A DNA stretch of 64,000 nt from Sphagnum compactum (taxonomy: Eukaryota). Positions 1 through 64,000 of the stretch are shown here, in pieces. Under the pieces are notes generated by a model, which made no database searches, had not been told where the DNA came from, and saw only the letters and a program-made list of their open reading frames with translations. Each line of letters starts with the position of its first letter. The stretch's first letter is position 1. Location of the stretch: NCBI GenBank assembly GCA_965153455.1, contig OZ234494.1, forward strand, positions 2,232,001-2,296,000. The letters are read 5' to 3'. The position numbers and the translations under genes are program-made.

Positions 1-1863
1 CATAATTTGAGGTTGCATCTTTTTTCTTAAGCCAGATAAGTAAATGTTGTTTTGGTGTGATCACCTTTTAACGTTATCTCGCAGGTTCAAGATCAAATTA
101 AAGCCTAGATTTTTCTCATTGTTTACGTAGTTGTCACACTAACGCACTAAGTTCACCTATAGTTTTAAGCTTTTCAATAGGTCTCTCAACAAGTCTTTAG
201 CATGTGAACTTGGCCTAACAACTCCTAATGTTAGTGATGTGGTTTATTGCCTATCTTTTGAAAATTGTGTGTCAAGGGAATTAAAAGCCTCTCCTAACGT
301 TAACATTAATGTTTTATTTAAAACACTAGTCCTAAAAATAAAACATATATTTATTTATTTATTTATTTTTCAAAAACTTAGAACATTTTTTACATCAGAA
401 ACAAAAAAGTCTCAAGGTTTTAACAAGGTCTAACAAACATGAATTTATTCATGAATGTCTACTATTATTTGTAGACTTTTTATTTACATTCTTTCATATG
501 GTTTAACACATGCCTTTTTTTTCCCTTTCTTGCTTGTTTTTCTTTACGAAACTTTTCAAACTCTCACAAATTCAACTCTAGTTCGTGCCTAGGATTACAT
601 GTAAAATCCAAAAACAAACTTGGGGTCAAACAAAATGACTCGTGTTTATGGTCTTCATGAAGTTATTTTATGTGTTCATTTGTGCACCAAATTCGGTTTG
701 GTTTGCCTTTCATAATTTTCATTACCATAGGATTTAGGTTAGGTGGATGAGGTCGACGACGGAGATACATAATGTACATCGATCGGACAGTCCAATGTGT
801 GAGAGAGATGGAAGCTGAGAGAATGGAATAGGGCTGCAATCAACAGTCTCTGCCTCTTTGACGGGCCTTCTCATGCACTCTGGATCTTTCGCTCTGTGAT
901 TCTTGGAGCAGCAGCGGCCTCATCGAGGCAGCACCATGGTAAGCATTCGCTCCATCTATTCTTTGCCCTACCTCAATGCTCATGCTCTGTTTTCGCGGAA
1001 AAATTAGAAGAAAAGCAAGTAGAAGAAGAGTGAGAATAAGGAAGAGGAGGCGGGGAGGAAGAAAAGGGAAGGTAAGAGTCCTTTTTCTTGGTGACAAGCG
1101 TGTTAAGCCGAATTTCCTCCACCCACATTATCACTTCTATGCATGATTTAAGGATAAACAAATCACCTTGCATCTCACGTTTCAAAACAAACCAAATAGT
1201 TTTTTCTTTATAATCGAACTTTCAATAACAAAATTAAGTTCCACAACACAAAAAACATAGACTCGAGTCTCGGTTATGGAACCAAAAGATATAGATCACA
1301 TGCGGATTTAAAACTAAAACTCTGTATGTTTATTATATAGCTATGTTTTTATTTACACAAATTTTTTTTCATCTTTCTATTGTTTTTGTGTGATTAATAT
1401 GCCACACTATTCTTCTACCATGGACTTTACACACATAAACTATGTTAAAACCTTTTAAAACAAAAATCTCAATTCCTTTCACAATTTTATTCCATGAAAA
1501 TTTACACTTATACAATAACTCATTTCCATCAAGTGAAGGTCTCCCCAAAGCTTACAAACATTCACTTATATACTAAACACAAAGAAACTAAACAAAAAAA
1601 TTTCTAAAGTCTTAAAGTTCACACATCACATGGCTCCTTATGACTTCCCATGTGATTCCACATGCACATTAAAATGACAAAAACTTTACACATGAATTAT
1701 CATGTGCGAGTCAATTCATGTCACGACCCTAGCCTTGAGTTTACAACCAAGGCAAGGGCTTGTAAAGGTGTGGGCCAACAATGAAGCCCAAAAATCACAT
1801 TTCATGCTCCTTAGAATGTAGGAGAATGTGAGCGAATGAACCCACAAATTCCCAAATGGACTC

Positions 1864-2191
1864 TGTCATGACCATATGTGTGTTAGCTATAACATATAGT
1901 GTGCAATGGTAGCGAGTAATGCCTACTTAGGGTTTCTAGGTTTATTGTTAGAGGAGAGTGGCTCTTCTGGTAGGACCCACCTTCATGTTGTCAGTGGGGG
2001 TATAAAGTGTGAAAGAGGGCTCAAAGAACATAGTTCTTTGAGTTGAGCCTAGAGCGTTGGGAGTAATTGGAGTTAGTGGAGCTTCGAGCTATGGTGTCCC
2101 ATTAGCATCGGCCTAGATTCTCTAAGTGGAGTGGGCTTAGCTTAACTGTATGTGTTTGCATCACGAGTAGATTTTTCTCGTGACATTTTCA
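1864..2191 (+). repeat. Terminal repeat A1 (5' LTR-like) of the DNMT element
   Basis: About 95% identical to 18948-19287 by eye (about 14 substitutions, a 3-nt inversion, 2 indels). TGTCATGA...TCGTGACA short inverted ends. TATAAA at 2001-2006. Confidence 0.93.
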
Positions 2192-2207
2192 CTCAAAGAA
2201 CTATGTT
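2191..2207 (+). promoter_or_regulatory. Putative self-priming primer-binding site
   Basis: ACTCAAAGAACTATGTT is the exact reverse complement of 2027-2043, which lies 21-37 nt after the TATAAA. No TGG-type tRNA PBS follows the repeat. Confidence 0.55.
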
Positions 2208-3090
2208 TTTTCGGAATAGATAAACCGTGAGGGTTTTGTGATCTCACTCTCTGGTTGTGTGGCTGAATTGGGAGTGGGTGATGTCAAAAGGAGCGCCTTG
2301 GCGAGAGCTTTTCAACGCACCAAAGAATGTTGGATTTTGTTGAGCAGATCAAAAGTTATGATCATTTGAAGTTGCTAGTTTAGGGTTTGATAGTTTTTAG
2401 TGACAGTTTACCAACGACGTTAATTTCTTAGATAAGTGGAAATTTCCTTGAAGAAAGTTGCTGAAAATTGGTAAGAGTGTAGCTAGAAAATCGATCTACA
2501 ATCTTGCAAAGACATATTGTGTTTTCATTGAGCGGATTATGCGTTATGTTTGTTTTTGTGGTGATGGTTTTTTCTGGTTTGTGCACACCTAGTGCGGAAG
2601 CGCTGTCCAATTTTTAGCTAAATAACTAGGGAAGGTCATATGCTGCAATTTTGTGAAGTTGTTGCTTGAGGGCTGAATTACATCTAGGAATTGTTTTGGA
2701 TTTTTTTTTTGTGGAGCCAATTGGGAGTATTGACCTTCAAAAGATCTCAAGTTTGTGTAGATTTATGCCCACGTTTTTTTCAAGGGGTTTCGTAGGTCAT
2801 ATTTTGGCACACAAACCTTCTTTTTAGTTGAGTTTTGGAGGGAAGGAAGATCTAGTTGTCCTCTACATTCTGGTCAAAGTAGATTGGCATTTGGTGTAGG
2901 AACGGTGGAAATATGGTTGTTTGAGTGCTCGCAGCCCAATTTCGCAACTTTTGGCTATGGTGGATTAAGGATTTTGCCGGAAATCAAGCTTTTGGCTAGT
3001 GGGGAGCACATTTTTCGACTTGTTGTGGTGGGCCGGTTGGACGAGTTGAGCCGCTACTCAGCTAGGTGGTTGAGTTGAGTACTCGTTTCT

Positions 3091-5759
3091 CACTAGTAAA
3101 AAATGGTCATTTTGCGACTGGTCCATGTGACTAATTTTTAGTTGCAAGCGACATTTGCAACAAACATTTTAATAGTCGTGTTGGACAAGTCGCATTGACA
3201 CTAGTTGCAAACGACAACGAATTTTGGATGAAAGAAAAGTCAACAAAATATGCTTTTATCTTGTGACTAGTCATATACGTATTGTCGTTTGCAACTAAGA
3301 TGCGACTTTTTGGGTGAACAATGGGAACAAGTTATGTGTCGCCACGTGTCCCAACTCTTAATAATTGAAAATATTTTATTATTATTTTGAAATAATCTAA
3401 GATGTTTAATTTTTATGTTTGGATGGTTTAGATTGTGACATGTGGTGCAATAAAAATTTGCCATGTGGCATATTAATTGATATTTTCCAAATTAAATTTA
3501 AATCAATATTTAGGTATGTAGGTTGCATTAAGTACCTACCTATAGACCTACCTACCCATTTAGGCTAAACACCTATCTAGATAAGACTTATTATCTACCT
3601 AGGCCAAATACCTACTTGGGTAGGTAGGTAGAAAAATAGGTGAACAAGTTAGGGAAGTAGGTAGTTAGGTGTAAATACATGAATATTTATATTTTACTTT
3701 GGGTCAAGTCATATTTAATGACTCACCCCATATGCCCATTTATTTTCATATGTAAATGTAAGACAAAACACCTTGTTTATATATTTTTCAAGATGGGAAT
3801 GAAAGCCAAAACATATGGGATAAACTTTTTAGTTGCAAGTCGTTTATGATTAAAAATGTTCAGTTGCAAACGACTTGCAACTAAAAATTTTATCCCATAT
3901 GTTTTGATTATCATTCCCATCTTGAAAAGTACATAATTAAGTAAATAAATGACACCAACGAGTTAACTAATTAACTAATATAATTATTAATTATTTAACG
4001 AATGAAATATAGAAATTTAAATTAATAAACTTGCTAATTAATTAATTAACAACTAAACTAGAAACTAACTAATTATTTATAGTAATAATAATTAATATCT
4101 TATTATTACTGAATTTATTATATTATTATTAAATATTAATTAATTAATTAGTTAGATAAACCATAATATTATATTAATTATAATAATTTATCAACCAATT
4201 TAATTAACTAGTAATTGGCTAATATTGAAATATTTAGCTAATTATTACTAAGTAATAAATTATTATTTCGTAACCAAATAAATTAATATAATAACTGAAA
4301 TATTTAGTATTTAATTATTAATAACAATTAATTATAAATATTGACTATTAGGTTTTTTATATCTAATAATATAATTAAAACCTAGCCTAGGGTAACTATT
4401 TTATTATAATTACTCCCATTATTATTTTCATTTATATAGTTAATAATAAATATATCAGTAAATATTTGATATAAAAGTATCTTAATTCAATTATTATTGT
4501 AGCAAGTTCGTAGCCAAGGTTAACTATTTTATTATTATTATTCATTAATTCACTCATTTATTTATTTATGAAATAATACAATAAATATTATATATTTTTC
4601 CTTCAAAAATAATTTCTGCATTTGTATAATAATTTATTAGATTTCCATTCTAACTAATACAGTAATCATTATAAAATATAAAATAATAGAACTGAAAATT
4701 AGAAATATATATTAGTAAATGATTATAATCATTGAATTATTAATAATTAATATTAATAAATATCAACTATAAATTTTTAATACAAAAATTTAAAACTATA
4801 TATTAATATTTCTTAATAATTATTATATTAATCTAATAATATTTCATAATTGATTACTTATTATAATAATAACAATAATGTAATTTTTCACTAGCCTAGG
4901 TTAGCTATTTTATTATTATTATTATATGTCACTTGTTAGACTATTATGATTTATTATAATTAAGTTTTCATTTTTTTAAAAAATAAAAATAATTCGTAAT
5001 AAGTACATTAGTCATTTGAAAAAAAATTAATAATAATTTAATTATATATTAAAAATTTATAATTACTTCAATAATTATAGAATTATTTTTCTTATCATTC
5101 TAATATCATCATCATTATGATCATTATGTAACAAGATATTACTGTTTTTAAATTTTAGTTAAAGGTAATATTTAAATTTAGTTTTTATTACATGTAATTA
5201 ATATAATATTATAATATTATATTAATACAAATAATAATAAATGTCATTTTTAATAATTTTAAGAAGTATAATAAAATGGTTTGGATAAACTTATAATATG
5301 GGCACAATATATTTAACAAATATCTTATGTATAATTTTGATATACTCAAAATATATACCATTTAATGTAACCGTAATATCGAGGCCATTTATGATAATAA
5401 TAATATTTGAATACACATCTAATATGGTTGTTCATATACATTCAAATTATACATTTATAAATTCTAATACACCGAACTATATTTTTTAAAATTCACAAAA
5501 TATACCTTCATATACTTATAGGGTTACAACTAAATTGGTCACATTTGCAACTAATGGGACATAAATTGTTCTTATTGGATGAAAACTTAACTAAATGTTG
5601 TTCACATGGAAGGATGAACACCAAACTAGCTGCAAACTAGTTGCAAATATGACCAACACAAGAAATAGTTGCAAAAATGTCCAAATGTAGTTACAAATAA
5701 CTGATAGTCGCATGTAGTCGCAAAGAGATTGGTTACATTTTAGCCAATTTTTACTAGTG
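3091..5759. mobile_element. Non-autonomous CACTA (En/Spm) DNA transposon
   Basis: Starts CACTAGTAAAAAATGG and ends CCAATTTTTACTAGTG (15/16 TIR match). 3-bp TSD TCT at 3088-3090 and 5760-5762. Subterminal repeats (TAGTTGCAA, TAGTCGCA). Extremely AT-rich non-coding interior. Confidence 0.93.
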
Positions 5760-6841
5760 TCTGGTAATAAAAAGGACACGAGGTCGACGGTATTTAGTGG
5801 TGATTCAATTTGGGTACTGGGTTTGGTGATTGGGTCATCACGGAGCAGTTTGGTGGTCCTGTGGGGACCTTATCCTCCTCCATTAAGCATGGACTCAACT
5901 CCATTCGTTGTTGCGACGACTGCCATTCTACTAGTTTTTGTTCTTGCTGTAGACGATGTTGTGCGTTTCTATCCGCAACCATGCACACTGTAAGTCGACG
6001 ACTCCATCGTCCACTCTTCCCATTTCTTCTCCCAACTCGCAACTTACTTTCCTCAGAAGAAGCTGTAACACTAACAATACAAGAAGGCCAAACAAGCAAC
6101 AACGACATTATTACACCTCCTGCACTGCTAGTACTACTACTCCTAATACTCCCCAGCTTTCCACTCGAATGGTTCGTCCAGCTGCGCGGCGGAGCTACTA
6201 CATCCAATTCCAAGAAGCCACCACCAACAAATGTTTGTAAAACTTGCTGAGCATGCTGACTACAACATCCCCGAATCACCACCATTTCGCCTCTCTCCTC
6301 TTTCACTACCTCCCACAACAAAAACAACAAAACTCCTCAACCACCACCACCACCACCACTACCACAACCACAGCAGCGTCGTCGTCCCCAAAAAAAACTT
6401 CTTCTCAAAATGTCATCCCCAACTCCCCCCAAAATAAAAAAACTTGGAAGATGAGATCAAATCTAGAAAATGAATTTCAGGAATGAAAAGAGAGAGAGAG
6501 AGAGAGAGAGATCAAATTTTGCTCAAATCTGGTATCAAATTTGAAAACTTGTGTGAAGTGAGCACTAGTCAAAAAAAATTTAAGATCTGATCTAATTCAT
6601 TAGGAATTTCACTAACAATTTGGAACCGATTATGGGAATCATGGATTGAGTGACAAACAAAAGAAAAAATTTGCAAATGGAATTTGAGTGACAAAGGTCG
6701 ATCGATCGATCCAAGAGACTAAACTTTGATCGAATTTGGTCCAAATTTGAAGACTCGAGTGATGAGCACTAGGGTAATAGTAGCAGTAGTAAAGAGATGG
6801 GGGGGGGTGTCTATCTAATTCATTAGAAATTTCACTAACAT

Positions 6842-7224
6842 TTGAATGGTGGAGATGGTGGAGTTACACGTAGTGGGTTGAGGTATCGACTACCTTCCCC
6901 CACATCATCAGTTGTTGAGGAGGACGAGGTTATCGTGAATAACAAGTCTTCCATATTACCGTCTAGTATTGCGACCCCATTGATTTGGGATATGGACGAT
7001 GGTTCTGGGGCCATGAAGGGCTCAGGTGCAGTGGGCACCATCAAATTGGAAGACTTCATTCAGGAGTTTGATTCTTGGTGTGATATGCAGATGTTACGTA
7101 ACGTTGTTCTCATCCTTCTTGGCATGGAAGGGACTGTTTCAACACTTGGAGGGTCCTCCGATGGATGATTATCATGAGTTTCGGAGAGATCATGCTACTG
7201 AGATTGAGGACTGGAGGCAGCATT
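6842..7224 (+). pseudogene. Gag N-terminal part of the DNMT element, frameshifted and interrupted by the nested Gypsy
   Basis: KLEDFIQEFDSWCDMQ...LAWKGLFQHLEGPPMDDYHEFRRDHATEIEDWRQH continues as WSPSYVSITHGG at 14526 once the nested element and one TSD copy are removed. Confidence 0.7.
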
Positions 7225-8209
7225 TGACGCACTCCCAAGTTCCTAGTGGACCCACTTGAGGGTCCAAGTATGTGGCAATGCGGAAGGAGTTGGAACTTGG
7301 AACACGCTCCCGACTTCTAGCACTAGAGGGGGGGTGAGAGGGGTGTGCTAGAAGTCCCGGGATAGACTAGGAAGAATTGACAAGCTTATTCACTCACACG
7401 GGCCTGCACGCAACCCACACAAAGTGGTTAGTGCATAGTTGGAGCACCTTTGGTGCTAGGACGAGCCACGGGCAACACGGACACACAAGACTCACCACGG
7501 CCCGGACTTGGGGGAAGCCACCCCTTCCCCCTTATAGTATACTCTGCAGCTCTCCACGGAGGCTACATCCAAATGGCTATTTTTCTCGGGACTCCCGAGT
7601 GGGAGTCCCGAAATCGCGCCAAATGGGACTCCCGCGACTTTGGAGCCCCATAACTTTGCGAGCAGACCTCGGATCACAATGCGGTCTGAAGCAAAGTTGT
7701 AGATCTCGTCGAGACCTTTCCAACGGTATGTCGCACGTCCTCTGCATCCTAGTATTTCGGGTCGATTCCCGACTTTTAGTGGTCGGGAGTCAAAACTGGC
7801 AGACTCCCGGGAATTCGACTCCCGACCCTTCTTTTGGCCATAACTTGTGTTTCAGATGTCCAAATGAGCAATGCGAGCTCACTTTAGGTATCTACGCTTC
7901 AATAGCTTTCCAATGATATAAAGAACGTCACAAGACATTGAGGTTTGACACCTGCCATTGCTCTCTGAAGTTTCGGGAGTCCACCGGGACTCCATCTCCC
8001 AAAGTGGGAGTTGCCTTGGGAGTGTGAGTGTTCACTCCCTCACACTCCCTCACACTTTCTTACACTCCCGGGAATGTGATGTGACTCTCGGGCTTTCTCT
8101 TGCCTTGACTCCCGGGCTTCCTCTTGGTTTAACTCCCGGGCTTCCTCTTGGCCCGCAACCTTATAACCCCTTTGCCTTTGGTCCCGGGCCCAAAGCTGGG
8201 GTTGCGACA
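7225..8209 (-). repeat. 3' LTR of the chromovirus
   Basis: TGACGCAC...TTGCGACA. Matches 13536-14520 with only two differences spotted (7960/14271, 8198/14509). Confidence 0.97.
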
Positions 8210-8223
8210 CTCTCCCCCACTAG
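8210..8223 (-). promoter_or_regulatory. Polypurine tract
   Basis: Minus strand CTAGTGGGGGAGAG immediately before the 3' LTR. Confidence 0.8.
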
Positions 8224-8995
8224 AAGAAGAGGTCAATGTCCTCATTGACACTTAGAATTTCTTTCAACAATTGCAATTGCTTTCTTTTGGATCCTTGGCC
8301 ATCAAATGCCGACTCCTTGCGGCCGGACCTTGCCTCAAGCTAACTTAGGCGTCCCCAAGCTTCCAACACTCTCTTGGCAAGTCCAAGGGTGTCTCAATAG
8401 AAACCCTCCATTGCTTCATCAAAAGACCTAACTAGCCTAATTGACGAAGCCCTCATTTGGGAGGCCATTTTCCAACCTTCCCCTCATGAGGAACTCAAGC
8501 CAAGCCTAATCTTGACCTAAGCTACTTGACATGACTCCTTTCCCAATCTTGCGCCTTGATCACAACAATCAAGCCTTTCCTAAAGGTATGCTTATCAAGG
8601 TACGAGAAGCGACGTTTAGGCTTTGCAAAAGCCTAAGTCCCAAGATACGCGATTATAGTACACGAACGGGGTCATGACTTCCCGCGTTGGCCGCCACTAC
8701 CAACCAACCCCTTGGGATGCACTTTGGGCATGTGCACGTCCCCGCAAGCTCACCTTGCTTGCCTCCTCTTTTGGGACCAAAATTTCTCTTAGCCCCCAAG
8801 TAGGAGTCCGATTTTGATTTGGGCTTACGCAAGAAAGTTCCATTTGTCCATGCCACTTGACAACGCCCCCCTTTCTAACATACTATTATGTTTGTGATGC
8901 AATCTCTCGAAAGTCTTTAGCCTTTATTTCACTTACAACTTGATTTGGTACATTTGTGTAACTTTCCACCCGTTAAAAGAAAGGTGATGTCCTCA

Positions 8996-10153
8996 TCACG
9001 CTCTATGTTTCCTTTGCTTTTTAGCCGGTCTATTGTGGAATTCTTCTATGGCTTCTTGGGCATGTTCCATGTCGGACTCATTCACCCAAGATGCCTCTAT
9101 TGGATGGTATCCTTTCCACTTGACCAAGTACTCCCGCTCTCGCCCCTTTAGTTGCCTTGACTTGAGCACGGCCTCCACTTCAAATTCCGGTTCATTATGA
9201 ACCAAATCCGGAGGGGGCCTTGAATTGTGCTCTCGCTCGGGCCTTGAGGCATCACGGACGACCGGCTTCAAAAGCGAAACATGAAATATGGGATGAACCT
9301 TGAGATTTTCCGGTAGTTCTAACTTGTAAGTGTCGGGAAATTTCTTTTCCAACACTTTGAATGGACCCGCATATGGGCCCAAGAACTTATGGCTCAATCC
9401 TTCGGGCAACCGGAAGTTCTTGATGTTCAACCATACTTCATCCCCTTCTTCAAAATTCACCTCTCGACGGGACTTGTCCGCAAAACTCTTGTACCTTTTA
9501 TGCGCCTTCTCAAGATTGGCCTTGGCCATCTCCCACAAGCGCCGCCTTTCTTCATCAAGTTGTGTGACCATGGGCACTTCCTCACTTGCATCACTCGGGG
9601 GTTGTCCCACCCAAGTTGTGGGCACAATTGGTGACTTGCCCGTCACCATTTGAAATGGGGTGGCCCCCGTTGCCGAATGCTCCGAATTGTTGTAACAAAA
9701 TTCGGCCAACTCCAAATGGTCCACCCAATCTTGTTGATCCGCCGCCACATAATTCCTTAGGAATTGTTGGATCACCAAGTTCACCCTCTCGGTTTGTCCA
9801 TTCGTTTGGGGCCGAAAGGAAGTGCTCATCTTGAGCTCGGACCCCATGCGCTTCCACAAGGCTCTCCAAAACTTGCTTGTGAACTTGGGGTCTCGGTCCG
9901 ACACAATGTCCTTTGGGAGGCCATGATGCTTGAACACGTGGGTGAAGAACAACCTTCCCGTCTCTTGGGCCGTTGCACTATCCTTGGTAGGAATGAAATG
10001 TGCCATCTTGCTAAACCGATCCACCACCACCATGATCGCATCAAACCCCTTTGATGGTGGCAAACTCACCATGAAATCCATGGAGACACTTTCCCACGGC
10101 CCTTCCGGAATGGGTAATGGTCGCAACAATCCCGCTTGCTTTTTATTGAGTGC
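8996..10153 (-). CDS. Integrase core, GPY/F motif and chromodomain (pol C-terminus, out of frame with the upstream pol)
   Basis: [18 protein letters not shown] and QTERVN (DDE motifs); GPYAGPFKV; chromodomain [11 protein letters not shown]...EYLVKWKGY...ASWV. Confidence 0.93.
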
Positions 10154-13100
10154 CGGTTTTGTTGGCAAGTCAAGCAAGTCTTCACGTATTCCTCCGCATC
10201 CTCCTTCAAGTTGGGCCAATAATAGGACTTCTTGAGGAATGTGGTGGTGCGCTTTGCACCACCGTGACCCGCAAGGGGCCCATCATGGCATTCCTTCAAA
10301 AGCACATCTCTTAGCCCCCCTTTTGGAACATAGAGCCGACTTTGCTTATACCACAAAAGTCCATCTCGCAAGTGGAAGTGGGACTTGATCCCCTTTTGAA
10401 TGTCTTGCTTCCTTTCCTTGGCAAATTCATCCCGGCGGCTCCCAAGTCGAACATCCTTTTGGAACTTTGTTTCCCCCACATACACCACTTTGAGTTGGTG
10501 TTTCCGACTCAATGCATCCGGCACCACATTTTCCTTCTCGGGCTTATGCCGAATGTCCACATTGAACAAAGCCAATGTGTCTTGCCATCTCACTTGTTTT
10601 GATGACAACTTTGGTTGAGTTGCGAAGTACTTCAAGGTGACATTGTCGGTCCACACCACCACATCTTTGGAACCTATGTAGTGGCCCCAAGTCTTGAGAC
10701 AATGTATCACGGCCCACATTTCCTTCTCATGGGTCGGCCACCTTCGCTCCGTCTCATTCAACTTCTTGCTTTCGAAGGCCACCGGCCTTCCATCTTGCAC
10801 TAGGACTCCTCCTATGGCAAAGTCGGAAGCATCGGAATGGATCTCAAAGTCCTTGTCAAAATCGGGCAACTTCAACACGGGCGCCTTCACCAAAATGCCT
10901 TTCAAAGTCTCAAAGGCCTCATTGCATGCCTCCTCCCATTCATAAGTCCCGGATGACTTCTTCAAAAGGTTTGTCAAAGGTGTGGCTATCTTTGCAAAGT
11001 TCTTGATGAACTTGCGATAATAAGAAGCCAATCCCAAAAAGGACCTTAAGGCGGGAACGGACTTAGGCGGTTCCCAATCCAAGATTGCCTTCACCTTGTG
11101 GTCATCCATTTTCAAACCTTCTTGGGTGATCCTATGCCCAAGGAAGTCCACCTCCGAGACTCCAAACTCACATTTCTCGAACTTGGCATACAACTTGTTT
11201 TCTTTTAACCTTTGGAACACCTTACGAAGGTGTTCCGCATGCTCCTCCAAGGAGCTACTATAGATCAAAATGTCGTCTATGTAGACGACCACAAAATCAT
11301 CAAGCCACTCTCGGAAAATGTCATTCATGAGGGTGCAAAATGTGGCGGGTGCATTGGTGAGCCCAAATGGCATCACCAAGAATTCATATGAACCATACCT
11401 TGTGCGGCAAGCGGTTTTCTCTTCATCCCCTTGTGCAATTCGAATTTGGTAGTATCCCGAACGTAGGTCAATCCTACTAAACACTTTGGCTCCCGAAAGC
11501 CGATCAAACAAGTCATCAATCCGAGGCAATGGGTACCGATTCTTCACCGTCACCTTGTTGAGGGCTCTATAATCTACGCACATCCTCAAAGTCCCATCCT
11601 TCTTGTGAACAAAAAGGACGGGCGCCCCATATGGTGACTTGCTAGGCTTGATGTATCCCTTTGCAAGGAGTTCTTCGAGTTGAACCTTGAGCTCTTTTAA
11701 CTCCTCATGACTCATTCGATACGGGGCCTTGGCGGGAGGTGCCACTCCCGGGACCACCTCTATGGCATGGTCCACTTGTCTTCTCGGGGGCAACTCATCG
11801 GGCAATTCTTCGGGCATCACATCTGGGAATTCCTCTAACACTTGCTTGATGCACTTGTGGGGGCTCACCACCTTGGTGGCCTCCTTTGGTTCAAACTCAT
11901 CCAAAACCCGCATCACACATAACATGCCATAGCCTCCCCCACATTCTTTTTCCAAGTTCTTTCCCAACATCAAGTGGATGGTGGTCCCACCCACACTAGG
12001 CACTTCATGTGCCTTCACTCGCACAATCCCATTCTTGGATGGGATCCTAATTAACCTATTGTGCCCTTCTACGAGCACATTGTTACGTGTGATGAACTCC
12101 ATTCCCAAAATGCAATCCATGCCCCCTAAGGTGGAAACTAACAAATCCACCTTGCCTTTCCAATTCCCCAATTGGAAAGGCACATCTCTTGCTTGCAACT
12201 TGGTGGGATGGGGAATCCCATCCGCAAAGTGCACCTCTATGGGTGCTTTGAGCTCCTCCAACCGGAGCTCCATTCTTTGGGCACTTTCTTGGGTTATGAA
12301 GTTGTGGGAAGCGCCTGTGTCCAAAAGACATAAAACTTCCCGCTTAGAAACTTTCCCTTTTAAGAAAATAAGGCGGTTACATTCACCTTGGACTAGGTTG
12401 GCGGAAAGGGCACTTACCTTAGGAGCCCCCTTCCCCGATTTGGGTTTGGGGCAATCCTTGGAGTAATGCCCCACTTCATTACAATTGAAGCATACTCCCT
12501 TGGGTTTCCCACTAGCATCTCCCTTGGGTTGGCTCACTTTGAAAGGAGCCCCCTTCTTGATAAAATTTCCCTTGGGTTTAAAACCCGAGCCTTGGAATTG
12601 TTTAAGCTTGTCCCCTTTTGAGGTGTCTTGGCCTCGGTTCCATTCCCCTTCATGGCGTGCCTTCTTATGAGGGAACTTGTTATCCCTTTTGAATCCGGAC
12701 TTCTCACCACACCCAACATCCGAAAAGCCTTCCACTTTCATGATGGCTTCGGTTAGTGAGGTGGGCCAATTCTCCTCAAGTTTGCGTTTGGCCCAAGTGG
12801 GAAGTCCCATCACAAAGTGGCACACCCGGTCTAACTCATGCATATGCCGAATCTCAAGCATGAGTTCGGAGTAAGCCCTCACATATTGGCGCAAGTTGTC
12901 ATTGCTCCCATTCTCAAGGTCACGGAGTTTGCATCTTGAAATGTAGTCGGAATTCTTGGGAATGAATTCCAACTCAATACGCTCCTTGAAGAATTCCCAT
13001 GTGTAGCCATGGGTCTTCCCTTCTTCTTGCCTCACCGTCCTCCACCATGTGGAGGCATAGCCCTTCAAATAGGATTGGGCAAGTTCCACGGCCGAATGCC

Positions 13101-13485
13101 GACCAACCTTGGCGGCATGAAGGTAGTCCTCCATTTCCGCAAGCCAAGCATCCACAACCTTCCGATCCCGGGCCCCATCAAAGTTCCCGGGCCTAGCGGG
13201 CTTGAACCCCACACTTTTGGATGAACCTCCCTTAAGGGCCTCAACCAATTCACTAAAATCGGGCCTATTCATTTTGAGTAAGACCTCTAATTGTTCCGGG
13301 GTGAAGAGCACCGCATTTGATTGCTCCCCTTCATTTTCATCGTCCTCATGGCTATCACGGTCTTCCTCACCTTCGGAAACATTTTGTTCTTCCCCACTCA
13401 TGGCTTGGGGTGCAACATCCGGGTCTTGGGTGGGTTCTTCCACCACGATCTCTTGGACTAGCTTGCGGGTCTTCCTTGGTGCCAT
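10066..13485 (-). CDS. Gag-Pol polyprotein (Gag, CCHC knuckle, protease, RT, RNase H, integrase Zn finger)
   Basis: Likely start MAPRK at 13485. [35 protein letters not shown]...GH...CLTC. Frameshifts into the integrase frame near 10153. Confidence 0.96.
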
Positions 13486-13521
13486 CGGGACTCTCCAATA
13501 AGTGGATCGAGCTCTCCCCGA

Positions 13522-13533
13522 GCTCTGATACCA
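13522..13533 (-). promoter_or_regulatory. tRNA-iMet primer binding site
   Basis: Minus strand TGGTATCAGAGC, 2 nt inside the 5' LTR boundary. Confidence 0.95.
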
Positions 13534-13535
13534 AG

Positions 13536-14520
13536 TGACGCACTCCCAAGTTCCTAGTGGACCCACTTGAGGGTCCAAGTATGTGGCAATGCGGAAGGAG
13601 TTGGAACTTGGAACACGCTCCCGACTTCTAGCACTAGAGGGGGGGTGAGAGGGGTGTGCTAGAAGTCCCGGGATAGACTAGGAAGAATTGACAAGCTTAT
13701 TCACTCACACGGGCCTGCACGCAACCCACACAAAGTGGTTAGTGCATAGTTGGAGCACCTTTGGTGCTAGGACGAGCCACGGGCAACACGGACACACAAG
13801 ACTCACCACGGCCCGGACTTGGGGGAAGCCACCCCTTCCCCCTTATAGTATACTCTGCAGCTCTCCACGGAGGCTACATCCAAATGGCTATTTTTCTCGG
13901 GACTCCCGAGTGGGAGTCCCGAAATCGCGCCAAATGGGACTCCCGCGACTTTGGAGCCCCATAACTTTGCGAGCAGACCTCGGATCACAATGCGGTCTGA
14001 AGCAAAGTTGTAGATCTCGTCGAGACCTTTCCAACGGTATGTCGCACGTCCTCTGCATCCTAGTATTTCGGGTCGATTCCCGACTTTTAGTGGTCGGGAG
14101 TCAAAACTGGCAGACTCCCGGGAATTCGACTCCCGACCCTTCTTTTGGCCATAACTTGTGTTTCAGATGTCCAAATGAGCAATGCGAGCTCACTTTAGGT
14201 ATCTACGCTTCAATAGCTTTCCAATGATATAAAGAACGTCACAAGACATTGAGGTTTGACACCTGCCATTACTCTCTGAAGTTTCGGGAGTCCACCGGGA
14301 CTCCATCTCCCAAAGTGGGAGTTGCCTTGGGAGTGTGAGTGTTCACTCCCTCACACTCCCTCACACTTTCTTACACTCCCGGGAATGTGATGTGACTCTC
14401 GGGCTTTCTCTTGCCTTGACTCCCGGGCTTCCTCTTGGTTTAACTCCCGGGCTTCCTCTTGGCCCGCAACCTTATAACCCCTTTGCCTTTGGTCCCGGGC
14501 CCAAAGCTAGGGTTGCGACA
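13536..14520 (-). repeat. 5' LTR of the chromovirus
   Basis: Near-identical to 7225-8209 and adjacent to the PBS. Confidence 0.97.
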
Positions 14521-14525
14521 GCATT

Positions 14526-16143
14526 GGTCTCCATCCTATGTATCTATTACTCACGGTGGTGTTGTTAGTGGTGGTACTACTACACCGTCTACTCCTAGTA
14601 CGAGCACACAAGTTGTTCCCCCACCTCTGTTTAACCCTATCACGGGAGTTCTTTTTGAGGCTGAAGAAGAACTACCAGGGGGTGAAGACGGAGAAGTTGA
14701 AGAGTCTTTAAGAATTTGAACGAAGACTGGTGAGAGTCTTCGTGAGGCATACACTCGTATGCGATGGTTAATTGCAGTTACCCAGGGGGTGACGGAGGCT
14801 CAGGCAGTCCAATTTTGGTATGGGATTCTAGACAAGGAGTTGCGACAGAGAGCACGCGGGTGACTCTCATGAGTGACGATTCTCCCACATTGGCCCATGT
14901 GTTTGCTTTTTCTGAGAAGATAGAGCTTAACATGGTGGAGGAGAGGGTGGTGACATCTGGATTCAATAGGGATATAGTTACTACTTCTCGTGGACAACAG
15001 TCCACCTCACAACCTCATACTGGTGGAGGTGGGAGTCGTGGAGGTCAGGTACGACCTCAGTCAGGTTCTGGAGGGACGGGTGCACAAAGACCGTTGCCTT
15101 CATTCGTTAGTCAACAGCAGGGACAATGTTGTTGGACATGTGGTGGTGCTCATATTCGGAGGGATTGTCCACAGGAGAGTGGTGGACGGACTTTGGCTGA
15201 TGGATCTCAGTCGACACAAGTTCAATGTGATAACTGTGGCCGGGTCGGCCACCCTCGTGAGCGTTGTTTTAACCTTTACCCAGAATTGAGATTAGGTCGT
15301 GGTGGAGCGGCTCAAAGAGGTCGTGGTGGTAGAGGTGGTAGAGGTGGTGGGGGTGGTAGAGGTACACCAACGGTCAGGGCACCTCCCGTGATCACTCCTC
15401 CGCTTACGACAGAGGCAGCTATGGCTGCTAGGATTGAGCAGTTGGAGCAAAGGCTTGCTACCATGGCAAGTTTCCAGCATCGATCACATTCAAGAGGTGA
15501 GGCTCCCACATCTTATGGGGGAGATGATCTCTTTTATATGGCTAGTGTAGCAAAAATTGAGGCGTCCATTGCAGTGACGAGAGGCGTCACTCAAGCCTCG
15601 GAGCCACGTGGGGCAACTGTGGAGTTGGATCCACAGAAGGGTGAAGCTGGTAGACAGGCCAGGCTTCCCCAATCATTCTTGTTGTCTGAAGTGGTTAGGA
15701 CTCCTTCCATGGTTCCTACACCACCTATTGAGCCAACAGTGGGGCCAACAACATCGACATCACATGTAGTGGACACGGATGTATCATTGAGTGCAATGTC
15801 GCGGATGGTGACTTCAGTGTTGGGATCTCCAACATTTTCGGCTAATGATTTGATGGCGTCAGGAGTTGACTTAACTCGTGTATTTCGACTAGCAGCCACA
15901 TTGTGTGAACATGGGAGTGTTGTTGCTACAAGTGTCGAGGTGTGTGAGGGTGTTGATGTGGGGCAACGTGTGGCGGGGGATGTTGTTGTGGAGCAACTCG
16001 TGGTATCAGGTGTGGATAGTCCTTGGCAGGAGGCGACAGCTAAGATGGATGCATTACCAGCTCGATCAGCCATTAATCGTGAGAGGCTTACACCTGGTGT
16101 GTGTGTGTGTTGGATAATCGGAATGGTATTTTCCGGTTGGTGA
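14526..16143 (+). pseudogene. Gag C-terminal part of the DNMT element, with two zinc knuckles and an RGG-rich region
   Basis: GESLREAYTRM gag-like motif; CWTCGGAHIRRDC and CDNCGRVGHPRERC; RGRGGRGGRGG. Several frameshifts, the last in a (GT)n run near 16100. Confidence 0.8.
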
Positions 16144-16560
16144 GTCCTACGGGCCAGGTGTATAGACCAAATCGGGTTTTGTTGGATTCTGGTGCCCAAC
16201 CCTTGATGTTGGGGAAGGCAGCATGTATTGGTTTGGGTATTCGAAGGTCAAAGCTTGAACCGTGCCCATTCCAAATTTAGACATCACTTGGTGGAGCCAG
16301 TGGTAGGTCTAACTTCATGACACGTGAGAGATTGTCGGTGCAAATGAAACCGAATCATGTGACAAATAGCTCTAAGTTAGAAGTGACTGCTGTTGTTACA
16401 GCAGCTAAATCGTATGATGTACTAGTTGGAGGTGCCGTGTTGTATCCGGTGGGTTTTTAGATGGATTAGTGGACAAAGACAACAACTTATCAACCTGGTT
16501 GGCAGTCTGGGGATGGACGGATGAGCCAGGTGCCTGTGAGATTTATTTCTGGGGTTCGAC
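16110..16560 (+). pseudogene. Retroviral-type aspartic protease
   Basis: RVLLDSGAQPLMLGK (DSG at 16185-16193) and SYDVLVGG, in the same frame as the downstream DNMT-RT ORF. In-frame TAG stops at 16278, 16458 and 16467. Confidence 0.85.
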
Positions 16561-16899
16561 CAGGAGGGTCTCCCCCAGAGGTGTTGGCATCAGTTGCTGG
16601 TTTTAGTGGAGTGGTCACTTGGCTAGGTGACTTGTTGCAGGGCAACATTTTAGCTATTGACACTTCGGTCTACAAGGATATAGAGGAGGTTTCTAGCTTT
16701 GTTGCAGCAGGGTCCTCCTCATTGGATGTTCCACTTTGGCGTTCGAGTGGGGTGTTACGGCAAGATGCCGATCGTTTGGTATCACAAGCTTAGCGTGAGG
16801 CTTTTGTGCCTGTGGAGGAGGAGGAGGTTCCACAACGGACTCCTATTTCTGGTCCTGTTGGGTTGTCTCCATTGGATACTACACCCATTGCGTGGGAAT

Positions 16900-17870
16900 A
16901 TCCTTCCGAGGGTATTTGCGTGTTGGATCTATTTGGTGGGATCAGCACTGGTTTGGCAACAGTGCTTCAAGCGGGTATTCTAGTTCGGAAGTACCTTTAC
17001 GTGGAGAGAGATGAGACCGCGAGGAGGGTTTCATCGCGCCATCTTGCATTATTGAAGCGGCGATATCCTGAGTTGTTGCCGAGGTCGGCTATTCGAGGAT
17101 ATCAGCGAGCTTTGCCATCAGACATTGCATTGTTGGGGGCGGAAGACCTTGCGAGAGTTGGTCCTATTAATTTGGTGATTGCTGGATGGCCATGCCAGGT
17201 TCATATTCGGGCTGGTCATGGTGAGGGATTACGTGACCCTCAATCTCGTATGTTTTGGGAGATGTTGCGGGTGTCATGCCATCTTCAGACACATCAGGCA
17301 CGTGTTCCCGCGTACATTCTGGAGAATGTACCTTTGTTGGGTGATACTAGGTCTCATGTGATGGCAAGTGTACACCAAATCCGGTCTTGGATTGGACCAA
17401 CGGTTTTATTGGATGCAGCGAGGGTTGGTTCGCGTGCTCATCATCCCCGATTGTGGTGGACGAACTTGTTACCAAGTGAGGTGTTGAAACGGGCATATGA
17501 GACAGTACCACGATCTTCTCACCTCATAGTGGATAGTATCTTAGATATTGGGCGACGTTCTCAGGTGGTGAAAGTTGTTGATAGGTCACCCATGGAAGTG
17601 GTGAACCGAGTGGGACAGCCTAGGATGGCGTTACCCACATTTGTCAGTTTTCCAGCATCACATGCCTATAGAGAGGGTGGTCCAGGGCTTGTATGGGATA
17701 GTTGTTTGCAGCAATTAGTGGAGCCCAATGCCGATGAGAGAGAGCGTGTAATGGGGTTTCCTACAGGAGTGACATTTGTCCCTTCCATTTCCAAGGCTTC
17801 ACGTCGACAAGTGTTGGGTCAAGCCATGGACAATTGTTTGACTTGGATTGTTAGCCTTGGTATGGCTGAG
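16900..17870 (+). CDS. C5 cytosine DNA methyltransferase domain (DNMT3-like, non-permuted) within the retroelement pol ORF 16806-18983
   Basis: Ordered motifs: I VLDLFGGISTG, II YVERD, IV IAGWPCQ (PC at 17190-17195), VI YILENV, VIII AHHPRLWWTN, IX ERERVMGFPTGVT, X RRQVLGQAM. Confidence 0.92.
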
Positions 17871-18149
17871 CAGCGTCGGCTCAGAGCCACATTTGTAGTA
17901 GTTACACCTCTTGTGAGCTCGCTGTCCACCGTGACGGTAGAGGCATCGACTGGGGGCGAGGAAAGTTGTACTTTTCATCCTTGGAGTACATGGGATGTGT
18001 TGGGAAAGCATGTGAAGGTTGTGGCCCATGCTGTTGGAGGAGTTTGTTGCTCCATTGGTGTTCCATTGGGTGACTTGGAGGAGCGTGTGGTTTTTCCCAA
18101 GGTTTTTGCGTCGCAATCCATGGCATCGTCCTCTTCCTCTAGTGTGTGT

Positions 18150-18935
18150 ATCGAGGAGACTTGGGAGTCTTTGATGGGGCCCAAGCTAATAGGAGGAGAG
18201 AGGCGACGGTTAATGCAATTCCTAAGAGCTTACAGGATTTGTTTTACCTTTAGTATGAACGAGTTGGGTGCTTTGATTGGACTTGGTATACGGATTGAGT
18301 TGGCTAGTGACACGCCAATCTTCCGTCATCCTTATAGATATAGTGATATGGAGAGGGACTTGATTCGGAGTCGGACGTTGGATCTATTGGAGGCTGGATT
18401 AGTGGAGTTGTCGCATGGTGAATACGCATCAGCCATTGTCATGCCTGCCAAAAAGGATGTACATGGTAACTACACGGATAGGCGGATGTGTGGAGACTAC
18501 CGTCCTATCAATCGGCAGACTAAGTCCGATAAGTATGCCATGCCTACACTTGAAGAGATCTTTGATGTTGTGGGACATGCGAAGGTTTTTAATACACTTG
18601 ATCTTCGAGCAGGGTACCATCAGTTGCCGATTCGAGACGAGGACAAGGCCAAGACCACATTTTGGGGCGTCAACTCTCACGGGAAGGATTGTTTGTATCA
18701 GTGGAAGTTCTTACCCTTTGGGTTGAAGAATGCGCCTGCCGAGTTTCAACGTGTGATGGATAGGATCTTAGCAGGGTTGGATTTTGTTCGGTGTTATATC
18801 GATGATATTGTGGTATATAGTGATACCGTGGAAGAACACCAAATTCATCTACAAATTGTGTTTGAGCGGTTGAAGGCTCATGGTCTTCGTCTACATCCTG
18901 GGAAGTGTAAGTTCTTCCAGGAGAGTGTGGAGTAT
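18150..18935 (+). CDS. Ty3/Gypsy-type reverse transcriptase, truncated after ESVEY (RNase H and integrase missing)
   Basis: PYRYS, RMCGDYRPIN, LDLRAGYHQ, LPFGLKNAPAEFQR, CYIDD (YIDD at 18795-18806), KCKF. In frame with the methyltransferase. Confidence 0.95.
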
Positions 18936-18947
18936 TCGCACGATAAC

Positions 18948-19401
18948 TGTCATGACCATATGTGTGTTAGCTATAACATATAGTGTGCTATGGTAGCGAG
19001 TAATGCCTACTTAGGGTTTCTAGGTTTAGGGTTAGAGGAGAGTGGCTCTTCTGGTAGGACCCACCCTCATGTTGTGAGTGGGGGTATAAAGTGTGAGAGA
19101 GGGCTCAAAGAACTATGTTCTTTGAGTTGAGCCTAGAGCGTTGGGAGTAGTTGGAGTTAGTGGAGCTTCAAGCTATGGTGTCCCGTTAGCATCAGCCTAG
19201 ATTTCTCTGAGTGGAGTGGGCTTGGCTTGACTGTATGTGTTTGCATCATGAGTTTTATGATAGTAGATTTTTCTCGTGACATTTTCAATTGTGGTACACA
19301 TGTATTTGTGTATGCTCTCGTCTATGTTATGTGTTTGTGTGTGTATGTGAGTATGGTATGTCAGCGATGTATGTTGTATGACGATATGTATTCGCACGAC
19401 A
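18948..19401 (+). repeat. 3' terminal region of the DNMT element: repeat A2 (18948-19287) plus GT-rich segment B (19288-19401)
   Basis: A2 matches A1. B has no counterpart at the 5' end, but its last 14 nt recur at 18932-18945. Confidence 0.88.
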
Positions 19402-22064
19402 ACTCCCACTTTGAGAGTTGGAATCCCAATGGACTCTCAAATTTTCAAAGAATAATTTTAGAGGTCAATACTCATTGGTTTGAAGAGTTTCTTATACCAT
19501 TGGAAAGCTCTTGAAATGTAGATGTCTAAAATGGGTTCACATGTCTCATTTAAGTACTTAAAACACAAGTTATGGCCGAAAAAAAAGGTCGAAAGTCAAA
19601 GTGCCAATTTGACTCCCGACCATTAAAAGTTGAGAATCGCCCTGATTTACTTGTGTATAGGTGACGTGCTATATATAGGTGGAAGATCTCGATGAGGGCT
19701 ACAACTTTGCTTCAAACCTCACCTCAATCAAAAGTTAGCACAAAAAATTATGGGCCTCTAAAGTTGGAAAAGTCTCGATTTCAAGAATTTCAAAACTCTC
19801 GACTTGGGAGTCTTGGGACAAAATGACATTTGGGTGCAACCCCCATGGCCAGGCATAAAGAATATTATAAGGGGGAAGGTGGTGGCTTCCCCCAAGTCCA
19901 GGCCATGGTGAGTCTTATGAGTTCGTGTATGTTCGTGATTCGTCTGTGCACCAAAAATGTTCCAACTATGCACTAACCAACTTGCTATTTGGTTTGTGCA
20001 GGTCTATGTGAATAATTGACTCGCTTGTCACTTGTCCTAATCCCCATCCCAGAATTCCAACACACCCTTCTACCCCCCGAAGTGTTGCAAGCTAGGGAAC
20101 GTACCTCAACTCTTTTTTCCGTTATTTTCACCTTTGCACTCATAGTTGAGTCTGTCAAAGAATTTGGGGGTGCATCAATGCACATTAATGTGTCAAGGAC
20201 TTTTCATATGATTTTACACATGAATTATCATGTGACAATCAATGCACATAATTAAAATTATGACCAAACTTTTATGAAATTCAACTACCAAATAAATTAC
20301 CAAACTTAACCGTTAAATAATTACATAAATAATAATGTAATTACATTAGGTTACATGGTCATTGCTGATGTCAAAATAGAAGGCATGGTTTTCCTTTGTA
20401 CCCAAAAATAAAATAAAATAATGTGTTTATTGTCAACAACTTGTATCAGATCTATTATTGAACTCAAAATAGTTTTAAAACACAAAAAAGAGGTGTGAAA
20501 AATCAGATCTATAGTTGAATTCCCTACAAGGAAAAAAAAAGGTGTGGGTTAAAAAACCCTTATGGCTTAACGTACAAAACATTGTCAAGAAAAAACATTG
20601 GACCCCCCTCCCCTTAACATGAAATCCCCAAAAGGACTCTCAAATGCAAAGCAATTTCTCAAGTAAACGGCCGCATAATTCAATATTTGAAAAAAAATGA
20701 CCATTGCCGTATGTCTATGTCTATCTCCCAATTTCATTGAACATCCTTTACATTCAGGATTTTTAATTAGTTAATAAAATAGGTACATATTACATACCAA
20801 AAAAAGAAAAAAAAAACACGTAAGTGCCCAAGGATTTTTTTCATTTTTACTTTATTCCCAACATGTTCCCTAGGTTCCTAATGTATTCCCCAAGGATGTT
20901 CCCAATAACACCTCACTTTCATCCCATATGTTTTGTCCAAAGGCCTCCCCTTCACACCTATATAGGTGGGCCAAGGGGGGAGGCACTCTATAGTTTCAAC
21001 TCTTTTTTTTTGCAATGGGCCAATCAAATTGGCTCATTACCAAAAAACAAAAGTTGGATTCATAAATACCCCCAGTTTATAATATTACATAAATTGTGGA
21101 CAACATCACCAATGGAGTTTTTCTTTGGTGATGAGATTTTGAAAATTCCCTGTGTTTTCTAGAACAAAAGCTTGCTAAAATGTTGTGATTTTTCTTTCCA
21201 AAGATAAATTTGTCATAGTTTGAGACAGTTTTTAGTCTTGGAGCATTCTTTTAACAATTCTCTCCAGTTCCAATAATATTTTACAAACTTGTTGCCAATT
21301 AATACCTACAAAAATATGAGAAAAACGAAAAAAATGACCAAAAAAAATTAAATGAAAAATGGAAAATTAATTTAAAATAGAGAAAAAGTTTGAAGCGGCG
21401 GCCACACTGCGGCGTTCTTTTGTGTTTCCCTTTTCTCTGTTTTTTGCGGGAAAGGGGAAAACTAAGGCTTAAATTTATGTTTTTTTAATCCTTTGTTTTA
21501 ACGCGTATGCTTTTTTACTTTTTTTCCGTTTTACTGTCGTCGTCTCCCGTTCGAAGAAGCTCGCGGAGCGCGCTATCGGGTGCTTACCGAAGGCGACAGC
21601 AACAGCGGCAGCGTCGTCGTCGTTGCGGTGCACTCGCTGTGCGGGTGTAGCTATCGGTGCACTCGTTTTGCAGCGTGATCTTCTGCGCAGAAGCGAGAAT
21701 CCGCCAATTTTGCGGCAATATTTTGATCTTCTTTTTTGAAAGCCCAGTGCAACAATGGAGGCACACGAAAGATCCAAAAATTAAAATTGGTGTGTTTTCT
21801 GATCATAGCTCCTCCTCTTCCTCCTCATCAATATTTCTGTAGTGAGCTTTTATCGATGATGTGCATCGCCCAGAGTTGTGATCTAGTACTTGGATATTGT
21901 TTCTTTCTGTGAAGAGCTCCGTCGATTACTGGTTTCGTGAGCGTGAGAGACGAGTGGCTAGGTTCCCAGGCGCAGTAAGCTAAATTACGTGCTTTCAACA
22001 GAAAAGTGAGGAGGTTTTTTTTCTTCTTTCTTTTTCGGTCGGAGATTGGAACTTGCAATCTCAG

Positions 22065-23258
22065 ATGGAGTCAGTGTCTACGTCCATGCGTGATTCGCTC
22101 CGGCAATGTCAATTCCTTTCGGATTTGAAAAACTCTTGTGAACATGCTGTACAAGAATTTTACATTGCGGTGAAGCAGCGAGCATTGAAGTCTTCTCTGT
22201 TAGGCGTTCCTTTGCTGCCGCGAAGAAACGGTCGCTTCTCATCTGTCGTGAACGGGATCAAAACGTGGCCGAGACGAGCCAGCCGCGGATCGCGAGAACA
22301 GTCGTCGCCAAACGCGCAACCGGCATCCTCTCCGGCAAGACGTTATCGTCATTGTCGCTCGTTTCCCGCGCCTGGACTCACGTTCGCGTCCTGCAACGTT
22401 ACACAGTCGCGCAGTAAGTACAGCCCTGACATCCTGAAGGCTTCAAGGCCGACCTCGTTACTTGGAGATGGCGAGGAGGCATTGCCTATCGGCACGTTAC
22501 CTGCATCACAGAACAAGACTTCTCTTAACATCGCGGTCAGTTCCGATTATGATAAGTTTTGGACCGACGTCATGCCCGATCTCCATGATTTTGTGAGGAA
22601 GGAAGAGTTTGATATATACATGAAGGAGGGAATACAGGAGTTTCACAAGAGGAGTAATTGCTATTCAGCACCAGAGATGCCGCAGGGAGATGCCTGGGTT
22701 GAGGATCTGCCGGAATTCGTAGGAATTCTGACCTCTTCTTATACTACTTCAGAAACCGAGCAGGAAGGCGCCGGAGATTCATCGGTCGTGACACAGTCGG
22801 AGAACGAAACTGCAAGCTCTTCTGCAGCATCGGAAGAGCCGGCCGGAGTTCAGCGATTTCGCCGTCGGTTCAGGGGAATCCGGCTGAAAGACAACAAATG
22901 GATCTCGGAAATCAGGCCTTCGCGCGCGAAGAGGACAGTGTGGCTGGGCACGTACGCGACGGAAGAAGAAGCGGCCCGCGCATTTGACGCCGGTATATTT
23001 TATTACCGAAAATCTAACATTCCCTACAATTTTTCCGATTCTCCTGAAGTGCTTCCGGAAGTGAATCAAGGACCGCAGGAGGTGAGTGCCAAATTCGTGA
23101 AGACAGAGGCAAGAAGAAATGCACAGAGAGCGCGGCCATCGACGGATTCTTCACATCAACTCCTCACGACTGCAATTCAAGAGCAAGCCTCCCCATCATC
23201 GGGATCGTCCAGGCAATGGTTCAGAGGATGCAGGGGAAGGAAGTCATATTCCCAATGA
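22065..23258 (+). CDS. AP2/ERF-domain transcription factor
   Basis: Open frame from the ATG at 22065, with AP2 domain RFRGIRLKDNKWISEIRP...VWLGTYATEEEAARAFDAG...YNFS (about 22865-23035). The true 3' end could be spliced. Confidence 0.88.
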   Translation: MESVSTSMRDSLRQCQFLSDLKNSCEHAVQEFYIAVKQRALKSSLLGVPLLPRRNGRFSSVVNGIKTWPRRASRGSREQSSPNAQPASSPARRYRHCRSFPAPGLTFASCNVTQSRSKYSPDILKASRPTSLLGDGEEALPIGTLPASQNKTSLNIAVSSDYDKFWTDVMPDLHDFVRKEEFDIYMKEGIQEFHKRSNCYSAPEMPQGDAWVEDLPEFVGILTSSYTTSETEQEGAGDSSVVTQSENETASSSAASEEPAGVQRFRRRFRGIRLKDNKWISEIRPSRAKRTVWLGTYATEEEAARAFDAGIFYYRKSNIPYNFSDSPEVLPEVNQGPQEVSAKFVKTEARRNAQRARPSTDSSHQLLTTAIQEQASPSSGSSRQWFRGCRGRKSYSQ

Positions 23259-23335
23259 ACACTCTCCAAGGTCGAATCCTTCTTCCACACCAATTTTCCT
23301 ATTGTAACTATATTCTCCCCCTCTCTCTCTCTGCT

Positions 23336-23625
23336 CTTCCTTCTTGTACACACACGGACAGCACCAAATCTGCTTACGGATCGCTGCAACGCTTCTCCAG
23401 AATGTGGCATTATTCTCAGTCCCGCCTTCCTTCTTGTACACACACGGACAGCACCAAATCTGCTTACGGATCGCTGCAACGCTTCTCCAAAACGTGCCAT
23501 TATTCTCATATCGGGACGACATTCGTGTTCTTGTTTGTGTAAAATACACGGATCTACTTACGGATCTCTACAACGCTTCTCCAGAACGTGTCATTACTCT
23601 CAGATCGGGACGACATTCACATTCT
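23336..23625 (+). repeat. Tandem repeat, 90-bp period (2 near-perfect copies plus 1 degenerate)
   Basis: CTTCCTTCTTGTACACACACGGACAGCACCAAATCTGCTTACGGATCGCTGCAACGCTTCTCCA at 23336 and 23426; degenerate copy from about 23545. Confidence 0.9.
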
Positions 23626-25521
23626 TGTTTTGTGTAAAATACCTTTTTGTTCCCGCTCCATGGACTTTCTTCTTGAATTCAAGAAGTATTATTCAAGGAA
23701 GCGAAGAAGAAGAGAGACGCATCAATTAGAGATTGCTCCAGCTCCTATAGAGCAGAAAATAGTGAGCAAATAGATCGATTCTTTCTTTTCTTGTATAGAT
23801 TGATCAGAAGTGGAATTTTTCTGCTGAAGAAATTGTATCATAGTTTGCCTTCTTTCAGCACAACAGAAATAGGCTGAGCTTTCGCCACTCTTGTCTGGCT
23901 TGTAACTATTCGAGAGGCACACTTGCAAGTAAAATCTGCAATTCTTCAAGATTTGTTGTTGCAACTCTTTGGTTTTTGATCTTTGTGACTATCTCATGAG
24001 ATCACAGAGTATGGGGACAGGCAAGACACATCCAGATGAGAGTTCTTTTATCAAGAGGTGCAGAGTTCTACCACACTGGCCAGAGTTCTTGGTAATGTTC
24101 CAGCGCACCTGAAGATGTTCTTGTTGATGACAATTCCCTCACACTGACCAAGACTGTTTTTTGAGCCCATATGATGCAGAAATTTTTTTGCAACAGTTTG
24201 AGATTGTGGAAGATTGAGATGTGTCCAGCAGCTACTTTGCCATCTCTTGGCAGGCAGGTGCAATTGCTCAACTACCCTGGAATGAGGTGTAGTGAGAATG
24301 AGGAGATGTGATGGGAAGAGGTTCACAGGCCATGGAAATGATCACCATAATCCCCACTTTTGGAAGCCTGTGTTGAGTCTGTGATAAGCATAACTGAATT
24401 TTACAAAACGTGACAGTTCAGAATTATGTTTTGTCAGCAGATCATTTGTCCTTCTGCAGAGCTAGTATGGCTTTTTGGCAGATCGGGTTTTTCTCATCTG
24501 CAAATATTATCTTCAAGTCACATGAGGTGTACTGAGAAAGGGGAGATGTGATGGGAGGTTGGCAGGCCATGGAAATGATTAGTATAATACCAGCATTTGG
24601 AAGCCTGTGGAGTAGCAGAACTGAAGCCCACAATGCATCAAAGGTGAGAACTATATATTTTATGAGGCACAGACTACATGTTTGCACATGGTTCAATGTT
24701 TCTGCATCCACACCAGTCATGGTTTTATATACCTACACTATGGTTGGAAGAAGCTAGATTGCACTAGCAGTTGGGTAACATAACTGGATAGACAAAATGC
24801 CTTATTCCCAGACCATTCTTGGGTACTCTCCTAATTGTTTTGAGTATATTAAGTAGGCAAATATATTAAGATGTGTTTGTCTACTCATCTTCGAGATAAT
24901 AGTATAATATTGGCTTTCACATTGATCCATAGATCCTAGTTTTAAAGAGAGATGTATAGATTGTGCCAGAGTAATGGGTAGCTAGATTTTTTAGACCTTG
25001 CAAGGGCCACATGAAAGAGTGACATTGCAGAGAGGTGAATGAAAACAAAACTCCCAGCAGCTGGTGAAAAAGGTATTGAGTAGAGTAACGCCCCAGGGCA
25101 GGGCCATTCATCAAATGAGGGGTCTAAGCAAGGTGTAGTTGAGCCTAGCCCCACACTCATGGGTGTTAACCCAGTGTAAAGGCACAAAGAGGAACCATGA
25201 CTTAAACATTCATAGACTCTTTTTCTAATTCAGGGAATTTAGACAGTTCTAGTTCTTTACATTTCTGGATGAGTTCTACCCAACAGATTACAGTCACCCA
25301 CAGTTTCTTCATAGCTGAAAATGATGGAATTTATGGGTCACTTCTATGTGCAGACTAAGGAAAGAGCAAGATGAGATACAAACTTTAATCACAATGGATG
25401 GATGGGGTGATCAAACTTTGGGCAAGAGACCAGACAGGGGGTGGAAAAAAAACCAGACAAAAGCTGGCAATACGATGGGCGCAGTGTGCGAATTAGCAGA
25501 AGTTCGCCAAAAGACAGTTGC

Positions 25522-27842
25522 TCAATGTGGACTAGTGTCATCATCATCATCATCAACATGGAATACTTTCTTAAATTTCTCATAGAACATCCATGAAAGG
25601 CCAGAAGATGGCATCACCTTCAATGAGCTCACGCCAATCCCTCTATAAAAGCCCCTCACCCCGTCTTCATTAAAAATTATCTGGAAGGCGTCTGCCATGT
25701 TTCTTGGTGTTGTCTTCCTTCCAGCTATCGCCCCTACCGTCAACCGTTTCCGTGCTACCTCAAATGGAAACGTTGCTGCACTTGATGCCAATCCTGCAAC
25801 AACAACAACCAACCAAGTGGCTCATCATCAGGTAATAGCTCTGCCCCTTATACCAAGTTCAAACCAGCAACAAACAGTTAAAATAGGAAATGTTCCATTA
25901 AGAGGAGAATACAATGTTTATCCAACCCATTACATAGATGTGGAAGATTAGCGTTCAGGGTTGCAGGGTGAAGTATGGAGAGAGAGAGATGAAATTGCAC
26001 CTGCAAAAGCTCCAAATGTAAGTGTCTCTAGATTACCCAGCTGCTTTTTGTTGGAATAGTGACGATATGAGCATGTGAGGCTGTCATATACAAAATAATA
26101 GGCAGCACAATAGGGCACCAATCCTATGATTGTGGGCACCAGGCCCTTATAAAAAGCTTCTATACCCTCTTCTTGTGTAATCTTCCTGATTGCATGCCAC
26201 ACATTACCATACCCTCCTGTCTGCAATGTAAATCGGTCCTGTGCCCCAATCAGTGCCAACAAACTCCATGTGAGAAATTGGCCTCTTGGGTGCCACCCAA
26301 TAGAACTTACATCTGATATTTATATATATATATATACAGACATACCAAAATTTCCAAATTATCTCTCATTGTGCTGCCATATGAACAGCATCTCAATCAA
26401 TCTCTGGTGCTGTTGTTTATTATGTTCATCCCTTGCTTTAGAATGGGAAATGCCCATGGGTGGGGAACATTCCAGAAATGTAGAACCATGCTTGACTACT
26501 GCCTTATTCTAGGCCCTTTTGATTTCTGGAATGCCCCCCCACCTTGAGGCCTACCCTACATGAAATTCCTTATGAGACAAGAAATCAAAAGACTCAAACA
26601 TTTTTCCTTCTGTAGGTGAACATTCATACCTTGAGCACTTCAACAGGGTAGCATGAGACCGTGCTCACCACACCTGCAACAGCTCCTGCAACCATTGATG
26701 GAGAAATCCAGGCCATAGGTACACTCACTGGCTGACAACCCAACAGATTGATTTGAGGGGAGTCTTCAGCTGCAGCCCAACGGTTCCTAGCAGAGGTTAA
26801 ACATCTTTTCACAGCTTCAAAAGTTAACAACTCGATTGCTTGAAGAGGAGCAGTGCGGAAGGCATTGATGCCATTTCCTTGCCATAAGCCTCGCCATCCA
26901 CGTTGGTACAACACCTCCTTTAGGTTTCCACCTATGCTCCTGGGTCCAACACCTACAATCAATCTCATCCTGCATTACAAAAACAAACATGCACAGATGC
27001 AAGAAAAATATCATTTGTGATGTCTACGACCCATCATTAATGCTTGCTTCTGAAGACAGATTCAGAATCAAACAAATCAAACACAAACCCTTAACCCTTG
27101 TGCAAAAATCCCAGCAAAATTACACCAAGAACCAATCCCTACTCACAAAAATGTTTTGTGCTTCTTCTTACAAACCAAATCATCATTGCACCCACACTTT
27201 CAGAATATCCTTGAAGGCGTGTAAACTGTACCTGCAAAACCCCTGCTCTAAAACCCTCTAATTACTTTCAAGCATTACATTACCATTTCAAGTAAAACGA
27301 TCCCTGTCACTTGCTCACCAACAGTCCAATGTACAAAATGCAAACACATCATACTGATATGGCAAACAAGTAATCACCTTACAGTTTCAATTGGTGCTGT
27401 GATACTTTTGGACACAGCTCCTGACAGAGCACCACTTGAAAAGATTCGGAATTCCCTGCTTCTGAGTCCCTCCTACTCAACAAAACAGAAACCTATTGTC
27501 AAAAGTATACCAGACATTTAGGGTTAGAACAGTTGAGGGGGACCATTGTGGAAAATTTTAGGTATTGGAAGGAAGGAAGGAAGGCACATGCATCCAGATT
27601 CTCTTTACAACAGTGCTATGAAAAGTTACAAAAGTGAACAGCATTTGCTGATATGCAACTATGACCATTCTAGCCCATGTGGGAAATATAGTGCAATAAT
27701 GCCAGCAATTAAAGAGAGGAAAGACATGGATTGATGATGAGAAAAATGTTACTAGTATACTGGAGCAAATTTTATCACTGCCATTTGATTGTCGCATATT
27801 TGCGCTTCCTTCCACAATTGTGCAATCTTTTTCATATCCCAT
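25522..27842 (-). CDS. Mitochondrial carrier family protein, Brittle1-like adenine nucleotide transporter (BTL1-type), spliced
   Basis: GT-AG exons in consistent phase: 27472-27378, 26969-26630, 26238-26001, 25793-25522; first exon tentatively 27842-27753. Three carrier signatures: PIETVRMRL, PVEVLKDRF, PFEVARKRL. Confidence 0.92.
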
Positions 27843-29559
27843 TTGTAGAGGAAGATTGCCTTCAATCCCCAACCCATCCCCCTGCCACCAGCACCTGCTT
27901 TCCAAAAGTGATTGTCAGACCACCACCTCCATAACAGTAGTACCTCCAGAGTCTAGCATCAGCTCACTTCTCTCCACTCTTCAACCAAAAACAGGTGTAC
28001 CCTTTTGCAGTGATTGTCAGGATAATTCTAAACATGCTAGTGTTGCAAGAGACATAACTGAAGAACACAACAAGGGAGAACAAAAGAAGAAGAAGAAGAA
28101 GAAGAGAGATGTCCTGAGTCCAGAAAGATGTCCCTGAGTCAAAGAAACTCAAACACAAAACTTCACATTCCAGACAACAGGTGATTCATTCCAGGGCCGA
28201 CTGCAAAACCCCCTGTGAACTTTGCAAAAATCCAACCAAAGACTTGGAAATCAATGTTTCTGAAATCAGCTCAATTTCTTTTGTCTTGCTTCTTCCATAT
28301 AATGCACTCTTTTCAGAAAAAAAGAAAGAAAAGAGAAAAGACTGACCTTTTTTGTTTATTTCACCAACAACAGCAAGCTTGAGAGAAAAACCCCAAAATC
28401 CATGAAACTCGTACTCATCAAAATGCCAAAACCACCAATCCAACCATAAAACCAATGTTTTCCTATCAGAAAAGAGTTTTGGGCGACAACCCACTTGTCC
28501 ACAGTAGGAGCAATTGAAGAAATTCACATCATCTAGAGCTTAGACCGTCTCCAGTGTTTAGAGCATCTCCATCCACACCCCCAACACGACACCCTCATCA
28601 TGTTTTCTGAACTAAATTGAGTTTTTCCTTTCCAGAAGCTTTTTTTTAATTTTATTTCACTTGTTTGGACATTTGCACATTTTTTCTTTCTAAATTGATC
28701 TTTAGAAATTAGATGTTGGGTGAATGCATGGTATGGTGGTTCATTTTGTGAGTCACATTCATGATTTCTATAGTTTATCCTTAGTTTGAATGTTTATGAT
28801 AAAATATATATGTTTAAATTTAGCAATTGATTATTATATTCAGATTAATAATTTGATTATTAATATATATGTATAAATATTTTTTAAATGTACATTCATT
28901 TTTAATAATTAATTTAAAAATTTAAAAATATGAATTGCTTGGCTGATTGGAATGAAATAAGATCCAGAAGTTGACATTGAATTTCATTTCAAATTATTTA
29001 TAGGGATTCTATATATGATATAATTTGACATAATAAACTCATAAATGAAAATCTTTGCTTCAAAACTTAAGTCAAAATTAAGTTATGGACTGTTGAATGA
29101 TCAAAATTAGAACTTTTTTTTCATAAGTCTTTATAAGTTGCAATTTTTTTCGGTTTTAATTTTTATTTTTTTCTATAGCAAATGGCATTGAAATATCTAC
29201 TTAGACAACTTTTCATATTGAGTTTATTAGTTTAAACCATTATGTAATCCTTCATTTAATTAATGATATTATATTAGACAACCATTTTAACACTACCGAA
29301 TGGATTTTTATGGAGTGTTTTATTTGCCAAAATTGAGCCATCATACCATACATTCATTCGTTGATGTTTTGTTTTTGTGGAATTAGGTTTTGTTGTTGTG
29401 TATGTTTACATAATGGTTGAAGACAACATTGTTGTTGTTGAATGTGTCGGCAACATTGAGGACGAACTTGCTTGTGATGCGAACATGAACCCAACTCTTA
29501 ACAATTCGAATGTTGGAAGCATCCACTTACAATGTGATGATGACTTATTAGAAAATGAT

Positions 29560-30720
29560 GAATTTCATCTTGTAATTATTGAAACTCAAATTGAGAAGTG
29601 GAAAACATTCAACATGAAGGGGGGTCATTTGTTGTCGATGACAACATGTTTGTTGATCTTTGTGAACCCACGAATGTTGAAATGTATCATTTGCACGTTT
29701 CACCAAGTAATTAACATTTTAAATCAAAATTATGTTCTTTGCAAGGGGTTCACTAAATATAGTAAAACAAAGAAAATTCATGTTGATTTTACACATTTTT
29801 GTTTGGTTGCAAAAAAAAATTGATACTAATTAAGAAATCTATGGTTGTGCATGTTGATTCAAATCATAGTCAATAGCTAAGGAAAAAATGGGCTAGGCCA
29901 TTTGGGTCAATAATCATTGCATTTTTTGGCTTGACCAATCTTTACAAACATGGTAATGAACCACAACAAAGGTTTCTTGAAAACTTTGTGCTTCATATTT
30001 GCAAAGGGTATAGGCCTCTTTCCACATGTGAAAACATCTATTTATGTAGGTTAATCTTTTGTCAATGTTCTCACTTTGTTTTTTCATCTTGTTCAATTTT
30101 TGTGGAAATTTTGTTACCTAAAATGGTCCAAAAGACCATGGACTTGCATGTGTTGCCTAAGCTTGAAACTAGAACCACAATTTTGGTTAACATTAATCTC
30201 TAGATGTTTAAAGGTGGTGTAGACACATTTGCATTGGTCATTAATTATTTGAATGAAAGCTGGACCCCTAGGCATGTTATTGTGGGATTGTTTGAAGTGT
30301 ATGAAACAATTAGCAACATTGTGGCTTTGCAACTCTAAGCATTGTTGGAAAACTTTGGACTAATCCACTATGTGATTGTTTTTGTGGAAGATGAAGGCAA
30401 CAAATTGGCATCTATGACTATAACATTATGACCTATTATTGATTGTGAGTCTTTGAAGTTATTGTGGTTTTATGAAGGTATTTGTTTTGGACATGTGATG
30501 TCTAAGGTGTGTCAATATGGAACAAATGATGATCATGTTTCTATGGGTTTGATTTTGGTAACTTTGAAAGAAGTTCAAGTTAGTTTGCATAAAACAATAC
30601 ATGGACAAAAAAATCAAGGAAAGGAAAATAGAAACAGGAAAATTCATGCATATAAAAGTGGAAATGACATCAAATTGAAAACTCCTATCAAAAAAAAGGT
30701 TTGCCAACAAAGTTATAACG
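29560..30720 (+). pseudogene. Degenerate hAT-like transposase remnant
   Basis: Fragmented frames with KCIICT (BED-like), GYRPLSTCEN, VDTFALVINYLNESWTPRHVIVGLFEV, FVEDEGNKLASM, CFGHVMSKVCQ. Many stops. Confidence 0.6.
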
Positions 30721-31829
30721 TTTGCAAAATAAACTTATAATTTTTTTATATAAAGTTATAATGTTTGACAATTCATGGAATTGAAAAAAAATAAAAACAT
30801 GAACAAGGGTAACTATTGTCTTATTTTTCTTTGTCTCTGAAACAAAGGAGTGATGGTGTTTTGGGAAATTTTATCCTTTCCAATTGTCATAGTGCCATTT
30901 CCACACAAAATGTCCAAATCTATTTTTTTTTCATTAATCGTTATTCATACTCACACATGAGTTCACACAATTGATGAAATTGAAAAATAGAAAAAATAGA
31001 AAAAATGATAGTTGTTGTTATCCCACTTTTCTCTGCCTCTAGAACTAGGGAATGATAGTGTTTTGAGAAAATCATGAAACAAGAAAGGCTCATCAAAACC
31101 TAGTAATTTTTGTCATTTACAAGCACAAGATGGAGAATAAACACAAAAAAAACCCACCTTGTTGCTTTTTTGAGATTTTTTTGTCATTATAAATAGCAAT
31201 TAGAGAAGGAAGGAAAGTAAATAGGGAAGAAGAAAAACAAGACAAAAAAAATAGAAGAAAATAAAAAGGAAAGAACAAACCAAGACAAAGTAGCAAAAGA
31301 AAAAACAAGAAGAAAAAGACGAAAAAATGCCTATGAAGTCCCTAAGAATAGTTGTAGGTTGTATGCATTCCTAATGCAGGAAGAGGAAATTAACAAGGGG
31401 CTCCTACATATCAGTATTCTATAGAAAACTTTTGACTTCAATTCTTGGGTTGAATCGTGTTGTGCAAGAAAAATCTAGCATGGATTTAACATCTCTCAAA
31501 GTGGTTTCATGCATTGATACAACTAGTATCAACCTCTAAACCTTCCAATGATCATCATGAGCAAAAAGAAGATAGATAATCTTCTTCATCAATTTGTTGC
31601 TCCTATTTTACTCATGGCTTTTTGGTTGACTCGAAGTCCAAGGTGGGCCACTACCATCTCTGACATCCCCTGTTAGCAATATTATTTCAAAAACATCTAG
31701 GTGGTTAATTTGGATTGGGAGAGAAAGAGAGGGAAGATGGCCCTCTTGATCACTAAAAGTAACAACCATGGTGAGGATGAAACTCAAGGCATGGAGGTTG
31801 GTAATGTTAATGTACAAATGTAATGTGTA

Positions 31830-33260
31830 TATTTTGTAATGTGCAATTTTACCTTTGTAAAAATAAAAGAAACATAACTTGGTGATATTTTGGAAGTAAA
31901 TAGTTGGATTACGTCCCTTCCCCCCCTTTAGTCAACAATATTTTTTGTTTTATCTTTGTTGGAAAATTTTCGCAAGTTGGTGGTTATTTTTGGGGAAAAA
32001 TTTTTAAATAATGAAATTTCAAGGAAAAATTTCAAGGGGGGTCATTCCTTTTTAAAATAAAAAAATATGCAAGTAAAAATATATGTTATATATTGGTTAT
32101 TGGGTAAAAGGTACTAGATTTATTCAGAAATATATTTATAATTCATATAAATTATGTAATAATTAATAATTAAAACATATAATTAATATATGTTGGTTTA
32201 AATATTTGTATTTTTAAAAATACACAATAGGTTAAACAATCATATAATACACTTCAAAAAATGTTTTGTTTGATGCATATGGTTTAGAACTCCAACATTT
32301 AATGACCCCCTATCAGAATAATGCAAGTTTAATGAATTTTTGTTAAAACTTTGAAATCAAAAATTTGAAAGAACAAAAAGATTATTCATAATGAATATTG
32401 ATTAATATTTTCAATGTTAACCATAAATAGTTCCAACATCAAACTTACTTTATATATATATATAAGTTAAAATTTTATAATAGGTTCTAAGACTTGTAAC
32501 CAAAATATAGAAGCATTTAAACAAACTAATATCTCCATATATTGTTTATACCAAAACATAAGTAAATCCTTTTATCAATGATCGTCATTTGAACAATGCC
32601 ACAAAATTGAAAATAATGATAATAATAATAATAATTCATTGATGTCATTATTATGATATCACCATTTCTAATGTTTTTATTTTTTATTAAATGTTTTTTT
32701 AATATCATTTCTAAATACTTAAACATAAATTTGCAACAAAACAAGCTTAAACAAATGTTAAATCATGGAACAATGAAAATAATAATATACCCAAACAACT
32801 TTTTTTAAACACAATCTAACCAAGATTTATATTTCTAATACATCAAGAAATAAAATGGAGAAATGATTTAAGGATTTTTTTTTAGGTTTTGTTATTGTGA
32901 CATCATGAACATTTGTAATAAAAAATTTGTCCAATGATGAACAAACTAGGGGAAAAACATAATTTTAAATTTATGTACATGTACAAGTTTGGACATTAAT
33001 TTTTTAAAATATAAAGGTCTACATGGACCCTAGATTCAAAATGAATGATTCAATCATGTGCAAATGTTGATAGTTCAAAAGATGTGAGGTCTTTATAATT
33101 TATTGCATGTGTTTTTATTAAATTATGATAAGTGTAAAATGCAACACATGAGTAATGGTTTCAACATGATACAAATGTAAATTCAACTCATGTACCATGT
33201 TGATAGTTGAAGAGAGTCAAAAAAATCACTAACCATTATAGTGCCATGTGTAAATAAAGT
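31830..33260 (-). repeat. Diverged inverted copy of the AT-rich repeat family at about 43250-44700
   Basis: For example, AAAATGAATGATTCAATCATGTGCAAATGTTGATAGTTCAAAAGATGTGA (about 33037) is a diverged reverse complement of about 43455-43505. 32530-32760 similarly matches 43960-44150. Confidence 0.65.
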
Positions 33261-33561
33261 TATATGCTACCTTAATTTCCACATCAACAATTTAAAATTA
33301 TTTAAAAATAAAATAAGGTGAATTCTTGTGTAAGTGCAAGGTGTAACTTATGAATAACATTCTCCACTTGTTATCAAACTTGATTCAACTTATTCTAGAT
33401 GTAAATAGTTGGAAAGTTGATAAAAGAATGATTAAACAATTTTATCACTCTTGCAAGGAGTCTAAGGTTGAGATATTTTCCATGTCAATTTTTTTTTCAT
33501 TATTAGTGGAGGTAGGCCTGAGGGCTCAAAACGCAATCTGAAATTTCAGAGCGCCACGCCA

Positions 33562-34150
33562 TCACAAGCACCTTCACAATAAATTTTTTTTCTTGCTGCC
33601 TTCCTTTCACAGCCTTATGGCCACAAGCACCTTCACAATAATTTTGTTTTTCTTGCTACCTTCCTTCACAACCCTTGAACTATTGTGACAGTCATTAATT
33701 ACATTGACAATAAAAGGAACTCAAAAGCTATTCGTTTTTTTTGTGTTGTCATTAAGTAGAGTAGGATTTCGGGGTGGGCTCGTTTTTTTCTTGCTATCAT
33801 AATTACAATAATGTAAGGTTTGGGTTTGTTTTTTTCTTGCTGCCATAAGTAGAGTAGGTGTAGAGTAGGTGGTGGGATTTATTTGCGTTTTGATCACAAG
33901 CACTTTCACAATAATTTTTTTTTCTTGCTACCCTCGTTTCAAAGCCCTTGAATTATTGTCACAGTCATTAAATACATTGACAATAAAAGGAATCCAATAG
34001 CTATTTGTTTTTTTTGTGTTGTCATAAGTAGAGTAGGTGGTTGAGGTGGGCTCATTTTTTTCTTACTATCGTAATTACAATAATGGAATGTTTGGGTTTG
34101 TTTTTTTTCTTGCTGCCATAAGTACAGTAGGTGATAGGATTTAGTTGCAT
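33562..34150. repeat. Local tandem duplication (about 270-bp unit plus a 60-bp subunit)
   Basis: CACAAGCACCTTCACAATAA-type motif at about 33563, 33622 and 33895. 33622-33890 is repeated at 33895-34150. Confidence 0.8.
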
Positions 34151-35604
34151 TTTCTCTCACTATGCAGTGATGAAGAGGAGCAACAGGTCTTTGACAAAGG
34201 ATGAAATTTCGACGTTCTTGAGCTTGCTTGCTTTACAAGCAGCCTGTCCAAAGGCTTACAAGAGCATTGCAACAAATTCATTTGAAATTGTTGTCAGTCT
34301 TTCAATGTGAAGGGTAATTTTTTAAATGGTTTTTAAAAAGTGAATGGCACATAGGGTATTCATGTTTAATGCCTACCAGGATTTAGTGCCTGCTATTTGG
34401 GATTTCCCCAACATAAAGGTGTGACTTTCTCTGCCCAGTGCTTGACCAGTTGTTTTGGACATTGAAAAAACTGAAATCCAAAAACAAACAAGGAATTCCT
34501 CATGTTTTGGCCTGGCTCAAAGTGATAATTAAAAAAACCATCAAACACCAAAACAATCCTTATAGTGTAATACCAACCCATGACCACCAAACCCTAAATG
34601 TTTCAGCTAATCTCACAAGGCTACACATACAACAAAAACCTGGGAAATTTGTTTGTAGTGTTGTTACAGGTAGCCTGCCCGAGCCTCCTTTCCGTTCAAT
34701 GTGCAAATTGGGCGTATTTTTGTAGGTTCAAATCCTAAATTGAGTTATACTTTAAAAAAATTTAAGATGTCATTTCTTACAAAAACAAATCCAAATTGAC
34801 TGGCTTAATGGCAAATTTAATAGTTTTCCTTGTGTCATTATGACCTTGGTTCCATAAACCACTGGAACAAAACAAACATAAAACCTTCCTTCACTTATAT
34901 AGATATTTTTTAAATTCATCTGAACTTTTATTTGCTCATGATTGTTTCAAAGTTTAGATTTTTTAAGAATTAATATGAGATGTGTTCACAGTTAATTAAT
35001 AAAATCAATAATAGGCAATCCAAATTCCAATGAGTGTTAATTGAATTTTGGTGTTTCAATTTTCAAAACCAACCACAATATTAAAACACACATTACTTTT
35101 AAAATCATTACACATCTTATAGAATTTTGATTTTTTATAAAAATATGAATGAGATGCCCTTCACCCACTTCGCATTGTTTATTATATTTATTGAACATCA
35201 ATTTAAAAAAGTTTGAAACAAAATTATGTTTTGTTCCTCCTTGTCTATGACCATGCACTGCACATCCAATTTTCTTGGGTAGAAAAAAATTTAAAAATGA
35301 CCCAACAATTAAAAAGGGAAAAATATGAATACCCTTCATACAATTGGGCGTTAGGCCTACCTCCACTCCAGGTCCCAGAAGGGACCAACCAGTTTAAAGA
35401 GAATTCAGGGATGGCCTTATGAAATATTGTAAACTGGTGGGGAGTTTTCTGCATTTGACATGCGGGGATTGCCTGTTAGAACCAGCAGATTGGAAGGAGT
35501 TTTGGAGTCAATGCTACAATCTAACAACTGCATCCCTTGGAGTTCAGCCAACTTTAATTCAGACATACCCTTGTGTAAGAAAAATACATTCATTCAAGCT
35601 CTGT

Positions 35605-36878
35605 TCAATCCAGGTCCTTTCCTAAGAAAATCCTTTCTTCTGTAACTAAGGTTTTTAGGATCTCGTGCCATCCAGGCCGTTGGCAAGGATCGTGGTGCCA
35701 ACAGTTGAGCAATAGTTGGGTCATCCCAGGGCTCAAGTAGTCAGGCAGCTTTGGTCTTCGGCCTGACAATACCGCATCGTAGTCTGTCCTTCGGACGCCT
35801 TCACATTGAAAAGGAATATGGCCAGTGAGTAGCTCATAACACACCATGCCAAAACCATACACATCCACTGCTGTTGTATATGTGGCCGTGATACGCTCCT
35901 TCACTGCTTTCAGCACTTCGGGTGGCCTCCAGAACCCGGTGCCCACAACGCTGTCCGAGCTCTCGTAGTCCCCAACATAAACATAAAACCAATCATAGGC
36001 CAAATCTTCCTTCAATTCGACTTTTCTAGAATTAAGAATTTGAATTGGACCCTCCTTTTTATATTCAACTGGCGACACAAACATGTTGGAGGCTTTGAGG
36101 TCTCTGTGTATGATTCACACAGAGCATACATTCCATGAGCGATCTGCTCCATTATGTGCAATGTCGTCTTATAAGGAAAAGGCATCATTATCATTTGCGT
36201 AGCATCATCATCCTGCATGTTGGTGCGCATCCGAGACTTGAGATAGTCCATTCTCTTGTCGATAAGATTTCGCAAATCTCCTCGATAGGCATGCATGACA
36301 ACCGACACCTCTCCGGTGAGATTATCCTCTGAGAGGCCAATCAGGCGGCAAAGACCCAATTCCATGCTTCGCATTGCCACATCTTTTATTCGCCTTCGCA
36401 ACTCGTGAACTGCACGAACTCCGAGACGGCCTTTGTATCTTTTGACGACCACATCTTTCTTAAATGCCCTCCCCCACAGGCTGTATTTAGCCAAGGACAC
36501 ATGTGCCTGGCCCCCTTCTGCAATGGACTCTACTATTTCAAGTTGTGATGGATCTATTGATGTTCGTTCCAGCAGGTGGCGAAGCCTTTGGTCCTCATAT
36601 TTACTAGGATATTCAGTCTCCTGCACAAGGCGAGCTGCTGGATCCTCCTCCGGCTCTGCAAGCTCACTCCAAAGGTACTCAGGTGCGCTCCCGTAGTGCG
36701 TCTGTTGGCTTAGTTCTCTTAGATTTGCATCCTCCTCCGCCTGTAGCTCACTCCAAAGGTACTCAAGTGCGCTCCCGTAGTACGTCTGTTGGCTTAGCTC
36801 TCTTAGATTTGGATCCTCCTCCGCCTGTTGCTCGCTCCCAACGCAATCCCCGTATTTGCTAGAGCATGATGCGTCCAT
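35605..36878 (-). pseudogene. Intronless protein kinase (Raf/TKL-like, bryophyte-type), frameshifted
   Basis: IAEGGQAHV and VVVKRY in ORF 36878-36012; IIHRDLKASN, GDYE, GTGFWRPPEV, DVYGFG and CWHHDPCQRP in the shifted frame. The shift is near 36115. Confidence 0.88.
36640..36830 (-). repeat. 84-bp (28-aa) coding tandem repeat in the kinase N-terminus
   Basis: AEEDPNLRELSQQTYYGSALEYLWSELQ / AEEDANLRELSQQTHYGSAPEYLWSELA; GCTCACTCCAAAGGTACTCA at 36662 and 36746. Confidence 0.92.
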
Positions 36879-37739
36879 GGCGTTTCAAATCAAGGCTGGC
36901 TGGCTATGAGCTGGGATGGCTGCTGGCTGGCTCACTACTCGTGACGATTTGATCATTAACTCGGGAAAGTAGAGAGAGATTCAGCAAAACTGCAAGAACA
37001 CACTTGGGAGTTGGATAACACTAATATGCAAGCAAGACAAGACAAGAACGTGGGTGGGGGGTATATAGACGGAAAGAAAGCGGGATGAACGAGACAGCAG
37101 TTGCGATAAAGAGATGGAGAAGCTGAGCATTCTCATCAACAAAACGTACCTGTAAAAAAGCAAGCTTGAGAGAGACGAAGAAGAGCGCCGCGCTGTGGTC
37201 CGTGATGAGAAGAAGAACTTGAGCGACAAGCATAAATGCGAAGAAGCAGAGAGTTGACGGATACGCGGAAAAAGCAAGCAATCTGTGCAACAGTTCGCCG
37301 TCGGCTTTACCGATACAAAGCCGGAAGCTGCTGAAAAGTCTGAGATTGGGAATCGTAGGAAACGCGCCGCGAAGACCGTACCCGCCAAGGGACCCACCAC
37401 TGGCAACGCCACATGGGAGCTTGACAGATTCTACGGATACGCGTGAATAAGAAGAGTCCGATGTCGGAAACATGGGCAATTGACGGAGACTGGTCCCGCA
37501 GCTGTGGATGTGTTTCCACCATCTTAGGGACTATCGGTATTGGCGTCTGTCGCGCACTGTATCGTCGGGCAAACTTTCAGTTTTATGATGCCAGTCTTAT
37601 TACTGGCCCACAGCCTGCTTGCTTGCTTGCTGGCAACCCAGCCTGTTAGGTCTTTGTCCGATCTTGGAGCATTTTGCATACTGGGGTCTTTCTTTCTTAG
37701 TATCGGGGCCGCCTCCAAAGAAGAGAGGCCGATCCTATG

Positions 37740-39090
37740 GTGGTCTTGGTGATTGGGGTAGCAGGATTTGTTGGCCAGAACTCAGCTCTTTCTTGCTTTG
37801 AAAAAACGTGGTGATGGGGGCGTTGCGGGCATCGATAATTTCAACAGGTACTATGAGATTTCTCTGAAAAGATCAGCAGGGCAAGAGCCTCCTGCAAAGC
37901 ATCGCATTTTTTGTGATTGATGTTGACATACAACAAAATGGATTTCTTCTCAACACCGTTTTTTTCGGAGCTGGTCCAGATCACCCATGTGATGCATCTT
38001 GCAGCCCAAGCTGCTGTACGCTATGCAATGGAGAATCCAGGCTCATATGTGCGGACCAACATTGCTCAACTGGTGAATAGGTATCTTTGAGATGTATGCA
38101 AGCCTGCGAATCCACAGCCATCCATAGCTTGGGCTTCATCAAGCTCTGTGTTATATGGGTTGTTGAACACAAAGGTACACACTCTTTCTTTCCCCGTTGT
38201 TCAACAAAGGTACACACTCTTTCTTTCCCGTTGAACTTTCTCACCACGTCAGTACACCACAATAAAGAATATAATTTACCGAGTCCTTAGCATAAATGGG
38301 TCGGAGATGACTTCAGCGTACCATAATTTTCACAATGTGGCCACAGGACAGGATTTCTAATGGTTATGCTTGTCCAAAAAGATTACTGACTCGGCTTGTT
38401 TCCTGGGAACTTTCGCAGGTGCCCCATTCTCAGAGCTGGACCAAACTGATCAGCCTGCAAGTCTCTATGCAGCAACAAAGAAGGCTGGAGAGGAGATTGC
38501 TCATGAATACATATAACCACATCTATGGTCTTGCCATCAGTGGCCTGCAGTTTTTCACTATTTATGTGCCAGGGGTTAGACCCAATATGACCTACTTTTT
38601 CTTCACTCGGGATATCTTGAATGGGAAACCCATCAACACATATACCAAGCAGCCAACAACAAAGATTTGGCTCATGATTTCACTTACATTGATGACCTTG
38701 TCAAAACTGGATGTGTTGCGTCTCTTGATGTGGTGGACAAAAGCACAAGTAGTGGAGGGAAGAAGACAGGTCATGTGTGGCTCTGCATTTTTAACCTTGG
38801 TATGCTAGTACTCCAGACACTATTGCCTACCTTGGTTGACATTCTTGAGAAGTATCTCAACCTGAAATCCAGAAGAGAAATTGTGAAAATGCCTTGTGAT
38901 GGTGATGTCCCCTTCACCGATGCCAACAACATCTCTGCAGCTCAGGCTTAGCCACTAACAAGCCACAAACAAATATTGAAGCACGGATTGAAGAAGTTTT
39001 GTGAAATGGTATTTGAGCTACAATACAAGCCACCAACAAATATTGAAGCAGGGATTGAAGAAGTTTGGGAAATGGTATTTGAGCTACTAC
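37740..39090 (+). pseudogene. GAE: UDP-D-glucuronate 4-epimerase pseudogene
   Basis: Motifs across many frameshifts: VLVIGVAGFVG, LALKKRGDG, GIDNFNRYY, THVMHLAAQAAVRYAMENPGSY, WASSSSV, SLYAATKKAGEEIAH, YNHIYGL, DFTYIDD, GDVPFT, GLKKFVKWY. Confidence 0.9.
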
Positions 39091-40460
39091 AGTGACAACA
39101 CACCTCATGAACCACTCTTAGCTCAGCAACCATGATCAGTCAAACTCATCATCTCATAAGGTACAACAATTTACATGTTACATCTCTGTGCAGAATAGAT
39201 TAAAAACCATGTCTGCTCCTGTGTTATCTCATAGTTTCAAAATGCGCTCTTCTTATTCTTGCAATCACAAACTGAAAGACGTTGAGATTATTCTTGGGAG
39301 GTCATGTTTCCAAGCAGTCCTTTACTCTGTCACTATTGTTTAACCACCACACTTGGTACATATCATGCAAGATCCAATATGAAGTTCCAAAAAGAAAGGT
39401 GTCTGTATGATTGAACCCATTCTTCTTGTCTTATCAAAATTGATGCATATCTATTATGTTCCATTTCTATGAATTTTTTGAGAATGTTTGAATTTGCTAT
39501 TTTACGGACTAGGGATTGGAGAATGATCTGGGCTTGCCCAATGGAAAGCTGAATCAGAAAATTGGCTGTGTATGGCCTGTTCTCTGGTGTGAAAAGTCAG
39601 GGTTTAGAAGTGGGGCCAGAGTGAACCCACACCCACCAGCACACTGTGACAGATGGATGGTAGGTGATCAGGAAACAGTTTTTTGTTGGGTGCTAGTTAT
39701 AAAATTCAACATGGAGGATAAAATCCAATGCTAATGAACAAGGTAATCATTGTTTTCACTGTGGAAATTATGCACAAATAATTAGTAAACAATTTCACTT
39801 GCTATTTGTGCACAATGATACTAAGTCAAATAATGGTCAAATTGAACAAGTAGTTGCAATGGGTGGTAGTGGAAAAACCCAAAATTTCTTCTTGTGAACC
39901 TTTGATAATGTGTGGCAAGCATTTTGCTACATTGTTATTGTGTTTTGTTGCTCTTTAGTGTTTGAAACTTTGATTTCTATTGCCGAATGCACTACAAAAA
40001 TGGTGGAGTGGACATTTTTCTTTCGTTATTAGGGGACCATGGTGTTCTCAACAATCTTCAATCTCTCACCAATAGTGATACATTTACGGTTTTAGAGCCT
40101 TTGCACTTGTCATTTAGGAGGCCAACCATGCAAAGTCAAAATTTCTTGCAAACATGGACCATGAAATCAAGTTTGTTTTTATCTTTGAAACTTCATACAT
40201 GAGGAAACTTCTATTGGTATTTTGTTAATACTATAGCCACAGCCACAATTAGTGCAATATAGTTTACATAGGAAACCTTAGATATTAAAATGTGATGCAC
40301 CTAACATGCGAGTGTGAATGAAAAGATGCTTGTGTTGTGACTTTTGGTACAAGTTTCAAGCCAAAAAAATCGATGTACAATCGCTAGTTTTGCCTTCACA
40401 ACCTTCCAAGCCATCTGCTACCTTTTCCAAGTTATGCAATTGGTCAAGTTGGCCAAGTGT

Positions 40461-40642
40461 CTACTTCAAAGTTGAAGCTAACAAGGAGATATCACTTGAG
40501 GTGTATGATGCGGTTCTACGGTTTGGGTCATCAAAAGTAGCTCTTGTGATAGAAATTAGGTGCCTACTTCAAAATTAAAACTAACAAGGAGATATCACTT
40601 GAGGTGTATGATGCGGTTCTAGGGTTTGGGTCATCAAAAGTA
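40461..40642. repeat. Direct duplication, 103-bp period
   Basis: CTAACAAGGAGATATCACTTGAGGTGTATGATGCGGTTCTA occurs at about 40478 and about 40581. Confidence 0.88.
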
Positions 40643-40994
40643 AGTCATTTGATAGAAATTGAGAAGCCTAAAGAAAATCCTTTTCAAGTTCATGTGTCCA
40701 AATGAATTGACGTTGAATTTGAGGTGCAAGATACAAGCATTGCAATCATTGAAAACAAGTTGCAAAACATGTTCAATCCTTTTACACATGTTGACGTACC
40801 TTTCAATGTCATGATCAATAAGATATGAATTATCAAATTTGAAGTTTTGTGTAATGTTTAAATGAAATATGGTTTAAATAGAATAAACATTATGCTATTT
40901 ACACAATAAGCAATGTGGCTTGACAGTAAAAGAACTAAATTCCATTCTTGGGGTCTAAGGATCGAACTCCACAAATGACATTCATTGTGGTCAA

Positions 40995-41395
40995 ACAATA
41001 ACTAAATTATCACTAATGATTTCACATGTGTTTTTTATGATTGATGGATGATATTTGCTACATCATTGTGCCACATCATGTCCTAAATGAATATTGAACA
41101 AATGACTAAACTATCATTAATGACTCCATTTATGTTTATGACTAATGGATGATATCTATTGCATCATTATGCCACATCATGTCCTAAATGAATATTGAAC
41201 AAGGACTAAACAATGACTCCACATATGTTTTTTTTGACTGATGGATGATATTTGCCACATCATGTCCTAAATGAATATTGAATAATGACTAAACTATCAT
41301 TTATGATTCCACATATGTCCTTTATGACCAATGGATGATATTTGCCACATCATGTCCTAAATGACTATTATGTCACATCATGTCTTAAATGGCTC
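40995..41395. repeat. Minisatellite, about 80-100-bp unit, 4-5 copies
   Basis: Repeated ATGGATGATATTTGCCACATCATGTCCTAAATGAATATTGAA and AATGACTAAACTATCATT. Confidence 0.88.
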
Positions 41396-43019
41396 TGTCC
41401 TAAACAATTTGTCCGTAATGACTTTAGGGGCTACTAATCATTTTTGTCTTTTATGATTGGAATACTAATCATAAATTTAATCATATATTTGAAGGTTTCC
41501 ACTAGTGCAATTTGAAAGAAATTTGATCATTATCTTTTATTTAAGAATTGTTTCTTCCAACTTCAATTCCTTCAACTTTTGAGATTTACGAAAATCAAGG
41601 TTGGTTTCTTTTCCATCAAAATGAAACATGTGTTTGTTCACGTTTGATAACCATGCCATTTACGCTTTAGCTTGGGCCCACAATAACTCATCCATTTGGA
41701 TATGAAAATTGATGATGTGGGCACTCCAATATGGGTTGCAAGCAAATTCATCTTTATGGCTCTTGTTATCCTTTTAAAGTTTAGTTAGTCCATTACACTA
41801 ATCAATGTTGGAACACCTATAAGCAAACAATATAAAAAAATAGAAACCTTTTAAAAGATAAGTAGTGTCATGGTTTTTTCCAAAGAATCAACCAAAATTA
41901 ATGCATGTAATAACAAGTATGATTTAAAGACATCTTACCTATTAGTGGTACAAAACATGCTCAAATTGGACATGCATCGTCCATGAAAATTTCACAACAT
42001 CTACTTTCAAGGCCTTTGGAATGTTGTTTGGATGTCCATCCAAGTATGGATGTGTAAAATAGTTCAAAGGACCTTGAGGCCATAGTGTTGGATTGATGCC
42101 CTAAAAATGCAACATTAAAATTTTTTTGAGTAATTGTATAATTTCTTTTAGTTTGTACATCCGAATGTGTGATAATGAACTTGGTGCCCATCCTTTTCAA
42201 TGTAAAAACATTTCACTAGCAACTTGTGCAAACAAATAGATCTGCTAAATCTTCAAACAACAATATTCCACATGGCACACCATGAACTATGACTCACCAT
42301 CCAACAGCTTCCAAAAGAATTTGTACATAAATTGTCAACCTACTTTTGGAAACGGATACTTTAATAAGAGTTTGGTTGATTGGATTCAATGTAACAAAGA
42401 GGGGTTGATTGAAAGTAATTGGTCTTTTTATGACACATCTTTCTTGAACATCCATCCACCTCTTGTGCACAAATATCCCTAGCACAAATTCATATTAAAA
42501 GAACACCAACACTTTTTGGGGATTTGCCATAATGATAGATGATTGGACACCCTCCGCTCTTTTATCAATGTCAAATGCATGGCTAGGGCGGGTCCTTGGA
42601 ATGTGTACTTAGCTATTCCAGAACATAAACTTTGTACATGTAGGACTTTTCGCCCAGCTGCATTAAAAAATGATGAAACAACCATTAAGGTTAAAACTCC
42701 ATTGGCACACAAGGCTTTCCCTTCAATAATTGCTCCCAAGAAGTCAACTACAGCTAATCAATGGTTGTTTCAACATGCGTTAAAAAGACATGAGGTGCTC
42801 TTCGAATTGTTTTGAAAAACTTTTCCATCATAAATGCACATGTTCCTATTGACCACCCTTGAAAAAAATAATCCACATTAATGTTTGGAACTTGCTTCAA
42901 ACATAGTACGTCGCCCAAATCAAATACCATCTTAGGTAACTTATTATCCACATGATAACCATGTGCTTCTCTTGCTTTACATTAAGCAAGAACATGAAGA
43001 ATGCTTGTTTAAAATCATA

Positions 43020-46000
43020 CAAAAGAAGATTTTTTTTTTCCACCCCCACATATTACGACTATTATCCATTTGATTACATTTCAACTATATTTGACCATCT
43101 TAAGTTTGTAAATGGCTTGTTGCACTAATTAATGGTCAATATCGTTCATAGTTAATATATTCACTGTGTCATTCACTTATGAATATAATTTGAACCCTAT
43201 TTTATTCTTTAGTAATTTCAAATTACTAATTTGGAAATTGAAGTAGCCTTCAACTTTATTTACACAATGCATCATAATGTATTAGTGATTTTTTTGACAT
43301 TTTTTCAATTGTCAACATGGTACATGAGTTAAACCATTAATTTTTAACATGTGAAAATCGTTATTAATAAATTGCATTTTACATTTACCATAATTATATA
43401 AAACACATGTAACAATTTAAAACCCCACATTTATATTAGATTTAGTGTTTTATTTCACATCTTTTGAATTGTCAACATCTGCACATGAGTTGAATCATTC
43501 ATTTTGATCATTACTCACAAATTACATTTTGCACTCATCACAACTTTTTGAAATGGATCTATAAAAGATAGGTAGGTCTCAAATTTATCTTTGAATGGGT
43601 TAATGATTAGGTCAAATGATCATGCATGCCAAGTTTAATATGCATGTAGACTAAATTATAATTTTTTCATATATTAAATTCTTATACATTTATGAAAATT
43701 AGATTGTATGTTTTTCACTATTTTTTATGGCATCATGGACAAGTTTTTTACTGCAAATGTTCATGATACCACACTAAAGACCCCAAAAAAATCCCTAATT
43801 TTTTGCCCATTTTTCATTCTTCGGGTATGAAAAAAATAATAAATGTTAAAAAAAAGTGAGTAGATTTTCAAAATTTTATTTTTAATTCTCTTAAATTATT
43901 ATTATTATAGTTGTTATTATTATTATTATTATTATTCAGATTATAAATTATGAATATTTTATACTTTTTATTTTTATTTTAAACATGATTTATCAAATTT
44001 TTAGTGTTTGTTTTGTTACAAGTTTATGTTTAAATATTTAGAGGTGAATTTAAAATTTTTAATTATTTTTAATATTGTGGTGTTCTTCAAGATCATCCAC
44101 GAGAAAATTTAACCATGTTTCGGTGATAGACCATGTATTTGGAGGTATAAATTTGTTGAACTATTTTTATATTTTGGCTATAAGTGTTTAAAAACCCATT
44201 GTAAATTTATATAATTAAAAAATGGAATTATTTCGTTTTTTTATTAAAATATTTTTTTGGTTTTGATTACCCTTTTTTATGTTTGCAAAACTGTGAAAAT
44301 TCACCACCAAAAGACACATTCAATTACATCATTAATATTTATTTTAATGTTTTCAAAAAAATTGTATAAAGTTTATGGTGATTTCAAATATTGAACTTAA
44401 AATTTTTCAAATAAATTTGATGTTGGAATTGTTTATGTGATTAAGGTTATAACTATTAGAATTAATTTAGAAAAATTATCGATTAAGAGTAATTTTTTTT
44501 CTTTCAAATTTGTGATTTCAAAATTTTGGTGAATTTCTTGTTGTTTACATTTTTTCTGAATTTGCACAATTGTTTCCATTTTTTCCCCAACAAGAATTGC
44601 CAAATTAGGAAAATTCGAAACCAAAAAAAATATGTTGGTTGGAAGCGGGGGTTTAATACAATTATGTTACTTTTACTTCTCCAAAGGAAACGAAGATAAA
44701 GTATATTCTTACATCACACACACACACACATATAGATATTTGCGATCTTTTTTCAAGTTTTATAATTAACCATTTGTATTAGTGTGTGATTCATGTTGTT
44801 AAACAAATATGGTATTGAAAATTAAATGGTTATATTGACAACTTTATTTTATTTTATTTTTATCCTCATTTTTGATAATTTGAAGGGGCAACAACATCAA
44901 CAACAACAAAAATTATATTTTGTCAAATTTAAAATATATATCATCAATGTTTTACAATAAATTATAATAGGTAGCCATAATATTAAACAATTTAAACAAG
45001 TTTTCAACTCCACAACTTGTCTATAACCAAATGTGGCTAAATTTTCTTACATATGATTATCATTTTAGTAACATTGTTAAAATAAACAAATAAAACTTTG
45101 TATGTAATCATATAAGGGAAAATAAAAACTTGCAATTTTTCAATAAATAGACATATTTTACATAATGAAAATAACATTATTAAATATTTAATGAATGCAT
45201 TCTTGAATTCACATTGAATTCACAAAGATTGTAGGTCAATTTAAACCCCAAAAAATTGTAAATTTATTCATGACATGATATTTAAAGTGTTTTTTAACCA
45301 TTTTATATTTATTATTTAGAAATTATAATAATTTTTTTAATGCATTATGGAATAAGCTTCAAAATCATGTTTTTATTTATAGCATTTGAAAAAAAATTGA
45401 AAAAAAAACATACGTTAAAATTTGAATTTCCTAAACAATTCCATGTCAAATATAATAAACTTAAATGTGTTTTTTTTATTAATAAAGCCTTGAAGTGGTT
45501 TGGTGGTTAAAACCTTGGTGTGCCTCCGTGAGGTCTTGCGTTCAAACCTTGATGAATGCGAGTATCAATGTATTTTTGTATAAATGCATATATATATATT
45601 GATTACATGTAATTTTGTTCGTAATTTCATGCCCTGAAAAAAAAACTGAAAAAGTTGAAGAAAATTTATATGATGATGTGGCATTTTATTCCACATCATA
45701 TTAACTTAAAACCTCATATATCCATGTCATAATTTTAAAATAAAAAATTATGTAGTGCAACATGTGACTATCCAAAATGACTAAAAAACATTTCACTAAA
45801 AATGTTCTAATCAACTAGTCTTTTCTTACCAAAATCATAAAAGTTGTATATTAGTCAATTTTGTCCCATTTCATTAAAAAGTTAATGAATTTGGGTAGTG
45901 AAAAAGGACAAGATTTCTTCTTGTGGTGGGAAATTGGGAAAGGTAATGGTTGTAAAGGTTTACCAACCTTGATAGCAGCTATTAAAACAACCAAAACAAT

Positions 46001-48200
46001 GGTGAATTAACAATTTCTTCAAGGTATAGTTTCTTATAAACAAAAACAAAGACCGGAAGTCAAAGACAAAGCCTATTCTCATAACATTTTATTGTAACAA
46101 AGTATGCACATAATGAAAAGTTTGAACCAATAAAAACTTGGCCTTCACAAATATTTTTATAAATGTTTAAATGTGCTTGCAATCATGATGGGAATAATCT
46201 TACAAAATTAATGCACCTGAAAAGTACCATACCTTTAGTTTGTTGATTATTCTCATCCAAATGAACAAGATGGAATTGGCATACTTGGTTGCTTAAACTT
46301 TAGCAACCATAGCATCTTGCTCCACGTCCACAACATCCTTAAAGTTGAATTCCTTCAAAACCAAATAAGCCTTGACATGTTCCCTCGGACCACGCTCAGA
46401 TGCTTGGCATTGTAACTTTTTTCTTATAACGTTTGTCACACACATTAGTGTCACAAATTATAAAAGGAGAGGAAGATTTGATGGATTGAATGAAACCCTT
46501 TGTTCTCCCTCCAGCACTAGCCATTTGCCCAACGATGCCTCTTTTAAAATAAAAGAAGCAAGGTAATATGCACTCTTCTGAGTTAGAAATTGAAAAGGCA
46601 TTACTTGGTCCACTTGTGAAATCCTCGACAACAAGGTTCCTTGAATACTATGAAACCTTTCACCACTACATAATGTTACACATTTACTATTTGAAGAATT
46701 TGTTGACACATTCTTGGGTTTTATCCAACCAATGAACTCTAACAACAATGTTATTTGATCATCGTAAAACAATTTCTTTGAAGAACAAGATTATTTTTCA
46801 AAATGTTGTGAACCCATTTTGAACAATTGGATGTCCAATGTAAAAGTACCAAAATGAATAAACATCATAGTCGACATCACTTATAAAATGCAATAGTGCA
46901 AACCTTGAACAATCTTGTGCACTTTTCACCTTAACATTTAAAAATATTTTCAAAGACACATCAGGGTTCTTATTTGGCCCCCAACTAGTGTAAAAGCTTA
47001 AAATATGTGTCAACCAATGCATGAATTTTGATAATGCAGTCTTGTGAAATGGAATACATTTAACCCAATTGATTTTTTGTGTTATGTAGTTCGTGAACTC
47101 CTCCATATATTGGAATCTTGGTGGTTGTTTGTTCAATAACATCACAAGAAGAAAATTTGTTCTTTTTCACCCCACGCATTGTGACTACTATTCAATTTAA
47201 CTACATTTCAATTACATTCTTATGAGTATAATTTGAACCCTATTTTTTTTTTAATTCAAATTGATCTGGAAATTGAAGTAATCTTTAATTTTATTTACAC
47301 GATGCATTATAATGGGTTAGTGATTTTTTTGACATCTTTTCAATTTTCAACATGGTACATGAGTTGAACCATCAACTTTTAACATGTTGAAATCATTACT
47401 CAAAAGTTTCATTTTACATTTGCCATAATTTATTAAAACACATGTAATAATTTAAGACCCCACATTGGAACAAATTAGTGATTTTTCACATCTCTTCAAT
47501 TATCAACATGTGTACATGAATTAAACCATTCATATTTAATATGTTAAAATTATTACTCACAAGTTGCATCTTGCACTTACTAGAATATATTGAAACACAT
47601 GCAACTCAATGTTTTGCAATTACACTTCAATCATTTTGTGAAAATTTTCACATTTTTTAAACTATCAACATTTTTACACGAGTTGAATCATCCACTTTAA
47701 ATTTATTGAAACCATTATTTAGATGTTGCATATTACACTTATTAGTATATATTGAAACACACATAACAACTTAATACTTCACATTTGTATTTGAATAAGT
47801 GAATGAATTTTTTCACATCTCTTAAATTATCAACATTTGCACATGAGTTGAATCATTCACTTTGAATATGTTAAATCCGTTATTCCCAAATTGCATTTTG
47901 CATTCACCATAATTTTTTGAAATGAACATATAAAAATTAGACATGTCTCATATTTATATTTGAATGGGTCAATGATTAGGTCAAATGTTCATGCATGCCA
48001 AGTTTAAGATGCACGTAGACCTTTAAATTCTAAAATTTTCATATATTAAATTCTGATACATTTATGTAAATTAGAGTGTATGTTTCTCCCTAATTTTTTT
48101 CCCATTTTTTTTCTCATGGTGTATGAAAAAATTAGTTCATGTTAAAAAACGATAATTTTTTTAAAAAAAACAGTTTTACTTTTTTATTTTTTAAAAATAA
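43020..48200. repeat. Direct repeat pair 43020-43870 / 47150-48200 with internal subrepeats (AACATGGTACATGAGTTGAA type)
   Basis: Shared TATAATTTGAACCCTATTTT, TGGAAATTGAAGTA and TTTGAATGGGT.AATGATTAGGTCAAATG.TCATGCATGCCAAGTTTAA. Confidence 0.8.
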
Positions 48201-50990
48201 ATTGAATGCCCCCAACAATTTGATGAACAACCAATAAGCTTCTTCATTAAATCACACCTCAATATTTGCAACACTCATCAACACAACCAATAATGTATTT
48301 TCTCATCAACTCTCCTAGCTTCTATGGCAATCTTAAATACTAACCATTACATTATTCATGGGCGAGTTGTAATTGGGCTCATGTAGATCACATGAAGCTT
48401 ATTTACATTCAATTATGGTATTCTTTGATTTGTAACTACCTTGAACACTAGATGCAACACCCATGAACAGTAGCTAACAACCTTTCCTCCCAATGCCTAC
48501 TAATTAATATATATTAATTAATGGAAATGGATAAAACTAGGTTGCACCTGTAGTTGACCTTTTTCGTGCCACTACCATGAATTTTGTAGACAAACCATGA
48601 AAGAAAAAAAAAGAAAAGTAAACCTAGCTAATAACTTTGTTCTAATTTCATTTTTATATTTGTTTAATACATGTGCAAATTTTATGTTTAAAATTATTTG
48701 TGTTAACCACAAGGATTATGACAAGTGGCCATGGAATGGTAAAAAACCATCAATTGGTTGTCTTGGTTACAATCAATTTTGAAGTAGAATCAATGGTGCT
48801 TAATATGATTACACGTGTTTTACATCAAAAATGAAAATGTGTGGTGCAAGTTGAGGCATAAATATGGCCAAGAAAACTTACAAAGTAATCAACACACATT
48901 ATAAGGCCTCAAAAAACTTGAACAAGGGAAAGAAAAAGAAGACCTGTATTTTAAATGTTGTTTTGAAATGTGATAGAATTGTAGTAAAAATCTTTCATAT
49001 ACATGTCTATTCAAAGAAGTTGAGTGTGAGAACAGAGCATGGTGCCTTCCATGTGCAGATGCTTCCTATGTATTGCCTAAAAGGTGCAAATGCATTTCTT
49101 GAAAGGTGCTTCACAAAAAGCTTCAACATCCCTTGTGTGGAACTTGGAAGTACGAGACCAAGTTTCAAGCATAATTTTGTAAATGCTGAAAAACAATACA
49201 TCACATTATTTGAACTCAGTGAAAAATTTGCAACAACGGACACTTAGGTTTTGATTGAAGTATTGGGTGACTATCTTCAAGCAAAGGTTAAGATTCTAGA
49301 AGGGGCTAATAACAACCCAAAAAAAAATCTACGAAAAAAGTGGGCCACAAGATTGGTGGCAACACATTCATAAGCATACATTCATTCGAATATCACAATC
49401 TTTAGCAATTGAAGGTCCTAGGTGATGTTACTTTTGGAAGCTCTTTGTTGAGGAAAGTGGGTCAAGTTTCAATGTTTGTATGCTTATGGTTCACTTTCTT
49501 GTTTGTTTTTTCTTAAATCATGGAGTCATGGACTTTAATTTTTTCACAATATGTCATGACAAGCTGTGAATTTTATTTATTTTTGGTTTTGCCAAGAACA
49601 AATTTTGATGTCATTCGCCATGATGTACATGTTCGTACATTGCATTTATATGAAATACATCATACATTGATGCATGCATTCATCAAGGTTTGAATTTAAA
49701 ACTTCATGGAGGCACACCAAGGTTTTAACGACCAAACCACTTCAAGATTTTATTAATATAGAAGAAAAAGTTTATCTTTATTATGTTTGGCATGGAATGT
49801 TTAGGAAGTTCAAACTTTAATGTACGTTATTTTTTTCAAAAATGTATTCAAATGCTACAAATGAAAACATGATCTTGAAGCGTATTCAATAATGTATTAA
49901 AAAACTATTATTTATAAATATTAAATGTAAAAGGTTTCAAATAAAATTTAAAATAACATGTCATGAATAAACTTATAATTTTTTGGGGGGTTTAAATTAA
50001 CCTAAAATTTCTATGAATTCAATGTGAATTTAAGAATACATTCAAAAAGTCTTAAACAACGTTACTTCCATTCTGTAAAATATGCCCGTTTTTTGAAAAA
50101 CTAAAGTTTTCATTTCCCAAAAATGAGTAAATATTAATTTTTAAAATTATTTTTGCGATGTTGCTAAAATGACAATCATTCATAAGAAGATCTAACCATA
50201 TTTGGTTATAAACAAGTTGTGGAGTTAAAAACTTGTTTGAATCTTTCAATATTGTGGTTACCTACTATAATTTATTATAAATAATAATAATATATTTATT
50301 TAATTTGACACAATTTGATTTTTTCCTCTCAAAAAAGTCCTTTGTTGATGTTGTTGCCCCTTTAAATTGGCAAAAATTGGCCATAATTTTTTTAAATTAA
50401 GTAGTCAATATAAGCATTTAATATGCCATATTTATTTAGCAACATGAATCATACACTAATACAAATGATTAATTACACAACTTGAAAATCACCAAAAAAA
50501 ATAAAATTATGATGTAAGAATATATTTTACCTTCATTTCCTTTGTATAAATAAAAGTAAGATAATTTGGTGAAATTGTGGCATTAAATAGTTGGATTAAA
50601 CCCCCTTCCCTTTGATGAACATGTTTTTTGGTTTCAAGTTTTTTTAATTTGGCAATTTTTGATGGGAAAAAAATGGAAAAAAATAGTGAAAGTTCAAAAA
50701 AATGTAAACAACAAAAACATAGCAAAATATTTTTAAAAACCAAAGGTTACTCATAATGAATTATTTTTTTAAAATAATTTTAATAATTCCAATTTTCAAC
50801 ATACAAACAATTCCAACATCAAATTTATTTGAAATTTTTTAAGTTCAATATTTTTATAAACTTATCCAATTGTTTTGAAAACATTAAATTAAATATTATT
50901 GATGTAGTTGAAAACGTTTTTTGGTGGCGAATTTTCACCATTTTGCAAACATAAAAAAAAGGCCATCAACATCAGCAAAGGTTTTTTTAG
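44250..50990. repeat. Large diverged inverted repeat, arms about 44250-45600 and 49650-50990
   Basis: 45480-45570 is the reverse complement of 49665-49760; 44280-44435 of 50800-50950; 45000-45060 of 50170-50240. Confidence 0.8.
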
Positions 50991-52779
50991 TTAAAATTGA
51001 AATTGTGGTAGGAAAAATGTTTATATTCTCTTTTGTTGCAAATAGACAAACAATAATTAATTGAGTACATGTGGCCTAAAATCTATTACAACAATGTTGG
51101 CAATTGCAACACTTGAGGTTCCAACTTTGTTCCCTTCTTTGAATGTAGTGTCAACAATGTTGGGATCTCTTTAGTTTCCCACAAGCTTATAAGGCATGTG
51201 CAAGACAATAATAATCATTGTTCAACTAACAAGGTTTTCGATAGATTTTAATTGTGGGAAAATTGATTGTTTAATCCTAGCCTCCAACCCCATCAGCCAC
51301 TCTAACTATTTTTTCACTATGACAAATGAAGAAAGCACCATCTCCCATCTTCGCCTTTTTCAGATGGGGTAGGTAGCAAACACTTGAAAGAAGGTGAAGT
51401 ACTGGATTCCCTACTATTGATCTGCCACCAAAACAATCAAAACATTCTTAGGAATATATGTTTCGAGAGGATACTGATACATTCAAGGTCTCCAAAGTAC
51501 ATTGGAAATGTGTTTTTTCAAAAGTGGCATAACTTAGGGCCAATTTGAAAAGTTTCATTCAAAATTTTCCATAGATCAAGGGGTGTATATATTTTGATTT
51601 TCTACTTCTTCTCCCTAGCTATTATTGTTACATACCATTTTTCTTATAAAAAGGTGCTTGATTTCCAATGCTACAAAATTCTTGGAAACAAAAGGGCAGG
51701 GTGCTTTTCAACAAATATGAAACCCTAATTCTTGATATTATAGTTGTGCCTTAGAAAAAACTCACTAACATGAAACATGTGATAGGCCTACCCATGCAAT
51801 GAGCTTTCACATCCTATAATCCATTAATTCTCACCAAACCAAGTTTCGTTGACATAAGAACAAACCATGTCTGGTGGAGATTAACAAACATCCATGATTT
51901 TCTGATGATATTAGAACCAACATATGATTTGAACAATATAGATATATGCTTTGGAAAATCATTATTTCCCCATTCACCATATCCAAGATTTCATCACAGA
52001 TATTAGAAATAGACAATCACACGTAAATCAACTTATATTACTTTCCATGTTCAACTGGTAAAAAGAAGCTAGGGACAACAAAGCTAGGGGAACTTGAAAG
52101 ATATCATACTATGTGCATGCTGGTGATATTACATGTTAGCCATTTTGAGTGCCAAGCCCAGAGAAGAGAGGTTTATGGTTTATATTTATGAATTATTTAC
52201 AATATAATCACAATGATAATCTTCTAATGCATTCATGTCCTATGATAATAATGCATGTGCAAGAGAAACACACACACATATAAAGAGAAGATGCAAAAAG
52301 AACAAACCTACATGTAGACACATATAGATGCGAACAAGAAAGAGAACAAAAACAAAGATATATTGTCTTACCTTTTCTCTATGCAAAATTTGCAACTCCA
52401 TCTCCCTCCGAAAGAATAGCAATTCTCCTACGCAAATCCTTCTTCACTCATCTTTTCTAATAGCACCATCTCTTGCACCACAAACCATTGTGCGATGCAA
52501 TGTTCCCCACAACACTCCTTACAACTTCCTTAACTCTCCTAAACTATTTTTAGCAATCAATGGAGTACCTAAGAAGTTGGTCAATGTTGCATTTATGAAT
52601 AACAAATGACGACGTGGGATAATGTTGTAATGTTTCATTTCATTAAACTTATACCATATCCTTTGTCAACAAGTTTAACTTTGTAAACTATATTTTTTTT
52701 TTAAAAATTAAAAAGTTTACACACAATACATGCATTTGATATATTAGATTATAAATACCAGTTGTGATGAGGCAATCAA

Positions 52780-54354
52780 AAAGGCTTGTGACCAAATAAA
52801 TAAATAGGATCCTACTTGGGCCTACCTACTTAAGCTTACCTACCTACCTAAGCTTTTAGCTTAGATTTTTAAGCTATTTAGGCTTAGGCTAGGTAGCTTG
52901 GTTTGTAGGTTAAACTAGGTTAGGCTCATAAGTTATGTTAATAAATAGGTAGCTAGATTGTTAATGTTGTTTTATTATGTTTAAACACATATCTAGATAT
53001 CATAAATCAATATATACTTATATTATTTAATTATATTTTCCCACTGTAATATAAAACTTATGATAGTAATATAAGTCACATGATTAATGGCAAAATTTAC
53101 TATGACCATAATTATTACTAGTGGCATAACCATGATCCGATTTTACTTTATAATCATGTAGTAATATGTGACCTATATTACTACAAAAACAATAATATGT
53201 GCAATAATATATGCCATGTTTGGTGTAATGTATGTTAGGTGAAACCATGTTAACTAAACATTAGGCTACCTACTTAGCTTAACATACTTACCTAGTTAGC
53301 TTAATGTACTTATCTAACCTAATGTATCTATTGAACCTAAAGTACCCCTCACTAGCCTACCTAACCTAGCCTATTTACTTAGCTTATAATACTTATTAGG
53401 TTAGTTTATCTACCTAGTTTAGCTTGCCTATCTAGCCAAGTAGACCTACCTAGCCTAGTGTACCTATCTAGGTTAAATATGTAAACAATTAAATTAAGCT
53501 AAATTAAGTAGTGAATTAAACTAGCTATATAGGTTAGTTGGTTAGATTAAGCTAAGTAGATAATTAGATTAAGCTAGGCATTGGTCAATATATGTAGGTT
53601 AGTAAATAATACTAAAATGGTAAATGACACCTCTTGACCTACAAATTCTTTCTTATCCATCTATTTACATCCTACTTACTTACCTACCTACCTATTATTA
53701 TTATTTTAACATAGTTAATAGTGTAAAAAGACGTGAAAAAAATACATGTTCATAATTATAGGTTGACAAAATCTTAACATCTTATAAATATATGTTGCAT
53801 TATTTAAAGATTTGATTTATCGTTATAAAGGTGAGAGGTTCAAGTCCTCATACATACAATTATATACATGTTTAGTGGGTTAATGTAACTTAGGTCTAGC
53901 TTAGACTAAAGTGCTAACCTAGATAGGGTGTGGTAAGGTACAATAAAATGGGTAGTTTAACAAATGGATGGGTAAGTAAGATGCCCATAAGTTGATTACA
54001 TTTTTCTTTAAAACCACTAAGTAGGTATGTCAACATTAGGCAATCTAAGTTAGGCTAAAGAACTAAGTTAGGTGGTTATGTTAGGTTAGATAGAGGTCAC
54101 ATGTCATGTTTATAATCACATGTCCATCATGTGTAACCATCTATATAATCATATGTCCAATAATATATGTAGTCTTGTATTTGACATGATCACAATCCTT
54201 AATCTCATGGAGTCAAATTATGATTACGAGCACATCTAGAATTAAATAGTAAAATGAGTCTGATTTGACTACATGGTCATGTAGTCACTAATGGCATATA
54301 TAACTACAAATGTAATTTTATATGTAGTCATAAAACCAAGGTTTTCACATAGTG
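52780..54354. mobile_element. Probable CACTA remnant (right end only)
   Basis: Ends ...GTTTTCACATAGTG at 54354, with GTAGTCA subterminal motifs and CTACCTA-rich tracts like those in 3091-5759. No matching left TIR or TSD found. Confidence 0.4.
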
Positions 54355-56392
54355 ATTTGTCAAAATTCATTTTAGTAGAAGCCTTTTGCCAACTTCACTT
54401 AGTAATTTTAAAGAGTGTTTTTATCAAAGGTTACAAGGGATGATGAAAGGGATATTAAGGGATGATAAAAGTGATGGTGGGGATGACAAGGGTGTTGAAA
54501 GGATGTTAAGGGACGACAAGAAATGATGGTGGGGGATATTGAAATAAGCCCAAAAAAATTAAATTAATTTTTTTTTCAAATCTCGAAATATGACACGAGG
54601 TTGTTGAACAATGATGGAAACAATAAGGGGGTGTTCATGTGTGGCAAAAAATCATTATATATTCCAAACATTGGGTGCACTAGGACAAAATAATTCCAAA
54701 CCTGCACCCAAACAAAAATAATAAATTTAGGTTAAAAAAAATGGGGGTTAAAAATATTTGTTGCAAAGGATATCCAAGGAGGATATTATTTTTGGTACAA
54801 TTATTCGCTCCTTGGTCCTTATGTCAAAGAAGGCCATGCTATCAAAACATTATTATGCCTTTGAGCTTAAGCTTCACCCTTTGTTCCCAGGGTGTAATGT
54901 GTCTGAACAACAAGGCTTTTTCCCTATGGATAATGGGCAAGGGTTGACCATTCCATTATACATAATTGTCTCCCATAATCTGTCCCTTACAATAAATTTG
55001 AAAAATGGAGGCCCAGCACAAGTTGTAATGCCTTTCATTTGAACAAAATAGCATTACAAAGGGCATTATGATTTACATAATGCATTCCATAAGAGTGGAA
55101 GAGCCCGCTGTATGAGGGCAACAAATCATTGATGTTCATCTAAACAATTGAATAGTTGAACTTTACTTTGGGAAACTTCCTCAAAGTGGTGGACTATGGA
55201 AAGGCAAGTCTACCCTTGATTGAAACCTTGAGAAACATGCCCTCCTTTTGGGAATGCTCCACTCCTTGTTCATGACAAGGTGCCATTCTCTGATAGGAGA
55301 ATTTAGTCTTTTTGTGTAGCAGTAGATTGCAATGAAAAGTGATAGTAAAAGCATGAGAATAAGTTAGTTTAAAAACGGATTCAATGTGAATGTGGTTTTA
55401 AACATTTAATCTTTTGGAGGAAGATAAGCCCCTAAGAGACATGATTCAAATCGACTTTCTGGCTTCAAAATCACATCATTCGATTGTGATTTGTTTTGTG
55501 CTTATTATGCAGTGTCATACAAGTTCCATGTTTTTTTTGCTTTGTGTTTTGCAAGAGTTTGAGTGTACTTAGATTCCTAGGAGACTTTGCAAGTTTGTGT
55601 TGCAGATGAATAATATTTTAATTTGGATGTGATGTGCCAATTTGATAACACACCACATCTCTATTGAATAGATCTAGAAACTTTATTAAAGGCAAAATCA
55701 GCTCCACCCGCACTATGCACAATAATTTTTTGAATGAAACACAATCAGATTTATGTTAGGTTGGGATAATAATTTAAGTTTGGCCAATAGAGTTATCTCT
55801 AAAGTCTCCCCCTGTCTTTGGCCTGCATTCAGCCCCCATCCCCTCTTTCAGTGGTATCCGCAAATTTTTTAAATTAAATCACAGTCTGAAATGCTGAAAC
55901 TCAGCATTTAATGCACAAGGTTCGAGAGTAATCATAGTAGTTGTACAGGTAGGAGCAGTGATAATATATGCAGCAGCACTGAAAACGGTGAGGAAAAAGG
56001 AAAGACAGGATGAAACTCAGTTTACCACCCGAATCGATCGGTGGAAAAACTAGTTTGGGTCCCAGTTATTTCGCTTTGTAAATTTTCATTCTCAGTTTAG
56101 CTAGCGTTTGATGTCCTATTATGTCGAAACTGGTCGTTCTCGCCCGCGATTAACGCCCCCTAATCGTGGGACTGTACGAATAGCCTGGCCCCTTTCACTA
56201 TGCAAGCTTTCATATTCATGAGTGGGGCTTGGAACAGTTAACAACTACTTTAAACATGAAAGGGATTGTTGAAGGCCCAAATGCGCACTATTCATGGGTG
56301 GACCTTTGATCTTCTGGTCTAAGGCGCCCTCCATATATGACTCTGGGAAAATTTCCACCAGTTCTTGACTGAGTGTGTTAAGTAATTAATGC

Positions 56393-56890
56393 ATGAATGA
56401 TTTCCTTTCATCCATTTTGGTGCAACCCTAATCACGACTCCAGGCTTTCTCTCTCTCTCTTTCCTTCTCTTCTGTCCCACACTGTCTTCGATGTCTGTTG
56501 TCTATATTCCTCTGTTTGTCTTTCAGGCTCTTGTTGTTTTCTGGCTTTGCTTGTAATGCACGAATGATTTCTATTCATCCATTTTAGTGAAACCCTAAAT
56601 TACGACCCCAGAGGCTCTCTGTCTCTGTCTCTTTTCTGTCCCACACTAGCTTTAATGGTCTGTTCGTCTGTTCCTTTTTTTTGTCTTTGATGCTCTTGTT
56701 GTTTTCTGGCTTTGTTTGTACTGAATGAATGAATTCCTTTCATCCATTCTGGTGAAACCCTAAATCAGAACCCCAGGCGAGCGCGCGCTCTCTCCCTCTC
56801 TCTTGTGTCCCACACCATCTTCAATGGTCAATTCGTCTATTCCTCTGTTGTCTTTGACGCTCTCTTGTTCTTTTCTGGCTTTGCTTGTTG
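56393..56890 (+). repeat. Three about 167-bp tandem units with telo-box-like AAACCCTAA upstream of the RING gene
   Basis: Unit: GAATGATTTCCTTTCATCCATT..TGAAACCCTAAA..GTCCCACAC..CTCTTGTTGTTTTCTGGCTTTGCTTGT at about 56393, 56562 and 56727. Confidence 0.88.
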
Positions 56891-58989
56891 CGTGCAAGCC
56901 GTGCCAATGTCGTTGACAATGTTGCTGTTGTTTTTCTCGTGGAAGGAAAGCATGACGTATTGACGACTAGTCGTAGTAGTGGTGGTGGTGGTAGTAGCTG
57001 TTGTTGTTGTTTTTGTTGTAGAAGCCTGGGACAGAATAGCTGATTATGATGAGATAGAGACCTGGTTGCTTCTTCTGTGTTCCTGCAGTTTGCCACTGTT
57101 GTTGGTGATCCTTGGTTCGCTGCTGCTGCACTTGCTTCTGCTGCCGTCATGGAATCTGGCTCCGTGTTCTATAGTTCTAGCGTCGTCTTCATCGGCGGTG
57201 AGCAGTCGTTTTCTCGCGTTCTCATAGGGCTGTTGCTGCTGTTGGTGTTGTTGTTGCGGCCCTTTACTGTATGCTTTCCCTCCCTTTTTCCTCTTTTTTT
57301 TTGCCGCTGCAATGAATGAACGAATGAATGCATGCTTGGCGGTGACCATATGTAGGTAGGTATCTCTACTGGTGCAAATCGGCAAGAAGAAGATGATGAT
57401 GATGAGGGAGCTAGGTATGTGTCCATGTTGTTGGCAATGATATGGCAGATTGTTTGTTGTTGAGCAGTAAGGGAGAGTAAGGTATGAAGACAATTGTCTT
57501 GTGTTTGGGTTTATTGCCTCTTGGGGGTTTCAAATCCTTTGCTGAGTTTATCCTTGTTTGAAAGTGCGTGTGTCCCATCTCTGACAAGGAAGACAGGAGC
57601 AAGTATCCAAGGTGAGGAGGATGCTCAGAGGGTGTGTGTGTGTGTGTGTGTGTGTGTATGCTTCCTAATTTCTGCACTCTGTTCTTGGCTTCCAGGTACA
57701 TGTAGATGACAAATTGTCAGAGTTTGTTCTGACAGTATGACTGTAGTAGTAGTAGTAGTGATTCATGCTTCCTGGTGAAAAGCAAAAGTCCATCGTTGGA
57801 GGCTTCTTATCATTGTTCATCATGATGAACTAGTTCTGGTCTTTGTCAGCCTCCTCTCTTCTTCTTCCTTCCTGCAGTTTTCGCACTCAGGTGTTGACCA
57901 CCGAAATGGTTAGTACAGAGTGTTTTTGACGGGAAGCTTTCCAGATTCTTTGTTTGAAAGTAAGTGCAATCACCTGTTACTCTCGGGTTCTCAGAAGGAG
58001 GTTGCTAAATGGGATGATGACAATGAGGATTTGCTGCCCATGCATGTTCTTCCAGCTTATCAAATCCTGACCTCCAGCATAACTTATTAAGTGCAAGAGT
58101 TCTGTTCCTGGCAACCAAATCCTCAGCAGAATAAGTACAGGATAGCTGCAAATTTTGCATTATAGACAAGAAACAGCAAACTGTTGGTGAATAGATTGTT
58201 CATATTTTACATTCTTATTGGAATTTTTGATCTTATCTTTCTCTTTCAGGTTTTGTTGAGCTGGCATCATGGTTCACTTTTCCCATTACTGCCAGCCTTG
58301 TGACAGAAACTCCATGTTTTGGTTCATGTTTGACATTAACATACACCCATTGCTAGGAACTGATGAAGTTAGTGGGGATATTATGGTGAATATCATATAC
58401 ATTGCTGTTGACCCATGAAACATGTGTGTGACTGTTGCTGTCCTTCAAACTACTCCAAAATTCTGTTTTATGGTCTTGTTTTCTGTTTTCTTTAGGAGGC
58501 ATTTCCTCTTTTTTATGCTTGCTGATTGGTTGCTGTTATGTTGTCAAATCTGAAATACCCATTACAATTGAGTCATCTCTCAAACTTTTCAGTTGGACTT
58601 AAAATTATAAGTGTCAAGATATTCTCAGTACTTATATCCTTGATACTTGTTAAAAGATATCCTTGATGTTCCAGCAATGAAGTACTGAGGACAATTCTCA
58701 GCTGCTGTAGATGCTTTTGTGCAGGCAGGATTGCTGCTTTTGGAAAAGTGTTGAATAAGGAATCCCGTTACTGATTCTGCCTGGATGAAAGTGTTCGTAC
58801 TCTGCAAAGGAAAGTCAACTTCTACAAAGCTGAACACAGTCACAGCTTGTACACATATATCAGGAATCCTGGACTGGCTAAGGGCAGGTAGAGATGTAAC
58901 ATGCAGTATTGAATTCTGGAACATCAGCTAGTACACATTTGGGGTTTGTGGTTTCCACACTCAACCAAACAAAGCGCAATAAAGTCAAG

Positions 58990-61360
58990 ACGGGGTCCCT
59001 CTGCTGTGTGGCCGCAAGGCCACAAGAGTCTCCCACCAGCAATGATGGCTGGTCAACAGCAGCACAGGAACCTCATTGGCGCAGCAATGAGGGCTTTTCA
59101 CCTGTGCTTTCAAGCAGTTGGTTGGAGAATAAATCCCAACCTGAAGATCTGGCAACAACCTCAGATGCATCTCAGTTCCGTCAAAGATCCCTGTCTTCAA
59201 GTAGCAGGGGCAGCAGAAGTGGGAGTAGGCTAGGTAGTGCTAGGCTGATCGGCCATTTCCGCAGGCACTCTGAAAGCTTTTTCTCTTTAGGGGACAGTCC
59301 TTTTGACAGTTTCCGGACAAATGTGTGCAATCCTCTTGCTTTATCCAGTGATCACATCAGCGACATTGTTCCTGCCCCCACAGGTATGATGGTGTTCTTA
59401 GAGTTTTTCTACTCAGGTAGGTGATCAGTGGAGAGTCCTGGTGATAGGGTGAAGGAATGTTGGAATCTGATCGTACGAGCAAAAACCAAAAGAGGCTTTC
59501 AACCTTAGACTCACCAAAATCTTATGTGGGCTCAAAGCACCAGGTTCATAATTGCTCTGGGTCTTTATCATGTGCTCTTCAAATTGCCAGTTTAAGGGCC
59601 TTTGGTATTGAGAATGCAGTAACTTGAAGTAGTGTACCTATTAAAGTTTAAGATGAGTGGTGGCATTTATGTAGCAGGTAAATCCTGTTGATGAAATTGT
59701 TTGTGTTTGTGTTGCAGTACCAACATCAAGCCCAACCATTGTCCTATCATCATCCAAGCAGGTTTAGTATTCATGCTTGTCACTCATACTTTTGTTCCTT
59801 GTTTTGCTGGGAGGAATTGTTCATTTATATGCATGTTTTTGTAATGAGTTCTGTAATCTGCCACTTTAAGCATAGGTATACAATTAAGTCACACCAACCT
59901 CACAGTCCAGGAACCCAGCAACCTACTGAACCCAAACTCTACCTTGGAGCTAAGTAGTGATGTTGTTGATTAGTTTGTTTGTTCCTTTACTTCTGCTGGT
60001 AGGAAAGGGGAAGTTCATCAGCCAGAATGTCCACACATCTAATATCATGTACCAAGGAGTCATGTCGTTGATCTGTTTGTTTTGTTACTTTCTTCAGTTT
60101 GGAAAGGGCTGTTTATCAGCCAGAATGTCCATAATGTCTAGTGACTTGTGACTCACCACAGAGGAGCACTTAGTTGGTGAACCAGCAGTTTTACCCCAAC
60201 CCCTGTTGCAGCTCCATTTGAAGAGCCTGTATTCAGTCTTTCTGAGCCTCACTTCAAATTCCCAATTCCACTCTTGTTATACATATCTCAGACAAACCAG
60301 CTTATATCTAGTTCACACCAGAACTTATCTCTCTGAGGGCTGGGTGTTGTTTCATAAGTTACAGAGTATTGGAGATGTGAAGTGCAGTTCTGATGTGTGA
60401 TGTGGCCTGTGCAGACATCTTCCGAAGCAGTTTCATTACCATACCAAGAGCGCTTGCATTGGACGAATGCAAGCAGCCCATCTGATTTTGGCTGGGGTTC
60501 AACCTATGAAGGTGTTGATAAAGCCACAGGGTTGCTATCTGTGGAAAGGATCAGGGCAAGGAACACCCAATCTGCCAGTGCCTCTTCGCACTCTGAGGTA
60601 TCATATATTGCACCCAGTTTTGCTGTTTGTGTTGTCAAGGCAGTTCAGTTTCTTCCATGAGTACACCTCCGGCAGCTTTTGGCCTGTCTGAACTTAACTG
60701 TGTATTGGTAATGGCATATCACAGACTTGTGGTGTGTGCAACCGTTTGCTAAGTCAACAGCCACCCTGGAGTTCACATCGAATGGTTGGAATCACTGATT
60801 GCACTGTAGTGGGAGTTCTCGTCTGTGGCCATGTTTACCATGCTGAGTGCCTGGAGCAAGCTTCTCCTGACTCTTTACGTCAAGACCCTACATGCCCACA
60901 GTGTGGGATAGCTGAGAAAGCTGCAACCAAGGTCAAGGTCTTGGAGCCAGTAGCCTCAAGAGGTGTAGGAGTACGAGGGACTGGTGCTCTTGCACCAACA
61001 AGCTCTAGGAACAAACTTTCAAGGATTGGAGTAGCGACAGATGATATCACAGGGCCTGAGATTGCTTCTCGTGGAGCACAGGTGTCCTCGGTGCACAAAG
61101 AGACACTGAATGCAGGTGGAAAACCTCGTTCACCTTATGATCTCTTTCAAACCGAGCATCTCTTTCGGAGTAGGTCCCTCTCCAGAAAGCAATTTCCTGT
61201 CAAGCACCGGTTAACAAGGGGATCTAGCAGTGATATAGGGTGGAGATGGCCTACTGCTTCTCCTGCTTTGGTATCTCCAGATGATTGGGGAGTGGGTGGC
61301 CTCAATCCCCCTAGCAAGAATTGGAGGTCAAAATCTTTTTCATTGTTGAGGATGTCATAG
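58990..61360 (+). CDS. RING-H2 zinc finger protein of the plant MGxxCCVAAR family, spliced
   Basis: Exons 58990-59383, 59718-59761, 60415-60597 and 60725-61360 with GT-AG and consistent phase. N-terminus GSLCCVAARP. RING: CGVC...CGHVYHAEC...CPQC. Confidence 0.88.
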
Positions 61361-63027
61361 GTTTTTTAATCACCTTATGGTGCACCTCAGCTTCAACAAC
61401 AATGGACATTGATCCTGTTAGGGATTTGTCCATAGACTCAAGGTCTTACTCTTGCAGCTAATGTATAATGCAGCTGTAAATCTGGGGATATCAAAGTGCT
61501 TCTTTAGACCTCTGCTTCAGACACAGGGGACATTGTCAAAATAGGATTTACAGCAGTTAAACAACAAACAGTATTTGATGAGAAACAAAGTTTATTGAGA
61601 TTGTTGTGAGCAGCTTATATGGAACTATTAGATGCCTAATTGCATCCAATATATCCCCCTAGACTCTTCTGCCAAGCATGTCACCAATTGACATTGGGAA
61701 AATGAAAACAACACTGAGCTCAAAGAATTTGTCACTCACCCATTTTAATAATATGGTTCTTGGGCTGAGATTTAAAGTATGATGTTGTGATGATGTCTAG
61801 AAGCTCCTTAACCATTAGGTAGCCTTGCTGGTGTGACAATTTGTGTACACGCTGTACAAATGAATGCATTAGGCACCTAGCTGAGCATAGGTTTTTGATG
61901 ATGCCCAATTTCAATTCTCTTCTCTTTGCACTGGTATGTTTAATAGTCTTTCTCTCTGTGTCTTCCAAGAGTCTTCCTAATGGATGCCTTAACAGGTGCA
62001 AAAGACTACAAATAGGATAGAGAATTGTCACAACCCTGAAAAAACCCCAAGGCTCCAAGGTCCTTTCCTACTTTCTCTTCTTTTCCCAGGCAATTGACTC
62101 AACTGTACCTGATACAACTGGCTGAAGTAAAATGTAAACCTTGTCTGTCTGTGCAGGCATTGAAAGCATGAGTTTGATCAATTTTCTACTAACACTCTTG
62201 AAGAACACACCACAACCACAGAAAGGACTGCCAGAATTTTTCTTTTGTATTTTCAGCTCCCTTACCTGCCTGAAGAAACCTGTTTTCAGCAAGCGGGATC
62301 TTTTGCAGTGGAGGTACCAGCCAGGCTGTACTGGTATCTTCTGACCCACAGAAGATGCCAGCCAGTCTGTCACTATTTCTAAAAAGTGAAGAAATCCCTG
62401 CTCTGCTTTCCGCAGGAAAAGGACATGAGTACAGGCCCTTCTCGTATACTTAAATATCCCAAAAACCATAAGACAGGGGCTGATAAAACATATACCACAC
62501 AGGGGCTGATAAAACATATGCCACCATGAGTGACAAAGATTCTCTCCAAGGTTTTAAACAGTACAGAATTAAATGTGGTCAAAGTTGCAAGTTTACATGC
62601 AAAGAGAACACTGACACCCATATCTCAAATCTTTGAACTCTCATTTCACAATTCTTCCTGTAGTCCGAAGCAGGGTTGTTGGGTCATGGGTGATAACAGA
62701 CTGATTTTGTAAACAAGAACAAGCTTGCATAAAAAATCAAAAGTTTGTGTCAAACTAAGGAAACCATCTGTTTGAACAAAACCAAAATGCTCAATAAATA
62801 AGGTTCCCCTTAGAGTAAGCTTCAATGTTTGTGAAAGGGGAAGGATTTGCCAACGATATTGAAAACCCATGTAAGTTCAGTACAAATGAATGTATAAACT
62901 TGAAACAACCACCCCACTGCCATTGCATCTGGCCCTTCTAGCTTAACCTAAGCACCACATGTTCGGATTCACTCACAAATCGCAAGCTGTGAATTTGTGA
63001 GTACTTTCTTCCTTTCACACAATCCTG

Positions 63028-63694
63028 CTATGCATCTCCAAGTGTCCTCTTTGTTGTACTGATATATAGAACTGCATGTAATAAGCACTGGGTCAACAAA
63101 TGGGTTCACTTTAAACAAAACAAAAGAACCTGAACTTTGAAACACAAACAAGTGCTCTGCTTTTTGGAGACATGGACAGGATTTATGATATTCTTGAACT
63201 TCCAGGCATTCTGCAATGCAATATGTGCCATTCAATCATCATAAATTTAGTCTCCCAATTTTGAACAAGCAAGCAAAATCCAATCTCATCCAGGGGTTTA
63301 CATCCAATCCCTACAAAGCTTTGCATTGTAGGGATTGGATGTGAACCCCTGGGTGAGTTTTGGAGCTGAAATGCACATTTCCAGAGTGAAAAAAATGCAG
63401 AGCCTATGCACTCAGATACAGCCTCATCTGCCGTTAGTATAAGGTCAGTGTTTGGACAAATCGGCCATAACCTTATCTTTACTCTCATCCAACCAGATAA
63501 AAAATTGTGGCTTTCATCCAACATTTGCTAGCTACCTCTTGTATGAACAGACCTCTGACAGGGGAAGAAGGAAGTGTTACCATTATTGCCTCGAATGAAG
63601 GCATCTCCATATTTATTTTTCAGTTGACCATTCACATACTCCTCAGTTTGCTCCATTGCTATGTTCATGTACCCATCCAAACATGCTAAAATTC
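63028..63694 (-). CDS. LSM6: Sm-like protein LSM6, last two coding exons (5' exon lies beyond the window)
   Basis: Exon 63694-63581 encodes GILACLDGYMNIAMEQTEEYVNGQLKNKYGDAFIRGNN. Exon 63071-63028 encodes VLYISTTKRTLGDA-stop. Canonical AG/GT sites in phase. Not shown in the ORF track. Confidence 0.96.
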
Positions 63695-64000
63695 CTGCAC
63701 CCAACCAAGACCATGACTTTTGAATGTGCTAAACTTGGAGTAGTGTTAAGCCAAGCATTTAATACCAGAACAACATCACGGGAAAGGCACTGGAAGTATC
63801 TTTGACCATAGAGAACTGTATCATCAATCAAGTAAAGATTAATGTGTTGTAGAAGAGAGACTAAAACCATCCATCAACTCTTAAATTTTGTGTGGATTTG
63901 TCAAACTCAACCCCAAGGTAACAGCCTCCTAGGCAATGATGGTCTACATTCCAAGGTTGCAAAGCATCTGCCAGAACTTTCTGAGGCTCTGCAGATGCAG

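Follow-up and report, generated by a model that had tools for sequence, protein, structure and literature searches.

Complementarity at a repeat border consistent with self-primed reverse transcription in a methyltransferase-bearing Gypsy element of Sphagnum compactum

A Gypsy-type retrotransposon in Sphagnum compactum carries, at the inner border of its 5′ terminal repeat (A1), a 17-nucleotide stretch (2191-2207, ACTCAAAGAACTATGTT) that is the exact reverse complement of a segment within the same repeat (2027-2043, AACATAGTTCTTTGAGT). We consider it somewhat probable, given the sequence characteristics described below, that the element primes reverse transcription with its own RNA and that this 17-mer serves as the binding site of its minus-strand primer. 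The published computational definition of a self-primer calls for a complement of at least 10 bp, located in the 5′ LTR, to a stretch beginning 0-5 bp past the LTR (Neumann 2019, main text of PMC6317226), and the window copy, judged by its sequence, conforms to this definition. By ‘window’ we mean the whole 64,000-nucleotide stretch of DNA that was analysed; all coordinates refer to it, and the features of the element are on its forward strand.

A preliminary description of this DNA had reported the same complementary pair, and the match is indeed exact. When A1 (1864-2191, TGTCATG...TTTTCA) was shuffled by mononucleotides 20,000 times and a perfect complement in A1 to the stretch beginning 0-5 nt past the repeat was sought, no shuffle equalled 17 nt, whereas one reached at least 13 nt and 16 reached at least 11 nt. 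The border itself was also placed correctly, with the alignment to the 3′ copy of the repeat (A2, 18948-19287) running to ...TTTTCA and stopping at 2191 and 19287. A1 and A2 exhibit 94.8% substitution identity (17 mismatches among 328 aligned positions), in addition to indels of 11 nt and 1 nt. Moreover, the reported absence of a TGG-type tRNA primer-binding site after A1 extends to all 11 of the 11 copies with a 5′ end: none has a TGG 0-5 nt past the repeat or anywhere within 19 nt, and the first TGG is found at +20 or beyond, or is absent. As an internal control, a chromovirus nested in the window has TGGTATCAGAGC 2 nt past its own LTR. A search with ARAGORN revealed no tRNA genes within the 64,000-nt window.

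The partner segment in A1 belongs to a perfect palindrome of 10+3+10 nt (2020-2042), which we call H1. It reads CTCAAAGAAC-ATA-GTTCTTTGAG(T) over 2020-2043, and the self-primer is proposed to be its right arm (2033-2043). The loop of H1 is ATA in A1 and is inverted to TAT in A2, and because of this flip, nucleotides 2192-2207 are also a 16/16 direct match to 19104-19119 of A2. The proposed self-primer binding site (PBS*) is assigned to 2191-2211, wherein a core at 2191/2192-2201 is followed by perfect complementarity to 2207 and looser complementarity to 2211. Only about 11 nt form a solid core throughout the family, embedded in a looser complement of 21 nt, and the uninterrupted 17 nt are particular to the window copy.

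Other members of the family were sought by scanning metagenome contigs with the last 20 nt of the repeat, which yielded 72 loci, and the A repeat is common to 23 of these. A1 aligns with the 23 loci at 72-88% identity, and the flanks upstream of A differ from copy to copy. After A, 12 of the 23 loci continue with CTCAAAGAAC... and then with the leader, four of them reaching as far as the start of gag. Viral contigs provided no additional examples, as the DNA anchor found 0 loci there and neither protein P0002 nor alignment A3 had relatives. Several related plant genomes contain multiple copies of the family, which is also found in contigs from RNA libraries.

Pairing was counted in 11 sequences, comprising the window and 10 of the 12 loci with a 5′ end; L004, from which the palindrome is deleted, and L072, which is a duplicate of L068, were left out. 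The complementarity is retained in these copies. In the 11-bp core (2033-2043 with 2191-2201), 94.2% of the 121 cells are paired, and this value falls to 31-58% when the partner is slid by one to three columns. One or two core positions are unpaired in six of the ten other copies. Three core pairs exhibit double-sided changes, a number equalled in 4 of 500 shuffles. Over the 21-bp extension, 89.6% of 231 cells hold a pair, and five double-sided changes are observed versus 1.8 ± 1.1 in shuffles, whereas the local H1 hairpin is just 86.4% paired and has no excess over shuffles. Covariation between the two motifs is evident as double changes above the shuffled level in both the core and the extension, but the three compensatory pairs of the core all stem from one locus (L068/L072). 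At L068, the primer arm has undergone G>A at three positions, each answered by a C>T change in the site. The overall C>T/G>A rate of this locus is 21% of G/C sites, and an arithmetic estimate gives p ~2e-4 for the observed pattern under independent decay. L004 looks like the L068 insertion in another genome, because an upstream flank is common to both. Given that L004 is unlike L068 at one compensatory position, at least one of the changes may postdate the insertion. In the family copies, 22 of 33 downstream loop positions agree with the reverse complement of the H1 loop in the respective copy and 5 of 33 with its direct sequence, and the downstream motif reads as a reverse complement rather than as a direct repeat or duplication.

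Folding predictions add a second element to this region. A U5 hairpin (2161-2183) with a 7-bp stem (2161-2167 with 2177-2183) is located 8 nt before the primer site. This hairpin is present in the predicted MFE and centroid folds of the window copy, and also in the RNAalifold consensus of the 11 copies (columns 132-138 with 159-165). For an RNA that begins in the H1 loop, RNAalifold predicts a closing helix together with the conserved 7-bp U5 hairpin. The fold of the window copy has a predicted energy of −62.2 kcal/mol (z = −3.1).

To our knowledge, experimental proof of self-priming exists only for Tf1 and a few of its relatives. The primer of Tf1 consists of 11 nt, with cleavage occurring between nucleotides 11 and 12, and Lin and Levin are said to have described, in 1998, a requirement of Tf1 for a U5-IR-like stem-loop. 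A comparable route for the Sphagnum element would have the transcript begin in or just before H1 of repeat A, at about 2020-2033. The 5′ segment of the RNA, including the core GUUCUUUGAG(U) at 2033-2043, would fold back across the approximately 150 nt of R-U5 and pair with the core ACTCAAAGAAC at 2191-2201, where the paired stretch opens with the final base of A1. Cleavage of the RNA by RNase H at the 3′ end of the duplex would next release a 3′ OH, from which synthesis would proceed into U5, as it does in Tf1. The polypurine tract (PPT) upstream of a second repeat segment, B1, would serve as the plus-strand start.

In the preliminary description, the start of transcription had been placed by means of a TATAAA at 2001. 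This sequence is present (2001-2006), 26-42 nt upstream of the complementary segment, but it is specific to a subfamily. Among the 23 family repeats that are readable at this place, TATAAA is found in three (A1, A2 and L030), TATAG in 19, and neither in one (L004, which has lost the palindrome); L071 begins past this place. The TATAAA argument for the start depends on a 2-nt insertion specific to the subfamily. The earlier proposal of self-priming is supported by the conserved complement at the border, by the absence of a TGG-type site and by the U5 hairpin, but its TATAAA basis applies only to the subfamily.

The architecture of the carrier bears on how this site should be interpreted. On the basis of its domains and repeats, we classify the element as an integrase-type Gypsy retrotransposon with a C5-DNA-methyltransferase and with split direct repeats in the order A1-interior-PPT-B1-A2-B2. 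The initial view of A1 and A2 as whole terminal repeats had to be abandoned. A2 continues into a conserved 3′-terminal segment of 114 nt (B2, 19288-19401, ATTGTGG...CGCACGACA) that recurs after A elsewhere, and a second B precedes A2; therefore, we consider the element a split-direct-repeat Gypsy and not a canonical LTR element. In the window copy, this second B is represented by a B1 remnant and an AC spacer (18932-18947), which correspond to the last 14 nt of B (GTATTCGCACGATA) plus 2 nt. The sequence TATTCGCACGATAAC (18933-18947) agrees at 14 of 15 positions with the 15 nt that end 2 nt past the end of B2. Among the metagenome loci, B is found directly after A in 11 of 23. The full 3′ end is readable in one metagenome locus only (L037), and there a complete B1, with the polypurine tract AGGGGGGCGA directly before it, is followed by A and B2.

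Insertions of the element have TG..CA ends. The window copy is bounded by an identical 4-bp target-site duplication, ACTC, on the left (1860-1863) and right (19402-19405), and the chromovirus LTR reads ..CAACTCCCAC.. at the place of this insertion. Five independent A-B units have both flanks readable, and the 4-bp duplications are perfect in three of these (ACTC in the window, AATA in L031/L061 and ACTT in L035) and agree at 3 of 4 positions in the other two. Several other readings of the repeats were considered and rejected. B2 is not duplicated target DNA, as it resembles the chromovirus LTR no more than shuffled sequences do (a score as high in 570 of 1000) and is found after A at different genomic sites. 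A2 is not a separate solo insertion in the RT gene, as 1864-19401 lies as a single unit between the two parts of the solo LTR that hosts the element and between the copies of the ACTC duplication. Likewise, B flanked by A does not constitute a miniature LTR element, as no TGG is found where A begins and A does not end in a purine-rich stretch.

The canonical arrangement of an LTR element is also not observed. PPT and PBS* bound a B+A unit, whereas integrated copies begin with the start of A and terminate with the end of B, and B is missing from their 5′ end. If plus-strand synthesis were to start at the PPT before B1, then the logic of reverse transcription would define the LTR as B+A. Relative to the B-A...B-A form predicted from PPT and PBS*, the integrated form (A...B-A-B) is circularly permuted, and the replication cycle is therefore non-canonical. 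This makes the role of a site located where A1 ends less certain.

The first part of the leader (2212-3090), which directly follows A and PBS*, is 80-85% homologous in the 12 loci with a 5′ end, and the second part (5760-5866) has homology in L008, L032, L045, L053 and L064. The end of the leader and the start of gag (6846-7224, with gag from about 6992) have homology in four of the 5′ loci. Searches by tblastn with the Marchantia proteins P0003 and P0004 align residues 1-83 with 6992-7223 and residues 81-595 with the continuation of gag, which tblastn and translation locate at 14521-16143 and which contains two CCHC knuckles (P0001). The pol ORF (16794-18931) encodes a C5-DNA-methyltransferase domain followed by an RT that ends after ...FFQESVEY. 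Pfam detects PF00145 in this ORF (E 9.7e-6, 25.7 bits versus a cut-off of 22) along with RVT_1 (E 8e-30), and the translation contains the strings DLFGG, GWPCQ and ENV, which we take to be methyltransferase motifs. The ORF is 63-71% identical to two Marchantia proteins, and its relatives carry PF00145. Only gag, the methyltransferase and a truncated RT are present in the window copy; L037 has an integrase C-terminus and a PHD finger, and the full Gypsy set of PR-RT-RH-IN is present only in the relative P0005 (42% identical). The 3′ ORF of the family matches the integrase C-terminus and PHD of a relative that has an rve and an integrase zinc domain. The PHD finger (E 5e-7) is the last domain of this ORF, in which no chromodomain was detected, and no tyrosine recombinase was seen in the element family. 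The RT of the element and that of the neighbouring chromovirus share 37% identity.

Several sequences interrupt the window copy. A nested non-autonomous DNA transposon (3091-5759), which lies outside the family, has terminal inverted repeats starting with CACTAGTAAAAA and a 3-bp duplication, TCT; contigs of X1, X2, X4 and X20 bypass it by joining 3087/3090 to 5760/5777/5780. A copy-specific, low-copy insert in the leader (5867-6845) is missing between the homologous blocks in L032, L045, L053 and L064, and contig depth in four bins over 5993-6756 is 15-58 versus hundreds to thousands around it. A young chromovirus on the reverse strand (7225-14520), also outside the family, is a later insertion into gag, with 985-bp LTRs of 99.8% identity, the target-site duplication GCATT and, according to Pfam, the domains gag-PR-RT-RH-IN-chromodomain. 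The element itself resides in an old solo LTR of chromovirus type. The 5′ part of this LTR (1719-1863) aligns locally to the LTR of the nested chromovirus with a score of 68 versus 22.9 ± 4.1 for shuffled sequences (0 of 1000 equal). Divergence from the window sequence sets in at 1718/1719 in many contigs, and the loose ends among the matches listed read TGTCGCAACCC... The rest of the interrupted LTR (19402-20177) ends with GGGGGTGCATCA and is 71.8% identical to the nested chromovirus LTR over 706 nt (E ~1e-92).

Given that the LTR partner is palindromic and that the downstream motif folds on itself, the complementarity could serve another RNA or DNA structure. Within the 5′ leader, the two motifs might form a conserved long-range helix, or else two hairpins, whose function is, for example, packaging or dimerisation, the control of translation or polyadenylation, or help in strand transfer, with something else acting as the primer. 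Each motif can fold locally: the downstream motif alone forms a mean of 9.2 of 10 pairs, many of them G-U, and 7-10 of 10 positions are paired in every one of the four possible arm combinations of the two motifs. The 21-nt complement also exceeds the 11 nt of the Tf1 primer. We nonetheless judge this explanation to be unlikely, because the end of the helix coincides with the repeat border, which is the required place of a primer site, and because the long-range pairing (94.2%) surpasses that of the local H1 hairpin (86.4%) and is the only one of the two to exceed shuffles. Furthermore, no alternative primer site is visible, there being no TGG before +20.

It is improbable, in our assessment, that the motif after A1 is part of the machinery producing the split direct repeats, as a repeat of the H1 palindrome serving as a landmark of template switching or recombination when the A...B-A-B form is generated, and not as a primer site. 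Such an origin would fit the departure of the integrated form from canonical LTR logic, the exact direct repeat that the 16 nt after A1 make with the flipped-loop motif of A2, and the proneness of palindromes to template switching, of which the A1/A2 loop inversion is an instance here. However, the downstream loop in the family follows the reverse complement (22/33) and not the direct sequence (5/33), and no further copies of the motif, allowing at most one mismatch, are found at the B or PPT borders of the window element and L037.

Half-tRNA primers have been predicted in several plant Ty1/copia lineages, including Bryco (main text of PMC6317226), and the site might similarly bind a small RNA of the host, for instance a tRNA half or a fragment from inside a tRNA, in which case the complementarity to the LTR would be secondary. 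This possibility appears quite remote for a site that has no TGG and that co-varies with the element's own LTR, as would not be expected of a site for a host RNA. Finally, chance similarity or a functionless neutral relic is hardly credible, even though the unbroken 17 nt are specific to the window copy and dead copies gather C>T changes, given that none of the 20,000 shuffles reached 17 nt, that the core is conserved in 11 of 11 sequences despite the 72-88% identity of the metagenome copies, and that the 20-nt anchor used to fetch them overlaps neither motif.

Self-priming by the element's own RNA, which we favour on these grounds, invites comparison with the Tf1/Tj1/sushi group. As in that group (PMC4600332, which describes the self-primed mechanism of Tf1), the site directly follows the 5′ repeat and its complement lies inside the repeat at the presumed start of the RNA; there is likewise no tRNA site, and a stem-loop in U5, here predicted, adjoins the primer site. 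Unlike in the Tf1 group, the complement is about 21 nt long and the LTR partner is palindromic, and the start of the transcript and its cleavage are predictions. The element also differs from the group in carrying a DNA methyltransferase and split direct repeats instead of symmetric LTRs, and it has a C-terminal PHD finger where the Tf1/sushi chromoviruses carry a chromodomain.

Self-priming in plants is not new, having already been predicted for other elements. According to the main text of PMC6317226, it was predicted for 12% of the plant LTR elements surveyed, and the two plant lineages with this prediction are Tcn1 chromoviruses of mosses and club-mosses and the TAR Ty1/copia elements. Tcn1 and TAR resemble the Sphagnum element in having an equal computational signature and a bryophyte-like host range. 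The words methyltransferase, PHD, Marchantia and Sphagnum have 0 occurrences in that main text, and, judged by it, the lineage of the Sphagnum element is apparently absent from the groups treated there.

The closest counterpart in organisation is KnitGypsy-Dnmt3 of Klebsormidium nitens (de Mendoza 2018, PMC5890265), which shares the C5-DNA-methyltransferase in the Pol ORF, the DIRS-like A-coding-B-A-B repeats and, insofar as the Sphagnum-type copies retain them, the Gypsy-type domains; the Sphagnum element differs in that its host is a land plant. Primer-binding sites and self-priming have 0 occurrences in the main text of PMC5890265. Elements of the DIRS/Ngaro/PAT type also have split repeats in the order A1-interior-B1-A2-B2, in which the internal B1-A2 joint mimics a joint of the element ends. 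In contrast to these, the Sphagnum element has TG..CA ends, 4-bp target duplications and integrase-type relatives. The carrier is more unusual than the primer site; it combines the insertion marks of an integrase with the repeat order of tyrosine-recombinase elements. Integrase-type marks with DIRS-like repeats are otherwise noted in one Klebsormidium figure legend (PMC5890265), and no explanation was found in the literature searched.

As a tentative model, which we regard as possible but doubtful, a DDE-integrase, methyltransferase-bearing Gypsy element of land plants might make self-primed cDNA with a B+A LTR and integrate it in circularly permuted form. Acting on a two-LTR circle or a concatemer, the integrase would cut at the internal B/A joint (...GACA-NN-TGTC...), an abutted-ends site resembling the circle junction of bacterial IS elements. 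Given that the family is multi-copy and is found in RNA-library contigs, its copying and integration are accessible to sequencing of RNA ends and extrachromosomal DNA. If the permutation model is true, it would explain how DIRS-like split repeats come to have TG..CA ends and 4-bp target duplications, and self-priming would preserve the match between the primer site and the LTR from cycle to cycle. More generally, a third, unrelated-looking plant lineage with this signature would mean that self-priming is more widespread or has multiple origins.

Immediately at the end of A1 (1864-2191), the first of two copies of the terminal repeat A, lies the sequence ACTCAAAGAACTATGTT (2191-2207), which matches the reverse complement of 2027-2043 at every position, as the preliminary description had claimed. 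Reading the sequence also bore out the TATAAA that it placed upstream of the pairing partner (2001-2006) and the end of homology between A1 and A2 (18948-19287), whose alignment stops directly after ...TTTTCA. The two repeats differ by 17 mismatches in 328 aligned positions, plus one 11-nt and one 1-nt indel. The TATAAA, from which the preliminary description derived its expected transcription start, results from a 2-nt insertion and is present only in A1, A2 and one metagenomic copy (3 of 23 readable family repeats); TATAG occupies the same place in 19 of the 23, and copy L004 has neither.

As far as TGG-type sites are concerned, the claim that no tRNA primer binding site follows A1 also proved sound. 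A younger chromovirus nested in the element served as a control and carries TGGTATCAGAGC 2 nt past its LTR, which we take to be the usual initiator-tRNA type of site. Nothing like this tract follows A1, where a TGG-type site is absent, and no TGG occurs within 19 nt past the repeat in any of 11 5' copies (the first is found at +20 or later). The partner within A1 is a perfect palindrome, H1, which reads CTCAAAGAAC-ATA-GTTCTTTGAG (2020-2042). Since the H1 loop in A2 is TAT, and therefore inverted relative to A1, the 16 nt past A1 also recur without a mismatch, in direct orientation, within A2 (19104-19119). The two loops (2030-2032, ATA; 19114-19116, TAT) thus differ within one element while both arms are intact, which looks like a hairpin-mediated inversion after insertion.

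Metagenome contigs scanned with the last 20 nt of A yielded 72 loci, 23 of which share repeat A at 72-88% identity. Flanks upstream of A vary between loci, both where A continues into a leader and where it continues into B, a 114-nt segment, and A-B units whose flanks vary in this way represent solo units. Some loci share their flanks (L004, L068 and L072; L020 and L064; L002 and L043; L031 and L061; L054 and L058) and each such group is a single, somewhat diverged insertion recovered from different samples or related genomes; independent copies are thus fewer than loci. In other copies the 17-mer region stands directly after A and is followed by a leader of ~1.3 kb and then gag, which identifies A1 as the family's true 5' end.

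To assess conservation of the pairing, the window and ten 5' copies were aligned (11 sequences), leaving out L004, whose palindrome is deleted, and L072, a duplicate of L068. An 11-bp core (2033-2043 with 2191-2201) is paired in 94.2% of 121 cells and includes three pairs changed on both sides, a number reached by 4 of 500 shuffles, whereas sliding the partner leaves 31-58% paired. The 21-bp extension (2023-2043 with 2191-2211) is paired in 89.6% of 231 cells with five pairs changed on both sides, against 1.8 +/- 1.1 in shuffles (4 of 500 reach five). For the local H1 hairpin the figures are 86.4% of 110 cells and one such pair, with no excess over shuffles. What other copies retain of the 17-mer pairing is the 11-nt core inside a looser 21-nt complement, and the perfect 17 nt are peculiar to the window copy. 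The covariation proposed as a check in the preliminary description does exceed shuffles in both the core and the extension, with the three compensatory core pairs all coming from the single locus L068 (primer arm ATTCTTTAAAT, site ATTTAAAGAAT). In this locus, 21% of G/C sites carry C>T/G>A changes, and by our own arithmetic three matched double hits with zero single hits have a probability of ~2e-4 under independent decay. Because L004 shares the upstream flank of L068 but departs from it at one of these three positions within the site, the compensatory pattern may partly postdate insertion.

The complementarity at the end of A1 is a real, conserved feature, and on its sequence we lean towards considering it a Tf1-type self-primer site. 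By this mechanism, the 5' segment of the RNA would fold back onto the site, RNase H would free a 3' end, and minus-strand synthesis would begin into U5. For an RNA begun in the H1 loop, RNAalifold predicts the helix without constraint, as well as a 7-bp hairpin, likewise conserved, that lies 8 nt upstream of the site, and the window copy folds in the same way (-62.2 kcal/mol, z = -3.1). Such a fold could also be read as a structural RNA helix in which the two motifs serve another role, although we judge this unlikely. Past ...TTTTCA the 23 loci show only two continuations, CTCAAAGAAC... plus leader in 12 and B in 11. That the motif after A1 is a landmark of the split-repeat machinery seems rather improbable. 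Less probable again is a host small-RNA site. When the loop of the downstream motif is compared with the H1 loop of the same copy, 22 of 33 positions agree in reverse complement and 5 of 33 in direct orientation (ATA/TAT in the window; GTA/TAC in L005 and L071), which settles that the motif is a complement rather than a direct repeat. Chance is a very improbable source of the complementarity, as the 17-nt match is far above the chance level: when a perfect complement to the stretch beginning 0-5 nt past the repeat was sought in 20,000 shuffles of A1, none held one of 17 nt and 16 held one of at least 11 nt.

The putative self-primer site belongs to an element with unusual borders. The 145 nt upstream of A1 (1719-1863) belong to a chromovirus-type LTR, of which they form the 5' part in diverged form, judged from their alignment score of 68 (shuffles 22.9 +/- 4.1; 0 of 1000 reach it). 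Contigs part ways at 1718/1719, where the loose ends read TGTCGCAACCC..., and the remainder of this LTR resumes at 19402 (71.8% over 706 nt). Because the LTR is interrupted at 1863 and resumes at 19402, the stretch 1864-19401, flanked on both sides by ACTC, is a single insertion into an old solo LTR. This solo LTR is itself flanked (1664-1718; 20178-20250) by a similar sequence of ~60 nt, including 34 nt at 88% identity, which far exceeds target-duplication length. The right end of the insertion lies beyond A2, after 114 more nt that form a second copy of B (B2, 19288-19401, ending ...CGCACGACA). Both flanks can be read in five independent A-B units, three of which have a perfect 4-bp duplication (window, ACTC; L031/L061, AATA; L035, ACTT), while the other two match at three of four positions (L002/L043 and L069).

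Directly upstream of A2 (18932-18947), the last 14 nt of B and a 2-nt spacer are fused to a truncated RT, and the window copy has therefore lost a region that began midway through RT and reached almost to the end of B1, the first copy of B. At the joint (18929-18947), RT meets B at a common GTAT; the deletion removed the RT end, RNase H, integrase, the polypurine tract (PPT) and most of B1. Only one locus, L037, covers a full element at its 3' end; there, an ORF and its stop are followed by ~130 nt and AGGGGGGCGA, and then by an entire B1, a spacer of 2 nt, A and B2. Its ORF matches the integrase C-terminus and PHD finger of P0005, a relative protein with a full Gypsy domain set (40% identity, E 3e-43; PHD E 5e-7). 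The window borders, the continuations of A and L037 together give the family layout A1-primer site-interior-PPT-B1-A2-B2. In both the window and L037, these split repeats combine with TG..CA ends and 4-bp target duplications. Inverted matching is found at 10 of 16 positions between A start and B end, and at 5 of 16 between B start and A end.

Because the PPT precedes B1, the logic of reverse transcription makes the LTR B+A, and with the primer site following A, the integrated form, which begins at A and finishes with an extra B, is a circular permutation of the expected LTR. Integrase may, in one model, act at the internal B|A joint (...GACA-NN-TGTC...) of a circle with two LTRs or of a concatemer, a reading weakened because the alternative product A-B-A...B was not seen among 5' loci with readable flanks.

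The element encodes a gag with two CCHC knuckles (14746-16143, + strand) and a 729-residue ORF (16794-18983, +), both identified by Pfam scan and translation. In the latter, a C5-DNA-methyltransferase domain, with the strings DLFGG, GWPCQ and ENV that we take to be methyltransferase motifs, precedes the RT of this Gypsy-type element and shares the ORF with it (16794-18931, +). The nearest named proteins are two 'hypothetical' proteins of Marchantia polymorpha (63-71% identity), and more distant relatives from metagenomes and green algae carry PR, DNMT, RT, RNase H, integrase and a C-terminal PHD finger. Because the Marchantia proteins map from 6992 on, across the nested chromovirus, gag begins 4.8 kb past A1, a distance inflated by two later insertions. 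The first is a 2.67-kb non-autonomous DNA transposon (3091-5759) whose terminal inverted repeats begin CACTAGTAAAAA and which has a 3-bp target duplication, TCT; by these features it is presumably CACTA-like. It is bypassed in contigs from one RNA run and three DNA runs, which join 3087/3090 to 5760/5777/5780. The other copies of the host element lack this transposon. Its ends occur in very many copies in the contig runs, and within its very AT-rich core 3772-3845 and 3868-3941 form an inverted repeat of 74 nt. The second is a copy-specific stretch of ~1 kb in the leader (5867-6845), missing between homologous blocks of L032, L045, L053 and L064, which has single-copy-like depth over most of its length (bins 5993-6756) and may have been captured from the host. 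Within this stretch there is a (GA)n run at ~6487-6510, and contigs from both RNA and DNA runs cover the first part (5873-6317). The nested chromovirus (7225-14520, -) sits in gag and is complete (gag-PR-RT-RH-IN-chromodomain), with 985-bp LTRs at 99.8% identity, the target duplication GCATT and the tract GTGGGGGAGAG upstream of its 3' LTR. Next to the cluster lies an ORF of 424 residues (21984-23258, +), probably a host gene of the AP2/ERF type, whose match to the AP2 domain is weak (27.9 bits, short of the 33.3 that Pfam sets as cut-off).

According to the relevant passages of PMC4600332, self-priming was demonstrated in Tf1 and has been suggested for related elements, Tj1 among them. In plants, the main text of the Neumann survey (PMC6317226) predicts it for 12% of LTR elements surveyed, namely Tcn1 chromoviruses of mosses and club-mosses and TAR copia elements, on the basis of a complementary stretch of 10 bp or more that begins 0-5 bp past the LTR; the methyltransferase element has such a complement. 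Its likeness to Tf1 concerns the proposed priming mechanism and does not by itself place it in that clade; the Tf1/sushi-Tcn1 group has a chromodomain, and this element shows none. The carrier type is already in print for Klebsormidium, where KnitGypsy-Dnmt3 is described by de Mendoza et al. (PMC5890265) as a Gypsy element with a Dnmt and DIRS-like A-coding-B-A-B repeats, the same split-repeat layout as in the window family. Neither a primer site nor self-priming is brought up in their main text, and Marchantia and Sphagnum are named neither there nor in the main text of PMC6317226. A search for KnitGypsy-Dnmt3 by name returned nothing beyond de Mendoza et al., and a paper found in a further literature search cites such elements only with reference to that 2018 study. 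In the main texts searched, DNMT-carrying elements come from Klebsormidium and dinoflagellates, none from bryophytes, and none of these texts treats the primer site of a Dnmt-carrying Gypsy element with DIRS-like repeats. For this family, we consider the permuted, unexplained architecture a more interesting lead than the self-primer site.

Follow-up and report, generated by a model that had tools for sequence, protein, structure and literature searches.

Organisation of the element

The window (the whole stretch of 64,000 nucleotides analysed here) contains a decayed Gypsy-type retroelement at positions 1864-19401, whose Pol region accommodates a putative cytosine methyltransferase (DNMT). The core of this region is a stop-to-stop open frame of 729 residues on the + strand (16794-18983), in which a DNMT3-like C5-methyltransferase domain precedes a Gypsy reverse transcriptase (RT). 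The protease (PR) motif LLDSGA, with its DSG at 16185, occurs upstream in the same frame, separated from it by exactly four stops, all TAG (16278, 16458, 16467, and 16791), at which other copies mostly have CAG, CAG/CAA, TAT, and TGG. A chance origin of the frame is excluded, since the stretch shares 63-96% protein identity with 80 independent loci. A preliminary description of this DNA had proposed a single frame holding ordered C5-methyltransferase motifs and a Gypsy RT, with the DSG protease in the same frame broken by these four TAG codons, and had concluded that the methyltransferase was part of the Pol polyprotein and not a neighbouring gene. All of this is borne out: motifs and stops fall at the same coordinates, and the placement between protease and RT recurs across the family. 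The parts of the copy are listed in Table 1.

Table 1. Features of the retroelement copy in the window
Feature	Position	Strand	Basis or remark
Target-site duplication, left copy, ACTC	1860..1863	.	Same four bases at 19402-19405
A1, 5' terminal repeat; starts TGTCATG, ends GACATTTTCA	1864..2191	+	94.5% identical to 18948-19253; matches 5' and 3' repeats of the family
Leader, part 1	2192..3090	+	Colinear with the leader of related loci, 80-91%
Foreign insertion 1 in leader; AT-rich, TTGCAAC-type subterminal repeats	3091..5751	.	Other copies lack it
Leader, part 2	5752..5869	+	Comparison with related loci
Foreign insertion 2 in leader	5870..6845	.	Other copies lack it; related loci join 5869 to 6846
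Leader, part 3	6846..6991	+	Comparison with related loci
Gag start, ATG 6992	6992..7224	+	Residues 1-83 of Marchantia P0121/P0122 match in two frames
Nested unrelated Gypsy element splitting gag	7225..14520	-	LTRs of 985 bp, 99.8% identical; TG..CA ends
Gag remainder	14526..16100	+	Residues 81-595 of P0121 match
(GT)n run with 2 extra bases, shifting gag out of the pol frame	16097..16110	+	Related contigs 2 bases shorter at 16097
Protease (DSG 16185) and linker with four TAG stops	16101..16793	+	Frame translation
DNMT3-like C5 cytosine methyltransferase domain (predicted)	16794..17990	+	Pfam, phmmer, structure model, alignment of relatives
Linker and RT, YIDD 18795, cut off at 18935	17991..18935	+	RVT_1; related contigs diverge after 18935
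B1 internal repeat, last bases only	18936..18947	+	In full copies B1 directly precedes A2
A2, second A repeat	18948..19287	+	Repeat comparison, related loci
B2, terminal B repeat of 114 bp; ends CGCACGACA	19288..19401	+	Conserved after A2 in other copies; flanks diverge beyond
Target-site duplication, right copy, ACTC	19402..19405	.	Matches 1860..1863

The repeats form a split direct layout, A1...B1-A2-B2 (see PMC4157794 for the definition). The two ends are not made of two identical long terminal repeats: the right end consists of B1-A2-B2 and closes with B2, not with A2. Of the 25 loci having any B match, 8 show A2 flanked by B on either side. The element termini are TG..CA, and the 4-bp target duplication is perfect in five of the six elements with both ends in view (the window copy, L058, L066, L071, and L038), the sixth, L034, showing one mismatch. 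PAT and Ngaro tyrosine-recombinase retrotransposons display the same A1-B1-A2-B2 arrangement, with A1 to the left and B1-A2-B2 to the right of the coding region (PMC4157794). In contrast to these, the window family lacks a tyrosine recombinase; its integrase is of the DDE type, its ends are TG..CA, and its target duplications measure 4 bp.

The copy is heavily damaged. In its leader, related loci join window position 3090 straight to 5752, with an overlap of ~10 bp. The nested Gypsy element is flanked by the 5-bp duplication GCATT (7220-7224 and 14521-14525) and has an open frame of 1203 residues with gag, PR, RT, RNase H (RH), and the integrase zinc domain. The gag of the host element is frameshifted near 7101-7114; it contains two knuckles of the C-X2-C-X4-H-X4-C type (15130-15168 and 15226-15267), though Pfam detects no zf-CCHC in the window copy at E 0.1, while the relative L039 reaches 5.4e-7. 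In L039, gag and pol share one frame. Alignment with relatives reveals that the DNMT of the window, although open, is damaged within or next to motifs IV, VIII, and X; the relatives have an additional CTG behind 17831. A deletion between 18935 and 18936 removed RNase H, integrase (INT), the PHD finger, and most of B1; no match to the RH or INT of the DNMT-bearing family was found within the window, and gag, PR, and RT, besides the DNMT, are the only coding parts retained. Of 2783 sites, 90 carry private differences, with 75 transitions and 62 C>T or G>A changes. With its three foreign insertions, frameshifts, and the RNase H/integrase/PHD deletion, the window copy is a dead relic.

The methyltransferase domain

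The motifs of the domain start at 16923 (LDLFGGI), 16998 (YVERD), 17184 (GWPCQ), 17322 (ENV), 17439 (HHPRLWWTN), 17736 (ERERVMGFP), and 17802 (RRQVLGQ). In the usual numbering of C5-methyltransferase motifs, the catalytic ones follow each other unpermuted as I, IV (PC), VI (ENV), VIII, IX, and X, colinear with DNMT3A. Motif residues are invariant or nearly so across a family alignment reaching down to 45% identity; at that level the catalytic and SAM-binding motifs are still kept (FGG, the PC of motif IV, ENV, and the R-x-R and W-W-T-N of motif VIII).

The Pfam methyltransferase profile PF00145, which the preliminary description had put forward as a check, matches residues 110-187 of the window frame with E 9.7e-6 and 25.7 bits, above its cut-off of 22; on L039 it attains 45.9 bits (E 6.8e-12). 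RVT_1 covers residues 561-714 of the window frame (E 8.1e-30). A phmmer search against PDB sequences returned 41 distinct matches at E<=1, the top one being the catalytic domain of DNMT3A (1.9e-9, ~40 bits), with two colinear stretches (query 41-228 on 7-173 and 314-344 on 235-265 of the DNMT3A chain). The E-values of DRM (4onj), M.HaeIII, and M.HhaI are 0.049, 0.29, and 0.75, respectively. Because DNMT3A is colinear at 1.9e-9 and the permuted DRM reaches only 0.049, the motif order is DNMT3-like and unpermuted, and the suggested resemblance to DNMT3, with an order other than that of DRM, thus holds. An AlphaFold model of the domain is of moderate quality (pLDDT 56, pTM 0.61). The Foldseek matches listed for it comprise DNMT3A/3B/3C catalytic domains only (E ~1e-10, TM 0.58-0.65 on target chains), which places the modelled fold closest to DNMT3. 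The domain is therefore predicted, from sequence and model, to be a non-permuted, DNMT3-like C5 cytosine methyltransferase.

Host DNMT3 enzymes, namely animal DNMT3A/B/C and the bryophyte MpDNMT3b (Mp5g09290) and PpDNMT3b, match the window domain in catalytic fold and motif order. The window domain differs from them, however, by its low identity (~20-23%, ~40 bits), by the lack of PWWP and ADD, and by its embedding in a polyprotein. Pfam finds neither of these two reader domains in the window frame, the polyprotein P0123, or L039; in full copies, the integrase is instead followed by a PHD finger.

Some members of the C5-methyltransferase fold act on RNA. An m5C activity like that of DNMT2, directed for instance at the genomic RNA of the element or at its primer, could be envisaged for a domain that adjoins the RT. 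It is quite improbable, as the nearest solved structures belong without exception to the DNA enzymes DNMT3A/B/C, whether sequence or fold is compared, and no DNMT2 occurs among the 41 PDB sequence matches at E<=1.

A bryophyte family and its algal counterparts

Eighty related metagenome loci carry the methyltransferase. All of them were found through the DNMT, a search that sister copies devoid of it would escape. Among these DNMT-found loci, 43 of the 46 with enough sequence have an RT no more than 2.5 kb downstream of the DNMT, and 43 of the 52 that are testable have a PR upstream of it. Full copies span ~9.2 kb and encode gag-PR-DNMT-RT-RH-INT-PHD in a single gag-pol frame, the gag being of the CCHC type; these full relatives display the Ty3/Gypsy Pol order PR-RT-RH-INT and a DDE integrase. 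The window is colinear with P0123, a polyprotein of 2358 residues (PR-DNMT-RT-RH-INT-PHD). L039 is near-intact, with one frame over 6.5 kb, two stops, and Pfam matches to zf-CCHC, DNMT, RT, RH, and INT. A full-length DNMT free of stops is found in only 3 of the 80 loci.

The preliminary description had considered that its reading would fall if other copies lacked the domain and this one grouped with a host gene. Neither is observed: the domain recurs with its RT and PR at the above frequencies, and its nearest relatives by far are retroelement-borne DNMTs scoring 150-320 bits, versus ~40 for DNMT3A. These form 229 clusters at E<=1e-30, and each of the best 150 representatives is of the retroelement type. 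It is thus extremely improbable that the window copy alone captured a host DNMT3, or that the domain reflects a neighbouring host gene or an assembly chimera, given also that the liverwort proteins have the domain at the same place and that target duplications bracket the element, DNMT included, in several loci. The methyltransferase appears to be a family-wide module of Gypsy Pol.

Named relatives come from mosses (Sphagnum troendelagicum, S. tenellum, S. jensenii, and S. fallax) and liverworts (Marchantia polymorpha, Calypogeia fissa, and Riccia sorocarpa). Identity amounts to 75-92% with proteins named from four Sphagnum species and to 67% with a Sphagnum fallax protein; this similarity supports the earlier attribution to a moss family, and the host is probably a Sphagnum moss. 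M. polymorpha has many annotated gene models of the DNMT-Gypsy family. Two of its models, P0121 and P0122, have gag-PR-DNMT in one uninterrupted protein and are 64-70% identical to the window over 649-806 residues. The Marchantia models (Mp_6g11220, Mp_4g09160, and others) are distinct from the locus of the host DNMT3 gene in bioRxiv 10.1101/2021.02.12.428880.

The DNMT of L039, compared with nine other copies, yields dN/dS ratios of 0.11-0.26 (0.11-0.19 in eight of the nine), ratios that are only rough because dS is saturated (1.7-2.4); the DNMT-RT linker gives 0.27-0.35 in the same deep comparison. Shallow pairs give DNMT ratios of 0.4-1.0; the median over 112 pairs is 0.53, versus 0.36 for the RT, and here selection is mixed with neutral decay. 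In L032 and L033, the DNMT segment is far more diverged from the window than the RT (dN 0.21 versus 0.05); possibly, a lineage was able to spread while constraint on its DNMT was relaxed. Taken together, the window element very probably belongs to a Gypsy-type family of bryophytes, ~9.2 kb long, with a DNMT in Pol, split repeats, 4-bp target duplications, and, as the deep pairs suggest, purifying selection on the DNMT.

A DNMT3-related domain in Gypsy Pol has been described in KnitGypsy-Dnmt3 of the charophyte alga Klebsormidium nitens (de Mendoza et al. 2018, PMC5890265), a kind that later papers name the "Gypsy-DNMT3" of streptophytes. The comparison rests on the text of this published description; no K. 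nitens sequence is among the named matches. There, as in the window family, the non-permuted domain lies in the Gypsy Pol frame without introns, a DIRS-like repeat layout is combined with Gypsy domains (legend of Fig. 4c), and the copies are silent and methylated-looking (PMC5890265). As for selection, a Ka/Ks below 0.2 is reported there for the DNMT (PMC5890265); here, the ratio is 0.11-0.19, with dS saturated, in eight of nine deep pairs, and has a median of 0.53 in the shallow ones. The host differs, being a land plant in our case (a Sphagnum-like moss, with liverwort relatives) and an alga for KnitGypsy-Dnmt3. Since the layout is that described for KnitGypsy-Dnmt3 (PMC5890265), the window family appears to be a land-plant member of this known, rare kind of DNMT-bearing retrotransposon. 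The novelty is narrower than first implied, because the kind was already known from Klebsormidium. A literature search returned no paper reporting bryophyte copies, and retroelement-borne DNMTs of this arrangement only in algae.

Other retrotransposons encoding C5 DNMTs are SymbioDIRS-Dnmt3 and SymbioLINE-Dnmt of Symbiodinium dinoflagellates (PMC5890265); the preliminary description had already noted that such elements are rare and known from dinoflagellates and Klebsormidium. The backbones of the Symbiodinium elements, a DIRS with tyrosine recombinase and a LINE, differ from that of the window family, and the authors regard them as independent acquisitions (PMC5890265). A further group is formed by Gypsy elements of the order RT-RH-DNMT-INT-PHD, e.g., the "pol" of Scenedesmus sp. 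PABB004 (P0150), a protein of Chromochloris zofingiensis (P0161), and, from metagenomes, many unnamed proteins. Like the window family, they have a Gypsy backbone and a PHD finger at the C-terminus, and their DNMT belongs to the same clade, but it is inserted between RNase H and integrase, unlike the PR-DNMT-RT order of the window family. Among 108 long proteins, 88 fit RT-RH-DNMT-INT-PHD and 20 fit PR-DNMT-RT. In a DNMT tree (FastTree, 186 rows), a single branch with a support of 99 separates the two Pol orders. Tentatively, the bryophyte elements may represent an old DNMT3-type Gypsy lineage of land plants, present in Sphagnum and three liverwort genera including that of M. polymorpha, with near-intact, possibly transcribed copies, and part of a larger, largely undescribed green-lineage radiation with two Pol architectures.

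Possible function of the enzyme

Hosts fight transposons mainly by methylation, and a transposon with its own de novo methyltransferase is therefore counter-intuitive. As selection has probably preserved the DNMT within Pol, the enzyme would have been of use to the element rather than to its host. The enzyme would be made with Pol and either freed by the protease or kept attached to the RT; it would then methylate de novo the newly made or newly integrated DNA of the element itself. By setting the methylation state of the copy, the element could dampen its own activity or make the copy resemble host DNA, and the PHD finger of the integrase may help to choose the chromatin. Such a mechanism is the most likely of those considered, though at somewhat less than even odds. 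The window copy itself is incapable of it, because its gag is split and frameshifted, its frame holds four TAG stops, its DNMT has lesions, and RNase H, integrase, and PHD finger are deleted.

Activity has been demonstrated so far only for the DNMT of the dinoflagellate DIRS elements, SymbioDIRS-Dnmt3 domains methylating CG de novo in yeast (PMC5890265), and for none that is Gypsy-borne. When the KnitGypsy-Dnmt3 domain was assayed there in isolation, no methylation was seen, a result that would fit a domain retained in Pol as a non-catalytic module, such as a DNA- or SAM-binding scaffold. The authors nevertheless consider the result inconclusive, because human DNMT3B failed there too (PMC5890265). 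The family keeps its catalytic and SAM-binding motifs down to 45% identity, although they would be dispensable in a pure scaffold, and we regard this alternative as unlikely.

About equally unlikely is an action in trans, in which the enzyme would target host DNA or rival elements, or would label the site of insertion, instead of methylating the element's own cDNA. The domain evidence is the same for both readings and the sequence does not tell cis from trans; the PHD finger at the integrase end of full copies suggests chromatin reading, and de Mendoza et al. mention that the epigenome of the host might be affected, but the methylome of K. nitens is ordinary and plant-like despite its elements (PMC5890265).

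The function of such copies is open to experiment, as they occur in the genetic model M. polymorpha, where knock-outs, methylomes, and expression data are routine. The Gypsy-DNMT3 kind is now placed in land plants, and specifically in this species. If the land-plant lineage is as old as tentatively proposed and its enzymes are active, element-borne de novo methyltransferases would contribute to bryophyte methylomes, and their genetic dissection would be possible in Marchantia. In practical terms, anyone tallying DNMT3-like genes in annotated bryophyte genomes will be counting these element copies as well.

A methyltransferase and a reverse transcriptase in one Pol frame

The DNMT element, a Gypsy-type retrotransposon, carries a 729-aa stop-free frame in which a C5 DNA methylase domain (PF00145, E 9.7e-6, 25.7 bits against a Pfam cut-off of 22) is followed downstream by a reverse transcriptase (RVT_1, E 8.1e-30). 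When this methyltransferase is compared to the sequences of solved structures, the DNMT3A catalytic domain ranks first (E 1.9e-9), aligned in two colinear stretches, the first covering motifs I-VIII and the second motifs IX-X. The bacterial M.HaeIII and M.HhaI obtain weak scores in the same search (0.3-0.9), as does the permuted plant DRM (0.049); this last value, set against that of DNMT3A, rules out a DRM-like permutation of the domain. The Foldseek matches listed for an AlphaFold model of moderate quality (pLDDT 56, pTM 0.61) are DNMT3A, DNMT3B and DNMT3C only. The ESM Atlas yielded only one unspecific cluster, "C-5 methylase, Streptophyta", and, by features, clusters of phage methylases; it was given no weight.

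The protease motif located upstream shares the frame of the methyltransferase, and exactly four TAG codons lie between them. The preliminary description, made from the sequence alone, had claimed a DNMT3-like, non-DRM domain in one open frame with a Gypsy RT, and a shared frame with the DSG protease broken by these four stops only. It is correct in every particular, because the frames, the Pfam and structure matches and the four TAG positions all agree; its structural interpretation, a Gypsy retroelement with its own DNMT in Pol, is right, and the finding is real. For DNMT-RT fusions, the work reportedly cited is that of Iyer et al. 2011.

Anatomy and decay of the window copy

Coordinates of the DNMT element, its insertions and neighbouring features, counted from the window start
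Feature	Position	Strand	Remarks
DNMT element	1864-19401	+	Flanked by target duplication ACTC
A repeat, two units	1864-2191 and 18948-19287		330-340 bp, 94.5% identical
Leader insertion	3091-5751		Foreign by comparison with related loci; 2.66 kb, AT-rich; repeated TTGCAAC/GTTGCAA-type subterminal motifs; ~10 bp duplicated at borders; looks like a non-autonomous DNA transposon
Leader insertion	5870-6845		Foreign, missing from related loci; ~976 bp; no long frame, no inverted repeats
gag	start 6992, resuming after 14526		Protein search with Marchantia relatives
Nested Gypsy	7225-14520	-	Unrelated, within gag; 985-bp LTRs 99.8% identical; 5-bp duplication GCATT
Protease motif DSG	16185
TAG stops	16278, 16458, 16467, 16791
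DNMT-RT frame	16794-18983	+	729 aa
B2 unit	19288-19401		114 bp; right end of DNMT element
Possible solo LTR	19400-20078	-	73% similar to nested Gypsy LTR, directly adjoins the DNMT element; may belong to a family related to the nested Gypsy
Open frame, 424 aa	21984-23258		27.9 bits (E 3e-6) for a DNA-binding domain of AP2 type, under Pfam cut-off 33.3; hints that a plant transcription-factor gene may neighbour the transposon cluster
Direct repeats	43176-48099 and 56387-56888		Several tandem or dispersed families, units ~160 bp

The element of the window is a dead, truncated copy. Its sequence passes from the RT end (18935) directly into the last dozen bases of the internal repeat B1; RNase H, integrase and the PHD finger have therefore been lost. 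At the four TAG sites, other copies mostly possess CAG, CAG or CAA, TAT and TGG, in this order. Around 16097, a (GT)n run with two bases too many puts gag out of the pol frame; relatives do not have these two bases, and the related locus L039 displays a single frame, which rules out a programmed gag-pol frameshift. The window DNMT is open, but at or next to motifs IV and VIII it departs from the related copies, and one residue adjoining motif X is missing. In 2783 comparable sites, the copy has 90 differences private to it; transitions account for 75 of them, and C>T or G>A changes for 62, a signature usual for methylated plant transposons in decay. The nested Gypsy harbors a 1203-aa open frame with gag, protease, RT, RNase H and an integrase zinc domain, and is a young and apparently intact member of another family.

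A bryophyte family with split direct repeats

Used as query against metagenome contigs in a single scan, the DNMT yields 80 related loci with 63-96% protein identity to the window DNMT, every copy being thus ascertained through this domain. Where the sequence after the DNMT extends for at least 1.5 kb (46 loci of this DNMT-led sample), 43 loci have an RT no more than 2.5 kb downstream. The protease is located upstream in 43/52 loci (those with at least 1.3 kb before the DNMT), and four loci present only the linker before the domain. A one-off host capture or chimera, for which other copies of the family should lack the domain, is ruled out by the DNMT-RT adjacency together with the best 150 relatives, all of retroelement type. 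Full copies are ~9.1-9.3 kb long, more when they bear insertions, and are colinear with the 2358-aa relative polyprotein P0123, of order PR-DNMT-RT-RH-INT-PHD (protease, DNMT, RT, RNase H, integrase, PHD finger). The same placement across the loci and in P0123 upholds the proposal that the DNMT is part of the Pol polyprotein.

Most copies are decayed, and a stop-free full-length DNMT is found in only three of the 80 loci (L004, L007 and L039). The near-intact L039 consists of a single 6.5-kb frame with two stops, with Pfam matches to zf-CCHC, DNMT (E 6.8e-12), RT, RNase H and the integrase zinc domain. Upstream of the full copy in locus L066, the family has left another, incomplete RT-RH fragment (3076-5193). 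The named relatives are bryophytes only: Sphagnum troendelagicum, S. tenellum, S. jensenii, S. fallax, Marchantia polymorpha, Calypogeia fissa and Riccia sorocarpa; no Klebsormidium protein is found among them. The closest named proteins are those of Sphagnum (up to 92%), and M. polymorpha possesses more than 20 gene models of the family on several chromosomes. The closeness to Sphagnum, along with the AP2-like frame, makes a peat moss the likely host.

Judged by sequence, comparison with the related loci shows the A units to be the terminal repeats of the family, with an A1-A2 identity of 86-94.5% in the eight elements having both, window copy included. Flanks upstream of A1 are unrelated between loci. 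The 114-bp B unit is present on both sides of A2 in 8 loci, and as a single B in 17 more. Both ends are visible in six elements; immediately beyond A1 and B2, five of them exhibit a 4-bp duplication free of mismatches, and the sixth (L034) one with a single mismatch. From the B units flanking A2 and these duplications, the integrated unit is therefore A1...B1-A2-B2, with TG..CA ends. A canonical LTR structure is rejected in favor of split direct repeats, since B flanks A2 and the element ends in B2. This layout is the one defined for PAT and Ngaro elements (PMC4157794); the DNMT element family differs in pairing it with a DDE integrase.

Selection was assessed with dN/dS values from Nei-Gojobori counts on codon alignments. 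In the deep comparison of L039 with nine other copies, the ratio is 0.11-0.26 for the DNMT (0.11-0.19 for eight of them) and 0.27-0.35 for the DNMT-RT linker, at a saturated dS of 1.7-2.4. In shallow pairs among 16 sequences, the medians are higher (DNMT 0.53, linker 0.37, RT 0.36), as expected when most divergence is post-insertion decay. The residues of the motifs vary little or not at all in an alignment that extends down to 45% identity. In L032/L033, the DNMT segment contains 9 stops and has diverged from the window much further than the RT has (dN 0.21 vs 0.05); this subfamily may have spread after DNMT constraint was relaxed, or may be a recombinant. Functionally, the enzyme would methylate the element's own new DNA, a reasonable idea in view of its conserved catalytic motifs and of the apparent purifying selection on it.

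Of the 24 sequencing runs listed, none reaches 50% of the sampled words, and five RNA runs contain 6-15%. At a likeness of at least 85%, 29 of 30 bins are covered by contigs from four runs, namely three moss or plant metatranscriptomes and a DNA run. No transcription is claimed, because DNA carry-over in RNA libraries is possible and contigs give no expression level.

Known systems and the wider Gypsy radiation

In the passages available from de Mendoza et al. 2018 (PMC5890265), DNMT-bearing retrotransposons are reported in Symbiodinium and Klebsormidium nitens only. In the yeast assay described there, methylation is obtained solely with the domains of SymbioDIRS, the Symbiodinium DIRS elements; the domain of the K. 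nitens element, KnitGypsy-Dnmt3, gives none, a result called inconclusive by the authors. For KnitGypsy-Dnmt3, the legend of Fig. 4c in that paper gives a DIRS-like repeat structure combined with Gypsy domains, a layout shared by the DNMT element family. Excerpts of later papers mention "streptophytes (Gypsy-DNMT3)", crediting the same work. Element-borne DNMTs are not mentioned in the searched passages of Marchantia and Physcomitrium methylation papers, and the literature searched, as excerpted, holds no report of DNMT-bearing retrotransposons of mosses or liverworts; supplements and figures, outside the search, could hold such data. The window element belongs to a known kind, Gypsy-DNMT3, and is a land-plant representative of it. 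Three points give the finding its value: the family is broad in bryophytes, it occurs in Marchantia, where its function is testable, and behind it stands a large radiation of DNMT-bearing Gypsy elements with two architectures.

Among 1.84 billion representatives, 1832 match the DNMT at E<=1e-3, 743 at E<=1e-10 and 229 at E<=1e-30. The best 150 of the 1832 are all retroelement-type DNMTs, many of them within polyproteins of 1000-3400 aa. In 108 long DNMT-matching proteins, the Pol order agrees with RT-RH-DNMT-INT(-PHD) in 88, including those of Scenedesmus and Chromochloris, and with PR-DNMT-RT in 20, the order of the window and Marchantia. A FastTree phylogeny of 186 DNMT domains places the two orders on opposite sides of one branch (support 99) and assembles the bryophyte sequences in one group of 15 rows (support 100). 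In the RT-RH tree, the 62 rows with the DNMT after RNase H all fall to the same side of one branch (support 97), as do the 10 DNMT-less Gypsy rows with respect to a different branch (support 99). These DNMT-less rows are a small sample from a DNMT-led search, in which three Marchantia fragments of the family are mislabelled DNMT-less, and the tree therefore points only weakly to a single DNMT-bearing Gypsy lineage with one acquisition. The RH-DNMT-INT-PHD architecture, of which no description was found in the literature searched, is that of a large set of Gypsy polyproteins (P0125-P0157, P0150 of the chlorophyte Scenedesmus, P0161 of the chlorophyte Chromochloris and others), with the DNMT between RNase H and integrase and a PHD finger at the C-terminus.

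Follow-up and report, generated by a model that had tools for sequence, protein, structure and literature searches.

The window, that is, the whole 64,000-nucleotide stretch of Sphagnum compactum DNA analysed here, contains a single insertion of 17.5 kb at 1864-19401 with ACTC on both sides (1860..1863 and 19402..19405). The left ACTC lies within a chromovirus-type LTR of the host DNA. When one ACTC is deleted, the sequences on either side can be aligned through the insertion site with the reverse complement of a related chromovirus-type LTR at 7225-8209 and, therefore, the 4-bp target site duplication (TSD) is real. The insertion begins with the repeat A1 (1864..2191), which starts with TGTCA and forms the left integration end. 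In a self-comparison of the window, A1 matches 18948-19287 (341 columns, 91.5%, E 2e-137) and nothing else; this second copy is referred to as A2 (18948..19287). A2 is followed by a segment B2 (19288..19401), which ends with CACGACA and forms the right integration end. Thus, two claims of a preliminary description of this DNA hold, namely that A1 is repeated only at 18948-19287 and that the TSD lies further on, beyond B.

The repeats, the signals for priming, the leader and the coding domains of the element all lie on the plus strand. A TATA box in A1 at 2001 predicts, by its distance, a transcript start at ~2032, and the first 12 nt of this RNA (2032..2043) are a predicted self-primer for a predicted binding site directly 3' of A1 (2191..2202). 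Both the MFE and the centroid fold of 2032-2215 pair these first 12 nt with 2191-2202, with a z of -2.3 for the fold as a whole. Two insertions that relatives lack, one CACTA-like (3091-5759) and one of 976 bp (5870-6845), break up the 5' leader (2203..6991). The leader is followed by a decayed gag with zinc knuckles (6992..16160), which is similar to the Marchantia proteins P0001-P0004 and is split by a young nested chromovirus Gypsy element (7225-14520). Next come, by translation, an aspartic protease with the motif LLDSGAQ and stops inside (16160..16480, approximate boundaries), a C5 cytosine DNA methylase domain with PCQ and ENV motifs (16908..17870; PF00145, E 1e-5) and a Ty3/gypsy-type reverse transcriptase (RT; 18290..18935, approximate start; PF00078, E 8e-30). 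The methylase, which is the ORF before the RT, had not been mentioned previously, and in the protein sets of bryophytes the methylase ORFs of this clade are listed as hypothetical or ordinary genes. Named relatives are from Marchantia, Calypogeia and Sphagnum, with identities of 63-89%, which makes a bryophyte host probable.

The RT of the window copy ends abruptly after VEY, while in other copies it runs on as LGHVIYP. Relative to the complete copy L036, 2,576 bp are missing between two GTAT motifs, and this deletion with GTAT microhomology took the end of the RT, RNase H, the integrase, a PHD finger, the polypurine tract (PPT) and most of an upstream copy of B, referred to as B1. Because of this deletion, B1 is only a remnant in the window (18932..18945), where 14 nt are left that differ from the end of B at one C/T position; AC and then A2 come next. 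In the window, B (19288-19401) has one other match that ends at its 3' end, 12 identical nt at 18932-18943. On its own this match is weak (E 0.32), and the first 4 nt of the remnant, GTAT, double as RT codons. Support for B1 comes from elsewhere: at least nine contigs of the public run X1 have more of B upstream of 18932, and intact copies have a full B1. The remnant and A2 together form an att-like palindrome (18942..18951), which reads GATA-AC-TGTC here and GACA-GC-TGTC in most copies. The earlier proposal that the end of B and an AC precede A2 is, therefore, correct for the remnant, while the spacer in most copies is GC rather than AC.

To place the window copy in context, we used metagenome loci and contigs of public runs, and the copy counts given here rest on these two sources. 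With the methylase profile, 80 of 207 confirmed metagenome loci were retrieved; these comparison loci are metagenome assemblies and possibly chimeric, and L002, L070, L057 and other short loci stop before their termini are reached. From four public runs, contigs were aligned to 18500-19460; contig depth was left out as a measure of copy number, and the following figures apply among the best-supported contigs listed. The RT continues beyond 18935 in three of the four runs, diverse flanks are present before 18948 in at least 15 contigs of run X4 and after 19401 in at least 13 contigs of run X1, and the primer site follows an A end in at least one contig of run X10. Among virus contigs, there was no confirmed match to a window ORF and one weak methylase match, and no element was found.

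Two families with complete copies are among the loci. Family 1, with ~90% nucleotide identity to the window, includes the window copy and the complete copies L036 and L047. Family 2, which is distant and in which the methylase is ~38% identical, includes the complete copies L052, L054, L061 and L067. The order A1…PPT-B1-nn-A2-B2 is common to both families, and 3' halves with this layout are present in four further loci (L010, L045, L058 and L072). Thus, the arrangement A1-ORFs-B1-A2-B2 deduced in the preliminary description from the window alone is the normal structure of the family and occurs in independent insertions of both. Distinct right ends in normal orientation were counted as well (n=18): B1-A2-B2 is present in 11, six end at B directly after the PPT, and the remaining one is a truncated interior fused to the start of B; this count leaves out two sites with an inverted B (L009/L011 and L064/L065). 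The left ends are uniform: none of 25 distinct ones has a B end before A, none has the permutation A-B-A-internal-B, and A copies with a primer site are never followed by B. Ordinary A+B LTRs at both ends, the structure that had been named as the counter-case, were looked for in this way and not found. Where both ends of an element are visible (n=11), eight have an exact 4-bp TSD, two have a TSD with one C/T difference and one (L054) has none. An A repeat acting alone as the LTR, with its own TCGTGACA near the A end, was also considered and rejected because host flank follows none of the A ends in either family.

Three sets of signals are shared by the two families. First, a G-rich PPT lies directly before B1. 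Second, the 12 nt directly after A1 are complementary to a stretch that lies 31-32 nt 3' of the TATA box; primer and primer site are spelled differently in the two families, and complementarity is kept. For comparison, the self-primer of Tf1 has 11 nt. Third, the spacer between B1 and A2 is 2 nt in 17/17 junctions (GC in eight, AC in four, GT in three, AT and TC in one each). In all but one, the spacer is either GC or can be traced to it: AC, GT and AT arise from GC by cytosine deamination and, therefore, the original palindrome was GACA-GC-TGTC. By the same reasoning, the AC spacer in the window is probably a deaminated GC, and its likeness to the TSD of the window (ACTC) is due to chance. 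GACA-GC-TGTC also lies ~100-240 nt after a G-run PPT in four distant loci (L003, L041, L051 and L081); in L073 and L083, a PPT followed by the palindrome was not seen within their contigs.

The enzymes encoded by complete copies are those of a Ty3/gypsy element. When the ORFs of L036 and L052 with a length of 90 aa or more (34 in total) were scanned with Pfam, the domains identified were methylase, RT, RNase H, H2C2, rve and PHD, and none of these ORFs matched a tyrosine recombinase. The integrase zinc finger, the catalytic D, D and E and then the PHD motifs follow in order in both families, with gaps where the sequence is decayed. Thus, regarding the choice raised earlier between a DDE integrase and a tyrosine recombinase, pol ends in a DDE integrase followed by a PHD finger. 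Named relatives with 85-88% RT identity also carry rve. For the protease, family 2 gives a match to the Pfam profile gag-asp_proteas that does not reach the curated cut-off. In an RT tree made by a quick method and without reference lineages, both families, the four distant loci and algal proteins form one group of 36 rows with support of 97, apart from the nested chromovirus of the window. This group includes the Coleochaete scutata protein P0039, and its algal proteins have the order RT-RNase H-methylase-integrase. Intact relatives have gag, protease, RT, RNase H and integrase in this order, while the window copy lacks RNase H and integrase due to the deletion. As in Ty3/gypsy elements, the ends are TG…CA with TSDs within 4-6 bp, a predicted primer site (here for a self-primer) follows A1 and a PPT precedes B1. 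What is absent is a pair of collinear full LTRs, A alone being present at the 5' end and B-A-B at the 3' end; moreover, no chromodomain follows the integrase and the PHD finger takes its place. We conclude that the element is Gypsy by descent and neither a canonical LTR element nor a member of a tyrosine-recombinase group.

Based on these data, we suggest a model for the transposition of this family. We consider it probable, as one joint reading, that the window element is a decayed copy of a green-lineage Ty3/gypsy clade with the order gag-protease-DNA methylase-RT-RNase H-integrase-PHD, that the real LTR of the family is B-gc-A with the integrase attachment site shifted from the LTR tips to the LTR interior, and that the cDNA tips are joined. 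The form of the cDNA is derived from the PPT and the primer site on the basis of standard LTR reverse transcription. In this model, a self-primed minus strand and a PPT-primed plus strand would give a linear cDNA, [B-gc-A]-PBS-internal-PPT-[B-gc-A], the tips of which would lack att ends. The DDE integrase would instead assemble on the palindrome of the left LTR and cut after CA on each strand, which would leave two 2-nt overhangs similar to processed retroviral ends, and both ends would then be inserted with a 4-bp stagger. The free cDNA tips, i.e. the end of A and the start of B, would be joined head to tail, either before insertion, giving a circle, or after insertion by break repair. The product would be TSD-A1-internal-B1-gc-A2/B2-TSD. 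Each transposition apparently requires this joining of the tips, a step that retroviruses and ordinary retrotransposons do not need. The scheme is read from sequence signals, and its intermediates are hypothetical. Of the proposal in the preliminary description that the element integrates from a circle cut at CA-ac-TG, the model retains that the ends derive from an internal CA-nn-TG; the ancestral junction, by contrast, was CA-GC-TG, and the covalent circle is a form that we only infer.

A 2-LTR circle has two equal palindromes, yet the other permutation is present at 0/25 left ends and, therefore, an extra asymmetry rule must be assumed; a randomly cut 2-LTR circle is for the same reason rejected as a full explanation. 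We speculate that the left palindrome is always chosen because the second strand transfer would at once leave it as a stable duplex, a state that the right palindrome would reach much later. The copies with A-internal-B that end at B1 may have arisen from 1-LTR circles, from annealing repair of the break or from later recombination between B1 and B2. Further points against the model are L054, which has no TSD, L061, in which B2 has a 15-nt tandem unit that B1 lacks, and L073 and L083, the contigs of which show no PPT followed by the palindrome.

In the model, the A2/B2 joint (19286..19289 in the window) would be where the two predicted cDNA tips, the right and the left, were fused. It consists of the base before the primer site and the base after the PPT, and in 10/11 copies nothing is gained or lost; in L072, 2 nt are lost, and L054 has a substitution at the joint. 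Such a joint is very precise for host end-joining, and this counts against joining of tips. In family 2, B1 and B2 of one element share 18 private non-deamination variants compared to a permutation mean of 5.7, and 1/5040 pairings reach 18. The corresponding value in family 1 is 3 compared to 0.75 and is not significant (6/24 pairings reach it), while A1 and A2 show the sharing of private variants alike, with 1/24 pairings reaching the observed value in each family. The sharing between B1 and B2 seen in family 2 implies that B2 is recopied in each cycle. Rearranged copies bear on the same point. In L064, an inversion has one of its breaks precisely at the A2 end and the other 15 nt into B, in L032/L039 an RT fragment is fused to the start of B, and L023 has a break at the end of A that is ambiguous, a simple deletion being possible. 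Thus, L064 and L032/L039 are broken at, or 15 nt from, the predicted cDNA tips, and we count them in favor of joining of tips.

Alternatively, the A2/B2 joint could be carried in the RNA to the end of B2 and recopied by template switches as in PAT/Ngaro elements or by priming of a B fragment on a second RNA; the palindrome would still be cut and no tips would be joined. A templated joint would account for the near-invariable precision (10/11) and for the single fixed permutation, and the model for Ngaro/PAT elements likewise predicts A1=A2 and B1=B2 at insertion (PMC6681497). It gives no need, however, for the joint to coincide to the base with the PPT-defined start and the primer-defined end in two families, and in L064 and L032 these two tips are joined to other sites. 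On balance, we regard a templated joint as unlikely.

A different possibility is that the element is of the PAT/Ngaro-like tyrosine-recombinase type, or is mobilised in trans by one, and that the TSD is merely apparent. In its favor, the order of the repeats is the same as in PAT, Ngaro and VIPER (PMC6681497), and the AC spacer in the window equals the first two letters of the TSD. However, the 34 ORFs scanned include an rve integrase and no tyrosine recombinase, the TSDs vary by site and bear no resemblance to the junction, the match to AC is gone in other copies, and by its RT the element belongs with rve-bearing proteins of Gypsy type, all of which makes this explanation highly improbable. 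A specific version, in which a tyrosine recombinase would cross over at a common ACT core of CA-AC-TG and the target ACTC, was rejected because other copies have GC and unrelated TSDs. Finally, a local accident, in which an ordinary element with A+B LTRs lost its 5' B or inserted in tandem, could draw on the heavy rearrangement of the window copy (three nested insertions and the 2.6-kb deletion) and on a B1 remnant that is not significant alone, but has almost no probability given that independent insertions of two families have the same layout, that A1 is followed by the primer site and never by B, and that the junctions recur in public runs.

The preferred reading, integration from an LTR-internal att site with joining of the cDNA tips, shares individual parts with several known systems. 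In IS3/IS911, transposition proceeds via a circle junction, i.e. a DDE enzyme cuts two abutted ends with a short spacer between them. The element described here is alike in having a DDE enzyme and abutted ends with a short spacer; however, IS3/IS911 are DNA elements in which the transposase makes the junction, while here the junction would be templated through RNA. Foamy virus and HIV-1 integrases have been reported to cut an internal palindromic 2-LTR junction to give processed ends (PMC1180852, PMC1905944). In these viruses, the palindrome is made by joining of the tips, while here it is stored inside the LTR with a 2-nt spacer. Moreover, it is separate from the tip-to-tip joint and appears to be the only route, unlike in foamy virus and HIV-1. 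Self-priming has been predicted for the plant Tcn1 and TAR lineages (PMC6317226). As in Tf1/Sushi and Tcn1, the primer site here is predicted to be complementary to the 5' end of the element's own RNA rather than to a tRNA (PMC6317226). However, those elements have ordinary paired LTRs (PMC6317226), and the clade described here has a PHD finger and a methylase.

Split direct repeats have otherwise been described for PAT, Ngaro and VIPER (PMC6681497), which resemble the window family in the layout A1…B1-A2-B2 and in that the A and B pairs are near-identical at insertion (PMC6681497). By contrast, the window family has a DDE integrase, a protease, a PPT, TG/CA ends and 4-bp TSDs and lacks a tyrosine recombinase. 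For a Gypsy element, the layout has one prior mention. KnitGypsy-Dnmt3 of Klebsormidium nitens was described by de Mendoza et al. (2018) as having DIRS-type repeats with Gypsy domains (Fig. 4 legend, PMC5890265); its repeats are likened to a DIRS retrotransposon with the order A-coding-B-A-B, and the authors treat the element as confined to the K. nitens lineage (PMC5890265). Thus, the split layout, which the preliminary description took as a mark of PAT/Ngaro elements, is real here, and it is not new in Gypsy (PMC5890265). The likeness to KnitGypsy-Dnmt3 extends to the Gypsy domains, the cytosine methyltransferase in pol and the DIRS-type layout (PMC5890265), while the passages describing that element contain no TSD, palindrome, primer or mechanism (PMC5890265). 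Because no K. nitens sequence is among the named protein matches, the two elements are likened by description only. In the literature searched, "KnitGypsy" occurs in this one paper (PMC5890265), and an internal palindromic att site, a tip-to-tip joint and a one-sided choice between palindromes are all absent. The same literature contains no description of the mechanism as a whole; subscription journals, Repbase entries, theses and bioRxiv supplements were outside its scope and may describe such elements. We regard the window family as a real, mechanistically new variant of Ty3/gypsy, with a mechanism that we infer.

2-LTR circles are usually called dead ends, and for retroviruses it has long been debated whether an integrase can make productive use of a circle junction. 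We lean slightly toward the broader claim that an old Ty3/gypsy clade, which spans green algae to liverworts and mosses, would not integrate from its cDNA tips, that an att palindrome inside the LTR would be cut instead, and that joining of the tips would be obligatory at each transposition. Programs for finding LTR elements that expect a complete LTR with TG…CA on each side, such as that of PMC6317226, would overlook such elements or place their boundaries wrongly. The split-repeat layout, held as a mark of tyrosine recombinases, could arise in an element with a DDE integrase by a move of the att site and, if so, this clade would have converged on the PAT/Ngaro layout without the recombinase. 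The clade seems to depend on a circle-junction-like substrate, and its palindrome, which is defined and 10 bp long, allows this to be tested directly by biochemical means. If the model is true, these elements would provide a natural example of a retroviral-type integrase that acts on a substrate of this kind as a matter of routine.

The decayed Ty3/gypsy element (1864-19401) harbors three insertions. One is a young nested chromovirus of the Gypsy type on the minus strand (7225-14520), which has 985-bp LTRs with 99.8% identity to each other, a GCATT TSD and ORFs for gag, protease, RT, RNase H, integrase and a chromodomain. Its LTR is ~72% alike to the host LTR that received the outer element. 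At 3091-5759, a non-coding CACTA-like element with a very AT-rich core is delimited by inverted ends (CACTAGTAAAAA) and a TCT TSD, and relatives of the outer element lack it at the same site. The third insertion, of 976 bp (5870-6845), contains ACC and GA microsatellites, has no TSD and is missing in all relatives. Outside the outer element, a 424-aa open frame on the plus strand (21984-23258) has a weak AP2 domain match (E 3e-6) under the Pfam cut-off.

In the A repeats, a perfect 10-bp hairpin (2020-2042 and 19104-19126) surrounds the predicted transcript start. Its 3-nt loop is inverted between the repeats, i.e. ATA in A1 and TAT in A2, and ATA is the majority state in the public runs. Family 2, the more distant relatives, lacks a hairpin of this kind. 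In this family, B (L052, 14430-14473, and other B ends) terminates in a tandemly repeated unit of 15 nt that always closes with CACGACA; in the family 2 locus L061, one unit is present in B2 and missing from B1. In the metagenome loci L009 and L011 (~6200-6450), where only the left side of the copy is visible, an inverted PPT-B1 end is joined just 5' of the primer site, near the end of A.

L002 and L003 are retrotransposon contigs placed in bacterial genome bins, probably reflecting eukaryotic contamination. In these and the other algal-type members (L073, L081 and L083), the methylase follows RNase H and precedes integrase; in the bryophyte-type members (L036 and L052), it lies between protease and RT. 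The two methylase positions inside one RT group may reflect domain relocation or repeated capture.
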